Part shown: piece by piece, positions 1 to 64,000 of the stretch
How the letters are laid out: each line of letters starts with the position of its first letter
Position numbering within the stretch: position 1 is the first letter of the stretch
Notes under the pieces: generated by a model
The model's database searches: none
Told to the model about the DNA's origin: nothing
Seen by the model: the letters and a program-made list of their open reading frames with translations, nothing else
Source: Candidatus Kerfeldbacteria bacterium
GTDB taxonomy: Bacteria; Patescibacteriota; Patescibacteriia; UBA10025; JAHIVO01
Direction: 5' to 3'
Assembly: GCA_047946875.1 (NCBI GenBank)
Contig: CP181398.1
Coordinates: forward strand, 143,154-207,153
Length of the DNA: 64,000 nt
Translations under genes and position numbers: made by a program

Positions 1-98
1 GGGAAGGGGATGAGCTGAGAGAAAAAGTTAATAGGGCACTATTAACTATTCGGGAAAGAGGGGAATATGATAGTTTGTATAAAAAATGGTTTGGATAA
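1..98 (+). CDS. 3' end of a periplasmic/extracellular solute-binding protein (SBP family 3-like), partial
   Basis: Frame 2 translates to ...[31 protein letters not shown]. This is the typical C-terminal motif (xYDxxYxKWFG) of amino-acid binding SBPs. Truncated by the window edge. Confidence 0.45.
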
Positions 99-123
99 AA
101 AAGATAAATAATTATTTATAAAC

Positions 124-1236
124 ATGATGAATGAAACACAACCCCAACAACCAACACCTGATCAGCAGAAACAGGTAAAAAAAGCTAAGCGGATTCTATG
201 GTTTGGTCTTATTTCGATTGTGGTGGTGGGCTTGGCTATTGCAGTTTATTTTGTATTCATTAATCCGATTGAGAGAGATATTATTAGTACGAATACAAAT
301 ATCGTAAGCACTAATGAAATGGTAAAATTTCCAGATACTGAAGTGGGCATTTCTTGTGTAGAGAATGAGGATTGTATCATCGTAGATGTAACTGAATCTG
401 TGGGGGATTGCTGCTCGATGCCGGATTGTAGAATTTGGTATACTTCAGATAATTATGTAGCAGTGAATTCGAAAGAGTATTATGATTATGCCCTAGAATA
501 TAAAGATAATAACTGTGGTGAAGTATTGTGTCCAATTTATGAACGGATGTACTGTCCTACGGGAGAACCATATGCTGATGCTGATTGCCAGAATAATGTT
601 TGTGTAAAAGTTTTATATGAAAATGATATATTACGACCTTATTCAAATGAAGCGAATGGATATTCATTAATGATACCAGTCGGATATGGAAAGAATACAG
701 AGTTATCAGGATATATCGCCCTTGATGTAGTAACTACACCATCTGCAAAATTAACATTCAATCGTATAATCGTGATGGTTGAAAATACTGATATGCATAC
801 ATATAGACTTAGTATTTTGGCTAATCCAGAAGCTGATGTAGAAAATATTAAGGAAGAGGAAGTGATAGTGGCTGGTTTGACAGCAAATAAGATTACATTA
901 AAAAATGCATTAGGAGAAACAATTATACATTATCTTGTATCATATTTAGGAAAAGTATATGACATCGAAACAACTGACTCAGTTAACCAAGAAACTATTG
1001 ATATATTTATTGCCAATTTTGAAATTACCCAACTCGATGAGGATATTAATATTGCAGATACATCTGTGTTTGAAAATAAAACATGCGTTTCAAATAATGA
1101 ATGTGGAGCTTATCCGTGTGATCAAGGCACTTGTTTGGTAAAGGAGTGTAATAGTGATGATGAATGCTCAGTCGGGACATGTGGGCAGTATGTTACTCCG
1201 GTGCCTGGATATTGCACGATGATAGATAGTTTATAA
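124..1236 (+). CDS. Membrane-anchored (N-terminal TM) Cys-rich extracellular protein, paralog 1 of a tandem family
   Basis: Has an N-terminal hydrophobic anchor. Carries a 10-Cys domain FPDTEVGISC..EDC.IVD..ESVGDCC..PDCR.WY...YVAVNS...NC...CP...CP.GEP.A.ADC..NVCVKV.YE that is shared with the next two ORFs. A second CxxC-rich C-terminal module is present. Confidence 0.7.
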   Translation: MMNETQPQQPTPDQQKQVKKAKRILWFGLISIVVVGLAIAVYFVFINPIERDIISTNTNIVSTNEMVKFPDTEVGISCVENEDCIIVDVTESVGDCCSMPDCRIWYTSDNYVAVNSKEYYDYALEYKDNNCGEVLCPIYERMYCPTGEPYADADCQNNVCVKVLYENDILRPYSNEANGYSLMIPVGYGKNTELSGYIALDVVTTPSAKLTFNRIIVMVENTDMHTYRLSILANPEADVENIKEEEVIVAGLTANKITLKNALGETIIHYLVSYLGKVYDIETTDSVNQETIDIFIANFEITQLDEDINIADTSVFENKTCVSNNECGAYPCDQGTCLVKECNSDDECSVGTCGQYVTPVPGYCTMIDSL

Positions 1237-1243
1237 TAACTAT

Positions 1244-1903
1244 ATGAAACAACAATTCCCCGAAACAATTAAAAACCCATCAACCAAAATTTGGATTATT
1301 TTTTTTGTAATTATAATAGCTCTGGTAGTTGGTGTTTATTTTTATTTTGTGCAAACTCAGGAAGAGTGGAATATAAGTATAATAAACATTAATACAACAA
1401 CGATAAAAAAGTGTAGTGATATAACTGATGAAAATGAGTGTTCCGCACGCAAGGATTGCCGACGACATGATTTGTGCCCATGTAATAATCTAAATCTAAA
1501 ATGTGGTGTAGCGCCTGAATTTCCGCCTGAAGTTACATGTGACTGTTTTATGGATGGTTTCGAATATTGCGAGGATTTGATGTGTGACGGGGTAAATGCT
1601 ACATGGATTTTTAATGGACCAGTTTCACGGTCTTGTGAGGGGGATAGCGACTGCAAGTTTGTTGATAACACGATAAATTATAGCGGGTGCTGTAGAAATA
1701 ACTCTTTTTGTCCTGATTATTCAGATCAGAAATATGTAGCAGTGAATAAGGTTACATTTAATGAGTTTAGGAGTCAATTGATGGTTGAGAATGATTGTGA
1801 TACAGCACTATGTCCAGTCGTTGATATATTACCGTGTCCTGAAGTTGAGCCGTTTTATGAAGTGAAATGTCTAAGTAATTTATGTGTAAAACAAAAAATA
1901 TGA
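1244..1903 (+). CDS. Membrane-anchored Cys-rich extracellular protein, paralog 2
   Basis: N-terminal TM. C-terminal domain CEGDSDCKFVD..SGCC...CPDY.DQKYVAVNK...NDCDTALCP...CPEVEPFYEVKCLSNLCVK is homologous to the domain of ORF 124..1236. Confidence 0.7.
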   Translation: MKQQFPETIKNPSTKIWIIFFVIIIALVVGVYFYFVQTQEEWNISIININTTTIKKCSDITDENECSARKDCRRHDLCPCNNLNLKCGVAPEFPPEVTCDCFMDGFEYCEDLMCDGVNATWIFNGPVSRSCEGDSDCKFVDNTINYSGCCRNNSFCPDYSDQKYVAVNKVTFNEFRSQLMVENDCDTALCPVVDILPCPEVEPFYEVKCLSNLCVKQKI

Positions 1904-2643
1904 AAAAAAAATCAAAATTAGTCTATCTGGTTGTTATTACTATAATTGTGATTGTGGCTATTGTTATTTTAGCATTAGCTTCTTTTGATTATTGTCCATC
2001 GGAATCGGAGAAGGTTTATGGTTTTTTTTGTAAGTCACTAGATTGGGAGGAAGTTGTCCCATCTTGTGGTGATGGTATATGTACTAGTGGAGAAGAATGT
2101 GAGAAAGGTGGTTTGTGTATATACAGTTGCCCTGAAGATTGTAAAAATATAGATATTAATACTAATACTGCAATTACTCCAATAGAAGATTGTACTTATT
2201 ATTTTGATGGATGTAATATTTGTGCTAAGGATCCAGATGGAGTTGTGGGTTGTACAGCGACATATTGTGAGCCTGGAGAGTACGAACCTTATAAATGTTT
2301 TGATGATGATACAAACAATGTTACCATTGAAACTAAGATTCAATTTCCAGACACTGAAATCGGCGTATCCTGTACGGACATTGAGGATTGTAGAATTGTT
2401 GATACAAAAGAATCTGTGGGGGATTGCTGTCCAACACCGGATTGTCGTAATTGGTATGTTAATGATGAATATGTGGCAGTTAATTCGGAATTATATAACC
2501 AACAGAGATTGGAATTGATGCAAGAAAATAATTGTGCTGTTACTGAATGTCCGCAATATTCTTCAGCCTATTGTCCATCGGGAGAGCCATTTGCTTATGC
2601 AGACTGTGTTGATAATGTTTGTGTAAAAGTTAAATATGAATAA
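1882..2643 (+). CDS. Membrane-anchored Cys-rich extracellular protein, paralog 3
   Basis: N-terminal TM. C-terminal FPDTEIGVSCTDIEDCRIVDTKESVGDCCPTPDCRNWYVNDEYVAVNS...CVDNVCVKVKYE is almost the same domain as in 124..1236. Its start overlaps the end of the upstream gene, suggesting an operon. Confidence 0.7.
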   Translation: MCKTKNMKKKSKLVYLVVITIIVIVAIVILALASFDYCPSESEKVYGFFCKSLDWEEVVPSCGDGICTSGEECEKGGLCIYSCPEDCKNIDINTNTAITPIEDCTYYFDGCNICAKDPDGVVGCTATYCEPGEYEPYKCFDDDTNNVTIETKIQFPDTEIGVSCTDIEDCRIVDTKESVGDCCPTPDCRNWYVNDEYVAVNSELYNQQRLELMQENNCAVTECPQYSSAYCPSGEPFAYADCVDNVCVKVKYE

Positions 2644-4117
2644 TAGTAAGAAACAAATTATTTGGGTAGCAGCTACAGTAATAATTTTATTTTTATTATT
2701 AATACTAGCTTTTGCAGTATATAATTATTTTATGCAGGAGGATGTATCTTTATCAAATAATAGTAATGTAGCTACAAACATTAATAATTCTAATACGAAT
2801 AGCTTAAATATAAACTCCAATGTAGATCTAAAATTATCTGATGGTTTTTTATTTTTTGATAAATCCGTTCATGATCCTTCGGATTATAGAATATCTACCT
2901 CCCAACTTAATCACATAAGTGCTGTTGGAAAAATAACAAATATTACAAAGTTGGAATTACAAAATTCAATTAATTCCGCTGGTTATAACGATGGTAAAAT
3001 ATATTATATTACTAAGGGTAATTCAAGTGATATTAATAATGCTATCGGAATATATAATATTATTGATGGTAAAAAAGAAATACTAATATCTAATGATACC
3101 GAGGAATGGATTATGAAAATATTCATCTATGATCAAAAATATATTTTTTATTTACAGGGGCCTTGTATAAGCGGTGGGCAGGAAGAGTGGGACAAATCAA
3201 AATGTAATTTATATAGGTATAATTTAGAAGAAGGTGACAATGAGTTATTTATAGAAGATATTTATAGTCAAATAGATGGTATATATTTAGCTTCTTTAAG
3301 TTTTAAATCTTATAATTCTAATGATGGAATTTTAGAAATGGGATTTAATGGAGGTGATGCCGGGGTAGGGGCAATGGCTATTTATCAGTTAGATTTAGAA
3401 TCTAAAGAAATAAATAAAATTGTAAGTGAACGTTATTATTCTTGTGAATTTGAATGTGATGAAATAGATTTAGAAAATAATAAATATTATAAATTGCGTG
3501 ATGAATTTCATAAATTACAACCTTGTGGAGAATACACATTTGGAAGTTTTGGATATTATACAATTTATAAAGATGGGATAGAAGTTGAAGGCGTAGAGCC
3601 ATGGCAAATAGTAAAATGTTTTGAACCCGCTGAAATTGAAGCTGATACATCAGATTGGCTAACGTATGAAAATAAGGATAATGTATTTTCTTTAAAATAT
3701 CCTAATACTTTCAGTTTGATCCAAGAAAGTGAAAATCATCTTGGAGAAAAAAATATAACAATGAGCACAATCAATACGAACAGTATTTATGAAAATACTT
3801 TAGGGGAAAGGAGTGATGCTATATTTATCTATCCATCAGTGGCAGCAGATTTTTTAGATAGATTGGGACATATAGGAGGAGTCCTTAGTAAAGAATATTT
3901 TGATAGTAAAGAAGCAAAAGAAAATGTAATAACAAAATTTCAGAAAATTGTTGAGATTGATGGGCGGGATGGATATCAAATGATAAATTATGAATTGGGT
4001 GAAACTATGTACACAATTATTGCAAATAATGATGAAACTTTTTTTGTAGTAGTATGGCATATTGGATTTGAGGAGGAATATTATAATGACATATTAAAGA
4101 GTATTACTTTTAATTAA
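2636..4117 (+). CDS. Membrane-anchored hypothetical extracellular protein (Asn/Ser-rich)
   Basis: 493-aa ORF with an N-terminal TM. Its start overlaps the stop of the upstream gene. No recognisable catalytic motif. Confidence 0.6.
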   Translation: MNNSKKQIIWVAATVIILFLLLILAFAVYNYFMQEDVSLSNNSNVATNINNSNTNSLNINSNVDLKLSDGFLFFDKSVHDPSDYRISTSQLNHISAVGKITNITKLELQNSINSAGYNDGKIYYITKGNSSDINNAIGIYNIIDGKKEILISNDTEEWIMKIFIYDQKYIFYLQGPCISGGQEEWDKSKCNLYRYNLEEGDNELFIEDIYSQIDGIYLASLSFKSYNSNDGILEMGFNGGDAGVGAMAIYQLDLESKEINKIVSERYYSCEFECDEIDLENNKYYKLRDEFHKLQPCGEYTFGSFGYYTIYKDGIEVEGVEPWQIVKCFEPAEIEADTSDWLTYENKDNVFSLKYPNTFSLIQESENHLGEKNITMSTINTNSIYENTLGERSDAIFIYPSVAADFLDRLGHIGGVLSKEYFDSKEAKENVITKFQKIVEIDGRDGYQMINYELGETMYTIIANNDETFFVVVWHIGFEEEYYNDILKSITFN

Positions 4118-4237
4118 ACTGATACTGATGATATGTAATCATGCTTAGCTGTTGAAAATAATTATATTTTGCAATACATATCAGGTTTGTGTGTAAAAGT
4201 ATTTAGGCAATATTAATTATTCTATAATATTATATAA

Positions 4238-4264
4238 TTAGCACTCTTGACTTGAGAGTGCTAA
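4238..4264 (+). promoter_or_regulatory. CIRCE operator (HrcA binding site), with a TATAAT at 4223-4228 just upstream
   Basis: TTAGCACTC-ttgacttga-GAGTGCTAA is a perfect match to the CIRCE consensus TTAGCACTC-N9-GAGTGCTAA. It lies 27 bp upstream of the hrcA start. Confidence 0.95.
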
Positions 4265-4290
4265 TTGGATTATAATACTTATACAACTAT

Positions 4291-4998
4291 ATGAATGAAA
4301 GAAAAAGTGCCATTTTTGGGGCTATTATCAAAGAACATGTAACTAAAGGCAATACTGTTGCCTCAAAAGTGCTTGTGGATAAGTATGACTTTCAGCTCTC
4401 TTCAGCAACTATGCGTAATGAGATGGTAGAGCTTGAAAAAGATGGTTATATATTTCAGCCTCATACATCAGCAGGACGTATCCCTACAGAAAAAGGTTGG
4501 AAGTATTATATAGAAAATTTTATTCAGAATAAGCAGATAAGTAAGAAACACAAAGAATTAATGGATGTAATATTCGATGAAGGGGGAATGAATTTTGACA
4601 TTACTGTGAAGAAAGTTTCCAAAGGCTTGGCAGAGATTTCTAAGGATGCAGTATTTGTGGGATTTTCACACGATGATTTTTATTACACCGGCTTATCACA
4701 TTTATTCAAAAATCCTGAGTTTCAAAAACTAGATTTAGTACAGCATGTTTCAGAAGTAGTGGATCATCTTGGTGAAGTTATTACTGATATGTTTGATGAA
4801 GTAAGTGAATCAGAAACAGAGATTGTGCTAATTGGAAAAGAAAATCCATTTGGTGCAGAATGCAGTACGATTGTAACAAGTTATTCGAATGGTAAAGACA
4901 ATAAAGGTGTATTTGGAATCTTGGGGCCGATGAGGATGAATTATGAAGATAACATGGCTTTGATAAAATATGCAAAAGAATTATTTAATAATGTATAA
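4291..4998 (+). CDS. hrcA: Heat-inducible transcription repressor HrcA (short form)
   Basis: N-terminal wHTH with VSxATMRNEMxxLEKDGYIFQPHTSAGRIPTEKG, the HrcA signature. Sits directly downstream of CIRCE and upstream of grpE. Confidence 0.85.
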   Translation: MNERKSAIFGAIIKEHVTKGNTVASKVLVDKYDFQLSSATMRNEMVELEKDGYIFQPHTSAGRIPTEKGWKYYIENFIQNKQISKKHKELMDVIFDEGGMNFDITVKKVSKGLAEISKDAVFVGFSHDDFYYTGLSHLFKNPEFQKLDLVQHVSEVVDHLGEVITDMFDEVSESETEIVLIGKENPFGAECSTIVTSYSNGKDNKGVFGILGPMRMNYEDNMALIKYAKELFNNV

Positions 4999-5015
4999 CA
5001 AATAATATAATAACT

Positions 5016-5516
5016 ATGTCAGACGAAAAAAAAGACTTAGAAAAAAAAGATGTTAAACTAAAACTAACTGAACTAGAAAAAACTAAAGAAAAAATGGAAG
5101 AATATTTGAATGGGTGGAAAAGGGCAAAAGCAGATTACAGTAATCAAAAAAAAGAATTTGAAAGAAAAGAACAAGAGATTATACAGTTTGCCAATGCTAC
5201 GCTCATATTAGAAATTATGCCTATCTATGACAATTTCAAACTAGCTTGGAAGCATATACCTGAAGAGCATAAAAATGAAGATGAATGGCTAAAAGGAATC
5301 GAACATATTAAGAAACAGTTTGCTGATATGTTAAAAAGATTAGGGCTAGAAGAAATCCCTACAGTAGGGGAGAAGTTTGATCCAGAGCTACATGAAGCAG
5401 TCGGTACAGAAAAAGTTGAAGGTAAGAAGAGTGGAGAAATAGTTGAAGAAATTAAATCAGGTTATAAACTTTATAACAAAGTGCTTGAACCAGCTAAAGT
5501 AAAAACCGCAGAGTAA
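5016..5516 (+). CDS. grpE: Nucleotide exchange factor GrpE
   Basis: Has a coiled-coil N-terminus and the ...RKEQEIIQFANATLILEIMPIYDNFKLAW...GYKLYNKVLEPAKV GrpE fold motifs. Located in the hrcA-grpE-dnaK context. Confidence 0.9.
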   Translation: MSDEKKDLEKKDVKLKLTELEKTKEKMEEYLNGWKRAKADYSNQKKEFERKEQEIIQFANATLILEIMPIYDNFKLAWKHIPEEHKNEDEWLKGIEHIKKQFADMLKRLGLEEIPTVGEKFDPELHEAVGTEKVEGKKSGEIVEEIKSGYKLYNKVLEPAKVKTAE

Positions 5517-5523
5517 ATACACA

Positions 5524-5598
5524 CTTGTCATCCTGAACTTGATTCAGGATCTCTAGAAAAGATTAGGGTGAGATTCCGGATCAAGCCCGGAATGACAG
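5524..5598. repeat. GC-rich nested-hairpin intergenic repeat, TTGTCAT-box family, copy A
   Basis: cTTGTCATcctgaacttgattcaggatc...attccggatcaagcccggaATGACAg. The outer stem TGTCAT/ATGACA encloses two hairpins, cctgaa/ttcagg and attccgg/ccggaat. Immediately 3' of grpE. Confidence 0.6.
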
Positions 5599-5633
5599 AA
5601 AATAATATATAATAATTTTAAAAGAATAATAAT

Positions 5634-6083
5634 ATGGCAATAATGAGATGGCGACCTTCAATGGATCCAATAGATTTAGAAAGATTTTTTGAAGAAATGC
5701 CAAGGATGCAAGCAAAAAATAATTCATATACACCAGCTGTAGATATCTACCAAGATAAGGATAATGTCGTTGTAGAGACACCATTGGCTGGGGTAGATCC
5801 TGAGAAAGTAAATGTATCAGTGGAAGATGATGTATTAAAAATAGAAGGTAAATCAGAACATAGATCAGAAGTAGATGAAGATAACTATTATAGAAAAGAA
5901 GTACGACATGGTAGCTTTTATAGGGCAATAGCTCTACCTACCAGTGTAATAGCTGATAAAGCAGAGGCTAACTTCGAAAATGGAATGCTTAAAGTAATAA
6001 TCCCAAAAGCTGGTGAAGTTAAACCAAAAACAATCAAAGTAAATATAATTAAAAAAGATAAATCTAAAAAAATTCAGGCATAG
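5634..6083 (+). CDS. Small heat shock protein, Hsp20/alpha-crystallin family
   Basis: Alpha-crystallin domain AVDIYQDKDNVVVETPLAGVDPEKVNVSVEDDVLKIEGK...GSFYRAIALP. Confidence 0.9.
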   Translation: MAIMRWRPSMDPIDLERFFEEMPRMQAKNNSYTPAVDIYQDKDNVVVETPLAGVDPEKVNVSVEDDVLKIEGKSEHRSEVDEDNYYRKEVRHGSFYRAIALPTSVIADKAEANFENGMLKVIIPKAGEVKPKTIKVNIIKKDKSKKIQA

Positions 6084-6119
6084 CCTGATCCGGCTTTGCC
6101 GGAAATTAACAATATATAT

Positions 6120-6509
6120 ATGAAAATAATTGGAGGAAATAATATTCCACCACCAGGAGGTTCGCAAGGACCGCCAGGATCAGGGGGGAGATCAGGAAAA
6201 CCAGAACAGATAAAGATAGATGCCAAATGTACTATCTGTGGTAGTCTATATGACTTCGGTAAATTGGAAGTAATACAGGAAGAAGAAGGCGCAACATTGA
6301 TGTATATCAAATGTTCTGTCTGCCAAAGCGCCGCTCTATCGATAGTGGCTATTGGATCATTCGGGATCAAAGTATCGAGTGTAATCACAGATCTGGAAAA
6401 AGATGAAGTTATGCATTTTCAAGAAGAGAGATCAGTACAGAGTGAAGATGTTTTAGCTCTACATGAGGAGTTAGAAATTACAGATAATTTTTTAGAAGAG
6501 ATTAATTAA
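6120..6509 (+). CDS. Zinc-ribbon protein with a Gly/Pro-rich N-terminus, inserted in the heat-shock operon
   Basis: The ATG at 6120 follows GGAGG-poor AT-rich spacing. The track ORF starts at a TTG at 6096. Contains CTICGS...CSVCQS (CxxC-x23-CxxC) and an acidic C-terminus. Lies between hsp20 and dnaK. Confidence 0.6.
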   Translation: MKIIGGNNIPPPGGSQGPPGSGGRSGKPEQIKIDAKCTICGSLYDFGKLEVIQEEEGATLMYIKCSVCQSAALSIVAIGSFGIKVSSVITDLEKDEVMHFQEERSVQSEDVLALHEELEITDNFLEEIN

Positions 6510-6556
6510 AATATAATATAAATAAAATAATTTTATAAAAGAAAGGAATAAACAAA

Positions 6557-8533
6557 ATGAGTAAAATACTCGGAATTGACTTAGGTACTACTAACTCAGC
6601 TATGGCAATAATTGAGGGCGGAGAACCAAAAGTATTAGAAAATAAGGAGGGCAACAGAACTACACCGTCAGTGGTAGCTATTACCAAGACAGGAGAGCGT
6701 GTTGTTGGGCAGATTGCCAAAAGACAAGCAGTAACTAATCCAGAGAATACAATCTATTCTGTGAAAAGGTTGATTGGTCGTCATTGGAATGATGATGAAG
6801 TACAGCATGATGTAAAAACAATGCCTTACAAAATCGTTCAAGCAGGAGAAGGTCTTAAAGTGGCTATGAACGGTAAAGATCAAACTCCTCAGGAAGTTTC
6901 AGCAATGATTCTACAGAAGCTTAAGGCTGATGCAGAAGCTAAGTTGGGCGAGAAGATAGAAGAGGCAGTTATTACTGTGCCAGCTTATTTTGATGATGCA
7001 CAGCGCCAAGCTACCAAAGATGCTGGTGAGATTGCAGGTCTGAAAGTAAAACGTATTATCAATGAGCCAACCGCAGCTGCTCTAGCTTATGGTTTTGATA
7101 AGAAAAAAGATCAGCAAATTGCTGTTTATGATCTTGGTGGTGGTACTTTTGATATCTCTATCTTAGACGTAACCGCCGATACTGTTGAGGTTAAATCTAC
7201 CAATGGTGACACTCATCTTGGTGGTGATGATTTTGATAAGAAAATTATTGACTGGATGATAGATGAATTCAAGAAAGATCAAGGAATTGATTTATCCAAC
7301 GACAATATGGCTTTACAGAGGTTGAAAGAAGCAGCTGAGAAAGCCAAAGTAGAACTATCAACTGCTACAGACACAGAAATCAACTTACCATTCGTCACAA
7401 CTGACGATACTGGCCCTAAGCATATGGTTATGAAGATGACTCGTGCACAATTAGAAGAACTAGTTAGTGAACTTATCGAGCAAACTATGGAGCCAGTTAA
7501 GAAAGCATTGGAAGATGCTAAATTAAAAGCTTCAGACATCGAAGAAGTTATCATGGTCGGTGGTATGACTCGTATGCCAAAAGTATTGGAGACTGTAGAG
7601 AAATTCTTCGGCAAGAAACCTCACATCGGTGTTAATCCTGATGAGGTTGTAGCCTTGGGTGCAGCTGTACAAGCTGGTGTTATGCAAGGTGAAGTTAAAG
7701 ACGTCTTGTTATTAGACATTACTCCATTGACTCTAGGTATCGAGACATTAGGTAGTGTTTCTACTCCATTGATCGAGAAGAATACAACTATCCCTACTTC
7801 CAAATCTCAAATTTTCTCAACTGCTGCAGATAATCAAACATCCGTAGAAATCCACGTATTACAAGGTGAGAGATCTATGGCTGGTGATAACAAAACATTA
7901 GGTAGATTTATCTTAGCTGGTATTCCACCATCTCCTAGAGGTGTGCCACAAGTAGAGGTATCTTTCGATATCGATGCTAATGGTATCTTGAATGTGAAAG
8001 CCGTGGACAAAGCTTCTGGTAAAGAACAATCCATCACTATCACTGCTTCATCTGGTCTATCTAAAGATGAAGTAGAGAAGATGAAACAAGATGCCAAAGC
8101 TCATGAAGCAGAGGATGCTAAAAAGAAAGAAGGAGTTGAGACAAAAAACCAAGCAGAATCATTAGTCTTCACCGCAGAGAAGTCATTGAAAGATGCAGGT
8201 GATAAGGTTAAAGATGAAGTGAAAAAAGAAGTAAATGAAAAGATCGAAGCCCTTAAGAAGTTGAAAGATAGCGATGATTTATCAGCTATTAAGAAAGCTA
8301 CTGAGGAATTATCCGTAGCTATGCAACAGATTGGTGCTGCCATGAATGAGGCTCAGCAAAAGGCTGACGCTGCAAAGCCTAAGGAAGGTGATAAAAAAGA
8401 TCCTGAAACAAGTTCAGGAGGTAATGGTAAAGATAAAGGACCAGTAGATGCAGAGTTTGAAGATGTGAAGAAAGATGGAGAAAAGAAAGAGGATGATAAA
8501 AAGGAAGAAGAGAAAAAAGATGATAAAAAGTAA
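6557..8533 (+). CDS. dnaK: Chaperone DnaK (Hsp70)
   Basis: [17 protein letters not shown] and VGGMTRMP signatures. Lys/Glu-rich C-terminal tail. RBS AAAGGAA upstream. Confidence 0.97.
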
Positions 8534-8545
8534 TTAGTTTAAATA

Positions 8546-8577
8546 GCGCGGGGCATTTGCCCCGCGTGATTTGTATA
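8546..8577 (+). terminator. Intrinsic terminator after dnaK
   Basis: GCGCGGGGC-attt-GCCCCGCG hairpin followed by a T-rich tract. Confidence 0.7.
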
Positions 8578-8613
8578 TACGTTGAGTTTAAAAAAATATT
8601 ATGGAATTAATGT

Positions 8614-9516
8614 ATGGAAAAAAATGAAAATTTAATATCAAAAAATATTGTAGTTATTATTGTATTTGTATTTGGGATTTTTATGCTTGGCGCGCTGGTA
8701 TACGATGCCTTTACTTCAAAAACATTAAGCGCAAGAGAAAGTACACTTATTTCAATTTTTAGTTCTTTTTTAATTGCACAAGGTTTTTACATTTTTGGTA
8801 AAACATCATCACGTATAGAAGCAATGGAAGGTTTTAAAGGGGAAACACAGAAAGCTTATCGTCGTTCAGAAATTATTAAAAAGAGTTCTGAAACCATACA
8901 GGCAATGTTGAGTTCACGAATGGGTGTATATAAAGCAAAAAAAGAATTGAATAATTCTGATCGAGACGCAATTCTAGAGATTTTTAGAAGTGGAATATTA
9001 CAAATGGACAGCTTAATTGATCATTTAAATGCTTCAATGAAGGATTGGGCAGACATTATTCCTGAATTTGTGGACAAAAGAAAAGAAGTAAATAAAAAAA
9101 TTGCAGATATAAGAGATGAATTAAATAAACAAAGAATCACTTTTTTAGAGGAAGTTGATAAAGTTAAAAAAGCAACTGAAAAGAGTGATGGGGAAAAGAA
9201 AAATGAGATTGATATATTAAAAACAAAAATAGGTGCACTTGAATCTGAAAAGTATTCAGAAATTAAACAGATAGATCCTCTGGATTCATTAGTATCCTCA
9301 CCAAGCGGAATGGGAGTTGTCTATAGTAATGCAGATAATGTTAGAATATTAAATTCAAATGAAGGTATTTTACCGAGAAGTTTTGTAGATGATTCTTTAA
9401 TTTCATCAGAAAATATGTTTCAATCTCGTGTCCCAGATTTAACAAAAGTTGAACCAAATGTAATTACTGGCATTCAAGTAAAAAAAGTTAAAAGCAAAGA
9501 AGAAACAAAGAAATAA
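8614..9516 (+). CDS. Hypothetical membrane protein with a coiled-coil region
   Basis: 300-aa ORF with one N-terminal TM and a long Lys/Glu-rich helical region. Confidence 0.6.
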   Translation: MEKNENLISKNIVVIIVFVFGIFMLGALVYDAFTSKTLSARESTLISIFSSFLIAQGFYIFGKTSSRIEAMEGFKGETQKAYRRSEIIKKSSETIQAMLSSRMGVYKAKKELNNSDRDAILEIFRSGILQMDSLIDHLNASMKDWADIIPEFVDKRKEVNKKIADIRDELNKQRITFLEEVDKVKKATEKSDGEKKNEIDILKTKIGALESEKYSEIKQIDPLDSLVSSPSGMGVVYSNADNVRILNSNEGILPRSFVDDSLISSENMFQSRVPDLTKVEPNVITGIQVKKVKSKEETKK

Positions 9517-9575
9517 TAATGAATTATCAAAGAATTAACCAAACCCTAGGAGCAGGCCTCTGTGCCTGCGACGCC

Positions 9576-9612
9576 ATAAAAAAACTGAGCGCACCCAGGG
9601 ACGGATGCGCTC
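9576..9612 (-). terminator. Rho-independent terminator on the minus strand (repeat copy 1 of 2)
   Basis: Minus-strand RNA GAGCGCA-uccgucccuggg-UGCGCUC followed by U7. The 29-nt core gcgcacccagggacggatgcgctcggagg recurs identically at 11161-11189. Confidence 0.6.
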
Positions 9613-9631
9613 GGAGGTTAATTACATACTT

Positions 9632-9771
9632 TTGTCACTTCGAACCTGCCTGCTCGCCTCGCTAAAGCTCGGACGAAGCGGGCCGGTAGGCAGGCGAAGA
9701 GAGAAGTCCTTATAACGATATTAGCATTTACTAACCTGATAAAGATCTCTCCGCTTCGGTCGAGATGACAA
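9632..9771. repeat. Long GC-rich structured intergenic element (extended member of the TTGTCA-box family / candidate sRNA)
   Basis: TTGTCAc at 9632 and ATGACAA at 9765 bracket a long imperfect hairpin: cttcg/cgaag, cctgcct/aggcagg, cgcttcg/cgaggcg. GC content is far above that of the flanks. The 73-aa minus-strand ORF track entry here is probably not coding. Confidence 0.45.
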
Positions 9772-9839
9772 ACGTTAGTTAAATTAAAATCTATAAGAAG
9801 TGTGGCTAAATTAAATTTTAATAATAGGAGAACGATCAA

Positions 9840-10241
9840 ATGGCAAATAAAAAAATTAACCCAGTTTCCTTAAGGATACCAACAAAAGCCTATAGTCAAG
9901 GAGTTCTTGTTCCTTGCGGACAAAGTAATTTACTTTTTATTACTGGGCAGTTACCTCAAGATATTGATGGTAAAATTATCCACCAAGATGATGTAGGGGA
10001 GCAAGTTAGGCTTGTTTTTTCAAGGATTTCTGATATTTTGAAAGAAGCAGAGATGTCTTTCGATGATGTTGTGAAGCTCCAGATTTATGTGAGTGATATA
10101 GGTTCTGCAAAGACTGTATCCTCTATTAGAGATGAACTCTTTGGAGTTAGTAAACCCGCAAGCACACTTGTAGAAGTGTCAGGCTTTGTAAAAGAAGGTT
10201 GCAACGTTGAAATTGATGCCGTTGCAGCGAAGCTTGTTTAA
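9840..10241 (+). CDS. ridA: RidA/YjgF family reactive-intermediate deaminase
   Basis: GQLPQD...VRLVFSRISDILKEAEMSFDDVVKLQIYVSD...VEVSGFVKEGCNVEIDAVA matches the RidA/L-PSP fold. Confidence 0.85.
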   Translation: MANKKINPVSLRIPTKAYSQGVLVPCGQSNLLFITGQLPQDIDGKIIHQDDVGEQVRLVFSRISDILKEAEMSFDDVVKLQIYVSDIGSAKTVSSIRDELFGVSKPASTLVEVSGFVKEGCNVEIDAVAAKLV

Positions 10242-10274
10242 CTAACTTCTTTAGATTCGTTAGGAGGCTTACTC

Positions 10275-10342
10275 TTGTCATTGCGAGCAAAGCGAAGCAA
10301 TCTCATGAGATCACTTCGTCATTTTATTCCTCGTGATGACAA
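10275..10342. repeat. GC-rich nested-hairpin intergenic repeat, TTGTCAT-box family, copy B
   Basis: TTGTCATtgcgagcaaagcgaagcaatc...cgtgATGACAA immediately 3' of ridA. Same outer stem as copies A, C and D. Confidence 0.55.
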
Positions 10343-10359
10343 ATTAGAAAATAATATCT

Positions 10360-10815
10360 ATGAATTACCAAAGAATAATACAACAAATAGTTGAGCAGGC
10401 GAGAGAGTTGAAAGATATTAGCACAACAGAGAATAAAGCACGTGTGAACTATGCTTGTATTTTTTCGCAATCTAAGAAGGAATATAAGGAGTTAGAAACA
10501 GACGTGGCGCAATACGGTAAGCTAATAAAAGAAACAAAGATGGGGAATGTGTATTTAGTAGAGCCGATACAGACATGGTCTGGATTAGTAAAGATAGTAA
10601 AAATAAGAAAACCAGATCCTGAGCGACCTGAGCGGGGAGACGCTGATTTCACAGTAAGGGATTATAAGGTGTTTAAAAAAGAATATTTAGATAAGCCTGG
10701 GTTTAGTTTGATAGAACGTCCTGATATGGAAATGATAGAATTAGCTGATCCAAATTTTAATGTCTTGGCTTATTTCTCTAACCCAACACTTGGAGAGGTA
10801 TTGGGTATTAATTAA
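10360..10815 (+). CDS. Hypothetical protein
   Basis: 151-aa ORF with no recognisable motif. Confidence 0.55.
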   Translation: MNYQRIIQQIVEQARELKDISTTENKARVNYACIFSQSKKEYKELETDVAQYGKLIKETKMGNVYLVEPIQTWSGLVKIVKIRKPDPERPERGDADFTVRDYKVFKKEYLDKPGFSLIERPDMEMIELADPNFNVLAYFSNPTLGEVLGIN

Positions 10816-10852
10816 AAAAGGACCCAATAGTTGAATCCTTTACGTTAAATAT

Positions 10853-11071
10853 TTAGGCATAGTAGCACACAGTTGCCATCAGACTTATTCCGCAACAAAT
10901 TAGAGTGGCATTTCGATAGTACTTGCGAGTTCCTAGATCAATTGCCCAACGATGAAATTCATCGCAGATGCACAAGAAATAACAAATTGAGCTTACAAAA
11001 AGTACGGCAAGTCCTCCAAAAATGATAAGCGCCCATGCGGCTTCCCAAGCAGAATTGTATTCCACTATCAT
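10853..11071 (-). CDS. Small hypothetical membrane protein (72 aa, two predicted TM, Cys-rich)
   Basis: Sequence MIVEYNSAWEAAWALIIFGGLAVLFVSSICYFLCICDEF...LICCGISLMATVCYYA. Preceded on its own strand by a structured GC-rich leader plus terminator hairpin. Confidence 0.5.
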   Translation of the reverse strand: MIVEYNSAWEAAWALIIFGGLAVLFVSSICYFLCICDEFHRWAIDLGTRKYYRNATLICCGISLMATVCYYA

Positions 11072-11149
11072 AATATACCCCTTTATTAAATAGCAATTTT
11101 ATTATATTAAGTTTAGCTAGATAGGGTTGTTTTGTCAAAAAAAACCTGT

Positions 11150-11183
11150 AAAAAAAGTAGCGCACCCAGGGACGGATGCGCTC
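11150..11183 (-). terminator. Rho-independent terminator on the minus strand (repeat copy 2), in the 5' leader of the 10853..11071 gene
   Basis: Minus-strand GAGCGCA-uccgucccuggg-UGCGCU followed by U7, with the core identical to 9584-9612. Its position between a structured element and the downstream ORF suggests an attenuator. Confidence 0.55.
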
Positions 11184-11194
11184 GGAGGATTTCA

Positions 11195-11280
11195 TAACCA
11201 TAGAGAGCACACTTTCCGCCCATCTTCGCCTTTGACGAAACTAATGGCGGGCAGGTCTAGTGTGCGAACGAAATAGTATT
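11195..11280. repeat. GC-rich nested-hairpin structured element (outer stem GCACACT/AGTGTGC)
   Basis: gaGCACACTttccgcccatcttcgcctttgacgaaactaatggcgggcaggtctAGTGTGCg. Nested CCGCC/GGCGG and ttcg/cgaa stems. Contains the GGCGGGCAGG box. Confidence 0.5.
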
Positions 11281-11284
11281 TATA

Positions 11285-11359
11285 TTGACATGGATGTCTA
11301 TTCATGATATTTTGGTATATAAATAAAAACATAAATTGAACTTAAAAAAAGGATAAAAA
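11285..11359 (+). promoter_or_regulatory. Promoter/5'UTR module P1 (75-bp repeat copy 1)
   Basis: TTGACA, then a 17-bp spacer, then TG-n-TATTTT, then a conserved AT-rich leader ending in an RBS GGA. About 90% identical to 11609..11686. Confidence 0.6.
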
Positions 11360-11515
11360 ATGGCAGTAGATGATAAAAATACCGAATGTCCTCATTGTAA
11401 TGGACGTACAACCTGTACTTGCTCAAGTTGCGGAGCTTATGTCACTGGCAGGGGTGGAAAGGAATGGAAAAAGGGTATTTGCAAGGTTTGTGGTGGCTCT
11501 GGTAAAGCCAGATAA
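11360..11515 (+). CDS. Unannotated 51-aa Cys-rich miniprotein with DnaJ-type zinc-finger motifs
   Basis: Too short for the ORF track (under 60 aa). Sequence MAVDDKNTECPHCNGRTTCTCSSCGAYVTGRGGKEWKKGICKVCGGSGKAR, i.e. CxxCxG...CxxCxG...CxxCGGSG. Driven by promoter module P1 and followed by a terminator. Confidence 0.6.
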   Translation: MAVDDKNTECPHCNGRTTCTCSSCGAYVTGRGGKEWKKGICKVCGGSGKAR

Positions 11516-11551
11516 TCCTGGTAAGTAGTTTCAAAAGCTATGATAGTAACT

Positions 11552-11584
11552 CCGTTGATTAATTTTAACGGGGTTTCATTTTTT
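11552..11584 (+). terminator. Intrinsic terminator after the miniprotein gene
   Basis: CCGTT-gattaatttt-AACGG hairpin followed by gTTTCATTTTTT. Confidence 0.5.
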
Positions 11585-11608
11585 GTAAAACAAAAAATTA
11601 CAAAAGGA

Positions 11609-11686
11609 TTGACATAGACGTTTATCTATGATATTTTGGTATATAAATAAAAACATAAATTGTACGTAAAAAAAAGGAGAAAAACG
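11609..11686 (+). promoter_or_regulatory. Promoter/5'UTR module P2 (75-bp repeat copy 2)
   Basis: TTGACAtagacgtttatctatgatattttggtatataaataaaaacataaattgtacgtaaaaaaaaGGAGaaaaacgATG, a near-duplicate of P1. Confidence 0.6.
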
Positions 11687-12034
11687 ATGTCAGATATGTC
11701 TTGTATGGTACCACGTGAAAAGGTTGCATTAAGAATTACAACAGGTAATGATAATGATCAAACCGTTTATGTATTCGGTCCCCCAGACAAAAATGAATTT
11801 AGAAAGGTTCAACGAAATGACGAAAAACCTTTCACAGCTAAGATAATGGGACCAGTTGTAGATGAGATTTTGGTTGATGATGTGGTAGTGGGCATATACA
11901 CACAATTAGCTAATAAGCAGGTCCTAGCGCATAAAAAAATGCTTGAAGTGGGCACTCCAATGGGACTTTGGACTGAACCTGATGCCAAAGAAACTCGAAT
12001 TTCAAGACCTATTATCAAGATAGAGATTATTTAA
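11687..12034 (+). CDS. Hypothetical protein (116 aa)
   Basis: Start ATG at 11687, 7 nt after a GGAG RBS. The track ORF extends to 11660. Sequence MSDMSCMVPREKVALRITTGNDNDQTVYVFGPP... Confidence 0.6.
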   Translation: MSDMSCMVPREKVALRITTGNDNDQTVYVFGPPDKNEFRKVQRNDEKPFTAKIMGPVVDEILVDDVVVGIYTQLANKQVLAHKKMLEVGTPMGLWTEPDAKETRISRPIIKIEII

Positions 12035-12049
12035 ATCTTTTATCTAAAA

Positions 12050-12077
12050 CCTCCAATTTTTACTGGAGGTTTTTTTA
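12050..12077 (+). terminator. Intrinsic terminator
   Basis: CCTCCA-atttttac-TGGAGG hairpin followed by T7. Confidence 0.75.
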
Positions 12078-12102
12078 TATTTGAAAATAAGTATGTATAA
12101 AT
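12054..12102. repeat. Direct repeat DR-a (about 48 bp) flanking the metallopeptidase gene
   Basis: caatttttactggaggtttttttatatttgaaaataagtatgtataaa matches 14142..14190 (caaatttttactggaggtttttttatatgttataataagtatatatgaa). Confidence 0.6.
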
Positions 12103-12167
12103 TCTCTTGGTAATAAAAAAACACTTTAGAAAAACTAAAGTGTTTTTTATTGAAAAGTTTTTATAAT

Positions 12168-14015
12168 TTACTCCGCTATTTGAAGTAGGTCAGCGGTGGT
12201 AAATTTCTGCGATCCGCCGGTGTCTTTGTTAGTGATGGTGAGCGTGACATCTTCTTTTGTTCCGTCTGATGTTATCAGCTGCATGGTGTCAGTATCTAAG
12301 GAGTTATCACCGAGTGGGATTTTGACATGAATTTTATCTAAAGTAACTACCTTTGATGTGCCAAATGAAACGGTTGCCTCAGAGTCAATGTCAATATCGC
12401 CACCTACTAATGTTGAATCTTCTCTGGTATCTTTAAATAGAATTGTCGTGGTGGCAAACTCTGTCGTCGATGAGTATTCTTTACCGCTGATAGATATTGT
12501 GTATGTAGTATCAACTAATGATGTGTCAGTTGGTATTGTTCCTATTTGCTGTTTAATGCTTTCTATACTATAAGCTTCAGCTTTATTTTCTACTATAATA
12601 TCGATATATGAAGTTTGTTCACCGCGTGCACTGGAATACGGAGCAAGGCGATTTGTAATTTGTCGCTCATTCACAAGACCATAGCGGAAGTCTAGATTAT
12701 AGCCGCCACACATGACTGACGAATATGTCCCTTTGATATTATTTGATACATACGAACATCCATTAAAGTACCCAACATCTAACGCTTCTTTTACTTGGCC
12801 TTCAAGATCACCCCACCATAATTCCGCTACAACTACAGAACTTGCGCAGTTTGGAAAACCTGGACTATTGGATCCACTAGAGTCAATTCTTTCATCTCTG
12901 AGTAGGAAAGCTTGGTGGCCAAATTCATGATGGAAAACATGGCGAATACCGCGCACGGCCCCTTGTTCCATCTCAAGAAAATCAGTAGTCGCTATATATG
13001 AATCTCGATTGTAATGCGCATAACCGACAACCCCGTCGGGGAAGGTAGTGTTACATAGGAAAACAGGATAAACGATGCCATTACTGATACCACTCTTTTC
13101 AATCGCCCAATTGTAATGGTCAGCTCCAAATTCGCAACTTGTTAGGAGTTGCTCATTGAGGTACCAAAAATTATATTTATCTAAATTATCTTTAAGTACT
13201 TCCATTTCAGCGAATGGCTTTACCTCAGTTAGCCAGTTATATTCCGGATGGCCCGCTCCATAATATGTTAAGTTAAATGGTTCAACATTATACTGATCAT
13301 TTAAGTCGATTAACACTTTACTTTTGATTATTACCTCATTTATCGATGGCTGATCTGATCCGATAAATACGACATTTACACGATTTGCATTCTTATCATT
13401 ATGATTACTATACAACTCTTTTAATATAGGTATGCATGTACAACCATTACACTGCTCATCAAGTCCGCATCCACCATTATAATCGCATTCTTCCCCTAGT
13501 TCTGGTTGAATTTGCCCATCTCCACATGAATATTTACACGCACCATCATCACAGTACCAATAATTTCCATACCGCACCGAACAATCCGCTTCTGTAGAGC
13601 TAAATTCAGGCCCTAAAAGGGCTTCGGTTTCTTCATTAGCCTCTGTATCAATACTAGCACCACGGATGACAGGGGTATTGATTTCTGGGCTATTTGGGCA
13701 ATAATAATCAACTACATGATCGCTAGTTTCGCAGTTATCAGTGTATTTATTAATCTTTCCATAGCCATTATCAATTGTCACCCATCCATGCCTTTTAAAG
13801 GCATCTTTTCCGTCTGAATCACGGCATATTGGTGTACCACTTAAAATAGGATCAGTTTCTGAGTCCGGTCCAATTATTAATCCATACACAAGTCCACCTC
13901 CGGCGATAACGGCCGCGAGTATCATCGTAGTGAGCGCAATCATGACTGGTGTCTGGATTTTTGTTGAAGTGATTTGTTGGATTTGTTTGTTCATAGGTTT
14001 TTTCTTAGGAGGCAT
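12168..14015 (-). CDS. Membrane-anchored secreted zinc metallopeptidase (HExxH), Cys-rich
   Basis: N-terminal TM (IALTTMILAAVIAGGGLVYGLII). HEFGH motif (VFHHEFGHQAFLLRDE) with downstream Glu candidates, i.e. gluzincin-like. Many Cys pairs (CGDGQ...CDYNGGCG...CNGCTC). Confidence 0.75.
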   Translation of the reverse strand: MPPKKKPMNKQIQQITSTKIQTPVMIALTTMILAAVIAGGGLVYGLIIGPDSETDPILSGTPICRDSDGKDAFKRHGWVTIDNGYGKINKYTDNCETSDHVVDYYCPNSPEINTPVIRGASIDTEANEETEALLGPEFSSTEADCSVRYGNYWYCDDGACKYSCGDGQIQPELGEECDYNGGCGLDEQCNGCTCIPILKELYSNHNDKNANRVNVVFIGSDQPSINEVIIKSKVLIDLNDQYNVEPFNLTYYGAGHPEYNWLTEVKPFAEMEVLKDNLDKYNFWYLNEQLLTSCEFGADHYNWAIEKSGISNGIVYPVFLCNTTFPDGVVGYAHYNRDSYIATTDFLEMEQGAVRGIRHVFHHEFGHQAFLLRDERIDSSGSNSPGFPNCASSVVVAELWWGDLEGQVKEALDVGYFNGCSYVSNNIKGTYSSVMCGGYNLDFRYGLVNERQITNRLAPYSSARGEQTSYIDIIVENKAEAYSIESIKQQIGTIPTDTSLVDTTYTISISGKEYSSTTEFATTTILFKDTREDSTLVGGDIDIDSEATVSFGTSKVVTLDKIHVKIPLGDNSLDTDTMQLITSDGTKEDVTLTITNKDTGGSQKFTTADLLQIAE

Positions 14016-14141
14016 ATTGCTATAATTTAATATAATATTTTATCACTTCATTATTATACGCTAATATTACGTTAAAATCAAAAAACCCAAATTTAAAGGC
14101 TTATCAAAAAGATATAGATTATTTAGAGAATTATTAAATCT

Positions 14142-14190
14142 CAAATTTTTACTGGAGGTTTTTTTATATGTTATAATAAGTATATATGAA
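14142..14190. repeat. Direct repeat DR-b (partner of 12054..12102)
   Basis: See DR-a. Copy b lacks the left arm of the terminator hairpin and includes the ATG of the downstream HD gene. Confidence 0.6.
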
Positions 14191-14734
14191 CTACGAAAGA
14201 ATAAACCAAGCTATTGAATACGCGTCTGAAATGCATCATGATTTACGTTATAAATATAACGATAATAAGTTTCAGGTTGCTCACATTTTTTTTGTTGGTG
14301 CTATTTTGATGAAACATGGTTTTGACGATGATGTTATTATCGCTGGTTTCTTGCATGATGCGATAGAGGATACAGATGTTACCAAAGAAGATATTGAGAA
14401 AAGGTTTGGTAAAAGAGTAGCAGACTTTGTAGAGGCAGAGACAGTGGATCAGACTATTGAATGGAAGAAGAGACAGTATCTTATGCAGGATAATGTACGT
14501 AATGCTTCTCTTGAAGTTAAAGCTATCAAAACCGCTGATCAATTACATCAATTAAACTTGTTTACTGACGATAGCCATCTTGCCAGTCAGAACAACTATA
14601 TCAACCAAAAAGGTGCTAAGAAAGCTTATTGGAAATATGAGCAGTTATTAGAGGCTATTGGGACTGGTTGGTCACATCCAATCCTTGATGATGCATATGT
14701 ATTACTCAAGAAGATGAAGAAAAAATATCTTTAA
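14186..14734 (+). CDS. HD-domain (p)ppGpp hydrolase-like protein (SpoT/Mesh1-type small alarmone hydrolase)
   Basis: H..H-x22-GFLHDAIEDTDVTKEDIEKRFG ... IKTADQLHQLN, the RelA/SpoT HD hydrolase signature. No synthetase domain. 182 aa. Confidence 0.7.
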   Translation: MNYERINQAIEYASEMHHDLRYKYNDNKFQVAHIFFVGAILMKHGFDDDVIIAGFLHDAIEDTDVTKEDIEKRFGKRVADFVEAETVDQTIEWKKRQYLMQDNVRNASLEVKAIKTADQLHQLNLFTDDSHLASQNNYINQKGAKKAYWKYEQLLEAIGTGWSHPILDDAYVLLKKMKKKYL

Positions 14735-15348
14735 TAATTTGTACTTTCTATAACCTGCCAAAGGTGGATAGGTGTTAAGTAACAAAGAGTTCTAAGAGTC
14801 TTCAAGACACTTTTTTTAATACCATAATTAGTATGGGATGGTTTAATAAATATCCTTGGACCTACATAATACTAAAAACTATATTTTGATAAATATTTTA
14901 GATAATAAATGATGTAAAAAAAATAACTGACTTCGTTTTTATACGAAGTCAGCTTATTACCCCACAATGGTTATATCGACAACAACCGTCTGTAATTGTC
15001 GATATCAAAAAAAATAATTCAAAGAACGTTTTTCCTTATACCAGGACAGGTAAAGGTTATCCGATTAGTTGGATGGGGTGGGTACGAATAATAATATTAT
15101 AACAAATAATTCATTAGGTCAAGGTTGGATTGTTTTCAAAAAAAAATGAGGCGCTCGTGAACATATTGCATATGTTCAGTCATGGCAGCCTCATTAAGTA
15201 AATGTTACTCTTTCAAGTTTTAGTTATAGAAAGTACAACTCTTTTCTGATCGTCTAATCATCCTTTTATTTTTATGGTGTTTATATTATATCAATCATTT
15301 GGGTAGCTAGTCAATGAATTAATATCTAAAATATGCTAAAATATATGC

Positions 15349-16029
15349 ATGGAAAATGAACCAAAAAATATAGATATTAAAATGTTAGCGATAATATTTA
15401 CATTAGTATCAGTACTGATTATCAGCGGTATTTCTTTTTATTTGATATCAGAAAGCAAAGGCACGAAAATAACAATACCTGTTGTAAATTCAACGACAAA
15501 TACAAATACTAATACTAACATTATAAATGTGAATCAAGATTTAAATACTAATTATTTTCCGTATATTGCGCCAAGTACTGCAATGTATGATCTTTATCTT
15601 TGTCCTGGAGTGACTATTTCGAACCCTTCAGCTACAGATTGCTTTTATACTACAAACTTGATAAGTGATGATAGTACGATAAATATTCATGGAAGCTATA
15701 TAAATAACGTAGGAGTAGATTGGCAAAGTTTATTTGTAGTAGTGAAAGATTGTCCCACTTGCGATGTTCCTAGATATTTAGATTTTGATACTGCTACACG
15801 GAGTATGACTGCATGTTCGATATCTGGGCAAATTGATCCAAATAATTTTGGTGTTTTTAATCAATTTATTTATCCTTCCACAGATGATTGGTCAGAAGAA
15901 ATATTAAGCGCTAAGGATCATGTTAGAATAGAAATTGATAAATATTTTAAAGAGGGGAATGATATTTATATGATACAAGCATCACCAGCCGGCTGTGATC
16001 TGCTAGTAACAAATTTCCAGGTATTATAA
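15349..16029 (+). CDS. Membrane-anchored hypothetical extracellular protein
   Basis: N-terminal TM followed by a Thr/Asn-rich linker (TNTNTNTN) and a Cys-containing domain. Confidence 0.6.
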   Translation: MENEPKNIDIKMLAIIFTLVSVLIISGISFYLISESKGTKITIPVVNSTTNTNTNTNIINVNQDLNTNYFPYIAPSTAMYDLYLCPGVTISNPSATDCFYTTNLISDDSTINIHGSYINNVGVDWQSLFVVVKDCPTCDVPRYLDFDTATRSMTACSISGQIDPNNFGVFNQFIYPSTDDWSEEILSAKDHVRIEIDKYFKEGNDIYMIQASPAGCDLLVTNFQVL

Positions 16030-16039
16030 ATTTAAGGTA

Positions 16040-16066
16040 ATATAAAAACCCGCCAGATGGCGGGTC
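16040..16066 (-). terminator. Terminator for cspA (minus strand); the hairpin is also usable on the plus strand
   Basis: ACCCGCCA-ga-TGGCGGGT hairpin followed by a U-run on the minus strand. Confidence 0.7.
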
Positions 16067-16090
16067 TTTACGCTATAAATTTAAAAAAAT

Positions 16091-16288
16091 TTACGCTTTG
16101 CTGACTTTTGTAGCTGCAGGACCTTTTGGAGTATCTGAGATCTCGAAAGTAACAGCGTCACCTTCTTGAAGTTCATTATACTCGACTCCTTCCAACTCAT
16201 TTGAGTGGAAAAATAAGTCTTTGTCTTGGTCTTCAGCTGTAATAAAGCCAAAGCCTTTGTCAGTCAATTTTTTTATTGTTCCTTGCAT
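16091..16288 (-). CDS. cspA: Cold shock protein (CspA family)
   Basis: MQGTIKKLTDKGFGFITAEDQDKDLFFHSNEL..., with RNP1 (KGFGFI) and RNP2 motifs. Long 5'UTR upstream, as is typical of csp genes. Confidence 0.93.
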   Translation of the reverse strand: MQGTIKKLTDKGFGFITAEDQDKDLFFHSNELEGVEYNELQEGDAVTFEISDTPKGPAATKVSKA

Positions 16289-16573
16289 GTTTGTGTAGAA
16301 ATAAAAATTGAATTAAATAGTTATAGTAGCTTTTGAAATTCGACTTATATTTCTATACTAACTATACTCTAAACGCACTTTTCAATAGATCTAAAATCAA
16401 ACTATCGATTAGATTGTTCACCATTATACTAGCAAATAAAGGAATATTTGTCAATGGTAGTGATTAGTCCAATAAAAAAAGACCTAATTATTACTAGGTC
16501 TTAGGTATTAGATAGTATCAATAAATAGCGAAATATGCTAAAATACTGACATAATTAATTAAAAGTTAACAAT

Positions 16574-16885
16574 ATGAATGGACAACCAGCCGGCCAACAG
16601 GGTCAACAAATTAATATAAAAATAGATGATGCTACTCTAAAAGGAGTGCATGCTAATGCAATGGGAATTTCTCATGCTAAAGAAGAGTTTGTATTAGATT
16701 TCATGAATATCTATCCTTGGCAAAAAGTAGGTGTTGTGACCGCAAGAGTTATCACGGGACCAGGTCATATGAAAAGAATTTATAAAGCGTTGGAAGAAAA
16801 TATAAAAAAATATGAGGAAAAGTTTGGCAAGATAGAAGAAGCACAGTCTCCACAAGATGGGGAGATAGGTTTTAAAACTGCATAA
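16574..16885 (+). CDS. Small hypothetical protein (DUF3467-like)
   Basis: 103-aa ORF. The family assignment is by recollection only. Confidence 0.5.
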   Translation: MNGQPAGQQGQQINIKIDDATLKGVHANAMGISHAKEEFVLDFMNIYPWQKVGVVTARVITGPGHMKRIYKALEENIKKYEEKFGKIEEAQSPQDGEIGFKTA

Positions 16886-16937
16886 AAAAAGCCCGCACAT
16901 TAAATCGTGAGGGCTATTAAACTTTTTGGTGGTTTGT

Positions 16938-17330
16938 TTACTCGGGTACGATTTCGAAAAACTTTTTCAAATAATTCATTGAATGAGTAAAGAAGTTGGC
17001 AACATTACATTCGTAGATAATAAAGTCACCTTCTTTGTCTGCGATGCTAACGTAGTAAGTTGACCCTTTTCGGAATACCGTTTCATCACCTTGTTCAATG
17101 TTCTCTTTGCATTTGACAAGGATAACTTTAATGAAGAAGTTTTTGGATTCATCTTCTGAGAATGATACGATACCGCCACCACCCTTGTAGATATAAACAA
17201 AAGTGTCACTATTCTCAGTATCCAACTGTCGGATAAAGTAAATTTTTCCAGAGACGAATTCATAACCATCTTTGACCACCGTTTTGGTGCATTTCAGTTT
17301 TAAAGAGCTTTGGATTTTCTGCACATCCAT
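16938..17330 (-). CDS. Hypothetical protein
   Basis: 130-aa ORF on the minus strand, convergent with the 16574 gene. A GGGG loop is present. Confidence 0.55.
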   Translation of the reverse strand: MDVQKIQSSLKLKCTKTVVKDGYEFVSGKIYFIRQLDTENSDTFVYIYKGGGGIVSFSEDESKNFFIKVILVKCKENIEQGDETVFRKGSTYYVSIADKEGDFIIYECNVANFFTHSMNYLKKFFEIVPE

Positions 17331-17463
17331 CTTTCACCTCACTATTGTTATATTTTTTAATATTAACCGTATTAAACTTATCAATCGAAAAAACGATTGT
17401 CAATGATAATAAAAGAATTATAATTGCTTAATTAATATGGTAATTTAGCAGAATTATTGTATA

Positions 17464-18564
17464 ATGTCAAGTACTAGTAACCAACTTAATTATATGAGAG
17501 TAGAGAATAAAGAAGAAGAAAAAAAGATAGATAAATTTATACCCCCACAACCAATTGGTAAAGTTGCTACTTTGATTGGTCTAGTGGTAGCTAGTACAGC
17601 TCTTTTTTGGTTAGCATGGCATAACGCTATTACATCTGGTTTAAGTTTTGCCTTTAGTTGGGAAAATATATTATTGGTTCTTTCTACATTATTGGCAATG
17701 TGTTTAATGTTTACGATATTGGCAATGGCTGAAGTATTAGTAACGAAGAGAATACCTTTATTATTAATGGCAATTTTTTCTTCTGCTACTATGTTTCTTT
17801 TTTTCAAACCGTCTTTTTGGAGTATGGTAGGATTTTTATTAATGCTATTAGCATTCTTGGCATGGAGAAGAGAGATTAGACAAGATGAAAAAACTAGGGT
17901 AAAATTTGTACCACAAAAAATAATCGATAGTGGATTAAAGATGGCGGTCAGTTTGATATTATTAGCAGCTTGTTTCAATTTTTTTAGCTTCATGACAACA
18001 AGACCTAATGCAGAAATTGAAACTATGAATAGTTTGGTAAGTAATAGCACGGAGACTGTAGAAAGTGGCTTATTATTATATTATGGTGATAGGTATGACC
18101 CAGATATGGAGCTAGATACATTTATCAATAATATTAGTTCTTCAGTTGGTGATGCGATAATAGATGATAAGGTTAAGGTTGATACAGGCAATGAAGAGTT
18201 GGACAATGCTTTAGGTGATGCAATTACAGATAGTCTTGGAGTTGTACAACAGGAAGTAGTCGAAGAACTTAGGAATAGTTTTTTAGCAACGTTTAATATA
18301 GAAGCAACAGGTGATGAGAGTATGAATAGTATTATTGAAAAAATTGTACATGCAAATATTACAGAATTTGTTGATCCATATCTTGAGTTTGTACCGGCAT
18401 TATTAGCAGTCGGTTTGTTCTTTCTTCTTAATATATTTAATTTTATTTATAGAGAGTTAATTAAATGGTTTAGTTATCTATTGTTTCATATCTTTATTTG
18501 GATTAAGTTTATCCATATAAAGAAGATACAAATAGAAGCAGAAAAAATAGCATTATCTGAATAG
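17464..18564 (+). CDS. Hypothetical polytopic membrane protein
   Basis: 366 aa with several predicted TM helices flanking an acidic central domain. Confidence 0.6.
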
Positions 18565-18572
18565 TATACATT

Positions 18573-19703
18573 ATGGCAAATAAAGATTTATATGAAATTC
18601 TTGGAGTGGCTAAAGAAGCTAGTCAAGATGAAATAAAAAAAGCTTATAGAAAACTTGCTCATCAACATCATCCAGATAAATCTGGAGGTGATGAAGCTAA
18701 ATTTAAAGAGATTAATTCAGCTTATCAAGTGCTTAGTAATGAGCAGAAGCGCCAACAATATGATCAGTTTGGTCAGAATTTTAATCAAGCTGGTGGTGGG
18801 CAAGGAGGCCAAGGTGGTTTTGGTGGTGGGATGAATTGGGATGATTTCGCTCGTGCGTCTGGTGGTCAGCAGGGACCGTTTGGTCAAGGTGGTCAGGGAG
18901 CTGAGTATGATATGGGAGATATATTCGGAGATATTTTTGGTTTTGGTAAACGTGGTGGAGCAAGCTCTGGTGCCTCAGCACAAGGTGGTGATATACAGGC
19001 TGAAATGCAAATTGAATTCAAAGAAGCTGCTTTCGGAGCAGAAAAGGTAATAGATTTATATAAGCATGCCACTTGTTCACATTGTAAGGGGAATGGAGCA
19101 GAGCCAGGTTCAAAAATTGATACTTGTAAAAATTGCAATGGGCAGGGTAAGGTAGAGAGAGTGCAGCAAACTGTTTTAGGTGCATTTCGTACGGCAACTG
19201 TGTGTCCTGAATGTCGTGGTGAAGGTAAAAAATATGACAAGAAATGTAAAGAGTGTAGCGGTGACGGAAGAGTAAAAGAATCTGAAAAAATCAAAGTAAA
19301 AATTCCAGCTGGGATAGCAGAAGGTGAGACGATACGATTATCTGGAAAAGGGGAAGTAGGTCTAAAAGGAGCACCAGCGGGTGATCTTTATGTTACGATG
19401 AGAGTAGTTAATGATCCAAACTTTAATAGAGAGGGTGATGACATTTTGTCAGAAGTTAATATCAGTATTTCCCAAGCTACTTTAGGAGATAAAATAAATA
19501 TAATGACTTTGGATGGCGAAGTGACTTTAAAAGTTCCATCTGGTACTCAATCAGGTAAAGTGTTTAGTCTTAAAGGAAAAGGGACTCATCATCTACGTAT
19601 ACGTGGACGTGGCGATCATTTAGTAACAGTGAATATTCAAATACCTACAAAATTAAGTAGAGACCAAAAGAAGTTATTTGAACAATTATCCAAGTTAGAT
19701 TAA
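18573..19703 (+). CDS. dnaJ: Chaperone DnaJ
   Basis: J-domain with HPD ([12 protein letters not shown]), a G/F-rich region, four CxxCxGxG zinc-finger repeats and the C-terminal substrate-binding domains. Confidence 0.95.
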
Positions 19704-20347
19704 TGTCTATTAAATGTATAATTTTTGACTACGATGGTGTGATCGTGGATTCTTTTGATGAAATGCATGCGGTTTATCAGATACTATGCAAAGAGTTAGG
19801 GTATAAATGTCCAACCGACAGGGAAGTTTTTAGAAAAATGTATGGTAATGACTACAGTGATTTGTTAGTCTCTTTAGGTGTGCCTAAAAAACTTTGGGAA
19901 AAGGGATCTGAAATTTATTACCGAGAGATAGTAAAAAGAAATTCGTTACCATTTTCACAGATTAAAGAGCAGTTAGATATACTTTCAAAGAAATATGTAC
20001 TTTATGTAGTTTCTGCTACGAGTCAAGAGGAGGTTAAGTCAAAATTAATCAAAAATAATTTAGATAAGTATTTTAAGAAAATTTTTGCTAGGGGTCATTA
20101 TTCAGAAATGTTCAAAAAAGCTGAAGCTATAAAGTCTATTATTAAAGAGGAAAAAGTTGGTCTTGATGAAGTGATCTATGTTGGAGATATGAATAGAGAT
20201 TATGAACGTTCAAAAGAGGCAGGATTAAAAAATATTATTATTTTAGATTATGGATGGGGGAATACAATAACAACCGATCAAGCTGTTAAAGTTAAAAAAC
20301 AAGAAGACTTATTGGATGTAATAGAACAATGTGATTTAAAGTATTGA
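19703..20347 (+). CDS. HAD-superfamily hydrolase (phosphatase-like)
   Basis: Motif I IKCIIFDYDGVIVDS. Motif IV YVGDMNRDYERSKEAG. Confidence 0.75.
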   Translation: MSIKCIIFDYDGVIVDSFDEMHAVYQILCKELGYKCPTDREVFRKMYGNDYSDLLVSLGVPKKLWEKGSEIYYREIVKRNSLPFSQIKEQLDILSKKYVLYVVSATSQEEVKSKLIKNNLDKYFKKIFARGHYSEMFKKAEAIKSIIKEEKVGLDEVIYVGDMNRDYERSKEAGLKNIIILDYGWGNTITTDQAVKVKKQEDLLDVIEQCDLKY

Positions 20348-20359
20348 TTTTTATCAATA

Positions 20360-20372
20360 ATTGTGATATAAT
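20360..20372 (+). promoter_or_regulatory. Extended -10 promoter upstream of the 20408 gene
   Basis: TGaTATAAT (TGnTATAAT). A GGAGGT RBS sits 6 nt before the ATG. Confidence 0.5.
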
Positions 20373-20407
20373 ATATTTGTTAATTAATTAACAGGAGGTA
20401 TAGTCAT

Positions 20408-21022
20408 ATGATACCAGTTGCTTGGGCAGCAGAAACCGCAGAGGTTGCTGTCGAATCTGCAAATATAATGCAGAACATCGATTGGACCAGACCGACATGG
20501 GATTTATTCATAATCTTATTTTTTATCGTAGCTGCATTTTTATATGGATTGTCATTAGGTCGTGATAGAATAATTGTTATTTTGGTTAGTATTTACATGT
20601 CTCTAGCTATTATCGAGCACGCTCCATTTCTCAATTCAGAGTGGTTGCATGATTGGATTAACGGTGTTGTAAATCAATTTTTTGTATTTCAAATATCAGC
20701 ATTCTTAATACTGTTTATTGTTTTATTTTTGGTGATTACGCGTTCCGCTCTGATGAAGACGATAGCCTCTTCAGATACTGCTGGTCCATGGTGGCAGGTT
20801 TTATTATATAGTACTTTGCATGTTGGGTTGCTTGTTAGTATAGTATTATCATATCTACCAGCTGATACTGTGGAGCAGGTATTAGCGCCATTAACAAAAC
20901 AAGTCTTTACAACGGAGGTGGCTCAATCAGTCTGGATATTATCACCAGTGGTAGCAATGATAGCGTTCAAAGGTACTGGCTCTAGAAAACGTAAGAAAAG
21001 AGAAATAGCAGACGAAGAATAA
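20408..21022 (+). CDS. Hypothetical membrane protein
   Basis: 204 aa with 4-5 predicted TM helices. Confidence 0.6.
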   Translation: MIPVAWAAETAEVAVESANIMQNIDWTRPTWDLFIILFFIVAAFLYGLSLGRDRIIVILVSIYMSLAIIEHAPFLNSEWLHDWINGVVNQFFVFQISAFLILFIVLFLVITRSALMKTIASSDTAGPWWQVLLYSTLHVGLLVSIVLSYLPADTVEQVLAPLTKQVFTTEVAQSVWILSPVVAMIAFKGTGSRKRKKREIADEE

Positions 21023-21084
21023 AAAAATAGGCTATGAAATAAGCCTAGATAATTTTGCTGGACGTAATAATATTACGTTTTTTT
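21021..21084. terminator. Bidirectional terminator pair between convergent genes
   Basis: AGGCT-atgaaata-AGCCT is preceded by A7, making a minus-strand terminator. ACGTAATA-ATATTACGT is followed by T7, making a plus-strand terminator. Confidence 0.65.
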
Positions 21085-21085
21085 A

Positions 21086-21958
21086 TTAATTTAGTAGTAA
21101 TATAAATGCAATCCCGCCAAGCATGATAGCAGCTCCGAATATTCTATATTTAATATTAGTTTCTTTAAAATAATAAGCACCTAGGACAATGCTACCAATA
21201 ATTAAGCCACCTCTTTTAATAGCGATGGCATAGGAGACGAATGTAGTTTCTAAACCTATTAAAAATAATATATTAGCTACAGCTGTGATGATAGCGGCAG
21301 AGATAAGAAGAGGGAGGTGACCAGTAATCATTTTCTTATAATGGTGACGATGTCTCATACCCATCCAGATGCTCATAAAGATTGCTTCTATCAGAACGGT
21401 TGCGAATAAATAAAATTCTATTGAACTTTTTTGCATGGCCATTTTAGCGAAGTTAGCATTGAAACTCCATATTAAAGCAATTATAATAATATAAAGGCTA
21501 GCCTTATGTGAAAAAATATTTTTTATTCTTGCCATTAATCCATTCCTAAGCTCCTCACCTTTTAATAATATAGCACCAGCAACAACTAATAGAATACCGA
21601 TGATACCATATGTATTTGGTAGTTCTCCAAGAAAGAAATATGAAGTAGCAATCAAGAATACTGGAGTGAATGAAAGCAGGGGAAGGGTTGCGGATATTGG
21701 AGCAAGTTTTTCACTTTTTATTAGTAATATATTTGTTATGATAAGCAAAGGAACATCGATAGCAATAATCAACCAGAAAGTTGGATCAATTTCAGGTAAT
21801 CCATTTTTCCATAAAAAAATTGCATAAATTGGTACAGAAAAAGTAGCAACCGCCCAAAAAATAATATTGACAGTGTAACTTTTTGTTGCTTTTTTCTTCA
21901 GCACATCTACGGATGGGTATAGTAGTGAAGCGATAATTATTAATATAAATCCACTCAT
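21086..21958 (-). CDS. EamA/DMT-superfamily transporter (10 TM)
   Basis: 290 aa with about 10 TM helices in two repeated halves, typical of EamA. Confidence 0.6.
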   Translation of the reverse strand: MSGFILIIIASLLYPSVDVLKKKATKSYTVNIIFWAVATFSVPIYAIFLWKNGLPEIDPTFWLIIAIDVPLLIITNILLIKSEKLAPISATLPLLSFTPVFLIATSYFFLGELPNTYGIIGILLVVAGAILLKGEELRNGLMARIKNIFSHKASLYIIIIALIWSFNANFAKMAMQKSSIEFYLFATVLIEAIFMSIWMGMRHRHHYKKMITGHLPLLISAAIITAVANILFLIGLETTFVSYAIAIKRGGLIIGSIVLGAYYFKETNIKYRIFGAAIMLGGIAFILLLN

Positions 21959-22017
21959 TTTTTGAATTATTAAAAAGGTTAGTAACTAAGATTAGTCGCT
22001 ATTTTTTTATTTGTTAA

Positions 22018-22971
22018 TTAGTTCGTTTTGTTGATATTTATTCCAACTTCTTTCCATTCGGACATTACTTCATCAATATCAGATGAATTAACGGTAGTAT
22101 GTTCAGCATCTTTATTGCTTATGTTTGCTAGTTTTACTTTTGCGGCGGCTTCATCCATTAGATCAATAGCTTTATCGGGAAAAACCCTGTCATGCATGAA
22201 TTCTCCAGAAAGTTTCACACACCGAGCTAGTGCATCATCACTAATTTTTACTTGGTGATGATTTTCATATTTTGATCTTATGCCTGCTAATATTTTGATA
22301 GTATTTTCAGCACTTGGTTCGTTGACCATGACTGGTTGGAATCTTCTTTCTAAAGTTGAATCATGTTCAACATATTTTTTGTATTCTTCTATTGTAGTTG
22401 CTCCTACCATTTGGAGTTCACCACGTGCTAAGGCAGGTTTGAGAATATCGGCAGCGTCAATTGCGCCGGTTGCTTCACCAGCTTCAGCAAGTGAATGCAT
22501 TTCATCAATAAATAATATAATTGTTCTTTTGGCCGCGATTATTTCGTCTACTAATGATTTCAATCTCTTTTCAAATTCCCCTCGATATTTAGTACCAGCA
22601 ACCATTCCACTTAAATCCAAAGATAAAACTTTTTTGTTTGCTAGATGGGGGGTAACATCACCGGTAGCTATTTTGTTCGCTAATCCTTCAACTATTGATG
22701 TTTTGCCTACGCCAGACTTTCCGATGATTACAGGATTATTTTTAGTTCGACGAGAGAGTATTTGGATTAATCTCTCAATTTCATGTTCACGACCAATCAC
22801 TGGATCAAGTTTGTTATTGATAGCTAGGTTAGTAAGATCTTTTGAATACATTTGTAGTACATTCATGCCGGATGTATTTTTTTTACTTTCTTTGTATAAC
22901 CAAAAAATAATTACACCCAGTACTATGAGTATAAGTAACAATGATGAAGATGTTGCGCTTAGGTTGAACAT
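22018..22971 (-). CDS. Membrane-anchored Clp/Hsp100-type AAA+ ATPase, D1 domain only
   Basis: N-terminal TM (LLLILIVLGVIIFWLY), then LDPVIGREHEIERLIQILSRRTKNNPVIIGKSGVGKTSIVEGLANKI (ClpB/ClpC NBD1 Walker A), Walker B ILFIDEMH, and a sensor/arginine region. There is no N-domain, M-domain or D2. Confidence 0.8.
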   Translation of the reverse strand: MFNLSATSSSLLLILIVLGVIIFWLYKESKKNTSGMNVLQMYSKDLTNLAINNKLDPVIGREHEIERLIQILSRRTKNNPVIIGKSGVGKTSIVEGLANKIATGDVTPHLANKKVLSLDLSGMVAGTKYRGEFEKRLKSLVDEIIAAKRTIILFIDEMHSLAEAGEATGAIDAADILKPALARGELQMVGATTIEEYKKYVEHDSTLERRFQPVMVNEPSAENTIKILAGIRSKYENHHQVKISDDALARCVKLSGEFMHDRVFPDKAIDLMDEAAAKVKLANISNKDAEHTTVNSSDIDEVMSEWKEVGININKTN

Positions 22972-22983
22972 AATGATTTTATT

Positions 22984-23925
22984 TTATAACCACTTTCTTC
23001 TTTTAAAAAAACTAAATACTAATATTGCTACAAAAATCTCAAGAACTAGTAAGGCTACAAAACCAAACTCCCATTCTATAATAGGAGTGCCTGGAGCACC
23101 AATACCTAAGAGGGTTGCGACAAGAGTTAGAACAAATATTACTACAGAAATAACTGTAAAAGTTTTCATGATATGGTTTAGGCGGAATGAAATTAATGAT
23201 TCATTTGTATCATTAACTGCTTCGATAGATTCTTTGAAACTATCTAATGTATCCCAAATTTCTTTAACTTTATCAATTAAACTATTGAAGTATATATTTG
23301 ATTTACTAACATCAAAAAATTGTAATTGTTTATTTGCTGCTTCTAATTTCTTAATAATATTTTTATGTGCTTGCATTGATCTACGGAAATTAACAACATT
23401 TCTACGGGAGGCTAATATTTTACCTACCATGTCTTTTTCTTTGCCACGAAATATTAATTTTTCAGTTTTATGAATATCAACACTAATATGATCAAGCATT
23501 GGGAAACAATGACCAACTAATTTATTTAGCATTTCGTATAGCACTATTATTACATTGTTGGAAAGAAATTCATTTTTTTCATTATGATGAACGGATTTTT
23601 TTAGATGGTTAAAATGACTTACTATAGTATCTAACTTTTTATCATGAATGGTTATTATATAATGTTTACTGATAAAAAAATCTATTTCTACTGCAGTAAT
23701 TTCACCAGTCTTTCTATTATATAGGGGATAAAGCATAACTAAAAATATATGATCTTTGTAAACATCAATTTTAGGTCTTTGCCCATTAGTAATACAATCC
23801 TCAAGATTAATGGGATGAAAGTTGAAATTCTTTTTTAGAAATTTAATTTCTGGGCCATCACTTTTTCTGACGTCCGTTACATCAATCCATCGAATATTTT
23901 TTGCCCTAATTTCATTTATTGGCAT
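22984..23925 (-). CDS. CorA-family divalent cation channel-like protein lacking the GMN motif
   Basis: N-terminal cytoplasmic domain of about 250 aa plus two C-terminal TM helices. RLNHIMKTFTVISVVIFVLTLVATLLGIGAPG aligns to the CorA LNxxMKxLTxxSxIFxPLTxIxGxYGMN region, but GMN is replaced. 12 bp upstream of the AAA+ gene on the same strand. Confidence 0.65.
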   Translation of the reverse strand: MPINEIRAKNIRWIDVTDVRKSDGPEIKFLKKNFNFHPINLEDCITNGQRPKIDVYKDHIFLVMLYPLYNRKTGEITAVEIDFFISKHYIITIHDKKLDTIVSHFNHLKKSVHHNEKNEFLSNNVIIVLYEMLNKLVGHCFPMLDHISVDIHKTEKLIFRGKEKDMVGKILASRRNVVNFRRSMQAHKNIIKKLEAANKQLQFFDVSKSNIYFNSLIDKVKEIWDTLDSFKESIEAVNDTNESLISFRLNHIMKTFTVISVVIFVLTLVATLLGIGAPGTPIIEWEFGFVALLVLEIFVAILVFSFFKRRKWL

Positions 23926-24058
23926 GATTTTTATTTTTTGTTTTAGTATTTATATTGTAGCATACTTTAGCGATTTTTGCAAGTTATATGCTTTAAATAA
24001 AAAAGAGACGAATATGTATTCATATACGTCTCTTCTACTCAATTTTATTATGCTATCT

Positions 24059-24568
24059 CTATCTTCTACTGTGGTACACTGGCATTGTTGCCAGTACCGG
24101 ACCATATACATCGTCAGTTAAGTCAATAACTCGACCTGTATTATAGTCGAAACTTTGGTTGATCCTTCTGAACCAACCTCGCACGAAGATTGTCCTCTCT
24201 CGTTGATCTTTTTTGTTTTTGATGAAAGCGTGTCCCCAGCTTCTTTTGGCTCCGAATTTCTTGGCACCAAAAGGTAAATTTACCCAGTTGAGCCCATCCA
24301 ATGAATACTCAGCGCTAGAAAGCTCCCAATCTCTGGGTGCTTTATAAACTATGTATAGTTTCATTCCTCTACCTTGTATAGGGTAGGCACTGAGTAGATG
24401 GAGCCTAGTATTCCATTGATTAGATGGATATACCTTGAAAGCATCTTTAGAAGGGGGTTTGTTTTCAGGTCTTTCTAATACCTGAATATTTACAAAACGT
24501 CCACAGCTTTGGCAAATCAGCATAATAAAAATAACAAAGAGCATTAGTAGCGTATTATGGAGTTTCAT
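24059..24568 (-). CDS. Hypothetical secreted protein (signal peptide)
   Basis: MKLHNTLLMLFVIFIMLICQSCG, i.e. a signal peptide. 169 aa. Confidence 0.55.
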   Translation of the reverse strand: MKLHNTLLMLFVIFIMLICQSCGRFVNIQVLERPENKPPSKDAFKVYPSNQWNTRLHLLSAYPIQGRGMKLYIVYKAPRDWELSSAEYSLDGLNWVNLPFGAKKFGAKRSWGHAFIKNKKDQRERTIFVRGWFRRINQSFDYNTGRVIDLTDDVYGPVLATMPVYHSRR

Positions 24569-24741
24569 GTCACTCCTCCTTCTATATGTATAACAATAGT
24601 TTCAGATTAAACAGACATTTAAATATATCATTGATATAAGGATTTGTCAATAGTAAGCATACTAACATTGATTAATAAAATTTTACCTTGATTTTTCATC
24701 AAAAATATGATATAATAATTATATAAATGAATTAATTACTA

Positions 24742-25314
24742 TTGTTTATGCCAAACCCAATAAATAAGCCTGATTTATCTAGTCCGGATACTAAAAGGGG
24801 TGCAACTTCTGAAATTGAGGATATTTTTGAGCATGAAGATGCTAACAAAGTAGAACAACAACCCGAGCCAGTTGAAGTAAAAGTGACTTTACCTGAAGTT
24901 AGTAAAGAAATTACTCCAGAAAAGAAAGTTGAAAAAGAACAACAAAAAGAAAATGAAATCAATCAGATGCAACAAGCCCCTCCTCCCGTACAACCGGACC
25001 CAGTAGTAGATAAGACAACTGTTTCTGAAGAAAGAAGCGTTGATTTGATGAAAATTGAAAATATATTATCTGATCATTTAGATGAACTTTTTTTACAGAT
25101 GACACCGCAGGAACAAATGGCATTTAAGAAAAAAGGAGAAGAGACGGCAGAAAAAGTTAATGAATTATTAAAAGAAACTAAAATTAAAGTAAAAGAAATT
25201 TTAGTATTAATTAAAGAATGGTTGAAAATAATACCTGGAGTAAATAAATTTTTTATTGAACAAGAGGCAAAAATTAAAACTGATAGATTACTAAATCTTA
25301 GAGAAAGAGAATAA
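24742..25314 (+). CDS. Hypothetical acidic/coiled-coil protein
   Basis: 190 aa, Glu/Lys/Gln/Pro-rich, located upstream of the large ATPase. Confidence 0.5.
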   Translation: MFMPNPINKPDLSSPDTKRGATSEIEDIFEHEDANKVEQQPEPVEVKVTLPEVSKEITPEKKVEKEQQKENEINQMQQAPPPVQPDPVVDKTTVSEERSVDLMKIENILSDHLDELFLQMTPQEQMAFKKKGEETAEKVNELLKETKIKVKEILVLIKEWLKIIPGVNKFFIEQEAKIKTDRLLNLRERE

Positions 25315-25364
25315 AATATTTAGTATTCATATATTTAAGTGGTATCAATTATAGTTAAAAAATT

Positions 25365-27869
25365 ATGAATGTATTTGCAAATTTGATGGAAAATTCTGCT
25401 TTTCCAATTATTTTAGTTGGAATTTCTGTTTTAATTGTTGCGATAAGTTCTTTTTTAATTATTCGTCGTAACATGAGAAGTCAAAAAAAATTACCTAATG
25501 CATTGCAAAAGGTAATGTTATTGATCACTCTACCAAAAGAGTCAGAGATAAAAGAAGGAGAAAATAAACAAGAGTCTGTTGAAGAAATGTTGGTTGAGGC
25601 AGAAGCATTTTTAAATGCATTAGGCGGTATGAAGGCTCAACGTGGCGCTGCTAGTATAGTTGGAGGAAGAACTGATAATTTTTCATTTGAGATTGTTGCA
25701 TATGGAGGATTAATTTCATTTTATGTTGTTATTCCTAGATACTTACGTGATTATATGGAACAACATATTAGTGCTCAATATCCAGATGCGCAAATTGAAG
25801 AAACGGAAGAATTCAATTTATTTAGTCCCCAAAGTAAAATTGCAGCTACTACTCTAACATTTAAAAAGCAGTACATATTTCCCATAAGAACATATCGTGA
25901 GTTAGATGTTGATCCATTAAGTTCTCTTACTAATGTTTTATCAAAAATCGCTCCAGACGAAGGTGCGGTTATTCAGTATGTTGCCAGATCAGCAAAAGCA
26001 GAATGGAGAAATTGGGGAGCTCGTGTTGCAAAAGATATTCACAATGGTAGGGCGGTAAAAGAAGCTGTCGGAAGGAATGGTTTTTTGGGATTTCTTTTTG
26101 GATTATATAGAACTTTTGTACCTGAGAAAAAAAATGAATTAGACAAACAACATCAGTTATCAGCACGTGATGAGGAAATTGTAAAAAGTTTGGAAAACAA
26201 GGTTAGTAAGGCAGGGTTAGATGTAAATATTAGAATTATCGTTTCAACAAAGTCGCAAGAAAGATCACAAAAATATTTAAAAGATATTGTTGATTCTTTT
26301 AGTCAGTATTCTTCTTTTGAATATGGTAATGGTTTCGTGAGAAATGATCCGTATTTCAAAAAAGACCAATTAATATTGGACTATATTTATCGTACATTTA
26401 ATAAGAAAAAATTGTTGGTACTTAATACAGAAGAGATGGCGAGTTTATTTCACTTTCCTTTAGTTACCACAGAAACTCCTAATATTCGTTGGTTAGTAGC
26501 ACGTAAAGCACCAGCCCCAACCAATCTACCTAAAGAAGGATTGGTATTAGGTAAGAATCTTTATCGTGGCGAAGAGCATGTCGTTCGTATTAAACCTAAG
26601 GATCGACAGAGGCATGTATATGTAATAGGTAAATCTGGTGTTGGTAAATCTGTATTATTATCGAATATGATAATCCAAGATATTATTAATGGTGAGGGAG
26701 TCGGTGTTATTGATCCACATGGAGATTTGATTAATGATATATTAGCTCATATTCCTAAAGAGCGAGCTGAAGATGTTATACATTTCAATCCATCAGATCT
26801 TGATAGACCTATGGGTTTGAATATGTTAGAGGTATCTAGTCCAGATCAAAAAGATTTTGCGGTACAAGAAATGATTTCTATTTTTTATAAATTATTTCCA
26901 CCGGAGATGATTGGGCCGATGTTTGAACATAACATGAGGAATGTTATGTTAACTTTAATGGAAGATGAAGAAAATCCTGGTACTATTACAGATATTCCAA
27001 GGATGTTTACAGATCCTGCTTTTCAAAAATATAAATTATCCAAAGTAAAAGATCATGTTGTTAGAGCTTTTTGGGAACAGGAGATGGCTAAGACTTCTGA
27101 TTTTCATAAATCAGAGATGCTAGGATATTTGATCTCAAAAGTTGGTCGTTTTGTAGAGAATAGTATGATGAGAAATATTATTGGTCAGCCAAAGTCTGGA
27201 TTCAATTTTGAAGAGGTGATGAATAACAAAAAGATATTATTGGTTAATTTATCAAAAGGTACAACTGGCGAAGTAAATAGTAGTTTGTTAGGTTTAATAT
27301 TAGTATCTAAGCTTCAGATGGCTGCAATGAAAAGAGCATCGATGGCAGAAGAAGATAGAAAAGATTTTTACTTATATATTGATGAGTTTCAAAATTTTGT
27401 TACAGACAGTATCGCTACAATTTTATCTGAAGCTAGAAAATATCGTTTGGATTTAACTATTGCACATCAATATATTGGACAGCTACTTCAAGATAATGGG
27501 GATTCTAAGATTAAAGATGCTGTATTTGGTAATGTTGGTACTATGTTGGCTTTTCGTGTAGGCGTAGATGATGCTGAAGTATTAGCAAAAGAATTTGATC
27601 CAGTATTTAATGAATTTGATGCTATTAATGTAGAGATGTATACAGCTAATGTAAAATTATTAATTGATAATACTACTTCCAAGCCATTCAATATGATGAC
27701 TTATCCGCCACAACCTGGTAATCCAGAAATAGCTAAAAAAATAATCGAATTATCTAGATTGAAGTATGGTACTGATCGTAAAGTCATCGAAGCCGCAATG
27801 GCGGAAGTATCTAAGTTGGGGAATACTAAACCAGCACAAGGTCAGGCGACTGGTGAGAAAAGTATGTAA
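25365..27869 (+). CDS. FtsK/HerA/TraD-superfamily P-loop ATPase with N-terminal TM (T4SS coupling-protein / DUF87-like)
   Basis: Walker A VYVIGKSGVGKSVLLSNM...IDPHGDL. Walker B FYLYIDEFQNF. The 400-aa N-terminal region is of unknown function. Confidence 0.65.
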   Translation: MNVFANLMENSAFPIILVGISVLIVAISSFLIIRRNMRSQKKLPNALQKVMLLITLPKESEIKEGENKQESVEEMLVEAEAFLNALGGMKAQRGAASIVGGRTDNFSFEIVAYGGLISFYVVIPRYLRDYMEQHISAQYPDAQIEETEEFNLFSPQSKIAATTLTFKKQYIFPIRTYRELDVDPLSSLTNVLSKIAPDEGAVIQYVARSAKAEWRNWGARVAKDIHNGRAVKEAVGRNGFLGFLFGLYRTFVPEKKNELDKQHQLSARDEEIVKSLENKVSKAGLDVNIRIIVSTKSQERSQKYLKDIVDSFSQYSSFEYGNGFVRNDPYFKKDQLILDYIYRTFNKKKLLVLNTEEMASLFHFPLVTTETPNIRWLVARKAPAPTNLPKEGLVLGKNLYRGEEHVVRIKPKDRQRHVYVIGKSGVGKSVLLSNMIIQDIINGEGVGVIDPHGDLINDILAHIPKERAEDVIHFNPSDLDRPMGLNMLEVSSPDQKDFAVQEMISIFYKLFPPEMIGPMFEHNMRNVMLTLMEDEENPGTITDIPRMFTDPAFQKYKLSKVKDHVVRAFWEQEMAKTSDFHKSEMLGYLISKVGRFVENSMMRNIIGQPKSGFNFEEVMNNKKILLVNLSKGTTGEVNSSLLGLILVSKLQMAAMKRASMAEEDRKDFYLYIDEFQNFVTDSIATILSEARKYRLDLTIAHQYIGQLLQDNGDSKIKDAVFGNVGTMLAFRVGVDDAEVLAKEFDPVFNEFDAINVEMYTANVKLLIDNTTSKPFNMMTYPPQPGNPEIAKKIIELSRLKYGTDRKVIEAAMAEVSKLGNTKPAQGQATGEKSM

Positions 27870-27966
27870 ATAATTCATGAGTAATTATAATAAATATATA
27901 GCAATATTTATTATTGCAAGATTATTACTAATAATTCCGATTTTTTTTCTGTGAAGGCCATAACAG

Positions 27967-28271
27967 ATGTTAGTATTTGTGGTGTACTTAATTAAGATGA
28001 TGAAACTTATACTTTTACACAAGATATTTCTGTTACTGATCCCTGTATAGCTATAGCATGGGATAATATATCTTTAAATCTAAATAGTTATACTATTACA
28101 ATTAGTAAGAATGGATATCAAATTGCAACTTATACAATTACGCTAGGAAGTTCTCAAATTTTAAATTTTATATTGATCACAAATTATAGTAGTCAGTTAC
28201 TAGTTGTAGAAGAAGAATATGTTGCTCCAATTATTCCTCAGGTTAGAATAAATGAAGTGGATAACATATAG
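27967..28271 (+). pseudogene. Frameshifted small secreted-protein gene (-1 frameshift)
   Basis: The frame starting at ATG 27967 encodes a 27-aa signal-peptide-like segment (MLVFVVYLIKMMKLILLHKIFLLLIPV*). The frame shifted by -1 then stays open for 92 codons (27996..28271: DETYTFTQDISVTDPCIAIAWDNISLN...) with no start codon of its own. Confidence 0.3.
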
Positions 28272-28303
28272 ACATATAGTAAAAAAATAGTTATGATATT
28301 GGT

Positions 28304-28840
28304 ATGATAAATTTATTAATACTATTTCTTTTATTAATTGGGATTTTAATAATATTTGGTACAGCAATGTATGCAAGTTTTAGTGCTGCTCCTTGGTTAC
28401 CAGTTTTTAAAAAGGATATAAAAAGAATAATCCGATTGGCAAATTTAAAGCCAGGAGAGGTAATTTATGATCTTGGCTCAGGTGATGGTAGAGTTCTTAT
28501 TGGTTTAGCGAATAATTCAGAAGCAAGTAGAGTTATTGGGTATGAAATTTCTTTTCTTTTTTATGTTATTTCATATTTAAGAATTCTTTTTTTAGGCTTA
28601 TCAAATAAAGCTGAAATTATATTCGGAGATTTTTTACGTAGAGATTTAAGCAATGCTGATGTAATTTTTTTCTTTCTTACACCGATGGCAATGAAAAAAT
28701 TAAAACCAAAATTTGAAAAAGAATTAAAAAAGGGAACTCGAATAATATCTTACAGTTTTTCAATACCGGGTTGGGAAAAATTAAAGGTTGATCGTCCTAA
28801 TGAATCAGATATGCCTATACATATATATGTAGTTGACTAG
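28304..28840 (+). CDS. Membrane-anchored class I SAM-dependent methyltransferase
   Basis: N-terminal TM, then motif I VIYDLGSGDGRVLIGLA and post-I acidic residue. Confidence 0.65.
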   Translation: MINLLILFLLLIGILIIFGTAMYASFSAAPWLPVFKKDIKRIIRLANLKPGEVIYDLGSGDGRVLIGLANNSEASRVIGYEISFLFYVISYLRILFLGLSNKAEIIFGDFLRRDLSNADVIFFFLTPMAMKKLKPKFEKELKKGTRIISYSFSIPGWEKLKVDRPNESDMPIHIYVVD

Positions 28841-28948
28841 ATTGGTTATTTTAGATAGAATTGGTATGTAAAAAAAATACAAAAAGTCAACAAAAATACC
28901 AATAAAAACAAATAAAATATAAAATAAAAGAAAAAAGGAGACAAAATA

Positions 28949-29587
28949 ATGATAAAACAAAACAAATTAAACCAAATACAAAAAATGCTTGATACAGCGT
29001 ATGTCTCTATAGAGAATGCACGCCATCTTATGAATCAAATGGTTGGAAAAGAGAACCTAGAAAAAATTGATGTTTCAGATCAGGCAAAAGAAGTTGGTAA
29101 GGTAGAATTTAATGAAGGTGAAAAAATTGTAGAAGGTGTATTCGATGGTCAAAACATGATTGGACCTGATGGTAAACAATATAGTATCCCAGCAAATTAT
29201 GCATCAAAATCAAAATTAGTAGCTGGTGATACTCTTAAACTTACTATATTACCTGATGGAACTTTTTTATATAAACAAATTGGTCCAATAGATCGAAATC
29301 GTCTGGTCGGAATATTGACTAAAGATGATACAACAGATGAGTATAAGGTAATAGTCGGAGAAAAAATCTATAATGTATTATTAGCAAGTATTACATATTT
29401 TAAGGGTGAGGCTGGTGATGAGGTGGTAATATTAACTCCTAAAGATAGAGAATGTGAATGGGCTGCTGTAGAAAATATTATTAAAATTAAGGATAAAGAA
29501 GTAAAGGAAGAAGCAAATGTTACAGCAAAAGAAGTAAAAACTGAATCCGTTTTGGATAATGTTGAGGAGATTGAAGATTTAGACTAG
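28949..29587 (+). CDS. Hypothetical protein
   Basis: 212-aa ORF with a good AGGAGA RBS. No known motif. Confidence 0.6.
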   Translation: MIKQNKLNQIQKMLDTAYVSIENARHLMNQMVGKENLEKIDVSDQAKEVGKVEFNEGEKIVEGVFDGQNMIGPDGKQYSIPANYASKSKLVAGDTLKLTILPDGTFLYKQIGPIDRNRLVGILTKDDTTDEYKVIVGEKIYNVLLASITYFKGEAGDEVVILTPKDRECEWAAVENIIKIKDKEVKEEANVTAKEVKTESVLDNVEEIEDLD

Positions 29588-29672
29588 AAAATATAAATAT
29601 ATACCTAAATTTAGTTGATTTATTGTAGCTATTATTATAGAATATAAAAGCTAACAATAAGTTTATTAATTT

Positions 29673-31292
29673 ATGTCTCAAGCTATATATAGAAAATATC
29701 GTCCAGCGCTTTTTGAAGATTTGGTAGGCCAAAATCACATAAAAGTAACATTACAAAATGAGATTGAGAATAATAGAATAGCTCATGCTTATTTGTTTTC
29801 TGGTCCTCGTGGAGTTGGTAAAACGACTACTGCAAGATTATTAGCTAAAGCAATAAATTGTGAAGACAAGAAAACAACTGAAGCATGTGATAAATGTAGT
29901 TTTTGTAAAGAGATAAATGCAAAACGATCAATGGATGTTATAGAAATTGACGCTGCATCTCATACTGGAGTAGATAATGTTAGAGAAAATATTATTGAGA
30001 ATTCTAGATTTACGCCCCAGCATTTGAAATATAAAGTGTTTATAATTGATGAGGTGCATATGCTATCTTTATCAGCTTTTAATGCATTGCTAAAAACACT
30101 TGAAGAGCCACCTGAACATGTAATTTTTATTCTTGCCACAACAGAGATTCATCGTGTACCAGAGACAATAATTTCTAGATGTCAGCGTTTTGATTTTAAG
30201 CGTGTTAATATTAGCGATTTGATAAGTCGATTGAAATATATAGCTGGTAAAGAAAAGGTAAAAATAGAACAAGCATTATTAGAAAATATTGCCCAACGCG
30301 CAGAAGGGTCAGTAAGAGATGCAGAAGTATTACTTTCCCAAGTTCTTACTTTAGGAGAAAAAGAATTAACTATAGAAAATTCATCTATGGTGATACCTCG
30401 TTCTAATATCAATATGGTTGTTGAGTTATTTTTTTATTTATTAAAGAATGATGGCGCGAGTGCAATATCATTAGTAAATAAACTTATTGATGAAGGTGTT
30501 AACATTCAAGATTTTAATAAAGATTTAGTAGATTTTATGAGACGGGTATTACTATCTAAAGTTAGTAATTCCTCTAATGAATTATCTGGAATTTCTTTAG
30601 ATGAAAAAATTATTAAAGATATTCAAAAACAGGTTATAAATATATCAGTAGGACGTTTGGTAAAAATGATAGAAATTGTTATATCAAAAAATAATGAATT
30701 TAAATATTCGAATATTATACAATTACCGTTAGAGTTAGCTATCTTAGAAATTGTTGATACGGAAGATGATTCTGAAAATGATAATTTACTCAGCCCGCCA
30801 AGTGGGGGACAGAAAAGTGACAAGACTAATATTGCTAAACCTAAAATATTAAAACCTAAATTAGCACCTGATAAAAAAGTAATTAAAAGTGAGACATTAA
30901 CTAACAAAAGTAAATCAGTGCCTCGACCGGCACTTTTTGAAAAAATCAAAGAGTCATGGCTAGAGTATATTACCGGTTTAAGAGAGCATAATCATTCAAT
31001 AAGTATGATCATGAAGGTTGGTGTCCCAGTATCTTTTAAAGATGAAACTTTAACAATAGGTTTTCGTTATAAATTTCACTCTGAAAAAATTGAGGAAGTG
31101 GAGGTTAAGAATATTATTGAAAAATATCTTGAAGAGCAGTTAGGTCAGCATATTAAAATAGCGGTAACTTTGTTATCGGAAAATGAATTTAATAAATATA
31201 TTGATGAGCCTGATTTTTCCAGTAATACATCTAATGTATTAAATCAGGCCGTTGAGGCATTTGGCGGGGAAGTTTCAGAAGAAGAATTATAA
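29673..31292 (+). CDS. dnaX: DNA polymerase III subunit gamma/tau
   Basis: GPRGVGKTT Walker A, zinc module CDKCSFC, DEVHMLS Walker B, and the SRC sensor. Confidence 0.93.
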   Translation: MSQAIYRKYRPALFEDLVGQNHIKVTLQNEIENNRIAHAYLFSGPRGVGKTTTARLLAKAINCEDKKTTEACDKCSFCKEINAKRSMDVIEIDAASHTGVDNVRENIIENSRFTPQHLKYKVFIIDEVHMLSLSAFNALLKTLEEPPEHVIFILATTEIHRVPETIISRCQRFDFKRVNISDLISRLKYIAGKEKVKIEQALLENIAQRAEGSVRDAEVLLSQVLTLGEKELTIENSSMVIPRSNINMVVELFFYLLKNDGASAISLVNKLIDEGVNIQDFNKDLVDFMRRVLLSKVSNSSNELSGISLDEKIIKDIQKQVINISVGRLVKMIEIVISKNNEFKYSNIIQLPLELAILEIVDTEDDSENDNLLSPPSGGQKSDKTNIAKPKILKPKLAPDKKVIKSETLTNKSKSVPRPALFEKIKESWLEYITGLREHNHSISMIMKVGVPVSFKDETLTIGFRYKFHSEKIEEVEVKNIIEKYLEEQLGQHIKIAVTLLSENEFNKYIDEPDFSSNTSNVLNQAVEAFGGEVSEEEL

Positions 31293-31394
31293 AATAATGC
31301 GGGATCGACTACCTTCGCATATATGCTACGGCAGGCAGGTCTAATGGTAGGGTTATAGTTGTTAAATTTATTCTAAACTATAGTTCTAAATATT

Positions 31395-31465
31395 ATTAAT
31401 TCAATGCGGGATCGTCTAATGGTAGGACAGCGGCCTCTGAAGCCGCTAATCCTGGTTCGAGTCCA
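31395..31465 (+). tRNA. tRNA-Gln (anticodon CUG)
   Basis: Acceptor stem TGCGGGA/TCCCGCA, D-arm TCTAATGGTAGGA, anticodon stem-loop GCGGC-CUCUGAA-GCCGC with anticodon CUG, T-arm CCTGGTTCGAGTCCAGG, and discriminator G. CCA is not encoded. Confidence 0.85.
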
Positions 31466-31738
31466 GGTCCCGCAGAATTTAAACAGTTAAAATATCATAA
31501 AATAAAAATATAATTAGGGCACTTGCCCTACTAATAATTGGGAGGTCCAGGCTTGCCTGCCGATAGGCAGGTCCCGCAATTTAATCAATAAAAAAAGTCC
31601 TTTAGTATTAAAGAACTTGGATTTTTTTATTTGATTGTTATACTTTTGGATAGCACTATTAGCTATTTTAAAAGCATTATGATAGGGTGTATTTGTAAAG
31701 AGTAATATAGTTACTCTTGTTTTTTTACTATAAATGTT

Positions 31739-33010
31739 ATGAAAAATGAAAATACATCTAATTTTTATGGGCTCGGATTAGCTCCGAAACTTCTTGATAT
31801 ATTAGATAATAATAAGTTTACAACTCCGACGCCAATCCAAGAAAAAACTATCCCTTTGTTAATTGAAGGAAAAGATCTTATTGGTATTGCTCAAACAGGG
31901 ACTGGCAAAACGTTGGCTTTTGGTATTCCGATGATGCAAAATATTGCACGTTTAAAAACACGTGGACTTATCTTAGTGCCTACAAGAGAGTTAGCAGCAC
32001 AAGTTAATGAAGTATTATTACAGCTTGGTAAATCATTGGGTCTGAAAACTGTCGTTATAGTTGGTGGCGCTCCTTCACATCCACAGAAAAAAGCACTTCG
32101 AACTAAACCACATATTATTGTTGCTACACCTGGACGATTGATTGACCATCTTTCACAAAATAAATCATTACTAGAGGATATCGGTATTTTAGTACTTGAT
32201 GAAGCGGATCGTATGTTAGATATGGGGTTTGCTCCGCAGATAGAAAAAATACTTATTAAAACATCAAAAAAAAGACAGACCATGTTATTTTCTGCTACTA
32301 TGCCACAATCGATTGTTGCTATAGCTAATAAACATATGAGTTTGCCTTTGCGTGTAGAGATAGATCAGCCTGGTACTACTGTTAAAGAGATTGATCAAGA
32401 AGTAATTTTCCTCTCTGTTAGTGATAAGATAAAAATGTTAGAGATAATGCTCAATCGTTATCGTGGATCAATATTAGTTTTTTCTAGGACGAAACATGGC
32501 GCCAAAAAATTAACTACAAAGATTCGTGCTATGCATTATACTGTTGCTGAAATTCATTCAAACAGAAGTTTGGCTCAGCGGAAATTTGCTATTGAAGGAT
32601 TCAAAAAAGGTTCACATCGAATATTGGTAGCGACAGATATTGCTGCTCGAGGGATTGATGTGAATAACATTGAGTTAGTAATAAATTATGATTTGCCAAG
32701 TACACCTGATGATTATGTTCATCGTATAGGGCGAACAGCCAGAGCTGGTAAAAAGGGTAAAGCAGTTTCATTTGCTACTATGGATCAGCAAAGAGATGTT
32801 CAAGATATTGAAAGGTTGATAAAAATGCAACTTGCTGTTGGTGCAGAAAGTTTAACACCAAAACCTGTACAACGAGGAGGACGTCAACAACGAGGTGGTA
32901 ATTCTAATAACCGTTCAAACTCATACAAAAGAAGAAATAACTCAGGTAATTCTGGTAGATCACACAATAAAAGAAGATATCCAAAGTCTAAGGGGTTTAA
33001 GCGTTTTTAA
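31739..33010 (+). CDS. DEAD-box ATP-dependent RNA helicase with basic RGG/KRR C-terminal tail
   Basis: Q-motif TPIQ, AQTGTGKT, DEAD (VLDEADRMLDMGF), SAT, and HRIGRTARAG. Confidence 0.93.
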   Translation: MKNENTSNFYGLGLAPKLLDILDNNKFTTPTPIQEKTIPLLIEGKDLIGIAQTGTGKTLAFGIPMMQNIARLKTRGLILVPTRELAAQVNEVLLQLGKSLGLKTVVIVGGAPSHPQKKALRTKPHIIVATPGRLIDHLSQNKSLLEDIGILVLDEADRMLDMGFAPQIEKILIKTSKKRQTMLFSATMPQSIVAIANKHMSLPLRVEIDQPGTTVKEIDQEVIFLSVSDKIKMLEIMLNRYRGSILVFSRTKHGAKKLTTKIRAMHYTVAEIHSNRSLAQRKFAIEGFKKGSHRILVATDIAARGIDVNNIELVINYDLPSTPDDYVHRIGRTARAGKKGKAVSFATMDQQRDVQDIERLIKMQLAVGAESLTPKPVQRGGRQQRGGNSNNRSNSYKRRNNSGNSGRSHNKRRYPKSKGFKRF

Positions 33011-33087
33011 AAAAACCAGCCAAAAAGAAGAAATAGTTAATGATTTTAAAAACACGTATTGAAATAAGTAGGTGTTTTTAGTTTAAA

Positions 33088-33121
33088 ATAAAAAACCCGG
33101 TGCTTGTAAAAACATCGGGTT
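33088..33121 (-). terminator. Terminator for the 33131..34612 gene (minus strand)
   Basis: ACCCG-atgtttttacaagcac-CGGGT hairpin followed by a U-run on the minus strand. Confidence 0.55.
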
Positions 33122-33130
33122 AACTTTTGA

Positions 33131-34612
33131 TTATATCGAACATCTACTTAATAGATAGTTAAATACATCATCAACAGTATAATCATCATCTTCGTTATGC
33201 ATAAGGTGCTGAAGAAAATCTAAATTCTGACCTTGTGTTACTATTGGTGGTTCGAGTAATCCTTGTAGTAGACGTTGACCTAAATCAACGGTTGAAAATA
33301 GACCATTACAGAGACATCCGCGTCCGATCGTATCTTCGATTCGACCTTCTTTGAAGACGTAGGCCTTTTCTGGTTCTGCGGGACATCGGTATCCTACCGT
33401 ACCATTATCTCGAAGATAAGGTTGGATAAGTCCACCAATATCACATATTCGTCTACGTAATGTGTAGATTGTAGAATCTCCAATAGTGCCTGGTATCCGA
33501 GCAACTTTGAACGTAAAACCGGTCGGGGAAATACGTGGATCATTGAAGATAATTAGTCTTCGGTTATATGCTTCCTTCCGTATGTAATTACAGATAATCG
33601 TATTAATACCAGATATATCGCAGAGACTAAAGATGGTTCCTACTTGGATACCTATGGCTCCTAGTGATTGGGCTTGTGCTAGTGCTTCTGGGCTGGCACA
33701 AGCTCCTGCACGGTAAAAAGGGAGTCCAATATCTCTGAGTAGTTGGTAATCAAATTCATCACGTTTACCGTAAATTGGTTGACCGTCATCAGTTAGGATA
33801 ACTTTACCGCGTGGGTTCATACTATGCCCACCAGCATCAGAGGCTTCTTCCACCCAGCCATCGATTTTTTGATCGTTGGATCTTGTCATCGCCTGTGCAA
33901 TCACGGCTGATGAAATGATTGGGAAAAAGTAAGGTCTCTTAAGTTTTGGTAACGGACAATGCATAAATTCCCGAGGGTTGAATTTCATCAGAAATTTTTT
34001 CGTATTTTTTGCACCAATAACGTGGATCTCATAAGTTGCGGGATTATGTTTTAGCAATTGATCCAGAATGCCTGATATCTGTGTTGCGATACCAGCTCCG
34101 ATAAAAAGGTAATTTCCATGCGCCAATAGCATACCGTATAGAGCGAAAATAAGTGGCATTTGTAGCTTTTCAAGGTAGTTAACACCTACCTTGCCTTTAT
34201 GACCTTCTTTTGCTAACCAAATCTGACAAAAGTTAGAAATTATCACTAGCTCAATTAAATCCCGTGAAGGAGTTAAGGTAAAGTGTTCAATATATTTGAA
34301 CGGTGTGGTTGGAGATATTCCGCCATCTACGTAATATCGTTCTAAAATTCTTGTGGCCATTTCTTGGTCAGGGAAAGCGGCCAAAGCTCTTCGGTAGTGA
34401 CCACCAGGATCGCCGTTTTGAAGAATACGTGGCACTACAATGTGTATGCCTGTGCCTGAGACGACACCAAGTCCTTCTTCATGTTGGGAAACTTCACGGA
34501 CAATTTTCTCTTGAGAGACATAGATGCCCATGCCACCACATATAATAGTTGGATGTCGGCGCATCCAAGTACGTATTTTTAGCCAAATGCGATGTATTAG
34601 TTTTGTTAGCAC
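33131..34612 (-). CDS. TIM-barrel flavin-dependent oxidoreductase, nitronate monooxygenase / PfaD-like enoyl reductase family (GC-rich, possibly acquired)
   Basis: 493 aa with Gly-rich nucleotide/FMN loops (ICGGMGIYVS, IGAGIATQ). Codon GC is clearly above that of neighbours. The family assignment is by motif resemblance only. Confidence 0.5.
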   Translation of the reverse strand: MLTKLIHRIWLKIRTWMRRHPTIICGGMGIYVSQEKIVREVSQHEEGLGVVSGTGIHIVVPRILQNGDPGGHYRRALAAFPDQEMATRILERYYVDGGISPTTPFKYIEHFTLTPSRDLIELVIISNFCQIWLAKEGHKGKVGVNYLEKLQMPLIFALYGMLLAHGNYLFIGAGIATQISGILDQLLKHNPATYEIHVIGAKNTKKFLMKFNPREFMHCPLPKLKRPYFFPIISSAVIAQAMTRSNDQKIDGWVEEASDAGGHSMNPRGKVILTDDGQPIYGKRDEFDYQLLRDIGLPFYRAGACASPEALAQAQSLGAIGIQVGTIFSLCDISGINTIICNYIRKEAYNRRLIIFNDPRISPTGFTFKVARIPGTIGDSTIYTLRRRICDIGGLIQPYLRDNGTVGYRCPAEPEKAYVFKEGRIEDTIGRGCLCNGLFSTVDLGQRLLQGLLEPPIVTQGQNLDFLQHLMHNEDDDYTVDDVFNYLLSRCSI

Positions 34613-34883
34613 CAGGTGCGCTCCTTTCCTTTTATGTATATGTTAAAAAGCTATTTTTTTTAATAATATCTGTCATTTAACTATAATATCTATAGTATAG
34701 TTTTATGCAGTATTTAAGCCTAACATAGTCAAAATATGTTAACAAGTTTATTTTAAAGGCATTAATCATTAATTACTTGAAATAATATCGATATAAGTGT
34801 AAGCTAGTATAATTATTTAAATAGCTACTATATTTTAATGGGGGGATTTATATTTCGTTTCCTTTGTTATTGTTAAAAATATT

Positions 34884-35699
34884 ATGAATAGAGAAATATT
34901 AAAATTAAAAAATGTAAATAAAACCTTTTTTGAAGAAGAAAATTTTGAAGTACTAAATGATGTAAGTTTAACTGCAAAAGATGGAGAGTTTGTTTGTATT
35001 TTAGGTCCAAGTGGTTGTGGTAAGACAATTTTATTGTATTTGATTGCTGGATTTTTAACCCCTACTTCAGGAGAAATAACTTTAAACGATAAAATAATTA
35101 CAAAGCCTGGTACTGACAGAATGATGGTCTTTCAAGATTATATATTATTTCCATGGAAAACTGTATACGAAAATATTTTATTTGGACTTTATCACAGTAA
35201 TATTGATGAAGATCAAAAAAAAGAAATAGTGATGAATCATTTGGAGCTTGTTGGATTAACCAAATTTAAAGATTGGTATATTCATAAATTGTCTGGAGGA
35301 ATGCAACAAAAAGTCTCTATCGCTAGGGCTTTAGTCGTCAATCCTGAAATTTTACTTATGGACGAGCCTTTTTCTGCTATTGATTCCCAATATAGAAAAT
35401 TTTTGAGACAGAGTTTAGAGAAAATTTGGCAGCAAAAGAAAAAAACAATTATTTTTGTAACTCATAGTATTACTGAAGCATTAAAATTAGCAGACAAAAT
35501 TTACGTAATGAGTGCTAGACCAGCTGTCGTAAAGGAAATTGTGGATATTAACTTGCCAAGACCTAGAGATAGGTCGAGTAGAGAATTTATAAATTTAGCA
35601 GCAGAATTAAATAATCTAGTTTTAAAAGAGTTCGAATTAATGATGTCCAGTCAATCTACTGAGAAATCATTAGGAGAGCTATTGAAAGGAAATTTTTAG
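34884..35699 (+). CDS. ABC transporter ATP-binding protein (NitT/TauT family)
   Basis: Walker A LGPSGCGKT, signature LSGGMQQKVSIARAL, Walker B ILLMDEPFSAID. Confidence 0.9.
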   Translation: MNREILKLKNVNKTFFEEENFEVLNDVSLTAKDGEFVCILGPSGCGKTILLYLIAGFLTPTSGEITLNDKIITKPGTDRMMVFQDYILFPWKTVYENILFGLYHSNIDEDQKKEIVMNHLELVGLTKFKDWYIHKLSGGMQQKVSIARALVVNPEILLMDEPFSAIDSQYRKFLRQSLEKIWQQKKKTIIFVTHSITEALKLADKIYVMSARPAVVKEIVDINLPRPRDRSSREFINLAAELNNLVLKEFELMMSSQSTEKSLGELLKGNF

Positions 35700-35700
35700 T

Positions 35701-36729
35701 ATGTTTAAAAAAATGTCAAAAGTAGAGCAAGTTTTAATAATTGTAGCTATAATAGTGATTTGTTTTTTATTATTTAGTTCTAATACTACAGAAACCAGAC
35801 CAACTATAAAAATTGGGTATAATAGTCAAAGTGTAAACTATGGTCCAATGATGATTGGTATAGAAAAAGGATATTTTGAGAATGATGACTACAATATTGA
35901 AGTAGTAGCATTAAAGTCAGGAAAAGATATCAGACAAGGCGCGGCTACTGGTCAGTTGGACTTAGGATTATCTAGTGCGTCAAATTTTTTCACTATTATT
36001 GCGGCCGATGCGCCAGTAAAAATTATTGCTCCTGTTGCAGTTTCTAATACATTGTTATTCGTAAGGCCTGACGATGGTATTGAAACTTTTGAAGATTTAA
36101 AAGGTAAAGTAATACAAGGAGGGAAGTCTGGCCAATCTGAATTTGTTTTTGTTAGGGCATTAAAAATTGAAGGTATTGATATTTCGGAGATAGAATTTCT
36201 AGATATTGATAAAGGATTTAGACCATTAGCTTTGATGGAGCAAAAAGTATTAGATGCTATACCTGGCAGTAGTTATAACAAAGGTAATTTTGATGATTTT
36301 GGAATAGCGGTTCATAAAGAATGGGTAGAAAAAGGTTATGGAGATACATCTTGGCCAAATACGGTCATTGCCACTAATACCGAATTTCTTGAAAATAATA
36401 ATGAGGTTATTGAATTTATTCTTGGTGCATTGATTAAATCGCATGAATATTTTGAGAATAATACAGAAGATTCCGCCCAGTTAATAGCAGACCATATAAA
36501 TCGAGAAAGCTTGGAAACAGCAGAATATACAAAAGAAGAGGTACTAATCTCATTGAATAGTGGTCTTAATTTTTCGTTATGGTATGACCCATCACAATTA
36601 GTGGATATGGCGCAAACGTCTTTCGAAAGTGGTGCACTGGAAAAGAATTTGACTCAGGATGATTTATTAGATTTGCGATATGAGGAATTATTAAAGAAAG
36701 CGCAAGATGAAATATACGATCAAGATTAA
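35701..36729 (+). CDS. ABC transporter substrate-binding protein (NMT1/SsuA-like)
   Basis: N-terminal TM/signal anchor. Periplasmic-binding-protein-like fold sits between the ATPase and permease genes. Confidence 0.65.
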   Translation: MFKKMSKVEQVLIIVAIIVICFLLFSSNTTETRPTIKIGYNSQSVNYGPMMIGIEKGYFENDDYNIEVVALKSGKDIRQGAATGQLDLGLSSASNFFTIIAADAPVKIIAPVAVSNTLLFVRPDDGIETFEDLKGKVIQGGKSGQSEFVFVRALKIEGIDISEIEFLDIDKGFRPLALMEQKVLDAIPGSSYNKGNFDDFGIAVHKEWVEKGYGDTSWPNTVIATNTEFLENNNEVIEFILGALIKSHEYFENNTEDSAQLIADHINRESLETAEYTKEEVLISLNSGLNFSLWYDPSQLVDMAQTSFESGALEKNLTQDDLLDLRYEELLKKAQDEIYDQD

Positions 36730-37495
36730 AGACAAATTATTAGCAGCAATTCCATTCGTATTGGTATTAGTCATTTGGTATGTATTTTATTATTTCAAAA
36801 TAACGCCACAGTGGTTAATACCATCTCCGCAAGAAACTTTCGTTACTTTTGTTGAATTGATCAAGGATGGAACAATATTTGAATTAGTGTTGGTCAGCGC
36901 CTCTAATGCTATTCCTGCTTTTTTATTGTCATTAGTAGCTGCAGTATTATTTGGTACTTTGATCGGGATTAATGATACGATTAGAAAAATATGTTTTCCT
37001 TTTTTATCTGCATTTTACCCAGTTCCATCTTTGGCTTGGTTGCCATTGATAATATTGTTTATAGGATTTACTAAAGAAGCAATCTGGTTGGTAATATTTA
37101 TTTCTAGTTTTAGGAAAATAATTTACAATGTTATAGCTGGCGTTAGGAATGTGAAGGGGAGTTGGATTTTGGCCGGTAAGAATTTGGGATTAAGTAAATT
37201 CGAAATTGTGATGAAGATCATTTTGCCCGGAGCTTTCCCCCAGATAATGACAGGAATAAGAATGGGGTTTGGTTCTTCGTGGAGATCATTAATAAGCGCA
37301 GAGATGCTTATTGCTACTGCAGGTGGACTTGGTAAATTTATATGGATGGCACAATGGTTTCTAAGTTTTGAAAAAGTAATTATCGGTATAGCTATCATTG
37401 CATTGATTGGGCTGGGTATTGAGGAATTAGTATTCAAAAAATTGGAGAAAAAAACACTAGAAAAATGGGGTTTTATTAAAGAACAAAGTAGTTAG
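36707..37495 (+). CDS. ABC transporter permease (SsuC/TauC-like)
   Basis: 6 TM helices and the EAA-like loop of binding-protein-dependent permeases. Overlaps the stop of the SBP gene. Confidence 0.85.
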   Translation: MKYTIKIKDKLLAAIPFVLVLVIWYVFYYFKITPQWLIPSPQETFVTFVELIKDGTIFELVLVSASNAIPAFLLSLVAAVLFGTLIGINDTIRKICFPFLSAFYPVPSLAWLPLIILFIGFTKEAIWLVIFISSFRKIIYNVIAGVRNVKGSWILAGKNLGLSKFEIVMKIILPGAFPQIMTGIRMGFGSSWRSLISAEMLIATAGGLGKFIWMAQWFLSFEKVIIGIAIIALIGLGIEELVFKKLEKKTLEKWGFIKEQSS

Positions 37496-37549
37496 TCTAT
37501 ATATTTGCTATTTTTTAGCAAATGGGGCACAATATGGGTAGAATAACAT

Positions 37550-37741
37550 ATGGACGGAACTATTAGGGAAAATATAAACATAGGCCAAGACGTGGCCGTG
37601 GTAAAAAAAGAAGACCAAAGAACCGGACAACTAACCCAAGGTGTTGTTCTGGATATTTTAACTAATTCAGCAAATCATCCTCATGGTATCAAAGTGAGAT
37701 TAGAGTCGGGAATTGTCGGAAGAGTTAAAGAAATTTTATAA
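37550..37741 (+). CDS. Small protein, YwbE/DUF2196-like
   Basis: 63 aa, MDGTIRENINIGQDVAVVKKEDQRTGQLTQGVVLDILTNSANHPHGIKVRLESGIVGRVKEI. The family assignment is recalled and moderately confident. Confidence 0.5.
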   Translation: MDGTIRENINIGQDVAVVKKEDQRTGQLTQGVVLDILTNSANHPHGIKVRLESGIVGRVKEIL

Positions 37742-37799
37742 ATAATTAATTCCCGTAAAGTCAGATTAGGCTTTACTGGAAACTAAATAGAAAAAATAT

Positions 37800-38444
37800 A
37801 TGTACGATAGAAAAGAAATGTTTAGGACTACTTGCAGTGACTGTGGAGATAGCTGTGAAGTACCTTTTAAACCAACTGGTAGTAAGCCAGTATTATGTAG
37901 CTCTTGCTTTGGGCAACAAGGCGGAGGAAGATCAAATGGTCGTGACAATAGATCAGGTGGCGGACGTGGTGGTAGATTCGGTGGTCGTGACAATAGATCT
38001 GGTGGGAGAGATAGAGGTGACCGTGAAATGCATTCAGTAATTTGTGATGACTGTGGTGATAATTGCCAAGTACCATTTCGACCAACTGCTGGTAAACCAA
38101 TTTATTGTGATAAATGTTTTGGTAAGCACAATGATCGTGGTGGAAGAGGTGGAGACAGAAAAGGTGGTGATAGTTTCAGAGAAAAGCGTGGTGGTGGAAA
38201 CAATGATAAAATGGCAAATGAACTTAGTTCTATGAATAGTAAGTTAGATAGACTAATAACTTTGCTTGACCCTTCAGCTAAATCTGAAAAGAAAACTACA
38301 CCAAAAAAAGTTAAAGATGAAACTGTAGCTCCATTAGATCTAGACCTTGATGTTAAGCCAAAAGCAAAGACTGCAAAGAAAACCGTAAAGAAGAAAGCTG
38401 TTGCAAAAAAACCAGCTAAGAAGACCGTTAAGAAAAAAAAGTAA
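37800..38444 (+). CDS. Tandem zinc-ribbon protein with RGG repeats and a Lys-rich histone H1-like tail (putative nucleic-acid binding)
   Basis: Two repeats of CxDCGDxCxVPFxPTxxKPxxCxxCF separated by RGG/RDNRSGG tracts. C-terminus KTAKKTVKKKAVAKKPAKKTVKKKK. Confidence 0.7.
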   Translation: MYDRKEMFRTTCSDCGDSCEVPFKPTGSKPVLCSSCFGQQGGGRSNGRDNRSGGGRGGRFGGRDNRSGGRDRGDREMHSVICDDCGDNCQVPFRPTAGKPIYCDKCFGKHNDRGGRGGDRKGGDSFREKRGGGNNDKMANELSSMNSKLDRLITLLDPSAKSEKKTTPKKVKDETVAPLDLDLDVKPKAKTAKKTVKKKAVAKKPAKKTVKKKK

Positions 38445-38716
38445 ATTAGATAGATTAGAAAAAACTCCGTCCATTAAGTTGGGCGGGGTTTTTGGGTTGA
38501 TTGTTTTATTTGTACTTTCTGACACCAGAAAGTACCAAAGAGTGCTGGGGGTTTCAATGCGCGAGCAGATAAATATAAATTATATATAAAAATGGCTTAG
38601 AGAAACCCCCAGACCCCAACTCATTAACTATTATCTTTATGTATAATTTGATTTTAATAGTAATAAAAAAGTGGGTCTGGAAATTTCCAAACCCACAGTA
38701 TATTCTTTTGACGAGA

Positions 38717-39232
38717 TTATGCCTCGCCGCGCATTTGGGTATTCATATCTACCCATCCTGCTATGAATGTCCGACAGTAGCGCATGAACCGTACTAACCA
38801 CCATCTCTTGAAAGAGGTGATCTTGTAGTATGGTTCGTCAGCCTGATGACCGCGTAGAATTTTTTGATAGAGGGCTTTGACATTCTTGAAAGTGTCACCA
38901 ACTATCATAATTTCAACTACATTTTTCCTACCGATCCTACTTGTTTCTGTAATCAGACGTACAAGGGCGGAAGTGTGTCTAAAATCGTAATGTTCACCAC
39001 AATCAATTATTTCATGATGGTTAACATCAGTGATTCTGATGAAAAATGTTACACGAGAAATTGGCAATGAACAGGGAACTTCGTTTTCTTTGATTTCGAT
39101 GTAGTAATCGAAATTTTCATCTCGTATGAGGGTACTAGTCCCATTTGGGCTGACCAATTTATTATGTCCAAGACCTTCTTGGATGGTCCAGCCATTAGGA
39201 AGCTGATTTGTGTCAATGTACAAACGAAACAT
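38717..39232 (-). CDS. Hypothetical protein (GC-richer than surroundings)
   Basis: 171-aa ORF with no recognised motif. Local GC is elevated. Confidence 0.5.
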   Translation of the reverse strand: MFRLYIDTNQLPNGWTIQEGLGHNKLVSPNGTSTLIRDENFDYYIEIKENEVPCSLPISRVTFFIRITDVNHHEIIDCGEHYDFRHTSALVRLITETSRIGRKNVVEIMIVGDTFKNVKALYQKILRGHQADEPYYKITSFKRWWLVRFMRYCRTFIAGWVDMNTQMRGEA

Positions 39233-39415
39233 TTGATACTCCTTACCTCTTTTGATTGGTTCTGGGTGTTACCCATCATCCATCGCTAGTAGGTAATAAA
39301 AGTGTTGTAAATCATATCTCACGTTGTGTGAAATATAACTATGTATGATAGTACTGTTTAGGCATTTTGTCAAGGGTAGTTTGATTTATATCTTAAAATA
39401 AGAGAAGATAGGACT

Positions 39416-39943
39416 ATGAATAATAACTTACCAACATCAGAAGACTTCCAACATATCAAAGAAAAATTGATTGACTATTTATCTAGGCAGGGTTTCTCAG
39501 AAGCTAAGTTGATCCAGAAAGTTACTGATCTTAAACGTCGTTACCCAAAAACAAAAAGGTATTTTTTTTATACTAAAGAAAATATTATAAAAGTAACAAA
39601 TGAATTGAAAGATTTGGGCTTAATTAACGATCGAAAATATGCTGAGAGTGTATTGCGACAATTGAAAGATAGAAAAGATGGTATTCAGCGAATTCGCCAA
39701 AAAATGTATACTCGACTTATTCCTACAAGTATTATTAATGAAGTATTAGGGGAATGGCAGGATCAGGGCACTAAGCAGGATGATAGTATAATTATTAGAG
39801 ATGCAAAAAGGAAATATGAAAGACTATGTGAAAAGCATCAGGCAAAAAAAGAAAAATATACTATTCAAACAAAGTTATATGCTTTTATTGCTCAGAAAGG
39901 ATATACACCGGATCAGATTAAAGAAATAATTGGAAAGATTTAA
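39416..39943 (+). CDS. recX: RecX-like regulatory protein
   Basis: 175 aa, three-helix repeat pattern with conserved basic/aromatic positions (LSRQGFSE...LKDLGLINDRKYAESV...). Moderate confidence. Confidence 0.5.
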   Translation: MNNNLPTSEDFQHIKEKLIDYLSRQGFSEAKLIQKVTDLKRRYPKTKRYFFYTKENIIKVTNELKDLGLINDRKYAESVLRQLKDRKDGIQRIRQKMYTRLIPTSIINEVLGEWQDQGTKQDDSIIIRDAKRKYERLCEKHQAKKEKYTIQTKLYAFIAQKGYTPDQIKEIIGKI

Positions 39944-40078
39944 TTATATTATTTTTTGTACTTTCTGAGAAAATCTCAGCCTGCCCGCCTCTGGCGGGAC
40001 CCCAAAAGCATAAACTATCTAATAGGGTAATAATTATTAGAATAAAAACGATATGTTGATTTATGATATAATGTATAT

Positions 40079-40255
40079 ATGGGAAAAAATTTTGTAATAT
40101 ATTTTTTTATTTTTGTAGTAGGAATTATTGGTAGTTATATACCATTACTTTGGGGTGATAGTCTTTTTTCTGTTTGGTCAGTCATTTTATCTGGGGTTGG
40201 TGGGTTTGTTGGAATATATGTAGGATTTAAATTAAATAAGATAATGGGTAATTAG
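40079..40255 (+). CDS. Unannotated small membrane protein (58 aa, 2 TM)
   Basis: MGKNFVIYFFIFVVGIIGSYIPLLWGDSLFSVWSVILSGVGGFVGIYVGFKLNKIMGN. Below the ORF-track size cutoff. Confidence 0.4.
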   Translation: MGKNFVIYFFIFVVGIIGSYIPLLWGDSLFSVWSVILSGVGGFVGIYVGFKLNKIMGN

Positions 40256-40268
40256 ATATATTTAACTG

Positions 40269-40790
40269 ATGATATTTAGTAATAACTGTATGAGACTACC
40301 AATAAGAAAACAAGGAAAATATTCTGATAAAAAATCAGATTTATATATAACGGAAGAAAAAGCGCAAAAGTATAAAGAGGAGCTAGATAAGCTCAAAAAA
40401 TTTTTTCAGCCACATACGATTATAGAAGTTAAGAGGCTTGCGGAGATGGGAGATTTTTCTGAGAACGCTGCCTATCAAATGGCTAAGGGGAAATTGCGAG
40501 GTATTAATTCACGAATATTAAAATTAGAGACAGCTATTAATAAAGCTATAGTTATTAAAGTAAGTAGCCAAACTAATATAATTAACATTGGTCATAGGGT
40601 TGTTGTAGAGATGGATGGAGTTAAAAAAGAATTTAAAATACTTGGTTCAGCAGAATCAGATCCAAGTAAAGGAATTATTTCGCACACTTCTCCTCTTGGT
40701 ACAGTTTTGATTGGGAAAAAAGTAAATGATATATTCAATATAGAGATCGCTAATAAAGAAGTTAAGTGTAAAATATTAAAGATTAAATAA
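40269..40790 (+). CDS. greA: Transcription elongation factor GreA
   Basis: N-terminal coiled coil with GDFSENAAYQMAKGK (the GreA GDLSENAEY motif) and a C-terminal FKBP-like domain. The true start may be the ATG at 40290. Confidence 0.85.
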   Translation: MIFSNNCMRLPIRKQGKYSDKKSDLYITEEKAQKYKEELDKLKKFFQPHTIIEVKRLAEMGDFSENAAYQMAKGKLRGINSRILKLETAINKAIVIKVSSQTNIINIGHRVVVEMDGVKKEFKILGSAESDPSKGIISHTSPLGTVLIGKKVNDIFNIEIANKEVKCKILKIK

Positions 40791-40888
40791 ACAAGCTTGT
40801 GAGTTTAGCCACAGGCTTATGTTGATTTTTGGTTGAAATATAGATAAGATAGGGGTATATTTATAAACTAATTAATTGATTCAAAGAT

Positions 40889-43609
40889 ATGAAGAAAAAA
40901 TCTGTATTAAGTATTATAATCATCCTATTGATACTAGGAATATTTGTTCCAATTTTAGTTGGTTTGTCAGCTGATTGGCTTTGGTTTTCAGCTCAGGGGT
41001 TTGCTACCATCTTCAGTACAATATTATTAACCAAGATCATCTTAGGGGTAATAATAGGTTTAGTTACTTTTGGTATTATTTATCTTAATTTTAATATTGC
41101 TCATCGCCGTACCAAAGATCAGCCTGTTATTCTCAGTAATCTACGTCCTGGTTTAGATATATCCAGAATTATATACAGATTATTATTGCCAATATCATTA
41201 GTGATAGGAATATTGACTGGTATAGTTGGATCTGGTTATTGGGAAGTAGTACAACAATTTATTCATAGTGTAAGTTTTGATGCTGTTGATCCTTTGTTTG
41301 GACGTGATATTTCATTTTATTTTTTCACTTTGCCAGCTATAAAGATGTTGATAGGATTTTTGTTTTGGATAACAATTGTCTCAATATTAGGAGCGTCTAT
41401 TCAATATTTGGTTAAAGGATTAATGACTATCAGAGGCAAGAGGATCGAAACAGCTCGCATAGCCAAAAATCATCTTTCTGTTTTGATGTCAATATTTTTC
41501 TTAATTATGGCTGGACATGTATATTTTAATAGCATGACTAATTTATTATATTCTAATACGGGTCCTTTTGTTGGTGCAAATTATTCTGATGTTTATGCTA
41601 CTTTACCTATACAATGGGGACTACTTGGAATTGCTTTGTTTATCGCAATTATTTTTCTTGTTACCCTCCTCAAGCCAATCAAGCGGTTAGTACCTTCTAT
41701 GATAATAATTTATATTTTGGTTTCTATTTTAGGTGGAGTATATGCATCAATAATTCAGAAGACAGTAGTATTACCTAATGAATTAGTAAAAGAGACTCCA
41801 TATATAGAAAGGAATATTTTTGCAACTAGAGCTTCATTTGGATTGGATCAGGTAGTTAAGCGTGAACTAGGTAATGAGGAAACAACATTGACCAGTGAAG
41901 ACATAAAAAATAATGAATTAACTATTAAAAATATTAGGTTGTGGGATAGGAAGCCTCTGTTAGATACTTTTGGTCAGATTCAAGAAATTCGAACTTATTA
42001 TGATTTTGTTTCTATTGATAATGATCGCTATACAATAGATGATGAATATCGTCAGATTATGGTTTCGCCTCGTGAGTTAAATACTGCTAGTTTACCATCT
42101 CGTACTTTTATTAATGAGCGATTGGTCTTCACACACGGTTATGGTTTAGCCTTAGGTCCAGTCAACGAGGTAACCAAAGAAGGTTTACCGTTATTATTTG
42201 TAAAAGATCTACCACCAGTCTCAAGTACTGAATCTATTAGTGTGGATAAGCCAGAGATATATTTCGGGGAGCTTTCTTCGGATTATGTTTTTGTAAATAC
42301 AGGAGCCGATGAATTCAACTATCCATCTGGTGATGAAAACGTATTCACTAATTATGAAGGGGAAGGTGGAGTTGCTCTAGATTCCTTCTTAAAGAAAGCG
42401 CTATTCGCTGTGAATTTAAATTCATTCAAGATATTTCTATCCAATGATATTAATAATGATAGTCGTGTCTTGTTACATAGGAATATTACTGATCGAGTAG
42501 AAAAAGTAATGCCATTCCTAGAATACGATGGTGATCCTTATCTTGTTATTACTGATGATGGGGGATTGAAGTGGATTTATGATGCTTATACTATTAGCAA
42601 CGATTATCCTTATGCTAATTCCGTTACAGCGATTACTACCAATAGTGAAGTTACTTCAGCACTCTATACAACCAAGATTAATTATATTCGTAATTCAGTA
42701 AAAGTTGTGATTGATGCTTATAGTGGTGAGATGAAGTTCTATATAGCTAATGAGCAGGATCCAATTATTCAAACTTACGCAAATATTTTTCCTGATACTT
42801 TCGAATCTTTGGATACTATGTCTGATGATCTTAGATCGCATATTCGCTATCCAGAAGATATTTTCAAATATCAGACAGAGATTTATTCTACTTATCATAT
42901 GGAACAACCTCAGATTTTTTATAACAAGGAAGATAAATGGGAAGTGCCACGTATTAGTGAGGATCGAGCCGATCCAATGATGCGTCATATGATTATGAAG
43001 TTGCCGGCTGAGGAACAAGAAGAGTTTATCTTGATGCTACCTTATACTCCTCGTAGCAAAGACAATTTGGCAGCTTGGATGGTAGCTAGGTCTGATGGAA
43101 ATAACTATGGCGAGTTGGTTGCTTATAGCTTCCCCAAGCAGAAATTGATTTTTGGTCCGAAACAGATAGTTAATAGGATTAATCAAGATGCTGATATTTC
43201 TAGGCAGATATCTCTTTGGGATCAACGTGGGTCAGAAGTTAACCACGGTAATCTATTGGTTATTCCTATCGAAGAATCATTGATTTATGTACAGCCATTA
43301 TACTTGAGAGCAGAAGGTGGTAAGATCCCAGAATTGAAACGAGTAATAGTAGCTTATGAAAATCAGATAGCTATGGCTGAGACTCTTGGTGGAGCGCTGG
43401 ATATTATTTTTAGTGGCGTCGTCGCAGCACCGACTACTGATGATACTATTGATACTTCAGTGGATACGGAAGTAGTTACATCAGCTGATCTTATTATCCA
43501 AGCCAATACTCATTACCAAGCAGCTATAAATGCGCAACAGCGTGGTGACTGGGCGACTTATGGTCGTGAGATAGAAGCTTTGGGAAATGTGTTGGATAAA
43601 TTGAAATAA
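40889..43609 (+). CDS. UPF0182-family large membrane protein
   Basis: 906 aa. N-terminal region of about 7 TM helices followed by a large extracytoplasmic domain. The size and topology match UPF0182. Confidence 0.6.
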   Translation: MKKKSVLSIIIILLILGIFVPILVGLSADWLWFSAQGFATIFSTILLTKIILGVIIGLVTFGIIYLNFNIAHRRTKDQPVILSNLRPGLDISRIIYRLLLPISLVIGILTGIVGSGYWEVVQQFIHSVSFDAVDPLFGRDISFYFFTLPAIKMLIGFLFWITIVSILGASIQYLVKGLMTIRGKRIETARIAKNHLSVLMSIFFLIMAGHVYFNSMTNLLYSNTGPFVGANYSDVYATLPIQWGLLGIALFIAIIFLVTLLKPIKRLVPSMIIIYILVSILGGVYASIIQKTVVLPNELVKETPYIERNIFATRASFGLDQVVKRELGNEETTLTSEDIKNNELTIKNIRLWDRKPLLDTFGQIQEIRTYYDFVSIDNDRYTIDDEYRQIMVSPRELNTASLPSRTFINERLVFTHGYGLALGPVNEVTKEGLPLLFVKDLPPVSSTESISVDKPEIYFGELSSDYVFVNTGADEFNYPSGDENVFTNYEGEGGVALDSFLKKALFAVNLNSFKIFLSNDINNDSRVLLHRNITDRVEKVMPFLEYDGDPYLVITDDGGLKWIYDAYTISNDYPYANSVTAITTNSEVTSALYTTKINYIRNSVKVVIDAYSGEMKFYIANEQDPIIQTYANIFPDTFESLDTMSDDLRSHIRYPEDIFKYQTEIYSTYHMEQPQIFYNKEDKWEVPRISEDRADPMMRHMIMKLPAEEQEEFILMLPYTPRSKDNLAAWMVARSDGNNYGELVAYSFPKQKLIFGPKQIVNRINQDADISRQISLWDQRGSEVNHGNLLVIPIEESLIYVQPLYLRAEGGKIPELKRVIVAYENQIAMAETLGGALDIIFSGVVAAPTTDDTIDTSVDTEVVTSADLIIQANTHYQAAINAQQRGDWATYGREIEALGNVLDKLK

Positions 43610-43665
43610 TAGAATAGTTTTAGATAAAAAAGCTTGTGAGTTTAGTCACAAGCTTAGGTCGATAT

Positions 43666-44115
43666 TTATATAGCACGAATGGTCGAACTGGCTAGGGGAG
43701 TGATAATACGGTTATTGTAAACCGTAAATTTTTCCCCAATTCTTCGGTGTTTCAAATCATCAGTGATTCGTAGTGCGACTACATACATAAAATCTTTGTC
43801 ACCAGGTTGGTGATGAATGACATTTGTATATCCACCGGAAAGTTGTTGGTGGACAGTATAGTGTCCATCCATCAGATCAGCTATGATAGTCGACTGGACG
43901 AAAAGGGGATACCCTTCATGCGTCAGTGATGTAGCGCCGTCTGCACCAGGGACAACTGAGTTGGAAAGTATGAAAATACCGCCAAAGACGTAGATAAAAC
44001 ATAATGCGATTAGGCATTTGTCGAATTTCGTGAACATTGCTATTGCCTCGCTTTCTTTTGTTTTTTGTTTGGAATGTGCAATATACAAATATACCCCATA
44101 CATGGGTATTGTCAA
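43666..44115 (-). CDS. Hypothetical membrane-anchored protein
   Basis: 149 aa with one TM (LIALCFIYVFGGIFILS). Confidence 0.5.
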   Translation of the reverse strand: MTIPMYGVYLYIAHSKQKTKESEAIAMFTKFDKCLIALCFIYVFGGIFILSNSVVPGADGATSLTHEGYPLFVQSTIIADLMDGHYTVHQQLSGGYTNVIHHQPGDKDFMYVVALRITDDLKHRRIGEKFTVYNNRIITPLASSTIRAI

Positions 44116-44165
44116 TCCTGTTTTGAAGGGTAAAAACTAATTACCTCATTTGTTATAATCAATCC

Positions 44166-44190
44166 ATATGAATGGAATTTTTAGGTAATT
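44166..44190. repeat. Partial copy of the truB 5' end (t0)
   Basis: atATGAATGGAATTTTTaggtaat. 16 nt match the truB start ATGAATGGAATTTTTGGTAT. Confidence 0.4.
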
Positions 44191-44210
44191 AGATATGGTA
44201 TACTTTAATC

Positions 44211-45242
44211 ATGAATCCACAAGAATATTTAGAAAATAGAATAAAAGACTGTACGAAATACAAACTTAGTGAAGCAGATGAGAAGTTTATAAAAGATAAT
44301 TCTTTGAGAGAGTTTCTTTTTAAACAGATGACACGAAAAAAATTTAGACGATACAAGCTTACAGATCTGACGAAAGAAAAGATTAATGAAGCGCTTGATT
44401 ATTGTATGTCTGACAACAAACCAATTATTTTTCGTTTATGGTTTGGTGGTTATAAATTATGGCGTTATCCGACTACCCCAGAAGTTGAATGGGCTGAATT
44501 TTTTGTGTTAGCACATTATTGTGAGTTTTTGGCTCCATTGATAGCTACTTATAAACCCGGAATAAAATTGTTATTTACTTCTGATGATGTTTTTGTAGAA
44601 AGATTGAATAATATTCCCAAGTCAGATACGGATGCTTATTATAATTCCTTTCAAAAATTATTAGATGAATTTAGAAAGTATTTCCCTAAAAATTTTGAGG
44701 CAGATATGATTAGACATAGCGCATTATATGATTCAGAAAAAGAATTTGAAGTAGATTTTACTGAACAGGTTACTATAGCTAAGAAAACTTGGAAGAGTAG
44801 TCGAACGCTTGAACAGATAGCTTCTAAATTTCAAATATCAAAGATGAATATCAAGTGGGATGGTGTGGAAGATCTAACTAAATTATCGGAAGAAGATAAG
44901 CAAAAAAAGATTGAACAAAGTATTATCTATCATGATGCGTTGGTCCAAATGCCGAAGATACGAGCTTGGGGTTTTACACCAGATAAAATAGCTATTTCTA
45001 ATAATCCTTTTCCTGGAGGAATTGCCATTGGTGCAACCAAAAATTCTATTGTACGTTTTTGGGTAGGGACTGGTGTTTTGGAAACAAAAGATGATACTTA
45101 TGCAGATCGTATTTTTTCTATCCAACAATATGAAGATAGTAAAGATATATCTTGTCAGGAAATAAAAGTTGATTTTATTCCATTGAAAAATTTTTCTAGT
45201 GTTAAACTATATAATCAAAAATTTGAATTTGCTAATAAATAA
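44211..45242 (+). CDS. Hypothetical protein
   Basis: 343-aa ORF bracketed by truB-start copies t0 and t1. Confidence 0.6.
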   Translation: MNPQEYLENRIKDCTKYKLSEADEKFIKDNSLREFLFKQMTRKKFRRYKLTDLTKEKINEALDYCMSDNKPIIFRLWFGGYKLWRYPTTPEVEWAEFFVLAHYCEFLAPLIATYKPGIKLLFTSDDVFVERLNNIPKSDTDAYYNSFQKLLDEFRKYFPKNFEADMIRHSALYDSEKEFEVDFTEQVTIAKKTWKSSRTLEQIASKFQISKMNIKWDGVEDLTKLSEEDKQKKIEQSIIYHDALVQMPKIRAWGFTPDKIAISNNPFPGGIAIGATKNSIVRFWVGTGVLETKDDTYADRIFSIQQYEDSKDISCQEIKVDFIPLKNFSSVKLYNQKFEFANK

Positions 45243-45256
45243 TTACATTTAGAATT

Positions 45257-45331
45257 ATGAATGGAATTTTTGGTATCAACAAATAGGTGGGGCCTACTTC
45301 GCATGATATTATAGATCAGTTGCGTTGAAAG
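45257..45331. repeat. 75-nt duplicate of the truB 5' end (t1), carrying an in-frame stop
   Basis: tATGAATGGAATTTTTGGTATCAACAAAtAGGTGGGGCCTACTTCGCATGATATTATAGATCAgTTGCGTtGAAAG versus the genuine truB start at 46476..46551. There are 3 mismatches, one of which makes AAA-TAG. Confidence 0.8.
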
Positions 45332-45401
45332 GAATGGGTGATTTTTCTAACTAGGGGATGGTTGACAATTGGTTGACAATAGTATATACTGTAGTTGACA
45401 A

Positions 45402-46475
45402 TTGGTTTACAATGAAAATATGATAACTAAGGAAAAAATATTAAAAATTGCTAAAGAAAAGGGAAAAGTTGTTTCATCTGATTTATCAGTGCAGTTTTCT
45501 GTTTCGCGCCAGTATTTAAATCGTTTAATAAAAGATCTTGTTGATACTAATAAACTCATAAAATTAGGCGTAACGCGAAAAGCTTTTTATGTACTTCCAG
45601 AATATGTAGAGGCACATCAAGAAATGTTGCCAGTTCGGTATGTAAAGTTATTTAAGAATAAAGGACTTGAAGAGCATAAGGTGCTTAATCAAATTGAACA
45701 AATGTTTCCGATATTAAAACAACTTCCAGAGAATATACAAAGTATTTTTACATATGCTTTTTCGGAAATGCTTAATAATGCAATTGAGCATTCTAGGTCT
45801 ATTGCAATTGGCGTGGAGGTATCGGTGCTTAAAAATGAACTTTCATTTATTATCCAAGATTCAGGTATTGGGATTTGGCGTAATGTTATGAAGCAACGTG
45901 GCCTTAAATCGGAGATGGAAGCAATTCAGGATATTCTTAAAGGTAAAACAACTACTATGCCAAAATCACATTCCGGTGAAGGAATATTTTTTACTTCTAA
46001 AGTGGGAGATATATTTACTCTCGATAGTTTTGGATACCAGCTTATTATTAATAATGAGACACCTGATATATTTGTAAAAAAAGTTAAGAAAATAAAGAGA
46101 GGAACTCATGTATCATTTAAGATGTCTACAAAGTCAACCAGACATTTGAATGAAGTTTTTAAGAAATATACTAACCTGTCTGATAAAAGTGATTATGGAT
46201 TTGATAAAACAGAAGTAATAATAAAGCTTTATGCTATTGGTGGTGTGCATATTTCTCGTTCACAAGCGCGCAGAGTATTAACAGGTTTGGAGAAATTTAA
46301 AGTTATTGTTTTTGACTTTGATAAAGTGTCTACAGTAGGTCAGGCATTTACTGATGAAGTTTTTCGGGTATTTCACCATAAGTATCCAAAAATTAAACTT
46401 GAGGTTGAAAATATGTCTGAGGGAGTTAAGTTTATGGTTGAACGAGCACAAAATGAAGCAAAGTCATTAAGATAA
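45402..46475 (+). CDS. wHTH + HATPase_c-like + DUF4325/STAS-like regulatory protein
   Basis: N-terminal HTH (VSRQYLNRLIKDLVD), an ATP-binding region resembling anti-sigma-factor kinases (AFSEMLNNAIEHS...DSGIGI), and a C-terminal STAS-like domain. Confidence 0.6.
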   Translation: MVYNENMITKEKILKIAKEKGKVVSSDLSVQFSVSRQYLNRLIKDLVDTNKLIKLGVTRKAFYVLPEYVEAHQEMLPVRYVKLFKNKGLEEHKVLNQIEQMFPILKQLPENIQSIFTYAFSEMLNNAIEHSRSIAIGVEVSVLKNELSFIIQDSGIGIWRNVMKQRGLKSEMEAIQDILKGKTTTMPKSHSGEGIFFTSKVGDIFTLDSFGYQLIINNETPDIFVKKVKKIKRGTHVSFKMSTKSTRHLNEVFKKYTNLSDKSDYGFDKTEVIIKLYAIGGVHISRSQARRVLTGLEKFKVIVFDFDKVSTVGQAFTDEVFRVFHHKYPKIKLEVENMSEGVKFMVERAQNEAKSLR

Positions 46476-46476
46476 T

Positions 46477-47118
46477 ATGAATGGAATTTTTGGTATCAAC
46501 AAAAAGGTGGGGCCTACTTCGCATGATATTATAGATCAATTGCGTCGAAAGACAGGCATTAAAAAGATTGGACATGCTGGAACATTGGATCCTTTGGCTA
46601 GTGGTGTTTTGGTCGTGGCGATTGGAAAAGAATTTACTAGGCAGATTGATACTATCGTTAAGACTGAGAAAGAATATATAGCTAAGGTAAAATTTGGTTT
46701 TAATAGTACGACGGATGATGAAGAGGGCGAGAAAGAAGAGATAAAAATAAGCAATGAACCGACTAAAGAAGATATAGAGAAAGTATTACCAAAATTTATT
46801 GGTGAGATTAAACAAATGCCACCGGTATATAGCTCGGTGAAAGTTAGTGGTAAACCTGCTCATCGTCGAGTCAGAAAAGGAGAGGATGTGAAGTTGGGAA
46901 CTCGGGATGTATTTATTAAAAATATTGAGATACTAGATTATCAATGGCCGTATTTAGAAATCAAGATTGTGACTGGACCGGGAGTTTATATTCGTTCTCT
47001 GGCTAGAGATATTGGGAGTGAATTAAAAGTTGGTGGATATTTGAGCGGTTTGATTAGAACAAGAGTTGGGGATTATAATATAGATGATGCGGTGACGGTA
47101 GAGAAGTTTAATGGTTAA
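46477..47118 (+). CDS. truB: tRNA pseudouridine(55) synthase TruB
   Basis: GINKKVGPTSHD...GHAGTLDPLASGVL catalytic Asp motif. Confidence 0.92.
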   Translation: MNGIFGINKKVGPTSHDIIDQLRRKTGIKKIGHAGTLDPLASGVLVVAIGKEFTRQIDTIVKTEKEYIAKVKFGFNSTTDDEEGEKEEIKISNEPTKEDIEKVLPKFIGEIKQMPPVYSSVKVSGKPAHRRVRKGEDVKLGTRDVFIKNIEILDYQWPYLEIKIVTGPGVYIRSLARDIGSELKVGGYLSGLIRTRVGDYNIDDAVTVEKFNG

Positions 47119-47121
47119 TTA

Positions 47122-47184
47122 CTTGTCATGCTGAACTTGTTTCAGTATCTTTATAGACCCTGAAATAAATTCAGGGTGACAAGA
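47122..47184. repeat. GC-rich nested-hairpin intergenic repeat, TTGTCAT-box family, copy C
   Basis: CTTGTCAtgctgaacttgtttcagtatc...accctgaaataaattcagggTGACAAG. Immediately 3' of truB. Confidence 0.6.
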
Positions 47185-47319
47185 GAGAGTATATTTGATT
47201 CTTGGATTCCAGCCTTTAGGCTGTTACATATAAAACCCTAAAGCCTGCCTGCCGGCAGGGGTTAATTCTTTGTTATTATAATAGATGACAGAGGGGGGTG
47301 AATAATATATAATGTAGCT

Positions 47320-48204
47320 ATGTTTTATAGTTATTACTTTATCGTAAATCCAGTGGCTGGTATGGGAAAAAAGTTATCTTTTGTAAGTGAGATAACTTCT
47401 TTTTGTCAAAGGAATTATTTGAACTATAAATTGGTAATGACTCATCGACCAAAAGAAGCTATAGAACTAGCTAGAGAGGCGAGTAAAAAATATGAAGTTA
47501 TTGTAGCGGTTGGAGGAGATGGTACAGTCAATGAAGTGGTTAACGGTATAGCTGATACAGATGCAAAATTGGGGATTATACCTATTGGGTCTGGTAATGA
47601 CTTTGCTAAACAAATGGGTTTGACATATAACTTGAGTAAAGATTTAAGAATATTGATGGATGGTAAACTTAAAACAGTAGATCTAGGCAAAGTGAATGAT
47701 AGACATTACTTTATCAATGGTGTTGGTGTTGGGTTTGATGGAGAAGTAGCTTATCATGTTAGAGATTTTCTGAAATATGCAAAAGGTTTCTCTGGTTATT
47801 TACTTTCAGTATTTAGGACATTAGCTACATATAAATTTCATAAGGTTAAATTTTTTATTGATGGAGAGAAGGTAAAAGAAGAAAAAATATTATTGATAGC
47901 TACATGTAATGGGACTACCTATGGCGGAGGATTCAAAGTAGCTCCTTCAGCCAAAGTTGACGATGGTTTGTTTACCGTATGTTTTGTTAGTAAGATGGGT
48001 AAATTTTATGCGATGAGAAACATTCCGAAGATATTACAGGGGACTCATGTGTCATTACCAGAGGTTAGCATGTATACAGGTAAAAGTGTTAAAATTAAGT
48101 CAGAGAAGGAATTATTCTCACAACTTGATGGAGAGATACTACCGCCGATGAAAGAATTTAGTATGGAGATGGTTCCATCTAAAATTAAAGTAATAAGAAA
48201 ATAA
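47320..48204 (+). CDS. Diacylglycerol kinase catalytic-domain lipid kinase (YegS/DagK family)
   Basis: VAVGGDGTVNEVVNGI and the GSGNDF motif. Confidence 0.85.
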   Translation: MFYSYYFIVNPVAGMGKKLSFVSEITSFCQRNYLNYKLVMTHRPKEAIELAREASKKYEVIVAVGGDGTVNEVVNGIADTDAKLGIIPIGSGNDFAKQMGLTYNLSKDLRILMDGKLKTVDLGKVNDRHYFINGVGVGFDGEVAYHVRDFLKYAKGFSGYLLSVFRTLATYKFHKVKFFIDGEKVKEEKILLIATCNGTTYGGGFKVAPSAKVDDGLFTVCFVSKMGKFYAMRNIPKILQGTHVSLPEVSMYTGKSVKIKSEKELFSQLDGEILPPMKEFSMEMVPSKIKVIRK

Positions 48205-49199
48205 TGACTAAATTTAATATTGAAAATTTTTTTAAAAAGTCCGGCAAAGCCGGATCCGGCTCCGCTGGAAAAAAAACCTGGGGGCAATTAGTTCGCTTTA
48301 TCACTAAGCTCCAGAATATCATGAAAGCGGAAAATAAAGATAGTAAAGGTAAGCTACAAAATAAAATCAATGAAATTAAGTCTGACGAGCCATTTTTCGA
48401 ATATCCTATTGTATATATACCACCAGTTGGAGAGTTGATTTTGGTTGGTGATACGCATGGCGATTCGGAATCTATTAGAGCTATATTGAAACAAGAGAAT
48501 TTTATAGCCAAAGCAGAGGCAGGTAAAAAAGTTTATTTAGTTGTAACTGGTGATTATGCTGATCGCGGAAAAGAGGATGTACAGAATATTGAATTGCTTT
48601 TTATGTTAAAAGAAAAATATCCAAAGTTAGTTTATTTGTTACGCGGAAATCATGAAGAGGCCTCAATGGGTCAGCACTATGGATTGTTTGGGTCTTGTAT
48701 AGAAAAATTCGGTTATGAGAAAGGGCAATTAGTCTTCCAAAGGCTAAATGATTTATTTGAAAAATTACCTGTTGTGGCGGTGACTGGGAATGGGGTGGTA
48801 GCTGTTCATGGTGGCGTACCTATCAGTACTATTAACTCGTTAAAAGAATTAAATGACGAAGATAATCTTACAGATATAAGATGGAATGATCCCACAGAAG
48901 AGATTGATCATTTTGTCTATAACTATAGACGAGGAAGTAATTATCTATATGGTAAAAAAACATTTGATAGTTTTATGAAGGGAATAGGAGCTAACGTTTT
49001 ATTTCGATCACATGAATATGTTGCAAATGGTCATAAAAAATTATTCAATAATAAACTGGTTTCTATTTTTTCTAATGGAGGCGATAGTAAAGAAAGTGGA
49101 TTTGCGGATTTTATATTGCACCCAAAGTATGTAAAAGTAGATCTGAGTAAGCCAATCAAAAAATGGTCAGACAATAATATTATAGAAATTAAGTATTAG
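48204..49199 (+). CDS. PPP-family metallophosphoesterase (Ser/Thr phosphatase / ApaH-like)
   Basis: GDTHGD, GDYADRG and LRGNHE motifs. Has a Gly/Ser-rich N-terminal extension. Confidence 0.85.
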   Translation: MTKFNIENFFKKSGKAGSGSAGKKTWGQLVRFITKLQNIMKAENKDSKGKLQNKINEIKSDEPFFEYPIVYIPPVGELILVGDTHGDSESIRAILKQENFIAKAEAGKKVYLVVTGDYADRGKEDVQNIELLFMLKEKYPKLVYLLRGNHEEASMGQHYGLFGSCIEKFGYEKGQLVFQRLNDLFEKLPVVAVTGNGVVAVHGGVPISTINSLKELNDEDNLTDIRWNDPTEEIDHFVYNYRRGSNYLYGKKTFDSFMKGIGANVLFRSHEYVANGHKKLFNNKLVSIFSNGGDSKESGFADFILHPKYVKVDLSKPIKKWSDNNIIEIKY

Positions 49200-49279
49200 T
49201 AAATTGAACGTTTTATAAAGGGGTTGGCTAGATTCTGTTGTTGTGCTATAATTTCGACTATTAAAAAGTAACCTTAAAA

Positions 49280-50344
49280 ATGATGAAAATCGCTGATTTT
49301 CCAGTAGGACTTACGTTCGATGACGTTCTATTAGAACCACGCTTTTCTGATGTTGTGAGAAGTGAGGTAGATCTGAGTGCCCAGGTTACAAAAAAAATAA
49401 AGATTAAAATTCCCATTATAGCTGCCGCTATGGATACGGTCAGTGAATCAGCCATGGGGATTGTTTTAGGTAAATTGGGAGGTCTAGCAGTATTGCACAG
49501 AAACAACACGATCGATGAAGCAGTAACTATGGCCAAGAAAGTTAAAAGTAAAAGTTTAATTACTTCTGTTTCAGTTGGTCCGCATGATTTAGAAAGGGCA
49601 GTAGCATTGGATAAGGCTGGTGTAGATATTATTGTTGTAGATTGTGCTCATGCACATAACAAAAAAATCATTGCTAGTGCCAAGAAAATAAAGAAAAGTA
49701 TTAAAGCTCAATTGATGGTAGGTAATCTAGCAACAGCTGAAGCGGCAGAGCAATTCGTCGGTTTCGTTGATGCTATCAAAGTAGGTATCGGACCAGGCTC
49801 TATTTGTACAACTAGAGTTGTAGCTGGGATTGGCGTACCACAGTTATCAGCAATACTTGATGTAGTACGAGTAGCTAAGAAAAAGAATGTGCCAGTAGTA
49901 GCCGATGGAGGATTAAAATATTCTGGAGATGTAGTAAAAGCTTTAGCAGCAGGGGCATCTACGGTTATGCTTGGATCAATGTTGGCAGGTACTAAAGAAT
50001 CACCAGGAAAAGTTATTAAAATAAACGGTCAAACTGTAAAAGTATATAGAGGGATGGGAAGTCTAGGAGCAATGAAAAAAGGTCAGTCTACTGATAGGTA
50101 TTTTCAAAAAGGTAATAAAAAGTATGTCCCTGAGGGAGTAGAGGGAGTAATAAAATATAAAGGTACAGTAGAAGAAGTAATATGGAATCTTGTAGGTGGA
50201 TTAAAAAGTGGGATGGGGTATATCGGAGCGAAGAATATTGAGCAGATGAATAAAAAAGCTAAATTTATACGTATTACCAATGCAAGCCTAAAAGAATCAC
50301 ATCCACATACAATTACTATAAATAAAAAAGCACCAAATTATTAA
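49280..50344 (+). CDS. IMP dehydrogenase / GMP reductase family protein lacking CBS domains
   Basis: LTFDDVLLEP N-terminus and the catalytic loop GIGPGSICTTR. 354 aa is the GuaC-like length. Confidence 0.8.
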   Translation: MMKIADFPVGLTFDDVLLEPRFSDVVRSEVDLSAQVTKKIKIKIPIIAAAMDTVSESAMGIVLGKLGGLAVLHRNNTIDEAVTMAKKVKSKSLITSVSVGPHDLERAVALDKAGVDIIVVDCAHAHNKKIIASAKKIKKSIKAQLMVGNLATAEAAEQFVGFVDAIKVGIGPGSICTTRVVAGIGVPQLSAILDVVRVAKKKNVPVVADGGLKYSGDVVKALAAGASTVMLGSMLAGTKESPGKVIKINGQTVKVYRGMGSLGAMKKGQSTDRYFQKGNKKYVPEGVEGVIKYKGTVEEVIWNLVGGLKSGMGYIGAKNIEQMNKKAKFIRITNASLKESHPHTITINKKAPNY

Positions 50345-50352
50345 ATAAATAT

Positions 50353-51342
50353 ATGCCAAGAGAACATAATACACATAGAGCAGAATTACACGCCCATTTA
50401 GGGTCGTCTGTAGCACCATCTATTCTTTGGTCTATTGCACACCAACATGGTATCAAACTACCTAGTAAGGATTATTGGCATTTTGAAGATATGATTACGA
50501 TGACTGGTAACGAGAGAAATAAATCTCTGGATGATATGCATAATAATTTGTTTTACTGGACTGAGTTGATACAGTCGTCGCCTAATGCAATTGAAGATTC
50601 GGTACGTAGTGTTATCGGTGGAGGATATAGGAAATGTAATTTAACTATTCAAGAACTTAGGTTTAATCCAATGTTTAGAAATAGAGGTGGTGAGAAAGAT
50701 CTTGATCATATTATAGTATCTTCTTTGTGGGGATTAGACAGAGCAATGTTAGAATTCCCACAAGTACGAGCTGGAATTATACTAATGATGGATAGAACAC
50801 TTACTTATGAACAAAACTCTATAATTGTAAAAAAAGCTGTTAGATATAAAGATAGTGGAATTATTGGGATTGATTTGGCTGGTCCTCAGAGAAAATCTTT
50901 TTCAATAAAAAAACACGCTCAATTATTTAGGCAAGCTAAAGCTGCGGGTATGGGAACTACTATTCATACAGGTGAACAGGGAAGTTTGTCAGAGATGAGG
51001 TATGTGGTTAACGAAATCAAGCCTGACAGAATAGGTCATGGCCTACTTTGTGTTAAGGATAAAAAAATAATGGATAGTATTGTAAAACAAGATATAGTTT
51101 TGGAGTCATGTCCTACCTCAAATATTAAAAATAGTGTTGTTAAGAATGCGGCTGAATTAAAAAAGATTTTTCATGCTTATCTAAAAAATAAAGTTAAGTT
51201 TACAATCAATACTGATGGACCAGAGATGTATGATTCAAATATTTGTCAGGAGCAGGATTTCCTAGTGAAGAAAAAAATACTTACACCTGCTGACGTAAGA
51301 CAATGTAATAAGTGGGCTTTCGAAAGTACTTTTATCCAATAA
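50353..51342 (+). CDS. add: Adenosine/adenine deaminase family protein
   Basis: ELHAHLGSS metal-binding motif and the C-terminal INTDGPE (xNTDDP-like). Confidence 0.75.
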   Translation: MPREHNTHRAELHAHLGSSVAPSILWSIAHQHGIKLPSKDYWHFEDMITMTGNERNKSLDDMHNNLFYWTELIQSSPNAIEDSVRSVIGGGYRKCNLTIQELRFNPMFRNRGGEKDLDHIIVSSLWGLDRAMLEFPQVRAGIILMMDRTLTYEQNSIIVKKAVRYKDSGIIGIDLAGPQRKSFSIKKHAQLFRQAKAAGMGTTIHTGEQGSLSEMRYVVNEIKPDRIGHGLLCVKDKKIMDSIVKQDIVLESCPTSNIKNSVVKNAAELKKIFHAYLKNKVKFTINTDGPEMYDSNICQEQDFLVKKKILTPADVRQCNKWAFESTFIQ

Positions 51343-51354
51343 CAATATATTAAT

Positions 51355-52884
51355 ATGAGGGATGTAATTTTTGTTCTTGATTTTGGTTCTCAATATTCAC
51401 ATTTGATAGTTAGACGAATTCGTGAGATGGGTATTTTTGCTGAATTAATGCCCTATAATACGAAGCTTGAAGTTCTAAAAAAAGCAAAAGGAATAGTATT
51501 GTCTGGTGGTCCTCAAAATATTTCTGGTAATTCAGCATTAAAAGTAGATAGAGGCATCTTTAATTTGAATGTTCCAATTTTGGGTATTTGTTTTGGATTG
51601 CAATTGATATCACATCAGCTTGGAGGCAAGATAGAAAGATCTAGTAAGAAAGAATATGGACCTACGGTAATAAATATTACAACATCAGGGAAATTATTTG
51701 CTGGTATATCAAAAAAACAAATGACTTGGATGTCTCATGGCGATAAGGTTAGTAAATTACCGGCTGGGTTTAGGGCTTTAGCCAGTTCAGATAATTGTAA
51801 ATATGTAGCTATCTCAAATGAAAAGAAAAACATATTTGGTTTGCAGTTTCATCCAGAGGTTTCTCATACTAAAAATGGTAAAAAAATACTAGGTAATTTT
51901 ATAAAATTAACTAAGGCAAAAAAAACTTGGTCAATGAAAGATTTTATTGATAATAAAATAACAGAGATTAAAGACCAGATTGGAAAAGATAAGGTTGTTT
52001 GCGCCTTGTCAGGCGGAGTTGATTCATCAGTGGCATCTACTTTAGTAAATAAAGCGATCGGTAAACAGTTGTATTGTATATATGTAGATACAGGTATGAT
52101 GAGACAAAGGGAGACAGAACAAATTATAAAGACGTTTAGATCTTACCAAAAAATTAATCTTAAAGTGATCAAGGCTGAGAAGTTATTCCTAAGTAAGTTA
52201 AAAGGTATAATTGACCCAGAAAAGAAAAGAAAAATTATTGGAGAAATATTTATTCGTATTTTTGAAAAAGAAGCTAAAAAGATAGGTAAAGTAAAATGGT
52301 TGGTGCAAGGGACTTTATATACAGATGCTATTACTTCTGGAGTTAGTGTAGGTAAAAAAGCGGCCGTGATTAAATCTCATCATAATGTCGGAGGATTGCC
52401 GAAGAAATTTGGATTTACTTTGATAGAACCTTTTCGTTGGTTATATAAAGACGAGGTAAGAGAAGTTGGTAAATTATTGGGTTTACCTGATTCTGTAGTT
52501 CATAGACAACCATTCCCTGGTCCAGGTTTAGCTGTCAGAATAATAGGAGATATTACCAAAGAGAAATTGGAAATTTTAAGAAAAGCAGATTGGATAGCAA
52601 GGGAGGAAATAGAGGCAAGTGGCTGGCACAAGAGGTCACAACAGTATTTTGCAGTATTACCAACTATTAAGTCGGTTGGAGTTCAGGGTGATGCCAGGAC
52701 TTATGGTTATCCCATTATAATTCGCGCTGTTTCAACTATAGATTTTATGACAGTAGATTGGACACCATTCCCACATTCATTATTAAAAAAAATATCAGTC
52801 AGGATTACAAACGAAGTTAAAGAAGTAAATAGAGTGTTGTATGATATCACTTCTAAACCCCCAGGTACTGTTGAATGGGAATAG
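51355..52884 (+). CDS. guaA: GMP synthase (glutamine-hydrolysing)
   Basis: GATase (GICFGLQ), PP-loop SGGVDSSV, and the C-terminal dimerisation domain ending in PPGTVEWE. Confidence 0.95.
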   Translation: MRDVIFVLDFGSQYSHLIVRRIREMGIFAELMPYNTKLEVLKKAKGIVLSGGPQNISGNSALKVDRGIFNLNVPILGICFGLQLISHQLGGKIERSSKKEYGPTVINITTSGKLFAGISKKQMTWMSHGDKVSKLPAGFRALASSDNCKYVAISNEKKNIFGLQFHPEVSHTKNGKKILGNFIKLTKAKKTWSMKDFIDNKITEIKDQIGKDKVVCALSGGVDSSVASTLVNKAIGKQLYCIYVDTGMMRQRETEQIIKTFRSYQKINLKVIKAEKLFLSKLKGIIDPEKKRKIIGEIFIRIFEKEAKKIGKVKWLVQGTLYTDAITSGVSVGKKAAVIKSHHNVGGLPKKFGFTLIEPFRWLYKDEVREVGKLLGLPDSVVHRQPFPGPGLAVRIIGDITKEKLEILRKADWIAREEIEASGWHKRSQQYFAVLPTIKSVGVQGDARTYGYPIIIRAVSTIDFMTVDWTPFPHSLLKKISVRITNEVKEVNRVLYDITSKPPGTVEWE

Positions 52885-52952
52885 CATATTAGTTGACTTT
52901 GCATTATTGATAATGTTAGGCTATATTAAGATAATAATTAATATATAAAAAT

Positions 52953-53306
52953 ATGCCAGGTGAATTAAGAGAAATAAGAGAAAGTGTAGAAAAGGCTGAA
53001 AAGCCTAAGAAAGAAATTGAAATGATGGCAGATTCCGCAAAAAATGATTTGTGGGTAGAAGTAAGCCAAGGAGAAGTAAGTTCTGCTTCGATATTGGATG
53101 GGAAGGATGGATTCACTGATGAGAGCAGAGAAGTAATGAATGCACAGATTATGCAAATCAGAGAATTGTTTAACCAAGCTGTAGAAAAACTCGGTGATGG
53201 TGAAGGAGAATCGGAAGATGTTGGTGACGGTCTATTAAAAGGATTAGAAAGAGGTTATGTAGAAATGCTAGAAAAAAAGATATCTGATTTAGAATTAGTA
53301 CTATAA
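52953..53306 (+). CDS. Hypothetical acidic protein
   Basis: 117-aa Glu-rich ORF. Confidence 0.5.
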   Translation: MPGELREIRESVEKAEKPKKEIEMMADSAKNDLWVEVSQGEVSSASILDGKDGFTDESREVMNAQIMQIRELFNQAVEKLGDGEGESEDVGDGLLKGLERGYVEMLEKKISDLELVL

Positions 53307-53324
53307 ATACATGTTAATAAAAAA

Positions 53325-53348
53325 GGCGGTTATATTACCGTCTTTTTT
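53325..53348 (+). terminator. Intrinsic terminator
   Basis: GGCGGT-tatatt-ACCGTC hairpin followed by T6. Confidence 0.6.
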
Positions 53349-53518
53349 GATTGACTTAAAATATAATATTTGGTAAAGTTTGTTTGGACAATAATCTAAT
53401 AAACATAAAAAGAGCAAATTAAAAATTATGTAAACCTTGACTTAGGAGGCAAGGATTTTTTTGCATGAAAATATATTTGTTGAAAATAAGAAATTTAAAC
53501 TCTAAATAGAGGTACTAA

Positions 53519-54826
53519 GTGGTGGAAAATAGAAACAATGCTGTATTAGGTTGCCAATGGGGCGATGAAGGTAAAGGCAAAGTTGTTGATCTTCTTTGTG
53601 ATGACGCTGATATAGTTGCTCGATTCCAAGGCGGTAACAATGCAGGACATACCATCGTGTTTGAAGGGAAAAAATATGTTCTTCATCTTGTCCCATCCGG
53701 GATATTCCGTCCAAATACTATTTGCGTAATAGGAAATGGTCCGGTGCTCGATCCATTCGCGTTTGTAGAAGAACTTGATAATTTGAAAAAATGGGAAGTA
53801 GATTATGAAGGCCGGATATTCATATCTGGAGCTACGAATCTAATCTTACCATATCATAAGATTATTGATGGTCTTCGTGAAAAGAGTCGTGGCGCTGGTT
53901 CTATCGGTACCACTAAACGAGGTATCGGTCCAGCATATGGCGATAAGACATTCCGTAGTCCAGTTATAAGTATAGCTGATCTAGTTGATTCACGAGATGG
54001 TTACAGCCGTCTTAAGGATTTGTTGGAAGTTAACCGCCTAGCTAAGGCACATTTACTTGATGGCCTTCCTGAAGAAGATCAGATTGACTGGGATGAGTTA
54101 TTCAAATCCTTAGTGGCTATGGCAGATATATTCCGTCCAATGATGGCGGATATTTCATTGCTTATAACCGAAGCTTACAAAGCTGGCAAGAAGATTGTCT
54201 TCGAAGGTGCTCAAGGAGCAATGTTGGATGTAGATCTTGGTACAAGGCCTTATGTAACTTCATCGCATGTTATTACAGGCGGTATTTGTACTGGATTGGG
54301 TATTGGTCCCAGGTTGATCGGTGCAGTAACTGGAATAATTAAAGCATACACTACTCGTGTAGGTGCAGGACCTTTCCCAACAGAACTTTTCGATGAGACA
54401 GGTGCCTATCTTTATAAAAAAGGTGAAGAAATTGGAGCTTCTACTGGACGAGACAGACGTTGTGGTTGGTTGGATTTAGTTTTATTGAAGCATACTTGTC
54501 GGATCAACGGTGTTGATGATTTTGCTCTTACCAAGATAGATGTGCTGGACGGCCTTGAAGAAATTAAGGTCTGTGTGGCTTATATGCTTGATGGTATAAA
54601 AATCACTGAAATGCCAGTTGATATGGGTAGACTTGGTGACTGTATACCAGTCTATGAGACTATCCCTGGTTGGGAAGGTGAGACAAGAGGAGTTACTTCT
54701 TATGAAGATCTTCCTGAAGGAGCAAAAAGTTATATCAAATACATTATTGATGCGCTTGGTATAAATCCGTCTCTCATTTCCACAGGTCCTGATCGGGAAG
54801 AAACTATTATTCTCGAAAATCACTAA
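53519..54826 (+). CDS. purA: Adenylosuccinate synthetase
   Basis: GCQWGDEGKGKVVD P-loop, GGNNAGHT, TTKRGIGPAY. A GTG start is inferred. Confidence 0.95.
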   Translation: MVENRNNAVLGCQWGDEGKGKVVDLLCDDADIVARFQGGNNAGHTIVFEGKKYVLHLVPSGIFRPNTICVIGNGPVLDPFAFVEELDNLKKWEVDYEGRIFISGATNLILPYHKIIDGLREKSRGAGSIGTTKRGIGPAYGDKTFRSPVISIADLVDSRDGYSRLKDLLEVNRLAKAHLLDGLPEEDQIDWDELFKSLVAMADIFRPMMADISLLITEAYKAGKKIVFEGAQGAMLDVDLGTRPYVTSSHVITGGICTGLGIGPRLIGAVTGIIKAYTTRVGAGPFPTELFDETGAYLYKKGEEIGASTGRDRRCGWLDLVLLKHTCRINGVDDFALTKIDVLDGLEEIKVCVAYMLDGIKITEMPVDMGRLGDCIPVYETIPGWEGETRGVTSYEDLPEGAKSYIKYIIDALGINPSLISTGPDREETIILENH

Positions 54827-54843
54827 GTAATATTTATTACAAA

Positions 54844-54871
54844 CCTCGGTTGTTACAATCGGGGTTTTTTA
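54844..54871 (+). terminator. Intrinsic terminator after purA
   Basis: CGGTTGT/ACAATCG stem followed by GGGG and T6. Confidence 0.6.
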
Positions 54872-54946
54872 TTATTTTAATTTTGTTTTGATCACTTCTC
54901 GTTACTCGCCTTGCCTGTCGGTAGGAAGGAATGATAGCAAAAAAAT

Positions 54947-55026
54947 ATTGTCATCCTGAACAAAGTGAAGGATCTAATTATAACAAATCAAGGTTAAAGA
55001 TTCTTCGCTACACTCAGAATGACAAG
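54947..55026. repeat. GC-rich nested-hairpin intergenic repeat, TTGTCAT-box family, copy D
   Basis: TTGTCATcctgaacaaagtgaaggatc...ctcagaATGACAAg, located between the convergent purA and GIY-YIG genes. Confidence 0.55.
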
Positions 55027-55028
55027 TT

Positions 55029-55322
55029 TTACCACCATTGAGCTAAATCAGTCCAGTCTGAATTAATACTATCAATTAATCTAATTTTCTTTATTCTTAA
55101 CCACCCTTTCAACTGCTTTTCCCTCATAATAGCGTCTTCTATATATTGATGCTCTTCATAATAAACTAATTTATTAAGATTATATTTAAATGTAAACCCT
55201 TTTTGTAGCTTATTCTTATGCTCAAATACTCTCCACTGTAAATTAGAAGTAACTCCAATATACAGAATTTTATTAGACCAATTTGTCATTATATATACAT
55301 AATATTGTCTATTCATACACAA
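55029..55322 (-). CDS. GIY-YIG nuclease-domain protein
   Basis: YYVYIMTN...ILYIGVTSNLQWRVFEHK...GW matches the GIY-YIG motif. Confidence 0.85.
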   Translation of the reverse strand: MCMNRQYYVYIMTNWSNKILYIGVTSNLQWRVFEHKNKLQKGFTFKYNLNKLVYYEEHQYIEDAIMREKQLKGWLRIKKIRLIDSINSDWTDLAQWW

Positions 55323-55472
55323 AATCCCTAATAGTTATTAGGGAAGTTATTTTTATTTTATCTAATTTAAATGAGTTTGTATAGAGGGTTGACAAATTGT
55401 ATTAATGTGATATAGTGAATCGTTAAATAAAAAATAAACAAAGTAAATCACATTAAAAAGGAGGTAACGAAA

Positions 55473-55832
55473 ATGTCGTTACCATTACCATTAACCGTCG
55501 TAGTTGTATTGTCGGATAGACATAGCCAACCCTATCCTGATAACTTTCAACGTAAGTTTGCAACTATGGTAGCTGCAAAATTTTCGGAAATCTTCGATAG
55601 AAATATTGGGGATGTATTGATAACTTTCACTCCGGAATTGACACCTACAGTGACTGTGGAGAGTGGAATATTTGTCTATTTTCCGGGTGGCAATGAGTCA
55701 ATTTATCGTTCAGTGGAGCGTGTAATTGGAGAGGCTCGTGATAAGCACTTATTACCGGTTGTGAAGATGTATTTGATCCCACTTGATCCGGATAAGACCT
55801 GGGTCGGTGGACAGCTCGTAAGTACTGAGTAG
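55473..55832 (+). CDS. Hypothetical protein (GC-richer)
   Basis: 119 aa. TTGACA -35-like box and AAGGAGG RBS upstream. A hairpin plus T-run follows the stop. Confidence 0.55.
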   Translation: MSLPLPLTVVVVLSDRHSQPYPDNFQRKFATMVAAKFSEIFDRNIGDVLITFTPELTPTVTVESGIFVYFPGGNESIYRSVERVIGEARDKHLLPVVKMYLIPLDPDKTWVGGQLVSTE

Positions 55833-55953
55833 TCATTTTGTACAAATATCGCCCTGTCTTGTTATGAGATGGGGTTTTTTTATTGACTAATATAATAAAA
55901 AAGCCTCAGGGATAAACCAAAGGCTTCTAAAAGATCAACAGGTGGAATCTAAA

Positions 55954-56232
55954 CTATTTCAATTTCTTTCCACAACCAGTACAAAAGGTTCCTACCTGAT
56001 TTTCCTCGCCGCAATCCGGGCAAGGATTACCAGTTTTCTTGGGTTGTAAGGCCCCAACGATAGATGTATCACTACATTGTGTGCCACAATCTGGACAATA
56101 TTTTCCATTCATTGCTGGTAGAGGCATCCGACGACCACAAGAAGTACACTTATGGTTAGGATTCACCATATGATTACCATCAGCAGAAAGTCCAATAGCC
56201 ATCTTAGTTTTGTTATTTCTTCCCATAGTCAT
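55954..56232 (-). CDS. Double zinc-ribbon protein (about 92 aa)
   Basis: Start MTMGRNNK at 56232, with GGAGG 8 nt upstream on the minus strand. CTSCG...CPDCG...CPDCG...CTGCG, i.e. four CxxC pairs. Confidence 0.6.
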   Translation of the reverse strand: MTMGRNNKTKMAIGLSADGNHMVNPNHKCTSCGRRMPLPAMNGKYCPDCGTQCSDTSIVGALQPKKTGNPCPDCGEENQVGTFCTGCGKKLK

Positions 56233-56445
56233 TTTAATTCCTCCGAGTAGGTAGATGTGAAGTCTTACTGATTTAATAATAATTGACAATAAAATCTATC
56301 ATATGTATTAACATTTGTCAATACATAATAAAAACCCTGATTATTTAGTAGTTAGGGTATTTTTATTGACCAATATAATGCAAAATGATAAGGTAATTTA
56401 ATCACAAAAAATAGAACTTTAATAACAGAAAAAAAGGAGAGAGTA

Positions 56446-57789
56446 GTGATTATACGCTATACACCAGAACTCATTGGTTCAATATTCACAGATCAAGCTA
56501 AATTTCAAAGCTGGCTTGATGTAGAATTAGCCTTTGTCAAAATACGATGTGAACGAGGAGATTATCCTGAAGATATTTACCCAAGGATGGTAGTCCAGGC
56601 TAAGTTTGATGTTAACGAGATTATTGAGCTTGATAAAAAAATCGAGCATGATATGTTAGCATTTATTGAAAACGTACGCTCATATATGGATGAAGACCTT
56701 CGTAAATATTTCCACAAAGGACTAACTTCTTATGATATAGAAGTACCAGCTCAGTCAATAGTTCTTCAGCGTGCTGAAGAAATTATATTAACTGATCTTA
56801 ATTCTCTGGTCATGGCCGTTAGGATGCAGGCTTCAAGGCATATGTGGACTTACCGGATGGGTATGTCTCATGGGAAAGATGGAAAACCAAGTACATTTGG
56901 TTGGTTGTTAAACTCAACCGCTTTAACTGGTTTTGAACTTGGTCAAAAAAATCTTCAAGAATGTTTTAAACAAACAAGGTTGGCAAAATGTTCAGGAGCA
57001 ATGGGTAACTATATGACTATTACTCCGGAGCTTGAAGAGGCTGTTCTTTCAGAACTAGGTCTTATTCCTAGAGCCTCTACGCAGATTAATATGCGTGACG
57101 TCTTGGCAAATCTTCTCTCTCAAATCGCTACTATCGGTGGTGTGATGGAGAAGTTAGCAATCGATCTAAGATTGATGGCCACTAGTCGTTTTGAAGAAGT
57201 TTGTGAACCTCGTCGTAAAGAACAAAAAGGTTCTTCGGCTATGCCACATAAGAAGAATCCAATTATTCTTGAGCGGGTGACCGGAATGTCTTCTCTACTT
57301 CGTTGCTACGATCAAGCAATGAAAGAAAATATCAAAACTTGGTTAGAGCGAGATATTGCTCAGTCCAGTGTTGAACGCATTGCGATGGTTGACTCATTAG
57401 TATTGTTTGATTACATGCTTCAGAAAATGACTTGGATTATGAATAATCTGGTCGTGGATCGTGAAAACATGATCAGAAATATTGATGCATCATATGGTAT
57501 CTGGGCTTCGGAAGATGTTAAACTAATGCTTTGCGATATGGATTTTGATACGGATGAAGTATATATATTCGTTCAGCAATGTGCTTTTACTGCCCTTGAA
57601 GATCGCGTGTCTTTTAAAACTGTTTTGCAGACTACAGTATTTCCGCCGGCAAACAAACAGTTCATTGACGTTGTTGATCTCAAAAAGCTTGATGAATGTT
57701 TTGATTATGTATCAAAGCTTGTAAATCTGAAAAAGATGTATGAAAGATCCAATTTAGATTTTGAAATTGCTCTTGAACCAAACTGTTAA
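56446..57789 (+). CDS. purB: Adenylosuccinate lyase
   Basis: Fumarate-lyase signature GSSAMPHKKNP. 447 aa. Confidence 0.93.
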   Translation: MIIRYTPELIGSIFTDQAKFQSWLDVELAFVKIRCERGDYPEDIYPRMVVQAKFDVNEIIELDKKIEHDMLAFIENVRSYMDEDLRKYFHKGLTSYDIEVPAQSIVLQRAEEIILTDLNSLVMAVRMQASRHMWTYRMGMSHGKDGKPSTFGWLLNSTALTGFELGQKNLQECFKQTRLAKCSGAMGNYMTITPELEEAVLSELGLIPRASTQINMRDVLANLLSQIATIGGVMEKLAIDLRLMATSRFEEVCEPRRKEQKGSSAMPHKKNPIILERVTGMSSLLRCYDQAMKENIKTWLERDIAQSSVERIAMVDSLVLFDYMLQKMTWIMNNLVVDRENMIRNIDASYGIWASEDVKLMLCDMDFDTDEVYIFVQQCAFTALEDRVSFKTVLQTTVFPPANKQFIDVVDLKKLDECFDYVSKLVNLKKMYERSNLDFEIALEPNC

Positions 57790-57850
57790 ATACAAAAAAA
57801 TAACCGCCAGAGTTTAAACTTCGGCGGTTTTATTTTGCGTAAGAAAGAAA

Positions 57851-58129
57851 TTATCTTACTTTCTCTGCTGGATCGTCGAATGATATGTAGACTTTATCAT
57901 CTTTGCCACCATTTTCGACTGGATCAATCGGCTTAATGATGATGGTTCGGCTATTTTTTTCGAATCCGACAATATGTCCAGTGACTTCGCCATCATTCGT
58001 AAAAACCCTGATTTTTTTTGCGTGTCTTGGCATGGCGAGTTTTACGCCTCCGCCATCTTTTGGAAGTTGGGAAAGCAAATTTTTTGCAGTAGTGTGGATT
58101 TGCCTATTATCGGCTGTAGTGAAGCACAT
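57851..58129 (-). CDS. Hypothetical small protein (GC-richer)
   Basis: 92-aa ORF with a Gly-rich loop. Confidence 0.45.
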   Translation of the reverse strand: MCFTTADNRQIHTTAKNLLSQLPKDGGGVKLAMPRHAKKIRVFTNDGEVTGHIVGFEKNSRTIIIKPIDPVENGGKDDKVYISFDDPAEKVR

Positions 58130-58402
58130 ATAATCCCTCCAATGGAATAGTTATACTATTATCAATATCATTTGTTTTTTCTGATGATACATTTAATAGA
58201 ACTATCCATCGGGGTTTGTGAGGAGAGTACTCGATTTTTTCATTAAATTCCTCTAATAAAAAGGTTTGCGATTAAAAGCTTATTTATGCTTTATTATTTT
58301 TTAGGAGCATCTTTGTAGTCAATTTGACACCTTACTATATATTATTATAGGTGTCAATGGGGTTTTCAGCAAGGTCTAAAAATGATAAAATTATTATAAT
58401 AT

Positions 58403-59146
58403 ATGAGAATAAAAACAATAAAAACAAGGTTAGTATGTCCACCAAAGGACGACATATTTGAAGTTATCTCAAGGTCAATCAAAAGGATTTCAGAAGGATC
58501 TATTTTGGTAATTGCATCAAAGATTGTAAGTATTCACCAAGGTAGATGTATCCCAATAGATAAGGTATCTGATAAAGACGAATTAATTAAAAAAGAAGCT
58601 GATAAATATTTATCAAGGAAAGCTGTCCCAAAAGGATATGCTATCTTAACTTATAAAAATAAGCTATTAATTCCATCTGCTGGTATTGATGAATCTAACG
58701 TTGGTGATTATTATTTACTCTGGCCGAATAACTTAAATAAATTTACAAAGGAAATTTATAATTATTTACGTAAGAAATATAAGGTAAAAGATTTTGGCGT
58801 TATTATCTCAGATAGTCATACCGTACCATTACGTAGAGGGGTTATGGGGATTGCGTTATCATATTTTGGTTTTCGACCGCTTAATGATTATAGAGGAAAG
58901 AAAGATTTATTTGGTCGTAAGTTCGAAGTTGCCACTACTAATGTAGTTGACAGTTTGGCAGTAAGTGCAGTATTGGAGATGGGAGAGGGTACAGAACAAA
59001 CACCATTAGCCATGATCACAGAGTTACCATTTGTGAAGTTTAGCGCTAGACCATATAAACCAAAAGATAAAAATAAAAAATTAGAAATTTCATGGAAAGA
59101 AGATTTGTACGGACCATTGTTGAATGCTATTAAATGGAAAAAATAA
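58403..59146 (+). CDS. F420-0:gamma-glutamyl ligase (CofE)-like fold protein
   Basis: 247 aa. LIPSAGIDESN...GVIISDSH...GVMGIALSYFG resembles the CofE/F420-ligase family. The assignment is tentative. Confidence 0.45.
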   Translation: MRIKTIKTRLVCPPKDDIFEVISRSIKRISEGSILVIASKIVSIHQGRCIPIDKVSDKDELIKKEADKYLSRKAVPKGYAILTYKNKLLIPSAGIDESNVGDYYLLWPNNLNKFTKEIYNYLRKKYKVKDFGVIISDSHTVPLRRGVMGIALSYFGFRPLNDYRGKKDLFGRKFEVATTNVVDSLAVSAVLEMGEGTEQTPLAMITELPFVKFSARPYKPKDKNKKLEISWKEDLYGPLLNAIKWKK

Positions 59147-59147
59147 T

Positions 59148-60005
59148 ATGAGTAATAATAAACCCATAATTCAGTCATCGCAATATAAAGAATCTTTTTT
59201 TGAAAATATTATTAATCATCCTCGAAAATACTTTATAATAATATCAATAATTCTATTAGCAATAATATTTGGGGGCATCTTTTTTGATGCAAATGAATTT
59301 ACTTTTTTTATATTTAAGTATTTATTAAATCCGCTATTATATCTAACCTGTTTTATTACCCTTATTTACATAATTTATAAAAGGATTGGTATAGGGAATA
59401 TTTTGAAACATTGGGCACATTATTATAAATTTGATTTTGCACATGAAAATGTAAAAGAGAAAATTCAACAACGGTTTAATGAGAATTTAAGGAAAGGTTT
59501 TTTTAAAGCCAGATCAAATATTGAAGTATTTTTTTCACAGAAATTTTATATAAATGGTAAATATAAAGATCGTGATATAAAAGTATTTAGTATTATTGGG
59601 AATCCTAGTTTTTTGTCATATAATATTCCAACAATGGGTAATAAAAGAAAGTTTCATGGATATTGTTTTGAGATTTCAATAAGTAAAATTCCAACCCATG
59701 CGTTTATTACAAAAAATTTTTTAGGTGAAAAAGACAAGTTAGATATTGAAAGCAATGAGTTTGAAAAATTATATAACATTGACGTTTCTCGTAAAGGATT
59801 AGTATTACAATTATTAGATCCTGTTATACTAGAATTAATTCTTGATTCAGGTGTTACGGCGATTGAGTTTTCTGAATCAAGTATAATAATATATTCATTT
59901 AAAATATACGATTTAAAATATGAAACACTTGATCATATGTTAGAAAAAGGAATTAAAATTGCTGAACAGGTAGATAGAAATTTTCCATTAAGTAAGTATA
60001 ATTAA
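59148..60005 (+). CDS. Paralog A of an unknown-function family (2 TM plus a conserved C-terminal domain ending QVDRNFP)
   Basis: C-terminal domain YCFEISISKIP...LQLLDPVILELI...AIEFSESSIIIYS...IKIAEQVDRNFPLSKY is shared with 61082..61915 and 61908..62546. The track ORF starts at 59124. Confidence 0.65.
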   Translation: MSNNKPIIQSSQYKESFFENIINHPRKYFIIISIILLAIIFGGIFFDANEFTFFIFKYLLNPLLYLTCFITLIYIIYKRIGIGNILKHWAHYYKFDFAHENVKEKIQQRFNENLRKGFFKARSNIEVFFSQKFYINGKYKDRDIKVFSIIGNPSFLSYNIPTMGNKRKFHGYCFEISISKIPTHAFITKNFLGEKDKLDIESNEFEKLYNIDVSRKGLVLQLLDPVILELILDSGVTAIEFSESSIIIYSFKIYDLKYETLDHMLEKGIKIAEQVDRNFPLSKYN

Positions 60006-60006
60006 T

Positions 60007-60528
60007 ATGCTAATAATAACAAAAAAATTTACGTTAAGACCATTCAAAAAAACTGATGCAAAAGATATTGCTAAGTTTATCAATGACAAAACTATTTATA
60101 TGAATACTCTACATATTCCATATCCATATAGATTAAAAGATGCCAAAGAATGGCTGGCTAAAATTATTCCGCAATACCGGAAAGAAAAATCAAGAAGCTT
60201 TCATCTAGCCATAGAAATTAATAAAGAAGTGGTTGGGTGTGTTGGTTTGATGGAGATACAGGGTGGACATAAAGCAGAGCTAGGTTATTGGCTGGCGCGA
60301 AAACATTGGAAAAAAGGTATAATGAGTGAAGCGGTAAAAGAAATGATTTTGTATGGTTTTAAAAGATTTGTTTTAGTAAGAATTTATGCTCATGTTTTTA
60401 AACATAACAAGTCATCACAAAAGATATTAATTAAAAATGGTTTTAAAAAAGAAGGAATTGCAAAAAAAGGCATTATTAAGGACAGTAAATTTTTAGATGA
60501 AATTTTATTCGCTAAAATTATAAAATAA
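60007..60528 (+). CDS. GNAT-family N-acetyltransferase (RimJ/RimL-like)
   Basis: LRPFKKTDAKDIAKFIND...HLAIEI...VGCVGL... and a Q/RxxGxG/A-like acetyl-CoA loop. Confidence 0.75.
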   Translation: MLIITKKFTLRPFKKTDAKDIAKFINDKTIYMNTLHIPYPYRLKDAKEWLAKIIPQYRKEKSRSFHLAIEINKEVVGCVGLMEIQGGHKAELGYWLARKHWKKGIMSEAVKEMILYGFKRFVLVRIYAHVFKHNKSSQKILIKNGFKKEGIAKKGIIKDSKFLDEILFAKIIK

Positions 60529-61073
60529 TGGAAATAGAAATAAAAGCACAAGTAAAAAACTTTACTGAGGTAAAAAAGAATCTAAAAAAAATAGGTGCTA
60601 AGTATATTGGTAAAAAAAATCAGATTGATTATTATTATTCACTTTATAAACGCTCAATTGGCAAAAAAAGAGGTAGTGTAATGCGCGTTAGGCATGACAG
60701 AATTATTGGGGAGACTAGGCTAGAGTTTCATAAGCCTAAGAATATTTATGCAGCTGAAGAAATTGAATTAGAGGTACATAGTTTACCAATAGTAAAAAGA
60801 ATACTTAAGGAAATGAAAGCTAAACAAGAATTTGTAATTGATAAAGAGAGGTTGGTATACAGGAAAGGTAAAATAGAAATTGTTTTAGATACTATTAAAG
60901 CCCTTGGCACTTTTGTAGAGGTTGAGATAGAGGGTAGGGATACCAAAAAAAATAGAAAATTGTTATATAAGATGCTTGATCAACTAGGAATAGAAAAAAG
61001 TCAGATATTATTACATGAAAGATATCATGGAATGATATTAAAAAAGAGGGGGATAATGCATGCATATTTTTAA
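60528..61073 (+). CDS. CYTH-domain protein (class IV adenylyl cyclase / triphosphate tunnel metalloenzyme-like)
   Basis: N-terminal EIEIK (ExExK) motif, MRVRHD, and a second acidic strand EVEIE. Confidence 0.65.
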   Translation: MEIEIKAQVKNFTEVKKNLKKIGAKYIGKKNQIDYYYSLYKRSIGKKRGSVMRVRHDRIIGETRLEFHKPKNIYAAEEIELEVHSLPIVKRILKEMKAKQEFVIDKERLVYRKGKIEIVLDTIKALGTFVEVEIEGRDTKKNRKLLYKMLDQLGIEKSQILLHERYHGMILKKRGIMHAYF

Positions 61074-61081
61074 ATAGTTAT

Positions 61082-61915
61082 ATGGAAAAGATAAAAAAAC
61101 AAATCGTTTGGGTTGGTCCGTTAATTATTGTTTTATTGGCAGGATTTTTTGGAATGAGCCAATCGGGTTATGAAAGCGATATATTAGGAGTGGTACAATT
61201 AATTTTTGCATTGTTCATTTTATTATTGTTTGCAATAATGATTTTTTCTTTTAGTTCATTTTATTCTTGGAAGACCACAGTCAAAAAATGGGTGAGTGAT
61301 AACAATTTTAATTTAATTGAAGAGGGGAAAAAACTTCAATTGGAGCGCATAAATAGTAATCCAAATAAATCTTATTTTAATACCAGGAATATTAAATTTA
61401 ATATTAATAATAAGTATTTTGTTTTTGGTAATGTAAAAGGTAGGAAAATTTGGTTTTACCCATTTATCGGATACCCTCCACAGGGATCATATTTGCAAAC
61501 TTCAAAAAATCCATTCCATATGATTACAGATACAATATTACCAGTAGATAATTCAGTAGGTCATATTCAAGGTTGGTGTATGGAAATAGAAACAATTAAA
61601 TTACCATTAACTATGGATGTATACAGAACGTATGTAAGGCCAAAGGATGAAATAGATACTGAGAGTAATTCATTTGAAAGACTCTATCATATCGATGTTA
61701 AAAATGGACAAGGAACTTTACAATTACTTGATCCAGTCATGATAGAGATAATTACAAGTTCCAAAATTGTAGCTTATGAATTTTCCGATCGTAGCGTAGC
61801 ATTGTTCTATACTATGCATTCAATAAGTAGAGATAAAATTGATCAGATGTTAAATGTTGGTATTAAAGTAGCGGAGCAAGTAGATCGTAATTTTCCTTTA
61901 GGTAAATATGAATAG
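61082..61915 (+). CDS. Paralog B of the unknown-function family (2 TM plus conserved domain)
   Basis: WCMEIETIKLP...LQLLDPVMIEII...AYEFSDRSVALFY...IKVAEQVDRNFPLGKYE. Confidence 0.65.
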   Translation: MEKIKKQIVWVGPLIIVLLAGFFGMSQSGYESDILGVVQLIFALFILLLFAIMIFSFSSFYSWKTTVKKWVSDNNFNLIEEGKKLQLERINSNPNKSYFNTRNIKFNINNKYFVFGNVKGRKIWFYPFIGYPPQGSYLQTSKNPFHMITDTILPVDNSVGHIQGWCMEIETIKLPLTMDVYRTYVRPKDEIDTESNSFERLYHIDVKNGQGTLQLLDPVMIEIITSSKIVAYEFSDRSVALFYTMHSISRDKIDQMLNVGIKVAEQVDRNFPLGKYE

Positions 61916-62546
61916 TAATAAAAAAAATTTAGAAAAATGGGCAAAAGACAAAGGGTTAGATTTTTTTGCTATTAATGCAAGGAAACAGATTAAAAATCGT
62001 TTAAAAATGAATCCTAATAAAAATTTTTTTGCCGCGAATGAAATTAGACAAATATTTAATAGGTCTAATGCTGTGATGATACCTGAAAAATATATTGACG
62101 GTCCTTATATTGAGGGATATATCAGAAAAAGGATGATATATATCTACCCAATTAAAGGAGCAATGTTTTTGTCTCATTTTGGTAGTAATTTTATTGGAGT
62201 ATGTTTAGAAATAGGAACAAGTAAAATTCCTGTAAATGCTTTAGTAACGCGAAAATATTTATATGATTTTGATAAGTTAGATACTGAAAGTAGATATTTT
62301 GAAAAGTTATATGATTGCAACATCCAACGGGAAGGAAAAATTTTACAATTATTAGACCCAGTAATGATTGAATTAATAGAATATTCAAGTATCTCTGCAA
62401 TAGAGTTTTCCGATTCAAGTATAGTTTTATATAGTATTATTTTCCCCCCGAAGATAGAAAAAATAAATTATTTAACATATTGGGGAATAAAAATCGCTGA
62501 TCAAGTAGATCGTAATTTTCCTATGAGTAAATATGAAAAAAAATAA
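61908..62546 (+). CDS. Paralog C of the unknown-function family (soluble, no TM)
   Basis: VCLEIGTSKIP...LQLLDPVMIELIE...AIEFSDSSIVLYS...IKIADQVDRNFPMSKYE. Overlaps the stop of paralog B. Confidence 0.65.
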   Translation: MNSNKKNLEKWAKDKGLDFFAINARKQIKNRLKMNPNKNFFAANEIRQIFNRSNAVMIPEKYIDGPYIEGYIRKRMIYIYPIKGAMFLSHFGSNFIGVCLEIGTSKIPVNALVTRKYLYDFDKLDTESRYFEKLYDCNIQREGKILQLLDPVMIELIEYSSISAIEFSDSSIVLYSIIFPPKIEKINYLTYWGIKIADQVDRNFPMSKYEKK

Positions 62547-63039
62547 CCAAAAAATTATAATAGTAGATGAACAAGATAGTATTATAGATTTTAAATATCG
62601 AGAAGTTGTTAGTAAGCAAGATATTTATAGAGTTTCTGCATTATGGATAACAAATTCCAAAAGCGAAATATTGTTAGCACAAAGAGCGTTTAGTAAAAAA
62701 CGTAATCCGGGTCAATGGGGACCAGCCGTTGCTGGAACAAATGATAAGGGAGAGACTTATGAATCTAATATCATTAAAGAAGCGGAAGAAGAAATTGGTT
62801 TAAAAAACTTTGAATACAAAAAAGTTATGAAAGATAGAAGAACGGGTAGACTGGAAGGTTATAATTTTTTTTGTCAGTGGTTTAAGTCTATTATCGATAA
62901 AGATATTAATGAATTTGTTTTACAAGAAGATGAGGTAGAGAAGATAAAATGGTTTACTAAGGATGAAATTAATAATAAAATAGAAAATGACCCAAAAAGT
63001 GTGACTAGTTATATTGATTATTGTATTAATAATTTATGA
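62533..63039 (+). CDS. NUDIX hydrolase
   Basis: Nudix box GTNDKGETYESNIIKEAEEEIGL (GX5EX7REUXEEXGU). Confidence 0.8.
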   Translation: MKKNNQKIIIVDEQDSIIDFKYREVVSKQDIYRVSALWITNSKSEILLAQRAFSKKRNPGQWGPAVAGTNDKGETYESNIIKEAEEEIGLKNFEYKKVMKDRRTGRLEGYNFFCQWFKSIIDKDINEFVLQEDEVEKIKWFTKDEINNKIENDPKSVTSYIDYCINNL

Positions 63040-64000
63040 ATAAAAATAATCAAAAAAAAGATTTGTTTGATGATAAGTTGGCTAAAGATATAAAAGCTAA
63101 TGCGCCTTTAGCTGATCGTATTCGCCCAAATAGTCTTGAAGATTTTGTAGGTCAAGAGGATATTATTGGTAAAGGAAAAATACTTCGTAGAGTGATAGAG
63201 AATGATGAAATATTTTCTATAATTTTTTGGGGACCACCAGGATCAGGAAAAACAACTCTTGCTAATATAATTGCTGAGATGACTAAATCTTATTTTGTAA
63301 GTATTAGTGCCGTAACTTCTGGAATTAAAGATTTGAGAGAGGCGGCTAAAGAAGCACAAGATAGGAGAAAGCTTCATAATGAAAGAACTATTCTTTTTGT
63401 AGATGAAATTCATCGATGGAACAAAGCACAGCAGGATGCTTTTTTACCGTACGTAGAGAATGGCACAATTACTTTAATTGGAGCAACAACAGAGAATCCT
63501 TCGTTTGAAATCATCTCTCCATTACTCTCTAGATCAAGGGTTTTTGTGATGAAAAAGCATGGAGTTAAGGAGCTTAGTAAAATCATAAAAAGAGCGATTT
63601 TAGACGATAAATTAGGCCTAGGCATCCATAAGGTGCAGATTGCTCCAAAAGCCCTAGATACGCTAATACAGGCCTCAAACGGGGATGCTAGAACTGCATT
63701 AAACGCCTTAGAAATAGCTGTAAAAGTTACAAAAGCTGATAATAAGGGCATAAAGCATTTGGACCTAAATACTATAGAAGATGCATTGCAACACAAGGCT
63801 TTGCAATATGATAAAAAAGGGGAAGAGCATTATAATGTCATCTCTGCTTTTATCAAATCTATGCGTGGCTCAAATCCTGATGGAGCGTTATATTGGTTGA
63901 ATAGGATGGTAGAAGCAGGGGAGTCGCCTGAGTTTATAGCACGTCGGATGGTTGTATTTGCATCTGAGGATGTTGGTATGGCTGATCCGAAAGCATTACA
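63036..64000 (+). CDS. rarA: Replication-associated recombination protein A (RarA/MgsA AAA+ ATPase), 3'-truncated by window end
   Basis: ATG at 63036 overlaps the TGA of the NUDIX gene. RPNSLEDFVGQ, GPPGSGKTT, DEIHRWNKAQQDAFLPYVE, and the sensor-2 region. Confidence 0.9.
   Translation, partial: MNKNNQKKDLFDDKLAKDIKANAPLADRIRPNSLEDFVGQEDIIGKGKILRRVIENDEIFSIIFWGPPGSGKTTLANIIAEMTKSYFVSISAVTSGIKDLREAAKEAQDRRKLHNERTILFVDEIHRWNKAQQDAFLPYVENGTITLIGATTENPSFEIISPLLSRSRVFVMKKHGVKELSKIIKRAILDDKLGLGIHKVQIAPKALDTLIQASNGDARTALNALEIAVKVTKADNKGIKHLDLNTIEDALQHKALQYDKKGEEHYNVISAFIKSMRGSNPDGALYWLNRMVEAGESPEFIARRMVVFASEDVGMADPKAL

Follow-up and report, generated by a model that had tools for sequence, protein, structure and literature searches.

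In the window analysed here (i.e., the whole stretch of 64,000 nt of Kerfeldbacteria DNA), a gene for a secreted or membrane-anchored metallopeptidase is bracketed by two copies of a composite direct repeat, and we consider it likely that this peptidase cassette was gained by an insertion with long target duplication (ILTD). An insertion of about 2 kb with target duplication had already been proposed in a sequence-only reading of this DNA, and it is favoured by the composite junction present in both copies, by their complementary decay and by the lack of the peptidase in 9 of 9 related loci carrying the downstream gene. A caveat is that the ~113 nt duplicated far exceed a transposase-type target duplication. 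ILTD has been recognised since 2000, mostly for restriction-modification genes of competent bacteria such as Helicobacter (Nobusato 2000, Gene 259:99; Furuta, Abe & Kobayashi 2010, NAR 38:2428, PMC2853133). Its signature combines target duplications longer than 30 bp (published 46–423 bp), of variable length, with no other mobile-element genes, and the repeats often span translation starts or stops, the target gene surviving and gene fusions arising too (PMC2853133; PMC3457768); neither of these two papers states a molecular mechanism. Here, the insert is 1,978 nt long and holds one gene with no Pfam or PHROG match, where the ILTD definition asks for less than 20 kb without mobile-element genes, and a repeat of more than 30 bp is found on both its sides, as in the direct-repeat criterion of Furuta et al. 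(2010).

The Direct Repeat and the Flanking Genes

The two copies of the repeat, both read on the plus strand, lie at 11988–12101 (copy A, 114 nt) and 14080–14190 (copy B, 111 nt), and align over 114 columns with 77% identity, i.e., with 23 mismatches and one 3-nt indel (self-BLAST E 3.9e-18). A repeat of 48 nt had been reported at these places; it is indeed present, and the homology is more than twice as long. Its 26-nt exact core, AATTTTTACTGGAGGTTTTTTTATAT (12055–12080 and 14144–14169), has two matches in the 64-kb window with up to three mismatches allowed, against 0.00 expected from shuffles. Lengthening the repeat leftward into the upstream gene or rightward into the downstream gene gave no significant match; an extra 12/18 match beyond a 4-nt gap at the repeat edge is suggestive, and was set aside since the extension is not significant. 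Two further public assemblies from the same population are 100% identical across the locus, which excludes an assembly artefact, and these two other assemblies of the organism hold no population variants at the locus. An Rfam scan of the window returned one tRNA only, with no match at the repeat or at the GC-rich hairpins.

Upstream of the insert is a 115-aa gene (11687–12034, plus strand; an ORF whose protein is identical to ACNFW9_00785) with no assigned function, the last 47 nt of which form the left part of copy A. Its orthologue (P0004), on contig L008 of a relative, is 76% identical at the protein level. Downstream is a gene for an HD_4-domain hydrolase (hereafter HD; 14186–14734, plus strand; PF13328, E 7.8e-15), which is conserved in the dnaK–dnaJ region of relatives, with orthologues 57–80% identical at syntenic loci. 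Copy B runs into the ATG of this gene at 14186, as had been noted earlier. A promoter-like site of HD lies at 14148–14177 on the plus strand (TTTACT, 18 nt, TG-TATAAT; consensus match), with 8 nt between its -10 box and the ATG; the -10 box, the spacing and the ATG are conserved in L013, the locus with the closest HD relative (TGTTATACTATATATATATG). This short distance from -10 box to ATG suggests that the HD mRNA may be leaderless or nearly so.

Composition and Decay of the Two Copies

Three pieces make up each copy: the 115-aa gene contributes its final 47 nt and the hairpin of its terminator, and HD contributes its -10 box and ATGAA. The duplicated stretch of ~113 nt extends from -106 to +5 relative to the HD ATG. 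These parts have separate counterparts in relatives: downstream of its 116-aa gene, L008 is orthologous to the gene 3' end and terminator pieces of the repeat, while the region upstream of HD in L013 is orthologous to its TGTTATAAT(N8)ATG module. Hence, the left two thirds of the repeat belong to the 115-aa gene and the right end to HD, each part being single-copy and orthologous in a different relative (gene end and terminator in L008, HD -10 box and ATG in L013).

The decay of the copies is complementary: copy A keeps the gene end and the terminator, and copy B keeps the promoter and the ATG. Copy A holds the functional 3' end of the 115-aa gene with its stop, followed by the intact intrinsic terminator (12046–12073, plus strand; CCTCCA/TGGAGG stem and T7, recovered by the terminator scan), of which the hairpin and T-run fold at -13.1 kcal/mol (z -4.4). 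Its HD -10 box and start are decayed, with GAAAAT in place of TATAAT and ATA in place of ATG, and the promoter scan found no promoter-like site in copy A, such a site being called only in copy B. The latter retains a functional-looking HD promoter and ATG, preceded by a dead 3' end of the 115-aa gene, with in-frame stops within the former coding part (the reading frame was checked in the sequence), and by a hairpin with a mutated left arm that folds at only -3.9 kcal/mol (z -0.7). The earlier description of an intact hairpin in copy A and a missing left arm in copy B is in keeping with the folding energies, and the hairpin of L008 (-12.4 kcal/mol) is conserved despite three base differences inside it. 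The other origin proposed at that time, recombination between pre-existing terminator-like repeats, does not fare well, for it leaves unexplained both the dead upstream 3' end in copy B and the dead HD start in copy A.

A three-way comparison with L008 assigns 12 private changes to copy B and 6 to copy A, which corresponds to ~14% and ~7% of change since the duplication, respectively. Moreover, the two copies have 10 states in common against L008, which places the duplication inside this lineage. With the copies at only 77% identity, the event is old, not recent, and the details of its junctions have eroded.

The Inserted Cassette and Its Peptidase

The inserted segment, delimited by the repeat ends (12102–14079, 1,978 nt, minus strand) and containing the gene that related loci lack, appears to be a self-contained cassette with a promoter-like site, one gene and its own strong terminator. 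The promoter-like site (14053–14081, minus strand; TTGATT, 17 nt, TATAAT) is a consensus match only, whereas the predicted terminator of the peptidase (12116–12148, minus strand) has a perfect 14-bp stem followed by a U-run (-14.2 kcal/mol, z -7.7). Between them, the 615-aa peptidase gene (12168–14015, minus strand; start at Met8, 13994, in the NCBI annotation) is supported by its ORF, homologues, profile matches and a structure model. It had been described as a membrane-anchored, Cys-rich HEFGH protein, and we find the same, with one predicted N-terminal helix (residues 22–39), 17 Cys and the HEFGH motif at 363–367. The claim that it is the only minus-strand gene of the neighbourhood needs narrowing: it is the only long one between dnaK and HD, but a 72-aa ORF (10853–11071), a cold-shock gene (16091–16288) and a 130-aa gene (16938–17330) nearby are on the minus strand too.

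A search of 1.84 billion representatives recovered 252 relatives of the peptidase, the best non-self matches being 34–36% identical, and an alignment of 30 sequences of the family shows no variation at H363, E364 and H367. The peptidase itself matches no Pfam family at E 0.01 or better, while 23 of the 30 homologues match PF09471 (best E 1.8e-9) and the family profile matches the M64-like structures PDB 3p1v (E 6e-13) and 4df9 (E 2e-12). In its AlphaFold model (pLDDT 70), the N-terminus forms a membrane anchor, ~150 aa are disordered and rich in Cys, and the C-terminal domain is rich in beta structure; a whole-chain Foldseek search with this model returned weak matches only, the best being the Amuc_1438 glycopeptidase (E 4e-4). 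As the latter search is uninformative, the assignment as a putative zinc metallopeptidase distantly related to M64 (PF09471) rests on sequence profiles. The protein resembles peptidase family M64 (IgA peptidase; PF09471; 3p1v, 4df9) in its HExxH zinc site and in the PF09471 matches of its homologues, but differs in having no Pfam match of its own and in its membrane anchor, Cys-rich disordered region and beta-rich C-terminal domain.

The suggested check of codon usage and composition gave a mixed answer. The peptidase gene is mildly atypical (codon usage z -1.4; GC 0.40 vs 0.34), but the other minus-strand genes are similar in both respects, i.e., strand is a confounder, so that composition is no proof of a foreign origin and was left out of the evidence. 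A phage origin of the insert was rejected, given that neither the repeat core nor a relative of the peptidase occurs on any viral contig and that no PHROG matches.

Loci of Related Genomes

The peptidase is absent from all nine related HD-bearing loci (L010, L011, L013, L014, L015, L016, L021, L022 and L023), which represent at least seven distinct lineages. Relatives that all carry the peptidase without repeats, together with a repeat that is simply a common terminator across the genome, had been named in advance as evidence against an insertion; instead, none of the nine loci has the gene, and the repeat has two copies in the 64-kb window. The empty site proposed as a check, in which the 115-aa gene is directly followed by HD, was not encountered in the databases searched: a scan of GTDB genomes with the HD protein returned only relatives at <=35% identity, protein searches with the 115-aa and HD proteins retrieved no such arrangement, and probing JGI metagenomes with the DNA of the predicted A/B hybrid junction gave 0 matches. 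In L008, home of the sole other 115-aa orthologue, the next gene downstream is a radical-SAM gene, not HD, and L013 has no 115-aa gene, so that the ancestral adjacency is a reconstruction, not an observation. The interval between dnaK and HD is highly variable among the relatives.

Mobile-Element Hallmarks

No terminal inverted repeats were detected at the ends of the insert, the local alignment of the left end with the reverse-complemented right end scoring 6.5 for a shuffle mean of 8.4, nor at five other bracketed inserts, the scores of which are at or below their shuffle means. Likewise, scanning the ORFs of 90 aa or more, we found no integrase, transposase or recombinase domain in the 64-kb window, and the independent insertions at the HD start have no crossover core in common, their duplication limits being different. 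The window makes up 64 kb of a 1.31-Mb genome, the rest of which may hold a recombinase acting in trans or further copies of the repeat. The hallmarks of several classes of elements are missing here: for a DNA transposon or MITE, terminal inverted repeats; for a site-specific integrative element, a tyrosine or serine recombinase gene (none within 64 kb) and a common core; and for an integron cassette array, an integrase (none in the window), the inter-cassette repeats being neighbouring gene ends that differ from pair to pair. A diversity-generating retroelement was rejected, because there is no reverse transcriptase domain and copy B has an A at only 10 of the 23 mismatches, which is not adenine-specific.

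Recurrent Duplication of the HD Gene Start

At other places of the window (9579/11150, 11284/11608, 40783/43620, 45246/46465 and 55852/56335), one to three genes stand between local direct repeats that consist of gene ends or regulatory sequence, unrelated to the present repeat and differing from pair to pair. Overall, self-BLAST of the window yields 17 direct pairs versus 2 inverted pairs, both of which are simple palindromes. The HD 5' end itself is found again twice upstream. An older pseudo-copy (ATGAATTATCAAAGAATTAACCAAACCCTAG; 9519–9549, plus strand) begins 3 nt past the stop of a 300-aa gene and has an orthologue in L011, followed by the same hairpins, while another copy (10360–10378, plus strand) is the start of a 151-aa gene (MNYQRI...), with the same start in L022; the 19-nt pattern of the HD 5' end has three matches in the window, for 0.00 expected. 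The 151-aa gene resembles HD in the N-terminal ~35 aa (E 0.004). Tandem paralogy was rejected as the source of the pseudo-copies, because the NUDIX gene and the 155-aa gene of L011 are not homologous and the 151-aa gene is HD-like in its first ~35 residues only.

Comparable arrangements exist in the relatives. L023 has a 46-nt HD 5' duplicate (3 mismatches) around a 430-aa gene, and lineage-specific HD 5' duplicates bracketing other cargo also occur in L011, L014, L015, L022 and L010; in all, at least six loci have HD 5' pseudo-copies upstream of HD, always in direct orientation. The limits of these duplications vary (-106 to +5 here, ~-2 to +43 in L023, ~-1 to +31 at 9519 of the window and in L011, ~-143 to +31 in L010), and the only sequence common to the focal event and the other HD 5' duplications is ATGAA. 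MITE-like elements with ends TTGTCAYT...ATGACAA are abundant in the interval and in relatives, where they sometimes adjoin HD 5' pseudo-copies. From these observations, we infer that the HD gene start was struck repeatedly, in about six or seven events across roughly ten lineages.

Proposed Origin and Alternative Explanations

Under ILTD, the change would be a gain, not a loss, and the ancestor within Kerfeldbacteria would have had the 115-aa gene, its terminator and HD next to each other, with the HD -10 box just past the T-run of the terminator. About 2 kb of foreign DNA, probably taken up from the environment and bringing the gene of a secreted or membrane-anchored, M64-like metallopeptidase along with a promoter and a terminator, would have entered exactly at the HD start, and ~113 nt of the target would have been duplicated, from 47 nt before the stop of the upstream gene through to base 5 of HD. 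That this duplication arose through break repair or replication is what we infer indirectly: either two single-strand breaks ~110 nt apart may have been filled in around the captured DNA, or a replication template switch may have re-entered ~110 nt upstream. Both neighbouring genes are intact because the duplicated stretch spanned the stop and terminator of one as well as the promoter and start codon of the other. Afterwards, each copy would have retained the half that was needed, i.e., gene end and terminator in copy A, promoter and ATG in copy B.

The recurrence at the HD start raises the rather unlikely possibility that Kerfeldbacteria-like CPR bacteria have a dedicated insertion process with a preference for gene starts, above all the leaderless promoter and ATG of HD beside dnaK. 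Each event would then duplicate the module of promoter and start codon, newcomers using the old copy for their expression, in some cases as N-terminal fusions (as the 151-aa gene may be), and the resident keeping a fresh copy; the outcome would be an integron-like cassette array without integrase or attC.

A Campbell-type integration, which we hold to be unlikely, would involve a circle carrying the peptidase cassette and one 113-nt junction from a sibling or related genome, a single RecA-dependent crossover leaving the homology on both sides. No dedicated enzyme would be needed to produce direct repeats of arbitrary sequence and length, the stacking of cargo beside the same conserved gene start in several lineages would be accounted for, and the RecX encoded in the window suggests that a RecA pathway exists. 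However, such a scenario requires a donor in which the cassette is already joined to a lineage-specific junction, so that the problem is only moved back a step, and no such donor or circle was found in the databases searched. The 10 states that copies A and B share against the outgroup also argue that copy B does not come from a third, more distant lineage. Finally, some of the duplications in relatives, with 26–46 nt only, are at or below the length of homology that efficient homologous recombination usually requires.

It is quite improbable that the locus is the remnant of a site-specific integration, in which an element with an attachment site overlapping the HD 5' end later lost its integrase and left its cargo between attL and attR. 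The direct orientation of all HD 5' pseudo-copies, in at least six loci, does resemble tandem accretion at a single att site, and genomic islands are known to integrate by site-specific recombinases into gene ends, tandem accretion included; integrases aiming at the 5' end of a protein gene, e.g., dusA, are known as well (PMC4482086). Nevertheless, no integrase or recombinase domain is found in the insert, within ~10 kb or across the 64-kb window, the differing duplication limits, with ATGAA alone shared by the focal event, leave no common crossover core, and the other bracketing repeats of the window are unrelated in sequence.

There may also have been no gain at all, which we regard as very improbable: the peptidase would be ancestral and lost in relatives, or the junction would have been duplicated in tandem with its inner part then replaced, or a terminator/promoter module would have been copied. 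Losses are common in the highly variable dnaK–HD interval, and an alternative by "tandem duplication followed by recombination" was put forward for patterns of this sort (PMC3457768). Yet the nine loci without the gene come from at least seven lineages, no relative of the peptidase above 36% identity was found in the search, and a loss would still need the duplication of the composite junction. As for the two other variants, the tandem route would split the ancestor's HD from its own promoter and ATG, and the reuse of a regulatory module leaves the dead coding 3' end in copy B and the dead ATG in copy A unexplained.

We give very little credence to transposition in which the cassette was mobilised in trans by an element making long, variable target duplications, as IS1630 and IS1634 of Mycoplasma are reported to do. 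IS1634 and IS1549 produce target duplications of tens to hundreds of bp. Long variable duplications by transposases are documented, those of IS1630 measuring 19–26 bp (PMC2853133); MITE-like elements are moreover abundant in the interval and in relatives, some adjoining HD 5' pseudo-copies. Against this, neither the focal insert nor the five other bracketed inserts have terminal inverted repeats, the window has no transposase domain, and the cargo differs from event to event without common end sequences. Lastly, even though terminators in AT-rich genomes resemble each other, chance similarity or a common terminator motif is practically negligible as an explanation, considering a 26-nt exact match for 0.00 expected, 114 columns at E 4e-18, a copy number of just two in 64 kb and a homology reaching into coding sequence and the HD start.

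Significance and Comparison with Known Systems

CPR bacteria have tiny genomes with few classical mobile elements. If our preferred reading, ILTD, is correct, the locus extends this type of insertion to the CPR radiation and to cargo of an ordinary kind, here a secreted or anchored peptidase. The dnaK–HD interval, where nature has provided a series of events at a single site, with differing duplication limits, could constrain the mechanism. The locus is also a clean case of a terminator/promoter junction whose duplicates kept one function each, and of a gene start that was duplicated and then taken over as the beginning of a new chimeric gene.

Like a phage moron, the insert is a single-gene unit that has a promoter-like site and a terminator of its own and runs opposite to the genes around it, but its context is chromosomal, without phage relatives, and morons are not defined by long target duplications. 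Like IS1630 (PMC2853133), IS1634 and IS1549, it is flanked by long, variable direct repeats of the target; unlike those elements, which have a transposase gene and inverted ends, it has neither. The likeness to genomic islands residing in gene ends (tRNA genes or the dusA 5' end, PMC4482086) lies in the partial duplicates of the target end that bracket the cargo and in the reuse of the site, which yields arrays of pseudo gene ends, while the differences are the lack of a recombinase gene, the lack of a fixed core and the unrelated repeats at other sites of the window.

The closest parallels are with published ILTD, in which direct repeats of more than 30 bp and variable length also flank a short, cargo-only insert without transposase, integrase or inverted ends. 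As in those cases, the repeat takes in a translational stop as well as a start, both neighbours survive, and a gene fusion arises from a duplicated gene end (here the 151-aa gene starting with the HD N-terminus); within the 64-kb window, the repeat has two copies only. In contrast to published cases, a metallopeptidase takes the place of restriction-modification genes as cargo, the host belongs to the CPR/Patescibacteria, the ancestral site is reconstructed where published cases rest on pairwise genome comparisons, and the copies are 77% identical versus mostly >90% in published tables. A last difference from published ILTD is that the same gene start appears to have been struck repeatedly in several lineages, resulting in a cassette-like array.

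Setting and Make-Up of the Repeat

The locus belongs to a metagenome-assembled genome of Candidatus Kerfeldbacteria (CPR/Patescibacteria) and lies on a 1.31-Mb contig, in a heat-shock region with the gene order hrcA, grpE, hsp20, dnaK, a variable stretch, HD_4, a second variable stretch, DUF3467 and dnaJ. Two further public assemblies from this population agree with it at 100% identity over 14-20 kb, so the structure is no assembly artefact. The peptidase matches ACNFW9_00790 and the upstream 115-aa protein ACNFW9_00785. Elsewhere in the window, an 834-aa protein (25365-27869) carries VirD4/TraG-type coupling-protein domains (T4SS-DNA_transf, TrwB_AAD_bind), which could bear on DNA transfer or uptake by the host organism.

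The direct repeat noticed around the peptidase gene in the sequence-only reading is real, with a 26-nt exact core at 12055-12080 and 14144-14169, of which the window holds no further copy at ≤3 mismatches (0.00 expected). Its extent, given there as 48 bp, proved longer: copy A spans 11988-12101 and copy B 14080-14190, aligned over 114 columns with 23 mismatches and one 3-nt indel (self-BLAST E 3.9e-18), and extension on either side of these limits uncovered no additional homology. Copy A consists of the last 47 nt of the 115-aa gene (11687-12034, +), stop codon included, the terminator hairpin and T-run of that gene (12046-12073; -13.1 kcal/mol, z -4.4), intact as first described, and 28 nt of sequence TTTGAAAATAAGTATGTATAAA. 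Copy B carries the same three parts in altered form: the formerly coding part has acquired in-frame stops, and the hairpin is indeed damaged (-3.9 kcal/mol, z -0.7), but its left arm, earlier called missing, is present with two substitutions. The last part of copy B, TGTTATAATAAGTATATATGAA, contains an extended -10 box; together with a TTTACT 18 nt upstream it makes up a promoter-like site, and the copy does run into the ATG of the HD_4-domain hydrolase gene (HD; 14186-14734, +), 8 nt after the -10 box.

The native owners of these parts can be recognised in relatives. On contig L008, a 116-aa orthologue of the 115-aa gene (76% identity) shares the 3' end sequence and the hairpin, which differs at three bases inside and still folds at -12.4 kcal/mol, while similarity to the window ends past the T-run of the terminator. 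On L013, the contig of the closest relative (identity 94% for DnaK, 88% for DnaJ, 80% for HD), the sequence upstream of HD is TGTTATACTATATATATATG, with the -10 box, spacing and ATG found in copy B. (Directly after the ATGAA of HD, L013 has a 1-nt deletion (8696-8710) that shifts the frame, the called start being 50 codons downstream; the contig name indicates 3.63x coverage, so that a sequencing error is possible in place of a true pseudogene.) Since each copy joins a piece native to the upstream gene to a piece native to the downstream gene, the sequence comparison means that the 115-aa gene and HD would once have been neighbours, their junction having then been duplicated. A three-way count against L008 (60 sites identical, 10 with A=B against L008, 12 private to B, 6 private to A) points to an old duplication within the host lineage, and decay has been faster in the copy holding more dispensable sequence.

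The Peptidase Unit

The 1,978 nt between the copies (12102-14079) are a complete minus-strand unit of one gene, comprising a promoter-like site (14081-14053; TTGATT, 17 nt, TATAAT), a 615-aa ORF (12168-14015) and a terminator (12116-12148) made of a 14-bp perfect hairpin and a U-run (-14.2 kcal/mol, z -7.7). The protein has a single N-terminal helix (residues 22-39), and its structure model comprises a low-confidence Cys-rich region, a confident catalytic domain and a C-terminal beta-rich domain. Both the Cys-rich character and the HEFGH motif read from the sequence hold, the motif lying at 363-367, inside the confidently modelled catalytic domain. The sequence alone matches no Pfam family. 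An exhaustive HMMER search returned 252 relatives, the best non-self ones at 34-36% identity; Peptidase_M64 is matched by 23 of the 30 that were aligned, H363, E364 and H367 are invariant across this alignment, and its profile matches the M64-like structures 3p1v and 4df9 (E around 1e-12). Together, these matches and the invariant residues predict a divergent membrane-anchored M64-like zinc metallopeptidase.

Related Loci

Nine related loci with an HD orthologue (57-80% identity) were compared, five of which (L010, L011, L013, L014, L021) have a recognisable dnaK and/or DUF3467 plus dnaJ in conserved order. The peptidase was found by tblastn in none of the nine, and the dnaK-HD interval has a different content in each lineage: a 59-aa ORF only (L013), three unrelated genes (L010), six genes (L011), one ORF and repeats (L014), or a 151-aa orthologue, a 113-aa gene and a small minus-strand gene (L022). 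Given this absence and variability, parsimony strongly favours a gain in the window lineage over many losses. No exact empty site, with the 115-aa gene directly followed by HD, turned up in GTDB representatives, a 5.8-billion-protein index or JGI metagenomes.

The 19-nt pattern of the HD 5' end has three matches in the window (9519, 10360, 14186), against 0.00 expected. In most related lineages, pseudo-copies of this end (ATGAACTACCAAAGAAT...) precede the true HD gene, all of them in direct orientation, and mark the borders of blocks with differing cargo. In the window they occupy 9519-9549 and 10360-10378, the latter being the start and N-terminus of a 151-aa gene whose first ~35 residues are HD-like and the remainder unlike HD. 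In relatives, they are found at 1502 in L023 (46 nt, 3 mismatches, bracketing a 430-aa gene), 6074 versus 7462 in L011, 2300 and 2599 in L014 (three copies spaced about 297 nt), 649 versus 798 in L015, 15, 907 and 1427 in L022 (four copies), and 8579 in L010 (about 130-175 nt of HD upstream sequence plus 31 nt coding). The limits of the duplicated stretch vary between these events, and such variation speaks against a recombinase acting site-specifically on a fixed core. In L010, three unrelated cargo genes preceding HD are each followed by a 38-nt sequence (CCAAACCAATTGTTTTGTGTGG...; 8480-8517, 9039-9076, 9858-9895) that also occurs upstream of HD in L016, an arrangement consistent with successive insertions that would each have duplicated the HD upstream region.

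Two kinds of element recur in the window and in relatives. A GC-rich hairpin (GAGCG-stem-loop-CGCTC, then GGAGG or GGAAA) is found in the window (9587-9612, 11159-11182), L010 (~8517-8549, ~9947-9979), L011 (~6140-6172) and L016 (~535-567), with compensatory changes at 4 of 9 pairs across six copies; it has no Rfam match and could be REP-like, a terminator or a regulatory RNA. A second covarying hairpin often precedes it (GCAGGCCTCTGTGCCTGC in the window and L010, GCCCCGCTATGCGGGGC in L011). In the window, the L-PSP gene (9840-10241) lies between two non-coding MITE-like elements (~9632-9771, ~10275-10342) whose ends are TTGTCAYT..CGA / TCG..ATGACAA; such elements are also present in relatives (L014 2500-2585 and 2680-2785, L015 ~680-775, L022 ~1455-1550, L008 ~300-360), beside HD 5' pseudo-copies.

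Other Bracketing Repeats in the Window

Self-comparison of the window gave 17 direct repeat pairs versus 2 inverted ones, both simple palindromes. Apart from coding paralogues, five more local direct pairs each surround one to three genes. (Diverged tandem coding paralogues with 60-67% nucleotide identity lie at 293-621 / 2309-2640, where the window begins, and, as a three-member family, at 59646-62592, close to its end.) The first is 9579-9617 / 11150-11188 (92% identity). The second (77 nt, 11284-11360 / 11608-11684, 86-88%) is a duplication of promoter plus ribosome-binding site from the 115-aa gene, around a Cys-rich 51-aa gene (11360-11515) with its own terminator (11548-11575); at the orthologous position, L008 has the promoter but not this gene. 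The 51-aa product contains CxxCxGxG-like motifs and shows weak similarity (E 0.009) to the zinc-finger region of DnaJ. The third pair (40783-40830 / 43620-43667, 85%) is terminator sequence bracketing a 906-aa UPF0182 gene, and another (55852-55902 / 56335-56385, 76%) consists of a terminator and promoter bracketing a 111-aa double-zinc-ribbon ORF (-). Finally, an 87-nt pair (45246-45331 / 46465-46551, 93%), made of the first 75 nt of truB and 11 nt upstream, encloses a 357-aa HATPase_c/DUF4325 (ATPase) gene (45402-46475), and a TAG now stands at codon 9 of the upstream pseudo-truB start; the arrangement has the appearance of a more recent event of the kind seen at the peptidase. Three GGTTGACAAT-like motifs lie upstream of the 357-aa gene.

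Kind of Insertion

The composite junction in both copies, their complementary decay and the absence of the peptidase from all nine relatives support the insertion with target duplication first proposed from the sequence. The duplication, the decay of the copies and the absence of the cargo from relatives are observed; the molecular route is our inference. The reading that we consider rather probable has four steps. Foreign DNA with a ready-made peptidase expression unit would have been captured at the start of HD; the capture would have proceeded by break repair or replication, independently of any recombinase, and duplicated ~113 nt of target; the event would have been tolerated because the duplication preserved the upstream gene end and terminator as well as the downstream promoter and start; and the two copies would have retained complementary halves.

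Integration of a circle carrying the junction through a Campbell-type single crossover is unlikely, as it requires a donor with the junction already attached. A decayed integrative element is distinctly improbable, with neither a recombinase nor a common core. No integrase, transposase or reverse transcriptase domain was detected in the insert, its neighbours or the other scanned ORFs of at least 90 aa in the 64-kb window. No phage connection was found. An ancestral peptidase, or a tandem duplication followed by replacement, is very improbable, being unparsimonious and splitting HD from its own start. A transposon making long target duplications and acting in trans has a slighter probability still, for the insert has no inverted repeats at its ends. 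Chance similarity has next to no probability. In length, the ~113-nt duplication far exceeds normal transposase target duplications. The mismatches between copies A and B show no adenine-specific bias.

The signature of the locus has a published counterpart in insertions with long target duplication (ILTD), i.e., cargo-only inserts between duplications >30 bp (46-423 bp in published examples, of variable length), which come mostly from naturally competent bacteria (PMC2853133; PMC3457768). The peptidase locus displays this exact signature (cargo only, long duplication, no recombinase domain in the scanned ORFs), and it extends a known but little-studied kind of insertion to a non-restriction-modification cargo and a CPR host, with the added interest of a series of such events at one gene start across lineages.

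Follow-up and report, generated by a model that had tools for sequence, protein, structure and literature searches.

A membrane-anchored ATPase related to the D1 domain of ClpC, and a CorA-like protein without the GMN motif, encoded side by side in Patescibacteria

Class-1 Hsp100 proteins are soluble machines with two rings. In the Clp proteins, the N-terminus is on the substrate-entry face of the first ring, D1, and the IGF/IGL-type loop that docks to ClpP is located in the second ring, D2. Other AAA+ proteins work at membranes with a single module. Msp1/ATAD1 and FtsH have one N-terminal transmembrane (TM) helix and a short linker, and the Torsins are Clp/Hsp100-derived modules that depend on TM cofactors. 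The module of the Torsins is of D2-like origin and has no Arg finger, and these proteins reside in the lumen. In the searchable literature, we found no description of a TM-anchored Clp protein with D1 only, of a single-ring membrane-bound form, or of a pairing between CorA and Clp proteins.

Such a protein and such a pairing are present on the minus strand of the window, i.e. the whole 64,000-nucleotide stretch of DNA analysed here, which comes from a Kerfeldbacteria-like genome of the Patescibacteria. The gene for a CorA-like protein of 313 residues (22984–23925) is followed by that for a TM-anchored Clp/Hsp100 ATPase of 317 residues (22018–22971), hereafter called D1-only. From the stop codon of the first to the start codon of the second there are 12 bp (22972–22983, minus strand; AATAAAATCATT, read directly), containing neither a terminator nor an obvious Shine-Dalgarno sequence. 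This is exactly the layout described in an earlier note on this DNA. An antisense open reading frame of 397 residues (22280–23473, plus strand) overlaps both genes, but it is taken as spurious since it is not supported by the gene calls of any relative. Each of the two proteins belongs to a conserved, undescribed family, and neither is a one-off or a pseudogene. The two may work together.

Residues 37–286 of D1-only are about 60% identical to residues 161–409 of B. subtilis ClpC (E=5e-92). The NCBIfam models for ClpB, ClpV and ClpA match the protein through their D1 portions alone, with 278–395 bits against cutoffs of 885–1900, and the match to the ClpB model spans positions 147–402 of 853. 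There is no match to Clp_N (PF02861) in the protein; residues 1–35 are a TM helix and a linker. The helix (SSSLLLILIVLGVIIFWLYK, 22891–22950, minus strand) is followed by the basic stretch KESKKN, and the predicted topology is N-out with the ATPase in the cytoplasm. In the AF2 model (pLDDT 82), a helix at residues 6–32 precedes the AAA+ large and small subdomains, and the identity to the D1 of ClpC extends across both. The C-terminal end is the element EVMSEW, which is the counterpart of the D1-D2 linker (VVSxWTG) in full-length Clp proteins. The distance from DEAAAKVKL to this linker motif is about 25 residues, i.e. the M-domain is absent. Relatives of 370–460 residues carry a ClpC-like, M-domain-like coiled coil of 60–70 residues and end at the same D1-D2 linker.

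The protein thus has the D1 motifs of class-1 Clp/Hsp100 proteins, while the tandem D1 and D2, Clp_N and the M-domain are missing, and the earlier description of one N-terminal TM helix joined to a D1 module is confirmed. Walker A (GKSGVGKT, 22699–22722, minus strand) is invariant in our alignment A1, and Walker B (FIDEMH) is present. D1 pore loop 1 (GTKYRGEFE, 22570–22596, minus strand), which contains the substrate-gripping Tyr, is found in 120 of 120 homologues, with K128–E134 invariant. The Arg-finger and sensor residues, singled out in the earlier note as worth checking, are all intact: ERRF for the Arg fingers, GATT for sensor-1 and RVFPDKAID for the sensor-2 region. Among 52 aligned family members, the ATPase and pore-loop motifs are invariant or nearly so. 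Walker A and B, sensor-1, the double Arg finger, KYRGEFE and the sensor-2 region are also identical to those of the ClpC/ClpB/ClpA D1 ring. The difference from these proteins lies in what surrounds D1. A TM anchor takes the place of the N-domain, the D2 ring, which is the main motor ring of ClpB and ClpC, is lacking and with it the ClpP-docking loop, and the window protein, having no M-domain, also has no control site for DnaK or MecA.

The missing parts are not encoded elsewhere in the neighbourhood. Neither in the remainder of the window nor in related loci did we find Clp_N, an M-domain or AAA_2/D2, full-length ClpC matches the window by tblastn at D1 only, and an open reading frame for D2 is absent from all of the approximately 35 D1-only loci examined. 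A split ClpC with D2 encoded nearby is rejected, as tblastn and phmmer searches with the N-domain, M-domain and D2 of ClpC returned nothing in the window and the D1-only loci. The very high identity to the D1 of ClpC could also be expected of a fragment of a disrupted clpC or clpB gene, be it a pseudogene or an assembly artefact. However, the best 120 homologues are all from Patescibacteria, are 303–351 residues long and contain the TM helix, Walker A, Walker B and the pore loop, and they are located on contigs of up to 1.18 Mb. The TM helix exceeds a hydrophobicity cutoff of 1.6 in 114 of them and is plausible in the remaining six, and a WLY(K/R)EN motif is conserved along with this new N-terminal helix. 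Further, dN/dS is 0.03–0.05 and no locus has a remnant of D2 downstream, so that the fragment explanation is effectively refuted. At the level of sequence, we show that D1-only represents a family that is conserved throughout the lineage and goes back to a ClpC-type Hsp100, in which a TM helix has replaced the N-domain and D2 is gone. The module had been called unusual; this is true with respect to characterised biology, but within Patescibacteria it is a large conserved family, present in at least 33 species-level genomes.

In design, D1-only resembles Msp1/ATAD1 and FtsH, as it combines a TM anchor, a short linker, a single AAA+ module and a pore-loop aromatic residue, and the probable geometry has the entry pore facing the membrane. 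By analogy, this design points to a function in extracting or unfolding membrane proteins. The resemblance is not one of descent. The best PDB sequence matches of D1-only are all Clp/Hsp100 chains; it is an Hsp100 D1 and not a member of the classic/meiotic or FtsH clades, and it has no M41 protease domain. Similarly, it shares with the Torsins a Clp/Hsp100 origin, a single AAA+ module at a membrane and a genetic or functional tie to membrane-protein partners, but it is derived from D1, cytoplasmic, and retains both Arg fingers.

In the CorA-like protein, an alpha/beta domain at the N-terminus leads into a long stalk helix, and two TM helices follow in the C-terminal part. Residues 10–309 match Pfam CorA (E=1.8e-51), and the AF2 model (pLDDT 90) has only chains of T. 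maritima (Tm) CorA as its best Foldseek matches, with TM-scores of 0.7–0.79. The phmmer alignment to Tm CorA (E=5e-32) is free of gaps across TM1, the loop and TM2. In this alignment, YGMNFEYMPEL of Tm CorA is paired with LGIGAPGTPII, i.e. GMN (G312-M313-N314) is replaced in register, without any shift, by GIG (G274-I275-G276, codons at 23098–23106, minus strand), and the MP after the loop by TP. Similarly, FMPL is paired with IFVL, so that the TM1 proline of the MPL motif is lost, and the gate residue L294, a small hydrophobic residue in Tm, is F here and F or Y in the clade. Thus, the fold of the CorA/MIT (2-TM-GxN) family is complete, while the G-x-N at the end of TM1 is missing. The replacement of GMN, claimed earlier, therefore stands, and the protein is not a routine ZntB: it scores 47.7 bits with the ZntB equivalog model, whose cutoff is 292, and no ZntB chain is found among its PDB sequence matches. 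It also stays under the cutoff of the NCBIfam corA equivalog (169 bits versus 200.75). The basic C-terminal tail (KRRKWL) and a cytoplasmic Asp matching Tm D89 are kept.

These losses are shared by a clade. The 67 nearest homologues have lost GMN, P303 and L294, but their stalk and TM1 hardly vary. At the filter position, 52 of 52 GxN-type relatives have G(M/V)N, whereas 23 different triplets occur among the 67 nearest relatives. Identity to ordinary Patescibacterial CorA is about 45% over the full length of the protein (41–48% for those bearing GMN), and the nearly invariant stalk end and TM1 are common to them. The dN/dS values of three independent pairs are 0.021, 0.041 and 0.084, and the GMN-less clade is under strong purifying selection, comparable to that on housekeeping genes.

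In enterobacteria, Mg2+ transport proteins are turned over in an FtsH-dependent manner. By analogy, D1-only could regulate a CorA-like protein that still works as a cation channel, its AAA+ ring setting the abundance or gating of the pentamer, e.g. by extraction at ion excess. The oldest-looking pairs, in which the CorA still has GMN or GTN (loci L013, L022, L042 and L095), are consistent with this, as are the retained KRRKWL tail and D89-like Asp, and the D1 pore would be placed at the membrane surface where the C-terminus of CorA emerges. However, in most partners the filter is gone, as are the proline of TM1 and the gate residue, both CorA clades have N or S where Tm has the sensor residue D253, and D1-only is conserved where CorA is absent. 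Moreover, neither a Mg2+ riboswitch nor any other RNA leader is upstream, as no Rfam family matches 21000–25400 at E<=1. We consider this regulation improbable.

A role of the CorA-like protein as an effector in defence had also been raised earlier. CorA-family effectors are known from type III CRISPR systems; their CorA resemblance is confined to the C-terminal approximately 172 residues, and genes for NrN, DEDD or SAM-lyase as well as cas10 are adjacent (PMC10600005). Like the SAM-AMP activated effector of B. fragilis, the protein studied here is of the CorA family, probably does not take up Mg2+ and is paired with the gene of a cytoplasmic enzyme, so an anti-phage or abortive-infection module with a membrane-disrupting CorA can be imagined. 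D1-only even gives weak, generic AAA matches to PADLOC models (IetA 1e-6, TRIP13 4e-6). The idea finds no support here. No cas, NrN, DEDD or SAM-lyase gene is among the neighbours, which encode EamA, a lipoprotein, a VirD4-like protein, HAD and DnaJ, and the PADLOC CRISPR-CorA model reaches only E=0.006 (13.5 bits), i.e. no match. The kinship to ordinary Patescibacterial CorA extends over the full length, the GC content of the locus is similar to its surroundings, and the pair lies by cysS, dnaJ and dus in core syntenic chromosome, not in a variable island. A function in defence is thus very improbable.

The pair recurs in other genomes. Of 33 informative species-level (GTDB) genomes, 20 have the CorA-like gene immediately upstream of D1-only, and at least 18 further pairs of CorA and D1 matches are found on contigs of equal size. 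Traced from the CorA side by exact-protein look-ups, GMN-less CorAs have D1-only as the next gene in 3 of 3 cases. A metagenome scan from the same side gave 10 loci, of which L091 alone combined a close relative of the CorA with sufficient DNA downstream. The two genes are on the same strand, with spacers of 1–19 nt in nine loci that have no inserted open reading frame. In relatives, a small single-TM protein with a T/K/Q-rich tail, with or without an Ig-like ectodomain, is often encoded between them; this mini-TM frame recurs beside D1 and is missing from the window.

The earlier note had suggested that the tight pairing reflects a dedicated membrane complex. The two-gene unit is real, but it is part of a long synteny block that takes in VirD4-like, CysS, Dus and DnaJ genes. 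Among 40 loci, CysS is next to D1 in 27 and CorA-like in 24, and mem204 is present in 22 and VirD4-like and DnaJ in 19 each, so that CysS accompanies D1 no less constantly than CorA does. In other Patescibacteria, canonical CorA adjoins Dus without D1, and many loci have Dus and CysS after D1; the gene order could therefore be inherited rather than selected. Further, 13 of the 33 informative genomes have D1-only without a nearby CorA, with other neighbours (e.g. bPH_2) or none, some CorA partners keep GMN or GTN, and GMN has also decayed where D1 is not a neighbour (QID in L084, DID in L088, and sporadically STN, SMN, GMS and AIR elsewhere).

The two proteins could then have unrelated jobs, the CorA-like protein as an ion channel or a transporter whose selectivity is altered or relaxed, and D1-only as a general membrane-proximal chaperone, adjacent through the inherited order CorA - [D1] - CysS - Dus. 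Several filter variants keep the Asn (SIN, STN, SMN, AIN), with which coordination of cations would still be possible. However, 23 filter triplets together with the loss of P303 and an aromatic gate residue speak against a conserved selectivity filter. The gene arrangement also bears on this. Divergent lineages share the short spacers and the closeness of start and stop, whereas the gaps from D1 to CysS seem longer (roughly 50–330 nt, read off maps of open reading frames), and the pair outlasts a change of both flanks (L020, L023, L025 and L099). In L012, L017, L024 and L028, shortened one-TM remnants of the CorA N-domain (HMM positions 1–134, E from 6e-9 to 3e-16), which are clearly not channels, are still immediately upstream of D1, and all examined members of the large GMN-less clade are linked to D1. 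Unrelated jobs are a real, if doubtful, possibility.

Two other observations on linkage did not hold. An occurrence in 'Saccharibacteria' (L042) cannot be counted as an independent origin, since its VirD4-CorA-D1-CysS-Dus synteny is common to a close relative, P0242, labelled Doudnabacteria, and the taxon label of the L042 TPA assembly is doubtful. Odd-length matches in a search of 1.84 billion proteins, candidates for CorA-D1 fusions of the Rosetta-stone type, were duplicated or chimeric Clp fragments.

We tentatively suggest that D1-only is a membrane-proximal, protease-independent unfoldase to which the channel-impaired CorA is a lineage-specific accessory, a plausible reading that falls just short of probable. 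Judging from its motifs, D1-only would form a single hexameric ring at the cytoplasmic face of the membrane, held by six N-terminal anchors, although the weak assembly of isolated ClpB and Hsp104 D1 rings counts against such a ring. As the N-terminus is at the entry face and the linker from the TM helix to D1 is only about 10 residues long, the pore would have its entrance towards the bilayer, like that of FtsH or Msp1. Powered by ATP, the ring could then pull on tails or loops that membrane proteins expose to the cytoplasm, leading to the extraction, unfolding or remodelling of these proteins. Without D2, and hence without the ClpP-docking loop, it would not itself be part of a Clp protease. 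The CorA-like protein would have given up the role of a Mg2+-selective channel and, in this sub-lineage, may be a co-transcribed accessory of the ATPase, serving as a membrane scaffold, regulator, sensor or dedicated client. The mini-TM protein of relatives is likely a further partner or substrate. The large cytoplasmic funnel of a CorA pentamer and a hexameric ring lying tight against the membrane could not share one axis, which leaves no obvious simple way for the two to dock.

It can also be speculated, as an unlikely extension of the unfoldase reading, that these parts form a Patescibacterial membrane machine, in which a ClpC-derived tethered single-ring unfoldase, a bacterial counterpart of Msp1, works with a channel-dead CorA pentamer as scaffold or sensor and with the mini-TM partner. 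The T/K-rich cytoplasmic tail of the latter would be the handle for the pore loops, with an extracellular Ig-like domain added in some species, and hydrolysis of ATP in the cytoplasm would drive remodelling or extraction of envelope proteins. With a conserved VirD4-like coupling ATPase adjacent, such a machine could serve the cell-surface apparatus of these epibionts.

A conserved membrane-anchored D1-only protein with intact motor residues in many lineages of Patescibacteria would add a novel format to the Hsp100 family and offer a candidate for membrane-protein quality control in bacteria with minimal genomes. Likewise, a CorA that has lost its selectivity filter, the proline of TM1 and the residue at the gate, and still evolves as slowly as cysS, would clearly exemplify the recruitment of a channel fold to a different function. 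With the mini-TM protein added, the pair makes a compact module of two to three genes that can be tested in vitro, a rare entry point for organisms unculturable alone.

The signals around the pair fit a separate transcription unit. Upstream, an intrinsic-terminator-like hairpin (GAGACGTATATG/CATATTCGTCTC followed by a U-run; 23999–24032, minus strand) ends the gene of a predicted lipoprotein of 169 residues (24059–24568, minus strand). Its RNA folds with -18.7 kcal/mol (z=-5.5), and none of 200 shuffles is equally stable. Since this hairpin terminates the lipoprotein gene, the unit of CorA-like and D1-only would begin a new transcript, and a terminator upstream of the pair with none between its genes supports their linkage. 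A sigma-70-like promoter candidate (TTGCAA-17-TACAAT with extended TG; 23954–23982, minus strand) is 29 nt upstream of the CorA-like start; it is a match to the consensus only, in a region where the number of such matches is not above that expected from shuffling. Co-regulation of the pair by heat shock is rejected, as no CIRCE is nearby even when 3 mismatches are allowed, while a perfect CIRCE is found upstream of hrcA (4238–4264).

The lipoprotein gene is on its own transcript with a promoter-like site at 24650–24622, and in relatives the position upstream of the pair is filled by a fast-evolving lipoprotein gene. On the other side, 59 nt downstream of D1-only, is a gene for an EamA-family transporter (21086–21958, minus strand; Pfam EamA, 1.5e-20). 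No strong terminator separates it from D1-only, and the two may be co-transcribed; EamA is a variable neighbour, seen in 5 of 40 related loci. A bidirectional terminator-like hairpin (21028–21047) closes both this minus-strand unit and the convergent unit on the plus strand.

The two minus-strand genes of the earlier note are confirmed in coordinates and spacing: CorA-like (22984-23925), encoding a 313-aa CorA homologue, is followed after a 12-bp spacer by D1-only (22018-22971), encoding a 317-aa ClpC/ClpB-type AAA+ protein. The GC content of the region (0.31) is like that of its surroundings. A strong terminator hairpin (-18.7 kcal/mol, z=-5.5) follows the upstream lipoprotein gene, a promoter-like site is predicted before CorA-like, and no terminator separating CorA-like, D1-only and the downstream EamA gene was found in the window. 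A 397-aa ORF (22280-23473, plus strand) lies antisense to both genes; no supporting evidence was found for it, and AT-richness most likely leaves this frame open by chance.

D1-only begins with a hydrophobic helix and then KESKKN. Over residues 37-286 it shares about 60% identity with ClpC D1 (E=5e-92), and its end, EVMSEW, corresponds to the D1-D2 linker. Domain and homology searches bear out a single N-terminal TM helix joined to D1, and neither the protein nor the 64-kb window nor the related loci yielded an N-domain, M-domain or D2. Walker A, Walker B, sensor-1, the double Arg-finger, the KYRGEFE pore-loop and sensor-2 are all present, including the arginine finger and sensor residues that the earlier note had singled out. 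The homology to the D1 of ClpC and ClpB holds, yet D1-only falls outside the class-1 Clp definition because it lacks D2.

An identical protein occurs in assembly GCA_008633325.1 (84-kb contig). The best 120 of more than 8000 Clp-like matches are all 303-351 aa long and all have the N-terminal TM helix, Walker A/B and the pore loop; WLY(K/R)EN often follows the helix, and 113 of these 120 match the strict ERRF pattern. Where named, the sources include Kerfeldbacteria, Nomurabacteria, Buchananbacteria and generic Patescibacteria. When a longer relative served as the seed of a second search, versions of 370-460 aa came up under the labels Doudnabacteria, Uhrbacteria and Parcubacteria; these end in the same linker motif, set off from D1 by a coiled coil of 60-70 aa. 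The simplest history is that a ClpC-type ancestor lost D2 and exchanged its N-domain for a TM anchor, the M-domain being lost later in the Kerfeldbacteria-like branch. Two top-scoring proteins from a search of 1.84 billion proteins, P0350 and P0352, carry D1 segments that are duplicated within the protein; they probably arose in assembly or gene calling and are not true tandem-D1 proteins.

CorA-like is a full-length CorA homologue (Pfam CorA 1.8e-51), and its AF2 model (pLDDT 90) gives TM-scores of 0.7-0.79 on the chains of T. maritima CorA. TM1, loop and TM2 align to this protein without gaps. The replacement of GMN is thereby upheld, as GIG falls exactly on G312-M313-N314, and IFVL aligns on FMPL. 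Nor is the protein a routine ZntB/CorA with a shifted motif; the ZntB model scores 47.7 bits, its cutoff being 292. CorA-like has the MIT fold but lacks the GxN motif by which that family is defined.

GxN is also absent from the 67 nearest homologues (at least 46% identity), where 23 different triplets (AAR, GIG, SIN, STN, SIG and others) occupy the motif position. In these, the TM1 proline P303 is mostly gone, the gate residue L294 is mostly F or Y and the post-loop MP has become TP, yet the stalk end and TM1 (TNESLISFRLNxIMKTxTxISV) are nearly invariant. The next 52 homologues are ordinary Patescibacteria GMN CorAs. Three independent GMN-less pairs have dN/dS values of 0.021, 0.041 and 0.084, as low as the values for D1-only and for CysS from the same genomes (0.03-0.05 for D1-only between close pairs). 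From these low values, CorA-like is judged to be a functional protein, and a pseudogene reading is effectively excluded. To judge from the altered filter, it is very probably not a Mg2+-selective channel. That D1-only regulates a still-conducting CorA-like channel seems unlikely to us. CorA-like has the full fold, is under strong constraint and is tightly linked to D1-only on the same strand, but the channel hallmarks are missing.

GMN decay recurs in other Patescibacterial CorA lineages (QID, DID, STN, GMS, AIR, SMN), for example on metagenome contigs L084 (4001-4918) and L088 (3424-4326) and in proteins P0199, P0208, P0214, P0220, P0226, P0229 and P0232; at least two of these lineages lack a D1-only neighbour. 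In Patescibacteria, CorA seems generally prone to losing its filter.

Scanning one genome for each GTDB species gave about 35 loci with D1-only, together with full-length ClpC genes of other phyla. The proposed co-conservation holds in part: CorA-like lies directly upstream on the same strand in 20 of the 33 loci with enough upstream sequence, but the other 13 have no CorA. Spacers without an inserted ORF are 1-19 nt (the window, L003, L013, L014, L018, L022, L024, L042, L095). Looked up from the CorA side, D1-only follows three of three GMN-less CorAs, picked as not obviously sharing a contig with a listed D1 match; at least 18 further CorA/D1 match pairs have equally long longest contigs. 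In a neighbour-joining tree, one large GMN-less clade has every tested member linked to D1; independent degenerations occur elsewhere, among them the QID and DID lineages, which have no D1 nearby. Some D1-adjacent CorAs keep GMN or GTN (L013, L022, L042, L095). Four genomes have a shortened CorA-like of 228-272 aa, made up of the N-terminal alpha/beta domain and a single C-terminal TM helix (L012 5162-5848, L017 5100-5828, L024 5146-5964, L028 5036-5767); these tail-anchored forms are fast-evolving, intact and still directly upstream of D1-only. A full-length CorA-like gene is split into two ORFs in L016 (210-656 and 690-1136) by a frameshift or sequencing error.

Other contexts exist, e.g., D1-only directly after a bPH_2 membrane protein gene. 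In L097, from another Patescibacteria genome, the upstream partner position is taken by another membrane protein, encoded by this bacterial PH-domain gene (3425-3997), and a 385-aa D1-only with coiled coil (4001-5158) starts 3 nt later.

The whole region is syntenic across the clade. Among 40 D1-only loci the neighbours are CysS (27), a 204-aa membrane protein (22), the ~180-aa partner of a VirD4-like ATPase (21), that ATPase (19), DnaJ (19) and Dus (14); CysS is therefore no less constant a neighbour than CorA. In other Patescibacteria, canonical CorA adjoins Dus without D1; this points to an old CorA-...-Dus order that accommodates D1 and CysS. The functional link is thus tentative. Independent functions with an inherited adjacency would agree with this synteny and less readily with the D1 linkage of the GMN-less clade; we regard this as a serious possibility, if a somewhat doubtful one.

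Many TPA_asm MAGs are titled uncultured Gammaproteobacteria bacterium (among L003, L005, L010-L014, L019-L021, L024, L026, L029, L034), yet have Patescibacteria-type gene content and synteny; their organism labels look wrong. The Saccharibacteria label of L042 looks wrong for the same reason, and this example was ruled out as an independent occurrence, since a close relative of it has the same synteny.

Every CorA-to-D1 gap of at least 140 nt contains a small ORF, here mini-TM, of 46-82 aa or, where a Big_13/Ig-like ectodomain is present, of 147-172 aa. In each, about 20 residues form a T/K/Q-rich tail ahead of a single TM helix. An HMM trained on 15 of the ORFs recovers mini-TM next to D1-only in about 21 loci; it is absent from the window. 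Long forms lie directly upstream of D1-only in L002 (5553-5996), L004 (5554-5997) and L100 (4451-4897), as do short forms in L099 (4444-4596), L023 (5837-5983), L025 (5840-5992), L017 (5818-5964), L028 (5774-5914), L012 (5856-5996), L010 (1435-1626), L101 (1411-1620) and L062 (5649-5936), many of which appear to be below the usual gene-calling length. Mini-TM also occurs without CorA (L062; weakly L006, L009, L021) and downstream of D1-only (L095, L042). Because the N-terminal tail is positive and the Ig domain is of an extracellular type, an N-in topology is implied, in which the tail would face the cytoplasmic ATPase.

D1-only carries its membrane anchor immediately ahead of an intact Hsp100 D1 motor that lacks D2 and a protease-docking element, a design resembling Msp1, FtsH and torsins. 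We tentatively suggest, with slightly less than even confidence, that the D1 module could form a ring with its entry face against the membrane, in FtsH/Msp1-like geometry, which would thread the cytoplasmic tails of membrane proteins; CorA-like and, where present, mini-TM would be its lineage-specific accessories or clients. A defence module, also raised in the earlier note, is effectively excluded by PADLOC and by comparison with CRISPR-associated CorA effectors, to which CorA-like is unrelated. No literature reports were found on either family or their pairing.

Divergent from the lipoprotein gene, on the plus strand, are genes for a 190-aa protein (24742-25314) and an 834-aa VirD4/TraD-like coupling ATPase (25365-27869; DUF8128 and T4SS-DNA_transf); this pair is conserved beside D1-only in about 20 related genomes and may be functionally tied to it. 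Also on the plus strand, a 366-aa multi-TM protein (17464-18564) precedes dnaJ (18573-19703) by 8 bp, followed by a HAD hydrolase and the 204-aa membrane protein (20408-21022). About 20 relatives also have dnaJ and the 204-aa protein near D1-only, and the 366-aa protein was seen again in L006; together they form a membrane-flavoured proteostasis neighbourhood. This dnaJ is apart from the hrcA-grpE-hsp20-(137-aa ORF)-dnaK cluster (4291-8533), upstream of which lies a perfect CIRCE operator (TTAGCACTC-N9-GAGTGCTAA, 4238-4264). The window also encodes a large, conserved 906-aa UPF0182-family membrane protein (40889-43609, plus strand; Pfam E=5e-280) and a purine interconversion cluster (49280-57789) of IMP dehydrogenase, adenosine deaminase, GMP synthase, adenylosuccinate synthetase and a PurB-like Lyase_1 protein.

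Follow-up and report, generated by a model that had tools for sequence, protein, structure and literature searches.

Fragments of a broken tRNA-Gln gene around an intact copy in a Kerfeldbacteria genome: a probable relic of a small nuclease-tRNA cassette

The intergenic region between dnaX and a DEAD-box helicase gene in the window (the whole 64-kb stretch of Candidatus Kerfeldbacteria DNA analyzed here) holds an intact tRNA-Gln(CUG) at 31405-31475, the sole tRNA of the window, with interrupted pieces of the same tRNA on both sides. Comparison with relatives and other genomes makes it probable that the locus is what remains, without the nuclease gene, of a small selfish cassette whose targets are tRNA genes of Patescibacteria. 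In its full form, as we read it from genome sequences, the cassette consists of a ~82-aa stand-alone GIY-YIG gene (catalytic domain only), an intact tRNA-Gln and a dead, palindrome-bearing copy of that tRNA. Nuclease cassettes that supply a replacement tRNA while breaking the resident gene at a fixed nucleotide are apparently undescribed in bacteria.

Anatomy of the dnaX-helicase intergenic region

The intergenic region spans 446 nt and, from the 5′ fragment onward, contains the following features, all on the + strand.

31298..31307, +, 5′ fragment TGCGGGATCG of a dead tRNA-Gln copy (10/10 exact versus 31405-31414)
31308..31339, +, 32-nt insertion between G10 and U11; putative decayed member of the CCTGCC...GGCAGG palindrome family
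31340..31351, +, D-arm fragment TCTAATGGTAGG of the dead copy (exact, tRNA 11-22)
31352..31404, +, AT-rich spacer of 53 nt, at the place of the ~250-nt GIY-YIG gene in full elements
31405..31475, +, tRNA-Gln(CUG), functional copy (ARAGORN; Rfam tRNA 63.8 bits)
31476..31543, +, spacer with a small hairpin TAGGGCACTTGCCCTA (31515-31530), missing from the relative L003
31544..31551, +, T-stem 3′ strand fragment GGTCCAGG (7-nt exact block, tRNA 57-63, tRNA order kept)
31552..31571, +, 20-nt insertion CTTGCCTGCCGATAGGCAGG between T-stem and acceptor 3′ strand, with the hairpin CCTGCC-GATA-GGCAGG intact
31572..31578, +, acceptor 3′ strand fragment TCCCGCA (tRNA 64-70)
31579..31658, +, ~80 nt missing from the L003 empty site (alignment with L003 and L004), with inverted repeats I2 and I10

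ARAGORN and Rfam call the intact tRNA-Gln(CUG) alone at this locus, at 31405-31475; the fragments are not called. An initial annotation had nevertheless described split tRNA-like fragments around the tRNA, and both a reading of the sequence and a repeat finder bear this out. The upstream piece begins 5 nt after the dnaX stop codon and is composed as then proposed, of the acceptor 5′ strand and D-arm with a 32-nt insertion; tRNA positions 1-10 (the acceptor 5′ strand plus U8, C9, and G10) and 11-22 match exactly, and the D-arm block grows to 13 nt when the last G of the insert is counted. The downstream piece was likewise correctly described as the T-stem 3′ and acceptor 3′ strands (57-63 and 64-70) parted by a 20-nt hairpin; its TCCCGCA belongs to an 11-nt exact block CAGGTCCCGCA. 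By identity and order, the flanking pieces read as the two ends of one dead tRNA-Gln copy, and the intact tRNA-Gln appears to be positioned inside it. Positions 23-56 are still absent from the dead copy when both inserts are taken out, so a split, permuted, or intron-containing functional tRNA is ruled out. The spacer at 31476-31543 may be what decay has left of the dead copy's anticodon, variable, and T-arm region; its similarity to the tRNA is not significant. Rfam finds no intron or other family in the locus or its relatives, so we reject the idea that the fragments hold a group I intron or another known RNA family, and an assembly artifact is ruled out by the same design in assemblies of different projects.

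As a statistic, aligning the flanks locally to the tRNA with gaps proved uninformative, and counts of exact blocks were used instead. The immediate flanks (240 nt) contain three exact matches of ≥10 nt to the tRNA, in tRNA order; elsewhere, there are five same-strand matches of this length in 128 kb (both strands). The summed block length was reached by 1 in 5,000 shuffles of the upstream flank and by 6 in 5,000 of the downstream flank. The resemblance of the flanks, for which a test against chance had been suggested, is thus well above it: split tRNA copies flank this tRNA-Gln far beyond chance.

Both inserts had been taken for GC-rich hairpins, a description that suits the 3′ insert (−11.1 kcal/mol, z −3.4; 0 occurrences of its CCTGCC-N-GGCAGG pattern expected by chance) and fails for the 5′ insert, which folds no better than shuffled sequence (z +0.5). 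The 5′ insert (31308-31339) keeps an intact right arm GGCAGGCAGG at 31330-31339, identical to the right arm of a long hairpin in the relative L006; its left arm is mutated to ACTACCTTCG, and its center is GCATATATGC. It therefore looks like one half of a palindrome, the other half having decayed. The left part of the 3′ insert and the right arm of the 5′ insert complement each other (inverted repeat I7, with 31329-31342; 14 nt, 86% complementary), and CAGG is present at both junctions of the 3′ insert. A scan of the 64-kb window for dispersed palindromes returned two exact CCTGCC-N-GGCAGG hairpins, at 31556 and 47244, and approximately five related arms. Further copies of the box had been placed at 9649, at 47228, and in other intergenic hairpins; the second is exact (at 47244), 9645-9694 is a 50-nt hairpin whose arms are related only, and the hairpins at 11246 and 39980 are of the CCCGCC/GGCGGG type.

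Relatives and the cassette in other genomes

One relative, L003 (dnaX 79% identical), has dnaX, an identical tRNA-Gln, and the DEAD-box gene in the same order, with a 171-nt intergenic region and zero fragments; it reads as an empty site between the same flanking genes. All 71 of 71 tRNA nucleotides are invariant in the alignment of the window with L003 and L004, and the flank common to the relatives restarts at TTAGCTATTTTAAAAGC (31659), just beyond a segment that carries an A/T-flanked inverted repeat at 31583-31636. The comparison with related genomes that the initial annotation called for thus indicates that the fragments are not conserved promoter elements, since L003 does without them.

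Other relatives carry debris at this position. In the closest, L002 (dnaX 86%), the same place is taken by two 5′ fragments that contain hairpin inserts, followed by a GIY-YIG ORF; its hairpins are of other families and its GIY protein is of another subfamily, so the events in the window and in L002 are possibly independent. In L006 (61%) the resident tRNA-Gln is split in the D-arm and encloses fragments, an intact tRNA-Gln, and a GIY-YIG ORF. L005 (61%) has the layout of the window, namely a 5′ fragment with an insert, the intact tRNA, and a 3′ remainder with inserts. L005 and L004 resemble the split 3′ fragment of the window loosely only (the alignment of the downstream inserts of the window and L004 is not significant), and the exact split 3′ fragment occurs at the window's locus only among 137 tRNAs tested. 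The GIY-YIG genes of debris-bearing relatives encode 80-97 aa, and some loci are without one.

A wider search revealed at least 10 independent Patescibacteria loci in which a dead tRNA-Gln copy is interrupted between G10 and U11 by a perfect 18-bp palindrome, CCTGCCTGCGCAGGCAGG (12 instances between tRNA positions 10 and 11, 10 of them non-redundant). A piece equal to tRNA 1-10 lies directly 5′ of the palindrome in 10 loci other than that of the window. In 8 of the 10 loci an 82-aa GIY-YIG gene and, behind it, an intact tRNA-Gln form a unit beside the palindrome; gene and tRNA are 4-20 nt apart in the full cassette. Two layouts occur. In one, the GIY ORF starts 34-38 nt past the palindrome start, or 61 nt past it in a single locus, with the intact tRNA at ~290 nt; in the other, the order is GIY gene, intact tRNA, 15-30 nt, and the palindrome-bearing copy. 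The association is tight: among sampled tRNA-Gln loci, a GIY ORF adjoins the tRNA in 5 of 7 that bear the palindrome versus 0 of ~73 others. The pattern used for collection, GATCG-N15-45-TCTAATGGTAGG, was too loose, its 120 rows being mostly ordinary tRNA-Gln genes with an upstream GATCG by chance; it served as the control sample.

The window locus fits this arrangement: tRNA 1-10, an insert, and tRNA 11-22 on the same strand as the nearby intact tRNA-Gln, with the insert at a site identical to that of the canonical palindrome. The palindrome itself, CCTGCCTGCGCAGGCAGG, and its variant CCCGCCTCG...CGAGGCGGG are absent from the locus, where the 32-nt insert is found instead. In full elements, the piece equivalent to the D-arm fragment supplies the ribosome-binding region of the nuclease gene, and in most loci the fragment and the intact tRNA beside the nuclease gene have one and the same D-arm sequence. 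Searches of the window with six GIY proteins (tblastn) find no GIY-YIG ORF (~82 aa) by the fragment or the intact tRNA, no ORF or protein similarity left in the spacer at 31352-31404, and only an unrelated copy at 55029-55315. Two other loci, L090 and L111, are also nuclease-less and retain the fragment, the palindrome, and the tRNA, with a spacer of ~30 nt at the place of the 53-nt spacer in the window; that of L090 starts with ATGTG and ends in a sequence resembling the 3′ end of a GIY gene, and L111 shares with the D-arm fragment of the window a breakpoint between GGTAGG and GT. Elsewhere, interrupted copies are cut short or their acceptor strands do not match, an uninterrupted copy always adjoins them, and in other genomes the 5′ fragment is present without a 3′ partner.

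Clustered at 90% identity, the GIY family comprises at least 364 clusters, with lengths of 75-135 aa (mostly 80-100) and Pfam GIY-YIG as the only domain. The associated proteins (80-97 aa) match PF01541 only and are without a DNA-binding domain; one weak PHROG homing-endonuclease match was found among the GIY proteins. Homologs with a named source belong to Patescibacteria lineages, and two of the three with fetched context lie directly 3′ of dnaX, as at the window locus. The same palindrome and nuclease recur together beyond tRNA-Gln: in L156 they flank a tRNA-Leu(GAG), along with a 40-nt direct repeat, and in L176 both are embedded in an RNase P RNA gene. The bare 18-mer occurs in many non-tRNA contexts in metagenomes; among the at least 120 metagenome 18-mer loci listed, L156 and L176 proved to lie in stable-RNA gene contexts and tRNA-Gln contexts number zero. 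Scans of viral sequences gave zero matches to the canonical 31-mer, and for the hairpin plus TCCCGCA only chance matches in GC-rich phage contigs.

Candidate origins of the debris

Under the favored reading of the window locus as a cassette relic, the old resident tRNA-Gln beside dnaX would survive as its ends, positions 1-22 on the upstream side and 57-70 on the downstream side, with a CCTGCC/GGCAGG-family palindrome breaking up each of them, and the working tRNA-Gln would lie between them on ~190 nt of AT-rich DNA. A nuclease gene between the 5′ fragment and the intact tRNA would have been deleted, and the 5′ palindrome would have decayed. We infer the past presence of this gene from the relatives, the 53-nt spacer holding no GIY trace. 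In naive genomes, the putative nuclease would cut tRNA-Gln genes in or near the D-arm, and repair of the break would be templated by the cassette-bearing copy, with the tRNA-derived pieces on either side of the nuclease gene acting as portable homology arms. Because an insertion would kill the 71-nt tRNA copy, a second, intact tRNA would travel with the nuclease; the functional tRNA would arrive together with the nuclease gene, and the broken resident copy would stay. Repeat cuts and misaligned repair could then give rise to nested and duplicated fragments. The palindrome would mark and disable the dead copy; a dimeric nuclease may bind to it, or it may serve as an immunity mark.

Several observations sit uneasily with the cassette. 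A nuclease that cuts the shared D-arm sequence should cut its own intact tRNA too. Given its many non-tRNA contexts in metagenomes, the 18-mer is possibly an independent element. The 5′ insert of the window is 32 nt long and unfolded rather than the canonical 18-mer, the exact split 3′ fragment is without a counterpart among the 137 tRNAs, and the GIY proteins lack a DNA-binding domain, unlike the phage nuclease SegB discussed below.

A bolder form of the cassette, in which palindrome, mini-nuclease, and tRNA make up one self-contained "replace and disable" unit, is conceivable and in our judgment unlikely. A catalytic-domain-only GIY-YIG dimer would act on the 18-bp palindrome or on cloverleaf-shaped DNA in stable-RNA genes; it would install the palindrome at the fixed resident tRNA junctions 10/11 and T-stem/acceptor and so kill that copy, and the element would supply its own tRNA copy, leaving the host unable to lose it. 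If true, the strategy would be one of addiction through gene replacement, extending to tRNA-Leu and RNase P RNA genes, and the unit would represent a new class of mobile element targeting RNA-gene structure rather than DNA sequence.

A rather doubtful alternative dispenses with the nuclease: the tRNA-Gln would have been duplicated in place by slippage or unequal recombination, the extra copies would have decayed, and REP- or MITE-like GC palindromes roaming this AT-rich genome would then have inserted harmlessly into the dead DNA. The absence of a nuclease gene from the window locus, the family hairpins at other intergenic sites (47244, 9645-9694, and 39980), the wide occurrence of the 18-mer outside tRNA genes, and a weak duplication of bases beyond the tRNA ends (repeats D2 and D3) would all follow naturally. 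However, two inserts within ~40 nt of dead tRNA compare with approximately one hairpin per 13 kb elsewhere in the window, the site between G10 and U11 is repeated in more than 10 genomes and with two hairpin families, and the tight tie to GIY-plus-tRNA units is left unexplained; moreover, a simple tandem duplication would have copied the tRNA's own flanks too, and the spacers around the fragments are no such copies. The earlier idea of a former tRNA copy broken by mobile GC hairpins survives in part: the dead-copy ends and the recurrence of palindromes, at the same tRNA position in many genomes and at other intergenic sites of the window, agree with it; the association with a nuclease and a replacement tRNA was missed, as were the apparent nesting of the intact tRNA in the dead one and the decay of the 5′ insert.

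It is very improbable that the fragments and GC inserts are a functional RNA, pairing in the primary transcript as a long-range stem that guides processing or expression of the tRNA or helicase. The minimum free energy fold of 31290-31600 does pair 31298-31306 with 31570-31578 in an acceptor-like helix and 31329-31342 with 31549-31562 (GGCAGGCAGG with CUUGCCUGCC, the I7 repeat), and the fold around the tRNA reaches −101 kcal/mol with a z of −5.9, a score that counts the tRNA itself. Halves of one former tRNA and arms from a single palindrome family pair in this way automatically, however. The 3′ hairpin is self-folding, L003 shares the genes and the tRNA but none of the structure, and fragments in other genomes have no 3′ partner with which to pair.

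tRNA genes are classic landing sites for integrases, and the initial annotation had offered attL/attR remnants of a since-deleted integrase-type element attached at tRNA-Gln as its other explanation; despite a partial 3′-end copy downstream of the tRNA, as is classic for att sites, a type IV secretion coupling-protein gene 3.5 kb upstream, and an rve-type integrase gene downstream in L006, we discard this reading as the least credible of all, because no integrase lies at or near the window locus (its neighbors are dnaX and the DEAD-box helicase gene) or at this position in relatives, which have GIY-YIG genes instead, because the T4SS-like gene, a DOT1-like gene, and dnaX are syntenic across relatives, even in the empty-site genome, and hence not an island, and because the geometry is wrong, with only ~70 nt from the tRNA to the 3′ fragment, repeats enclosing ~70-100 nt, and both the upstream 5′-end fragment and the inserts inside the repeats unexplained. 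Excision of an integrase element restores its site and leaves no remnants, and att duplication concerns the 3′ end of the tRNA, so a 5′-end fragment upstream is not expected.

If the cassette reading is correct, it would account for odd tRNA debris and for short-contig breaks near tRNA genes in CPR bins, and tRNA and RNase P RNA genes would join the known rRNA-gene insertions of CPR. How an 82-aa GIY-YIG domain with no DNA-binding domain locates its target could also be tested in this system; for biochemistry, the perfectly conserved 18-bp palindrome at a single tRNA position provides a handle. Annotation warrants caution, as false or missed tRNA calls are likely at cassette loci. In L006 and L258, ARAGORN places the start of a spurious tRNA within the palindrome.

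Comparison with known systems

For the arrangement as a whole, the literature yielded nothing closer than SegB and the CPR rRNA insertions. Dispersed short GC-rich palindromes are familiar as REP/BIME and MITE-like repeats and as the GC clusters of yeast and fungal mitochondria. REPs are mobilized by RAYT transposases, and fungal mitochondria pair GC clusters with free-standing GIY-YIG genes and duplicated tRNA pieces. The palindromes described here are similar in being GC-rich, of variable length, with conserved arms, and in lying in the intergenic DNA of an AT-rich genome; unlike REPs and MITEs, the cassette palindrome has a precise, recurrent site in the tRNA and a fixed distance to the nuclease gene.

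In archaea and red algae, disrupted tRNA genes carry short hairpin-forming inserts at unusual positions, the D-arm and T-arm included; those genes are complete, and the bulge-helix-bulge splicing endonuclease removes the inserts (PMC3978253, PMC3728597). The interrupted copies of the cassette differ in being truncated or acceptor-mismatched, with an uninterrupted copy adjoining.

SegB of phages T4 and T6 is a free-standing GIY-YIG homing endonuclease encoded in the phage tRNA gene cluster; its cleavage target is the conserved T-psi-C motif within tRNA genes, it is inherited with the neighboring tRNA genes, and its cuts drive segmental duplication and amplification of these genes by homologous recombination (PMC2330249; PMC13096335). 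A nuclease gene beside tRNA genes matches the nuclease-plus-tRNA unit of the cassette and its nested or duplicated fragments. The differences are considerable: SegB is a phage protein whose full-length form has a C-terminal part beyond the catalytic domain, whereas the cassette proteins match the catalytic domain only, are 80-97 aa putative nucleases, and are encoded on Patescibacteria chromosomes, the window locus being without a nuclease gene. A conserved palindrome and a dead target copy split at a fixed position, both features of the cassette, are absent from the SegB papers (PMC2330249; PMC13096335).

The 16S and 23S rRNA genes of CPR bacteria contain non-intron insertions, some of which encode GIY-YIG proteins (PMC11270868). 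These insertions are tolerated or removed, and tRNA genes, palindromes, and hairpins go unmentioned in that work (PMC11270868). They resemble the cassette in interrupting stable-RNA genes in the same bacterial group, and the RNase P RNA case (L176) is similar to them.

tRNA-Gln and its flanking fragments between dnaX and a helicase gene

The window is part of a contig from a bacterium of the Patescibacteria (CPR) and has a low GC content, ~33%. An identical dnaX product is found on NCBI contig SWBW01001817.1 (assembly GCA_008633325.1), and the source-named homologues of this product are labeled Patescibacteria, Buchananbacteria, Parcubacteria or Falkowbacteria. The tRNA and its fragments lie in the gap of 446 nt between dnaX and the helicase gene:

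29673-31292, plus strand: dnaX
31298-31307: 5′ fragment TGCGGGATCG, tRNA positions 1-10, upstream of tRNA-Gln
31308-31339: 5′ insert, 32 unrelated bases
31340-31351: TCTAATGGTAGG, tRNA positions 11-22
31405-31475: intact tRNA-Gln(CUG)
31544-31551: GGTCCAGG, T-stem 3′ strand, downstream of tRNA-Gln
31552-31571: 20-nt 3′ insert CTTGCCTGCCGATAGGCAGG
31572-31578: TCCCGCA, acceptor 3′ strand
31739-33010, plus strand: DEAD-box helicase gene

The tRNA finder suggested by the initial annotation (ARAGORN) and Rfam both identify this one intact tRNA as the sole tRNA of the whole 64 kb. The pieces of tRNA-Gln that had been described on either side of it, split by inserts of 32 nt and 20 nt, are borne out by coordinates and exact identities and lie above shuffles: the observed block sums were equalled in 1/5000 shuffles upstream and 6/5000 downstream. 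The 240 nt of immediate flanks contain three exact matches to the tRNA that are 10 nt or longer, ordered as in the tRNA itself; the remaining 128 kb (both strands) contain five. Both inserts had been taken for GC hairpins, which holds for the 3′ insert (−11.1 kcal/mol, z −3.4), but the fold of the 5′ insert is no better than that of its shuffles, and a single arm, GGCAGGCAGG, is left of it.

The same locus in relatives

The region after dnaX was taken from genomes with dnaX 86-61% identical to that of the window. One relative (L003, dnaX 79%) has an empty site: dnaX is followed after 11 nt by an identical tRNA-Gln and then the helicase promoter region, and the gap of 171 nt is fragment-free. 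This comparison, which had also been suggested at the outset, shows that the fragments are not conserved regulatory DNA. In L002 (dnaX 86%), TGCGAGATCG, a 38-nt hairpin and TCTAATAG directly follow dnaX; next come a further 5′ fragment, which has a different hairpin, and an 80-aa GIY-YIG ORF, where the contig ends. The resident tRNA-Gln of L006 (dnaX 61%) is split in the D-arm, its 5′ end lying after dnaX and the remainder ~750 nt further. The split encloses a 70-nt hairpin of the form CCTGCC...GGCAGGCAGG, a further two 5′ fragments, an intact tRNA-Gln that represents another allele, and a GIY-YIG ORF of 97 aa. The layout of the window recurs, without a nuclease gene, in L005 (dnaX 61%): a 5′ fragment with insert, ~30 nt, an intact tRNA-Gln, ~40 nt and a dead-tRNA remainder with inserts in the T-arm. 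The insert sequence TTCCTCCAAAG... is common to its 5′ and 3′ pieces, a parallel to the window, with CCTGCC/GGCAGG-type inserts in both pieces.

Taken together, these four loci suggest that the two fragments of the window derive from opposite ends of a single old resident gene and that the working tRNA sits inside it on ~190 nt of AT-rich DNA. Among 137 tRNAs tested there is no second example of the exact split 3′ fragment; L005 and L004 resemble it only loosely. Upstream of dnaX (25365-28840) lie genes for a type IV secretion coupling-protein-like product (834 aa) and a DOT1-like methyltransferase; both are syntenic in L003 and L005 and are therefore core neighbors, not an island.

A cassette of nuclease gene, intact tRNA and palindrome-split copy

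A search of 185,579 species genomes with a loose pattern returned mostly ordinary tRNA-Gln genes, which served as a control sample, and seven loci with an insert exactly between positions 10 and 11 (G10|U11) of a tRNA-Gln 5′ fragment. The insert is a perfect 18-bp palindrome, CCTGCCTGCGCAGGCAGG, in six of the seven, one copy having a C-to-T change; the seventh insert is a variant form of a hairpin, CCCGCCTCG...CGAGGCGGG, known from L002 and L006. These loci have two layouts. In layout A, positions 1-10, the palindrome and positions 11-25 or further are followed, after 2-6 nt in most loci, by an 82-aa GIY-YIG ORF, with the intact tRNA-Gln 4-20 nt past its stop codon. The D-arm remnant so placed before the start codon (GGTAGGA; AGGAGG in L264) is probably the ribosome-binding site of the ORF. 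Layout B comprises the GIY-YIG ORF, the intact tRNA-Gln, 15-30 nt, and then positions 1-10 (often degenerate), palindrome and positions 11-72; the acceptor stem of the palindrome-bearing copy in L258 is pairable. Across 12 palindrome instances (10 non-redundant), the layout A ORF starts 34-38 nt after the palindrome start (61 nt in L108) and the intact tRNA 287-313 nt after it. In the control sample, a GIY ORF adjoins tRNA-Gln in five of seven palindrome-bearing loci, vs. none of ~73 others. All three GIY homologues with fetched contexts have the cassette design, two of them directly after dnaX; L253 and L264 show layout A, L258 and L260 layout B.

A loose motif, AGTCAG-N8-10-CGAGG, occurs just downstream of the intact tRNA-Gln in L027, L090, L264 and L087 and may mark where the element ends on the right. 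At two sites (L006:4900-4971, L258:1559-1635), ARAGORN reports a tRNA-Gln whose start lies within the dead-copy palindrome, with a hairpin arm as acceptor strand; such calls are a likely source of false tRNAs in CPR bins.

A profile built from four cassette GIY proteins matches at least 364 clusters of 75-135 aa (most 80-100), whose source names include Levybacteria, Portnoybacteria, Wildermuthbacteria and Minisyncoccota. Pfam finds the GIY-YIG catalytic domain only; the cassette proteins have no DNA-binding domain. Since these proteins are 50-54% identical to the first whereas the palindrome is identical at 18/18 positions in 11 of 12 instances, the palindrome is strongly constrained or spreading on its own. 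The sole GIY-YIG gene of the window, an unrelated 95-aa ORF (55029-55315, minus strand; Pfam GIY-YIG only), belongs to a different subfamily from the tRNA-associated one. It is followed by an inverted repeat, GTCATTCTGAGTGTAGCGAAGAATC ... GATCCTTCACTTTGTTCAGGATGAC (region 54950-55315); similar GTCATYC... arms flank the 18-mer in several metagenome matches (L172, L179, L219, L233, L250).

The cassette design is not limited to tRNA-Gln. Among the listed matches of the 18-mer in metagenome contigs is a tRNA-Leu(GAG) version (L156:11310-11840), in which a 40-nt direct repeat (D-arm piece, palindrome, CGCGCACGC) flanks a GIY-YIG ORF and an intact tRNA-Leu on both sides, the second repeat running on into the remainder of another tRNA-Leu allele. 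Its dead copy has a further 40-nt hairpin insert after the acceptor 5′ strand. At L176:9154-9802 (minus strand), the Rfam class A model for bacterial RNase P RNA matches in full but is spread over 649 nt (E = 1.5e-24), the gene containing the palindrome (9679-9696) and, 110 nt from it, a GIY-YIG ORF (9288-9569) framed by an inverted repeat, CCCCCACCGTTTT / AAAACGGTGGGGG. The remaining listed matches are mostly in unrelated contexts. About eight of those listed lie inside short tandem repeats of 7-9 nt (among them L137, L141, L154, L161, L201, L208, L251; units such as AACTTTG, GAATTAA, GGAAAAT and CCGAATC) and are therefore flanked by 9-12-nt direct repeats.

Further copies of the CCTGCC-N-GGCAGG box had been reported in the window. 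The exact box is present at 31556 and 47244 only; the copy placed near 9649 is instead a 50-nt hairpin (9645-9694, −30 kcal/mol) with related arms, CCTGCCTGC / GGTAGGCAGG. The tRNA-associated palindrome and the long L006 hairpin have arms of this family too, which suggests a group of hairpins whose ends are conserved while the middle varies. The other window hairpins compared are of CCCGCC/GGCGGG type. A 30-nt GC-rich intergenic repeat, AGCGCACCCAGGGACGGATGCGCTCGGAGG (hairpin, then GGAGG), occurs twice ~1.5 kb apart (9589-9618, 11160-11189), with no Rfam match at either copy, and at 11206-11262 a stem (GCACACT / AGTGTGC) around a GC hairpin (CCGCCCA...TGGCGGG) ending CAGGTCT resembles a further case of a hairpin set within a helix. 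Palindromes number two in the dead tRNA copy of the window, three in L005 and two in L156, against ~1 per 13 kb elsewhere in the window, which argues for targeting to tRNA-like sequence or structure.

Origin of the window locus and a possible mode of action

Two cassette loci, L090 and L111, have positions 1-10, the palindrome, positions 11-22/23, ~30 nt and an intact tRNA, without a nuclease gene. The L090 spacer starts with ATGTG and its end resembles the 3′ end of a GIY gene; it can be read as an internal deletion of the ORF. L111 shares the breakpoint GGTAGG|GT with the window, whose 53-nt spacer has no GIY similarity left. In the 5′ insert of the window, ACTACCTTCGCA agrees with CCTGCCTGCGCA at 9/12 positions, followed by 10 extra bases and the intact arm GGCAGGCAGG, identical to the right arm of the L006 long hairpin; we therefore regard the insert as related to the palindrome but decayed. 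The window locus is most likely a decayed, nuclease-less member of the cassette family, a relic with no likely present function, and its interest lies in the family to which its remains point.

Local duplication followed by unrelated hairpin insertion would fit the missing nuclease gene and the similar hairpins elsewhere in the window, but leaves both the fixed insertion site and the GIY link unexplained, and we consider it unlikely. The predicted fold suggests a functional long-range RNA stem around tRNA-Gln; this is very improbable, as such pairing arises automatically when both halves come from a single tRNA and the inserts from a single palindrome family, and the stem is absent from L003. 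The att-site remnants of an excised integrative element proposed initially are scarcely credible, with no integrase at the locus and the wrong geometry.

The comparisons show the anatomy, the empty site of L003, the fixed insertion position and the association of palindrome, nuclease gene and intact tRNA; beyond these, a mode of action can be proposed for the cassette family by analogy. SegB of phages T4/T6, a homing endonuclease of the GIY-YIG type, makes its cuts within tRNA genes, is inherited with neighboring tRNA genes and causes their segmental amplification via homologous recombination (PMC2330249; PMC13096335). We infer that the small GIY nuclease would target naive tRNA-Gln genes, cutting them in the D-arm or close to it, and that the break would be repaired from a cassette-bearing copy, with the tRNA-derived pieces beside the nuclease gene as homology arms. 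Only products restoring an intact tRNA would be viable, so that nuclease gene and working tRNA would arrive together while the old copy would remain broken. Further rounds of cutting, with repair out of register, would yield the nested fragments of L002 and L006, and in layout A the ORF would be transcribed from the old tRNA promoter. Two points fit this scheme poorly: the cassette proteins lack a DNA-binding domain, and the D-arm of the fragment is usually found unchanged in the intact tRNA beside the nuclease gene, so that a D-arm-directed nuclease should cut its own tRNA too. The palindrome could be a binding site for a dimeric nuclease, an immunity mark of the dead copy, an mRNA 5′ stabilizer, or an independent mini-element surviving only in dead tRNA copies.

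Full-text literature searches yielded no account of a nuclease-plus-tRNA unit on a bacterial chromosome that is linked to a dead tRNA copy split at G10|U11 by a conserved palindrome. Among known systems, those closest to the cassette are free-standing GIY-YIG endonucleases of the SegB type, from phage tRNA clusters, and insertions other than introns in the rRNA genes of CPR bacteria, a number of which code for GIY-YIG proteins (PMC11270868).
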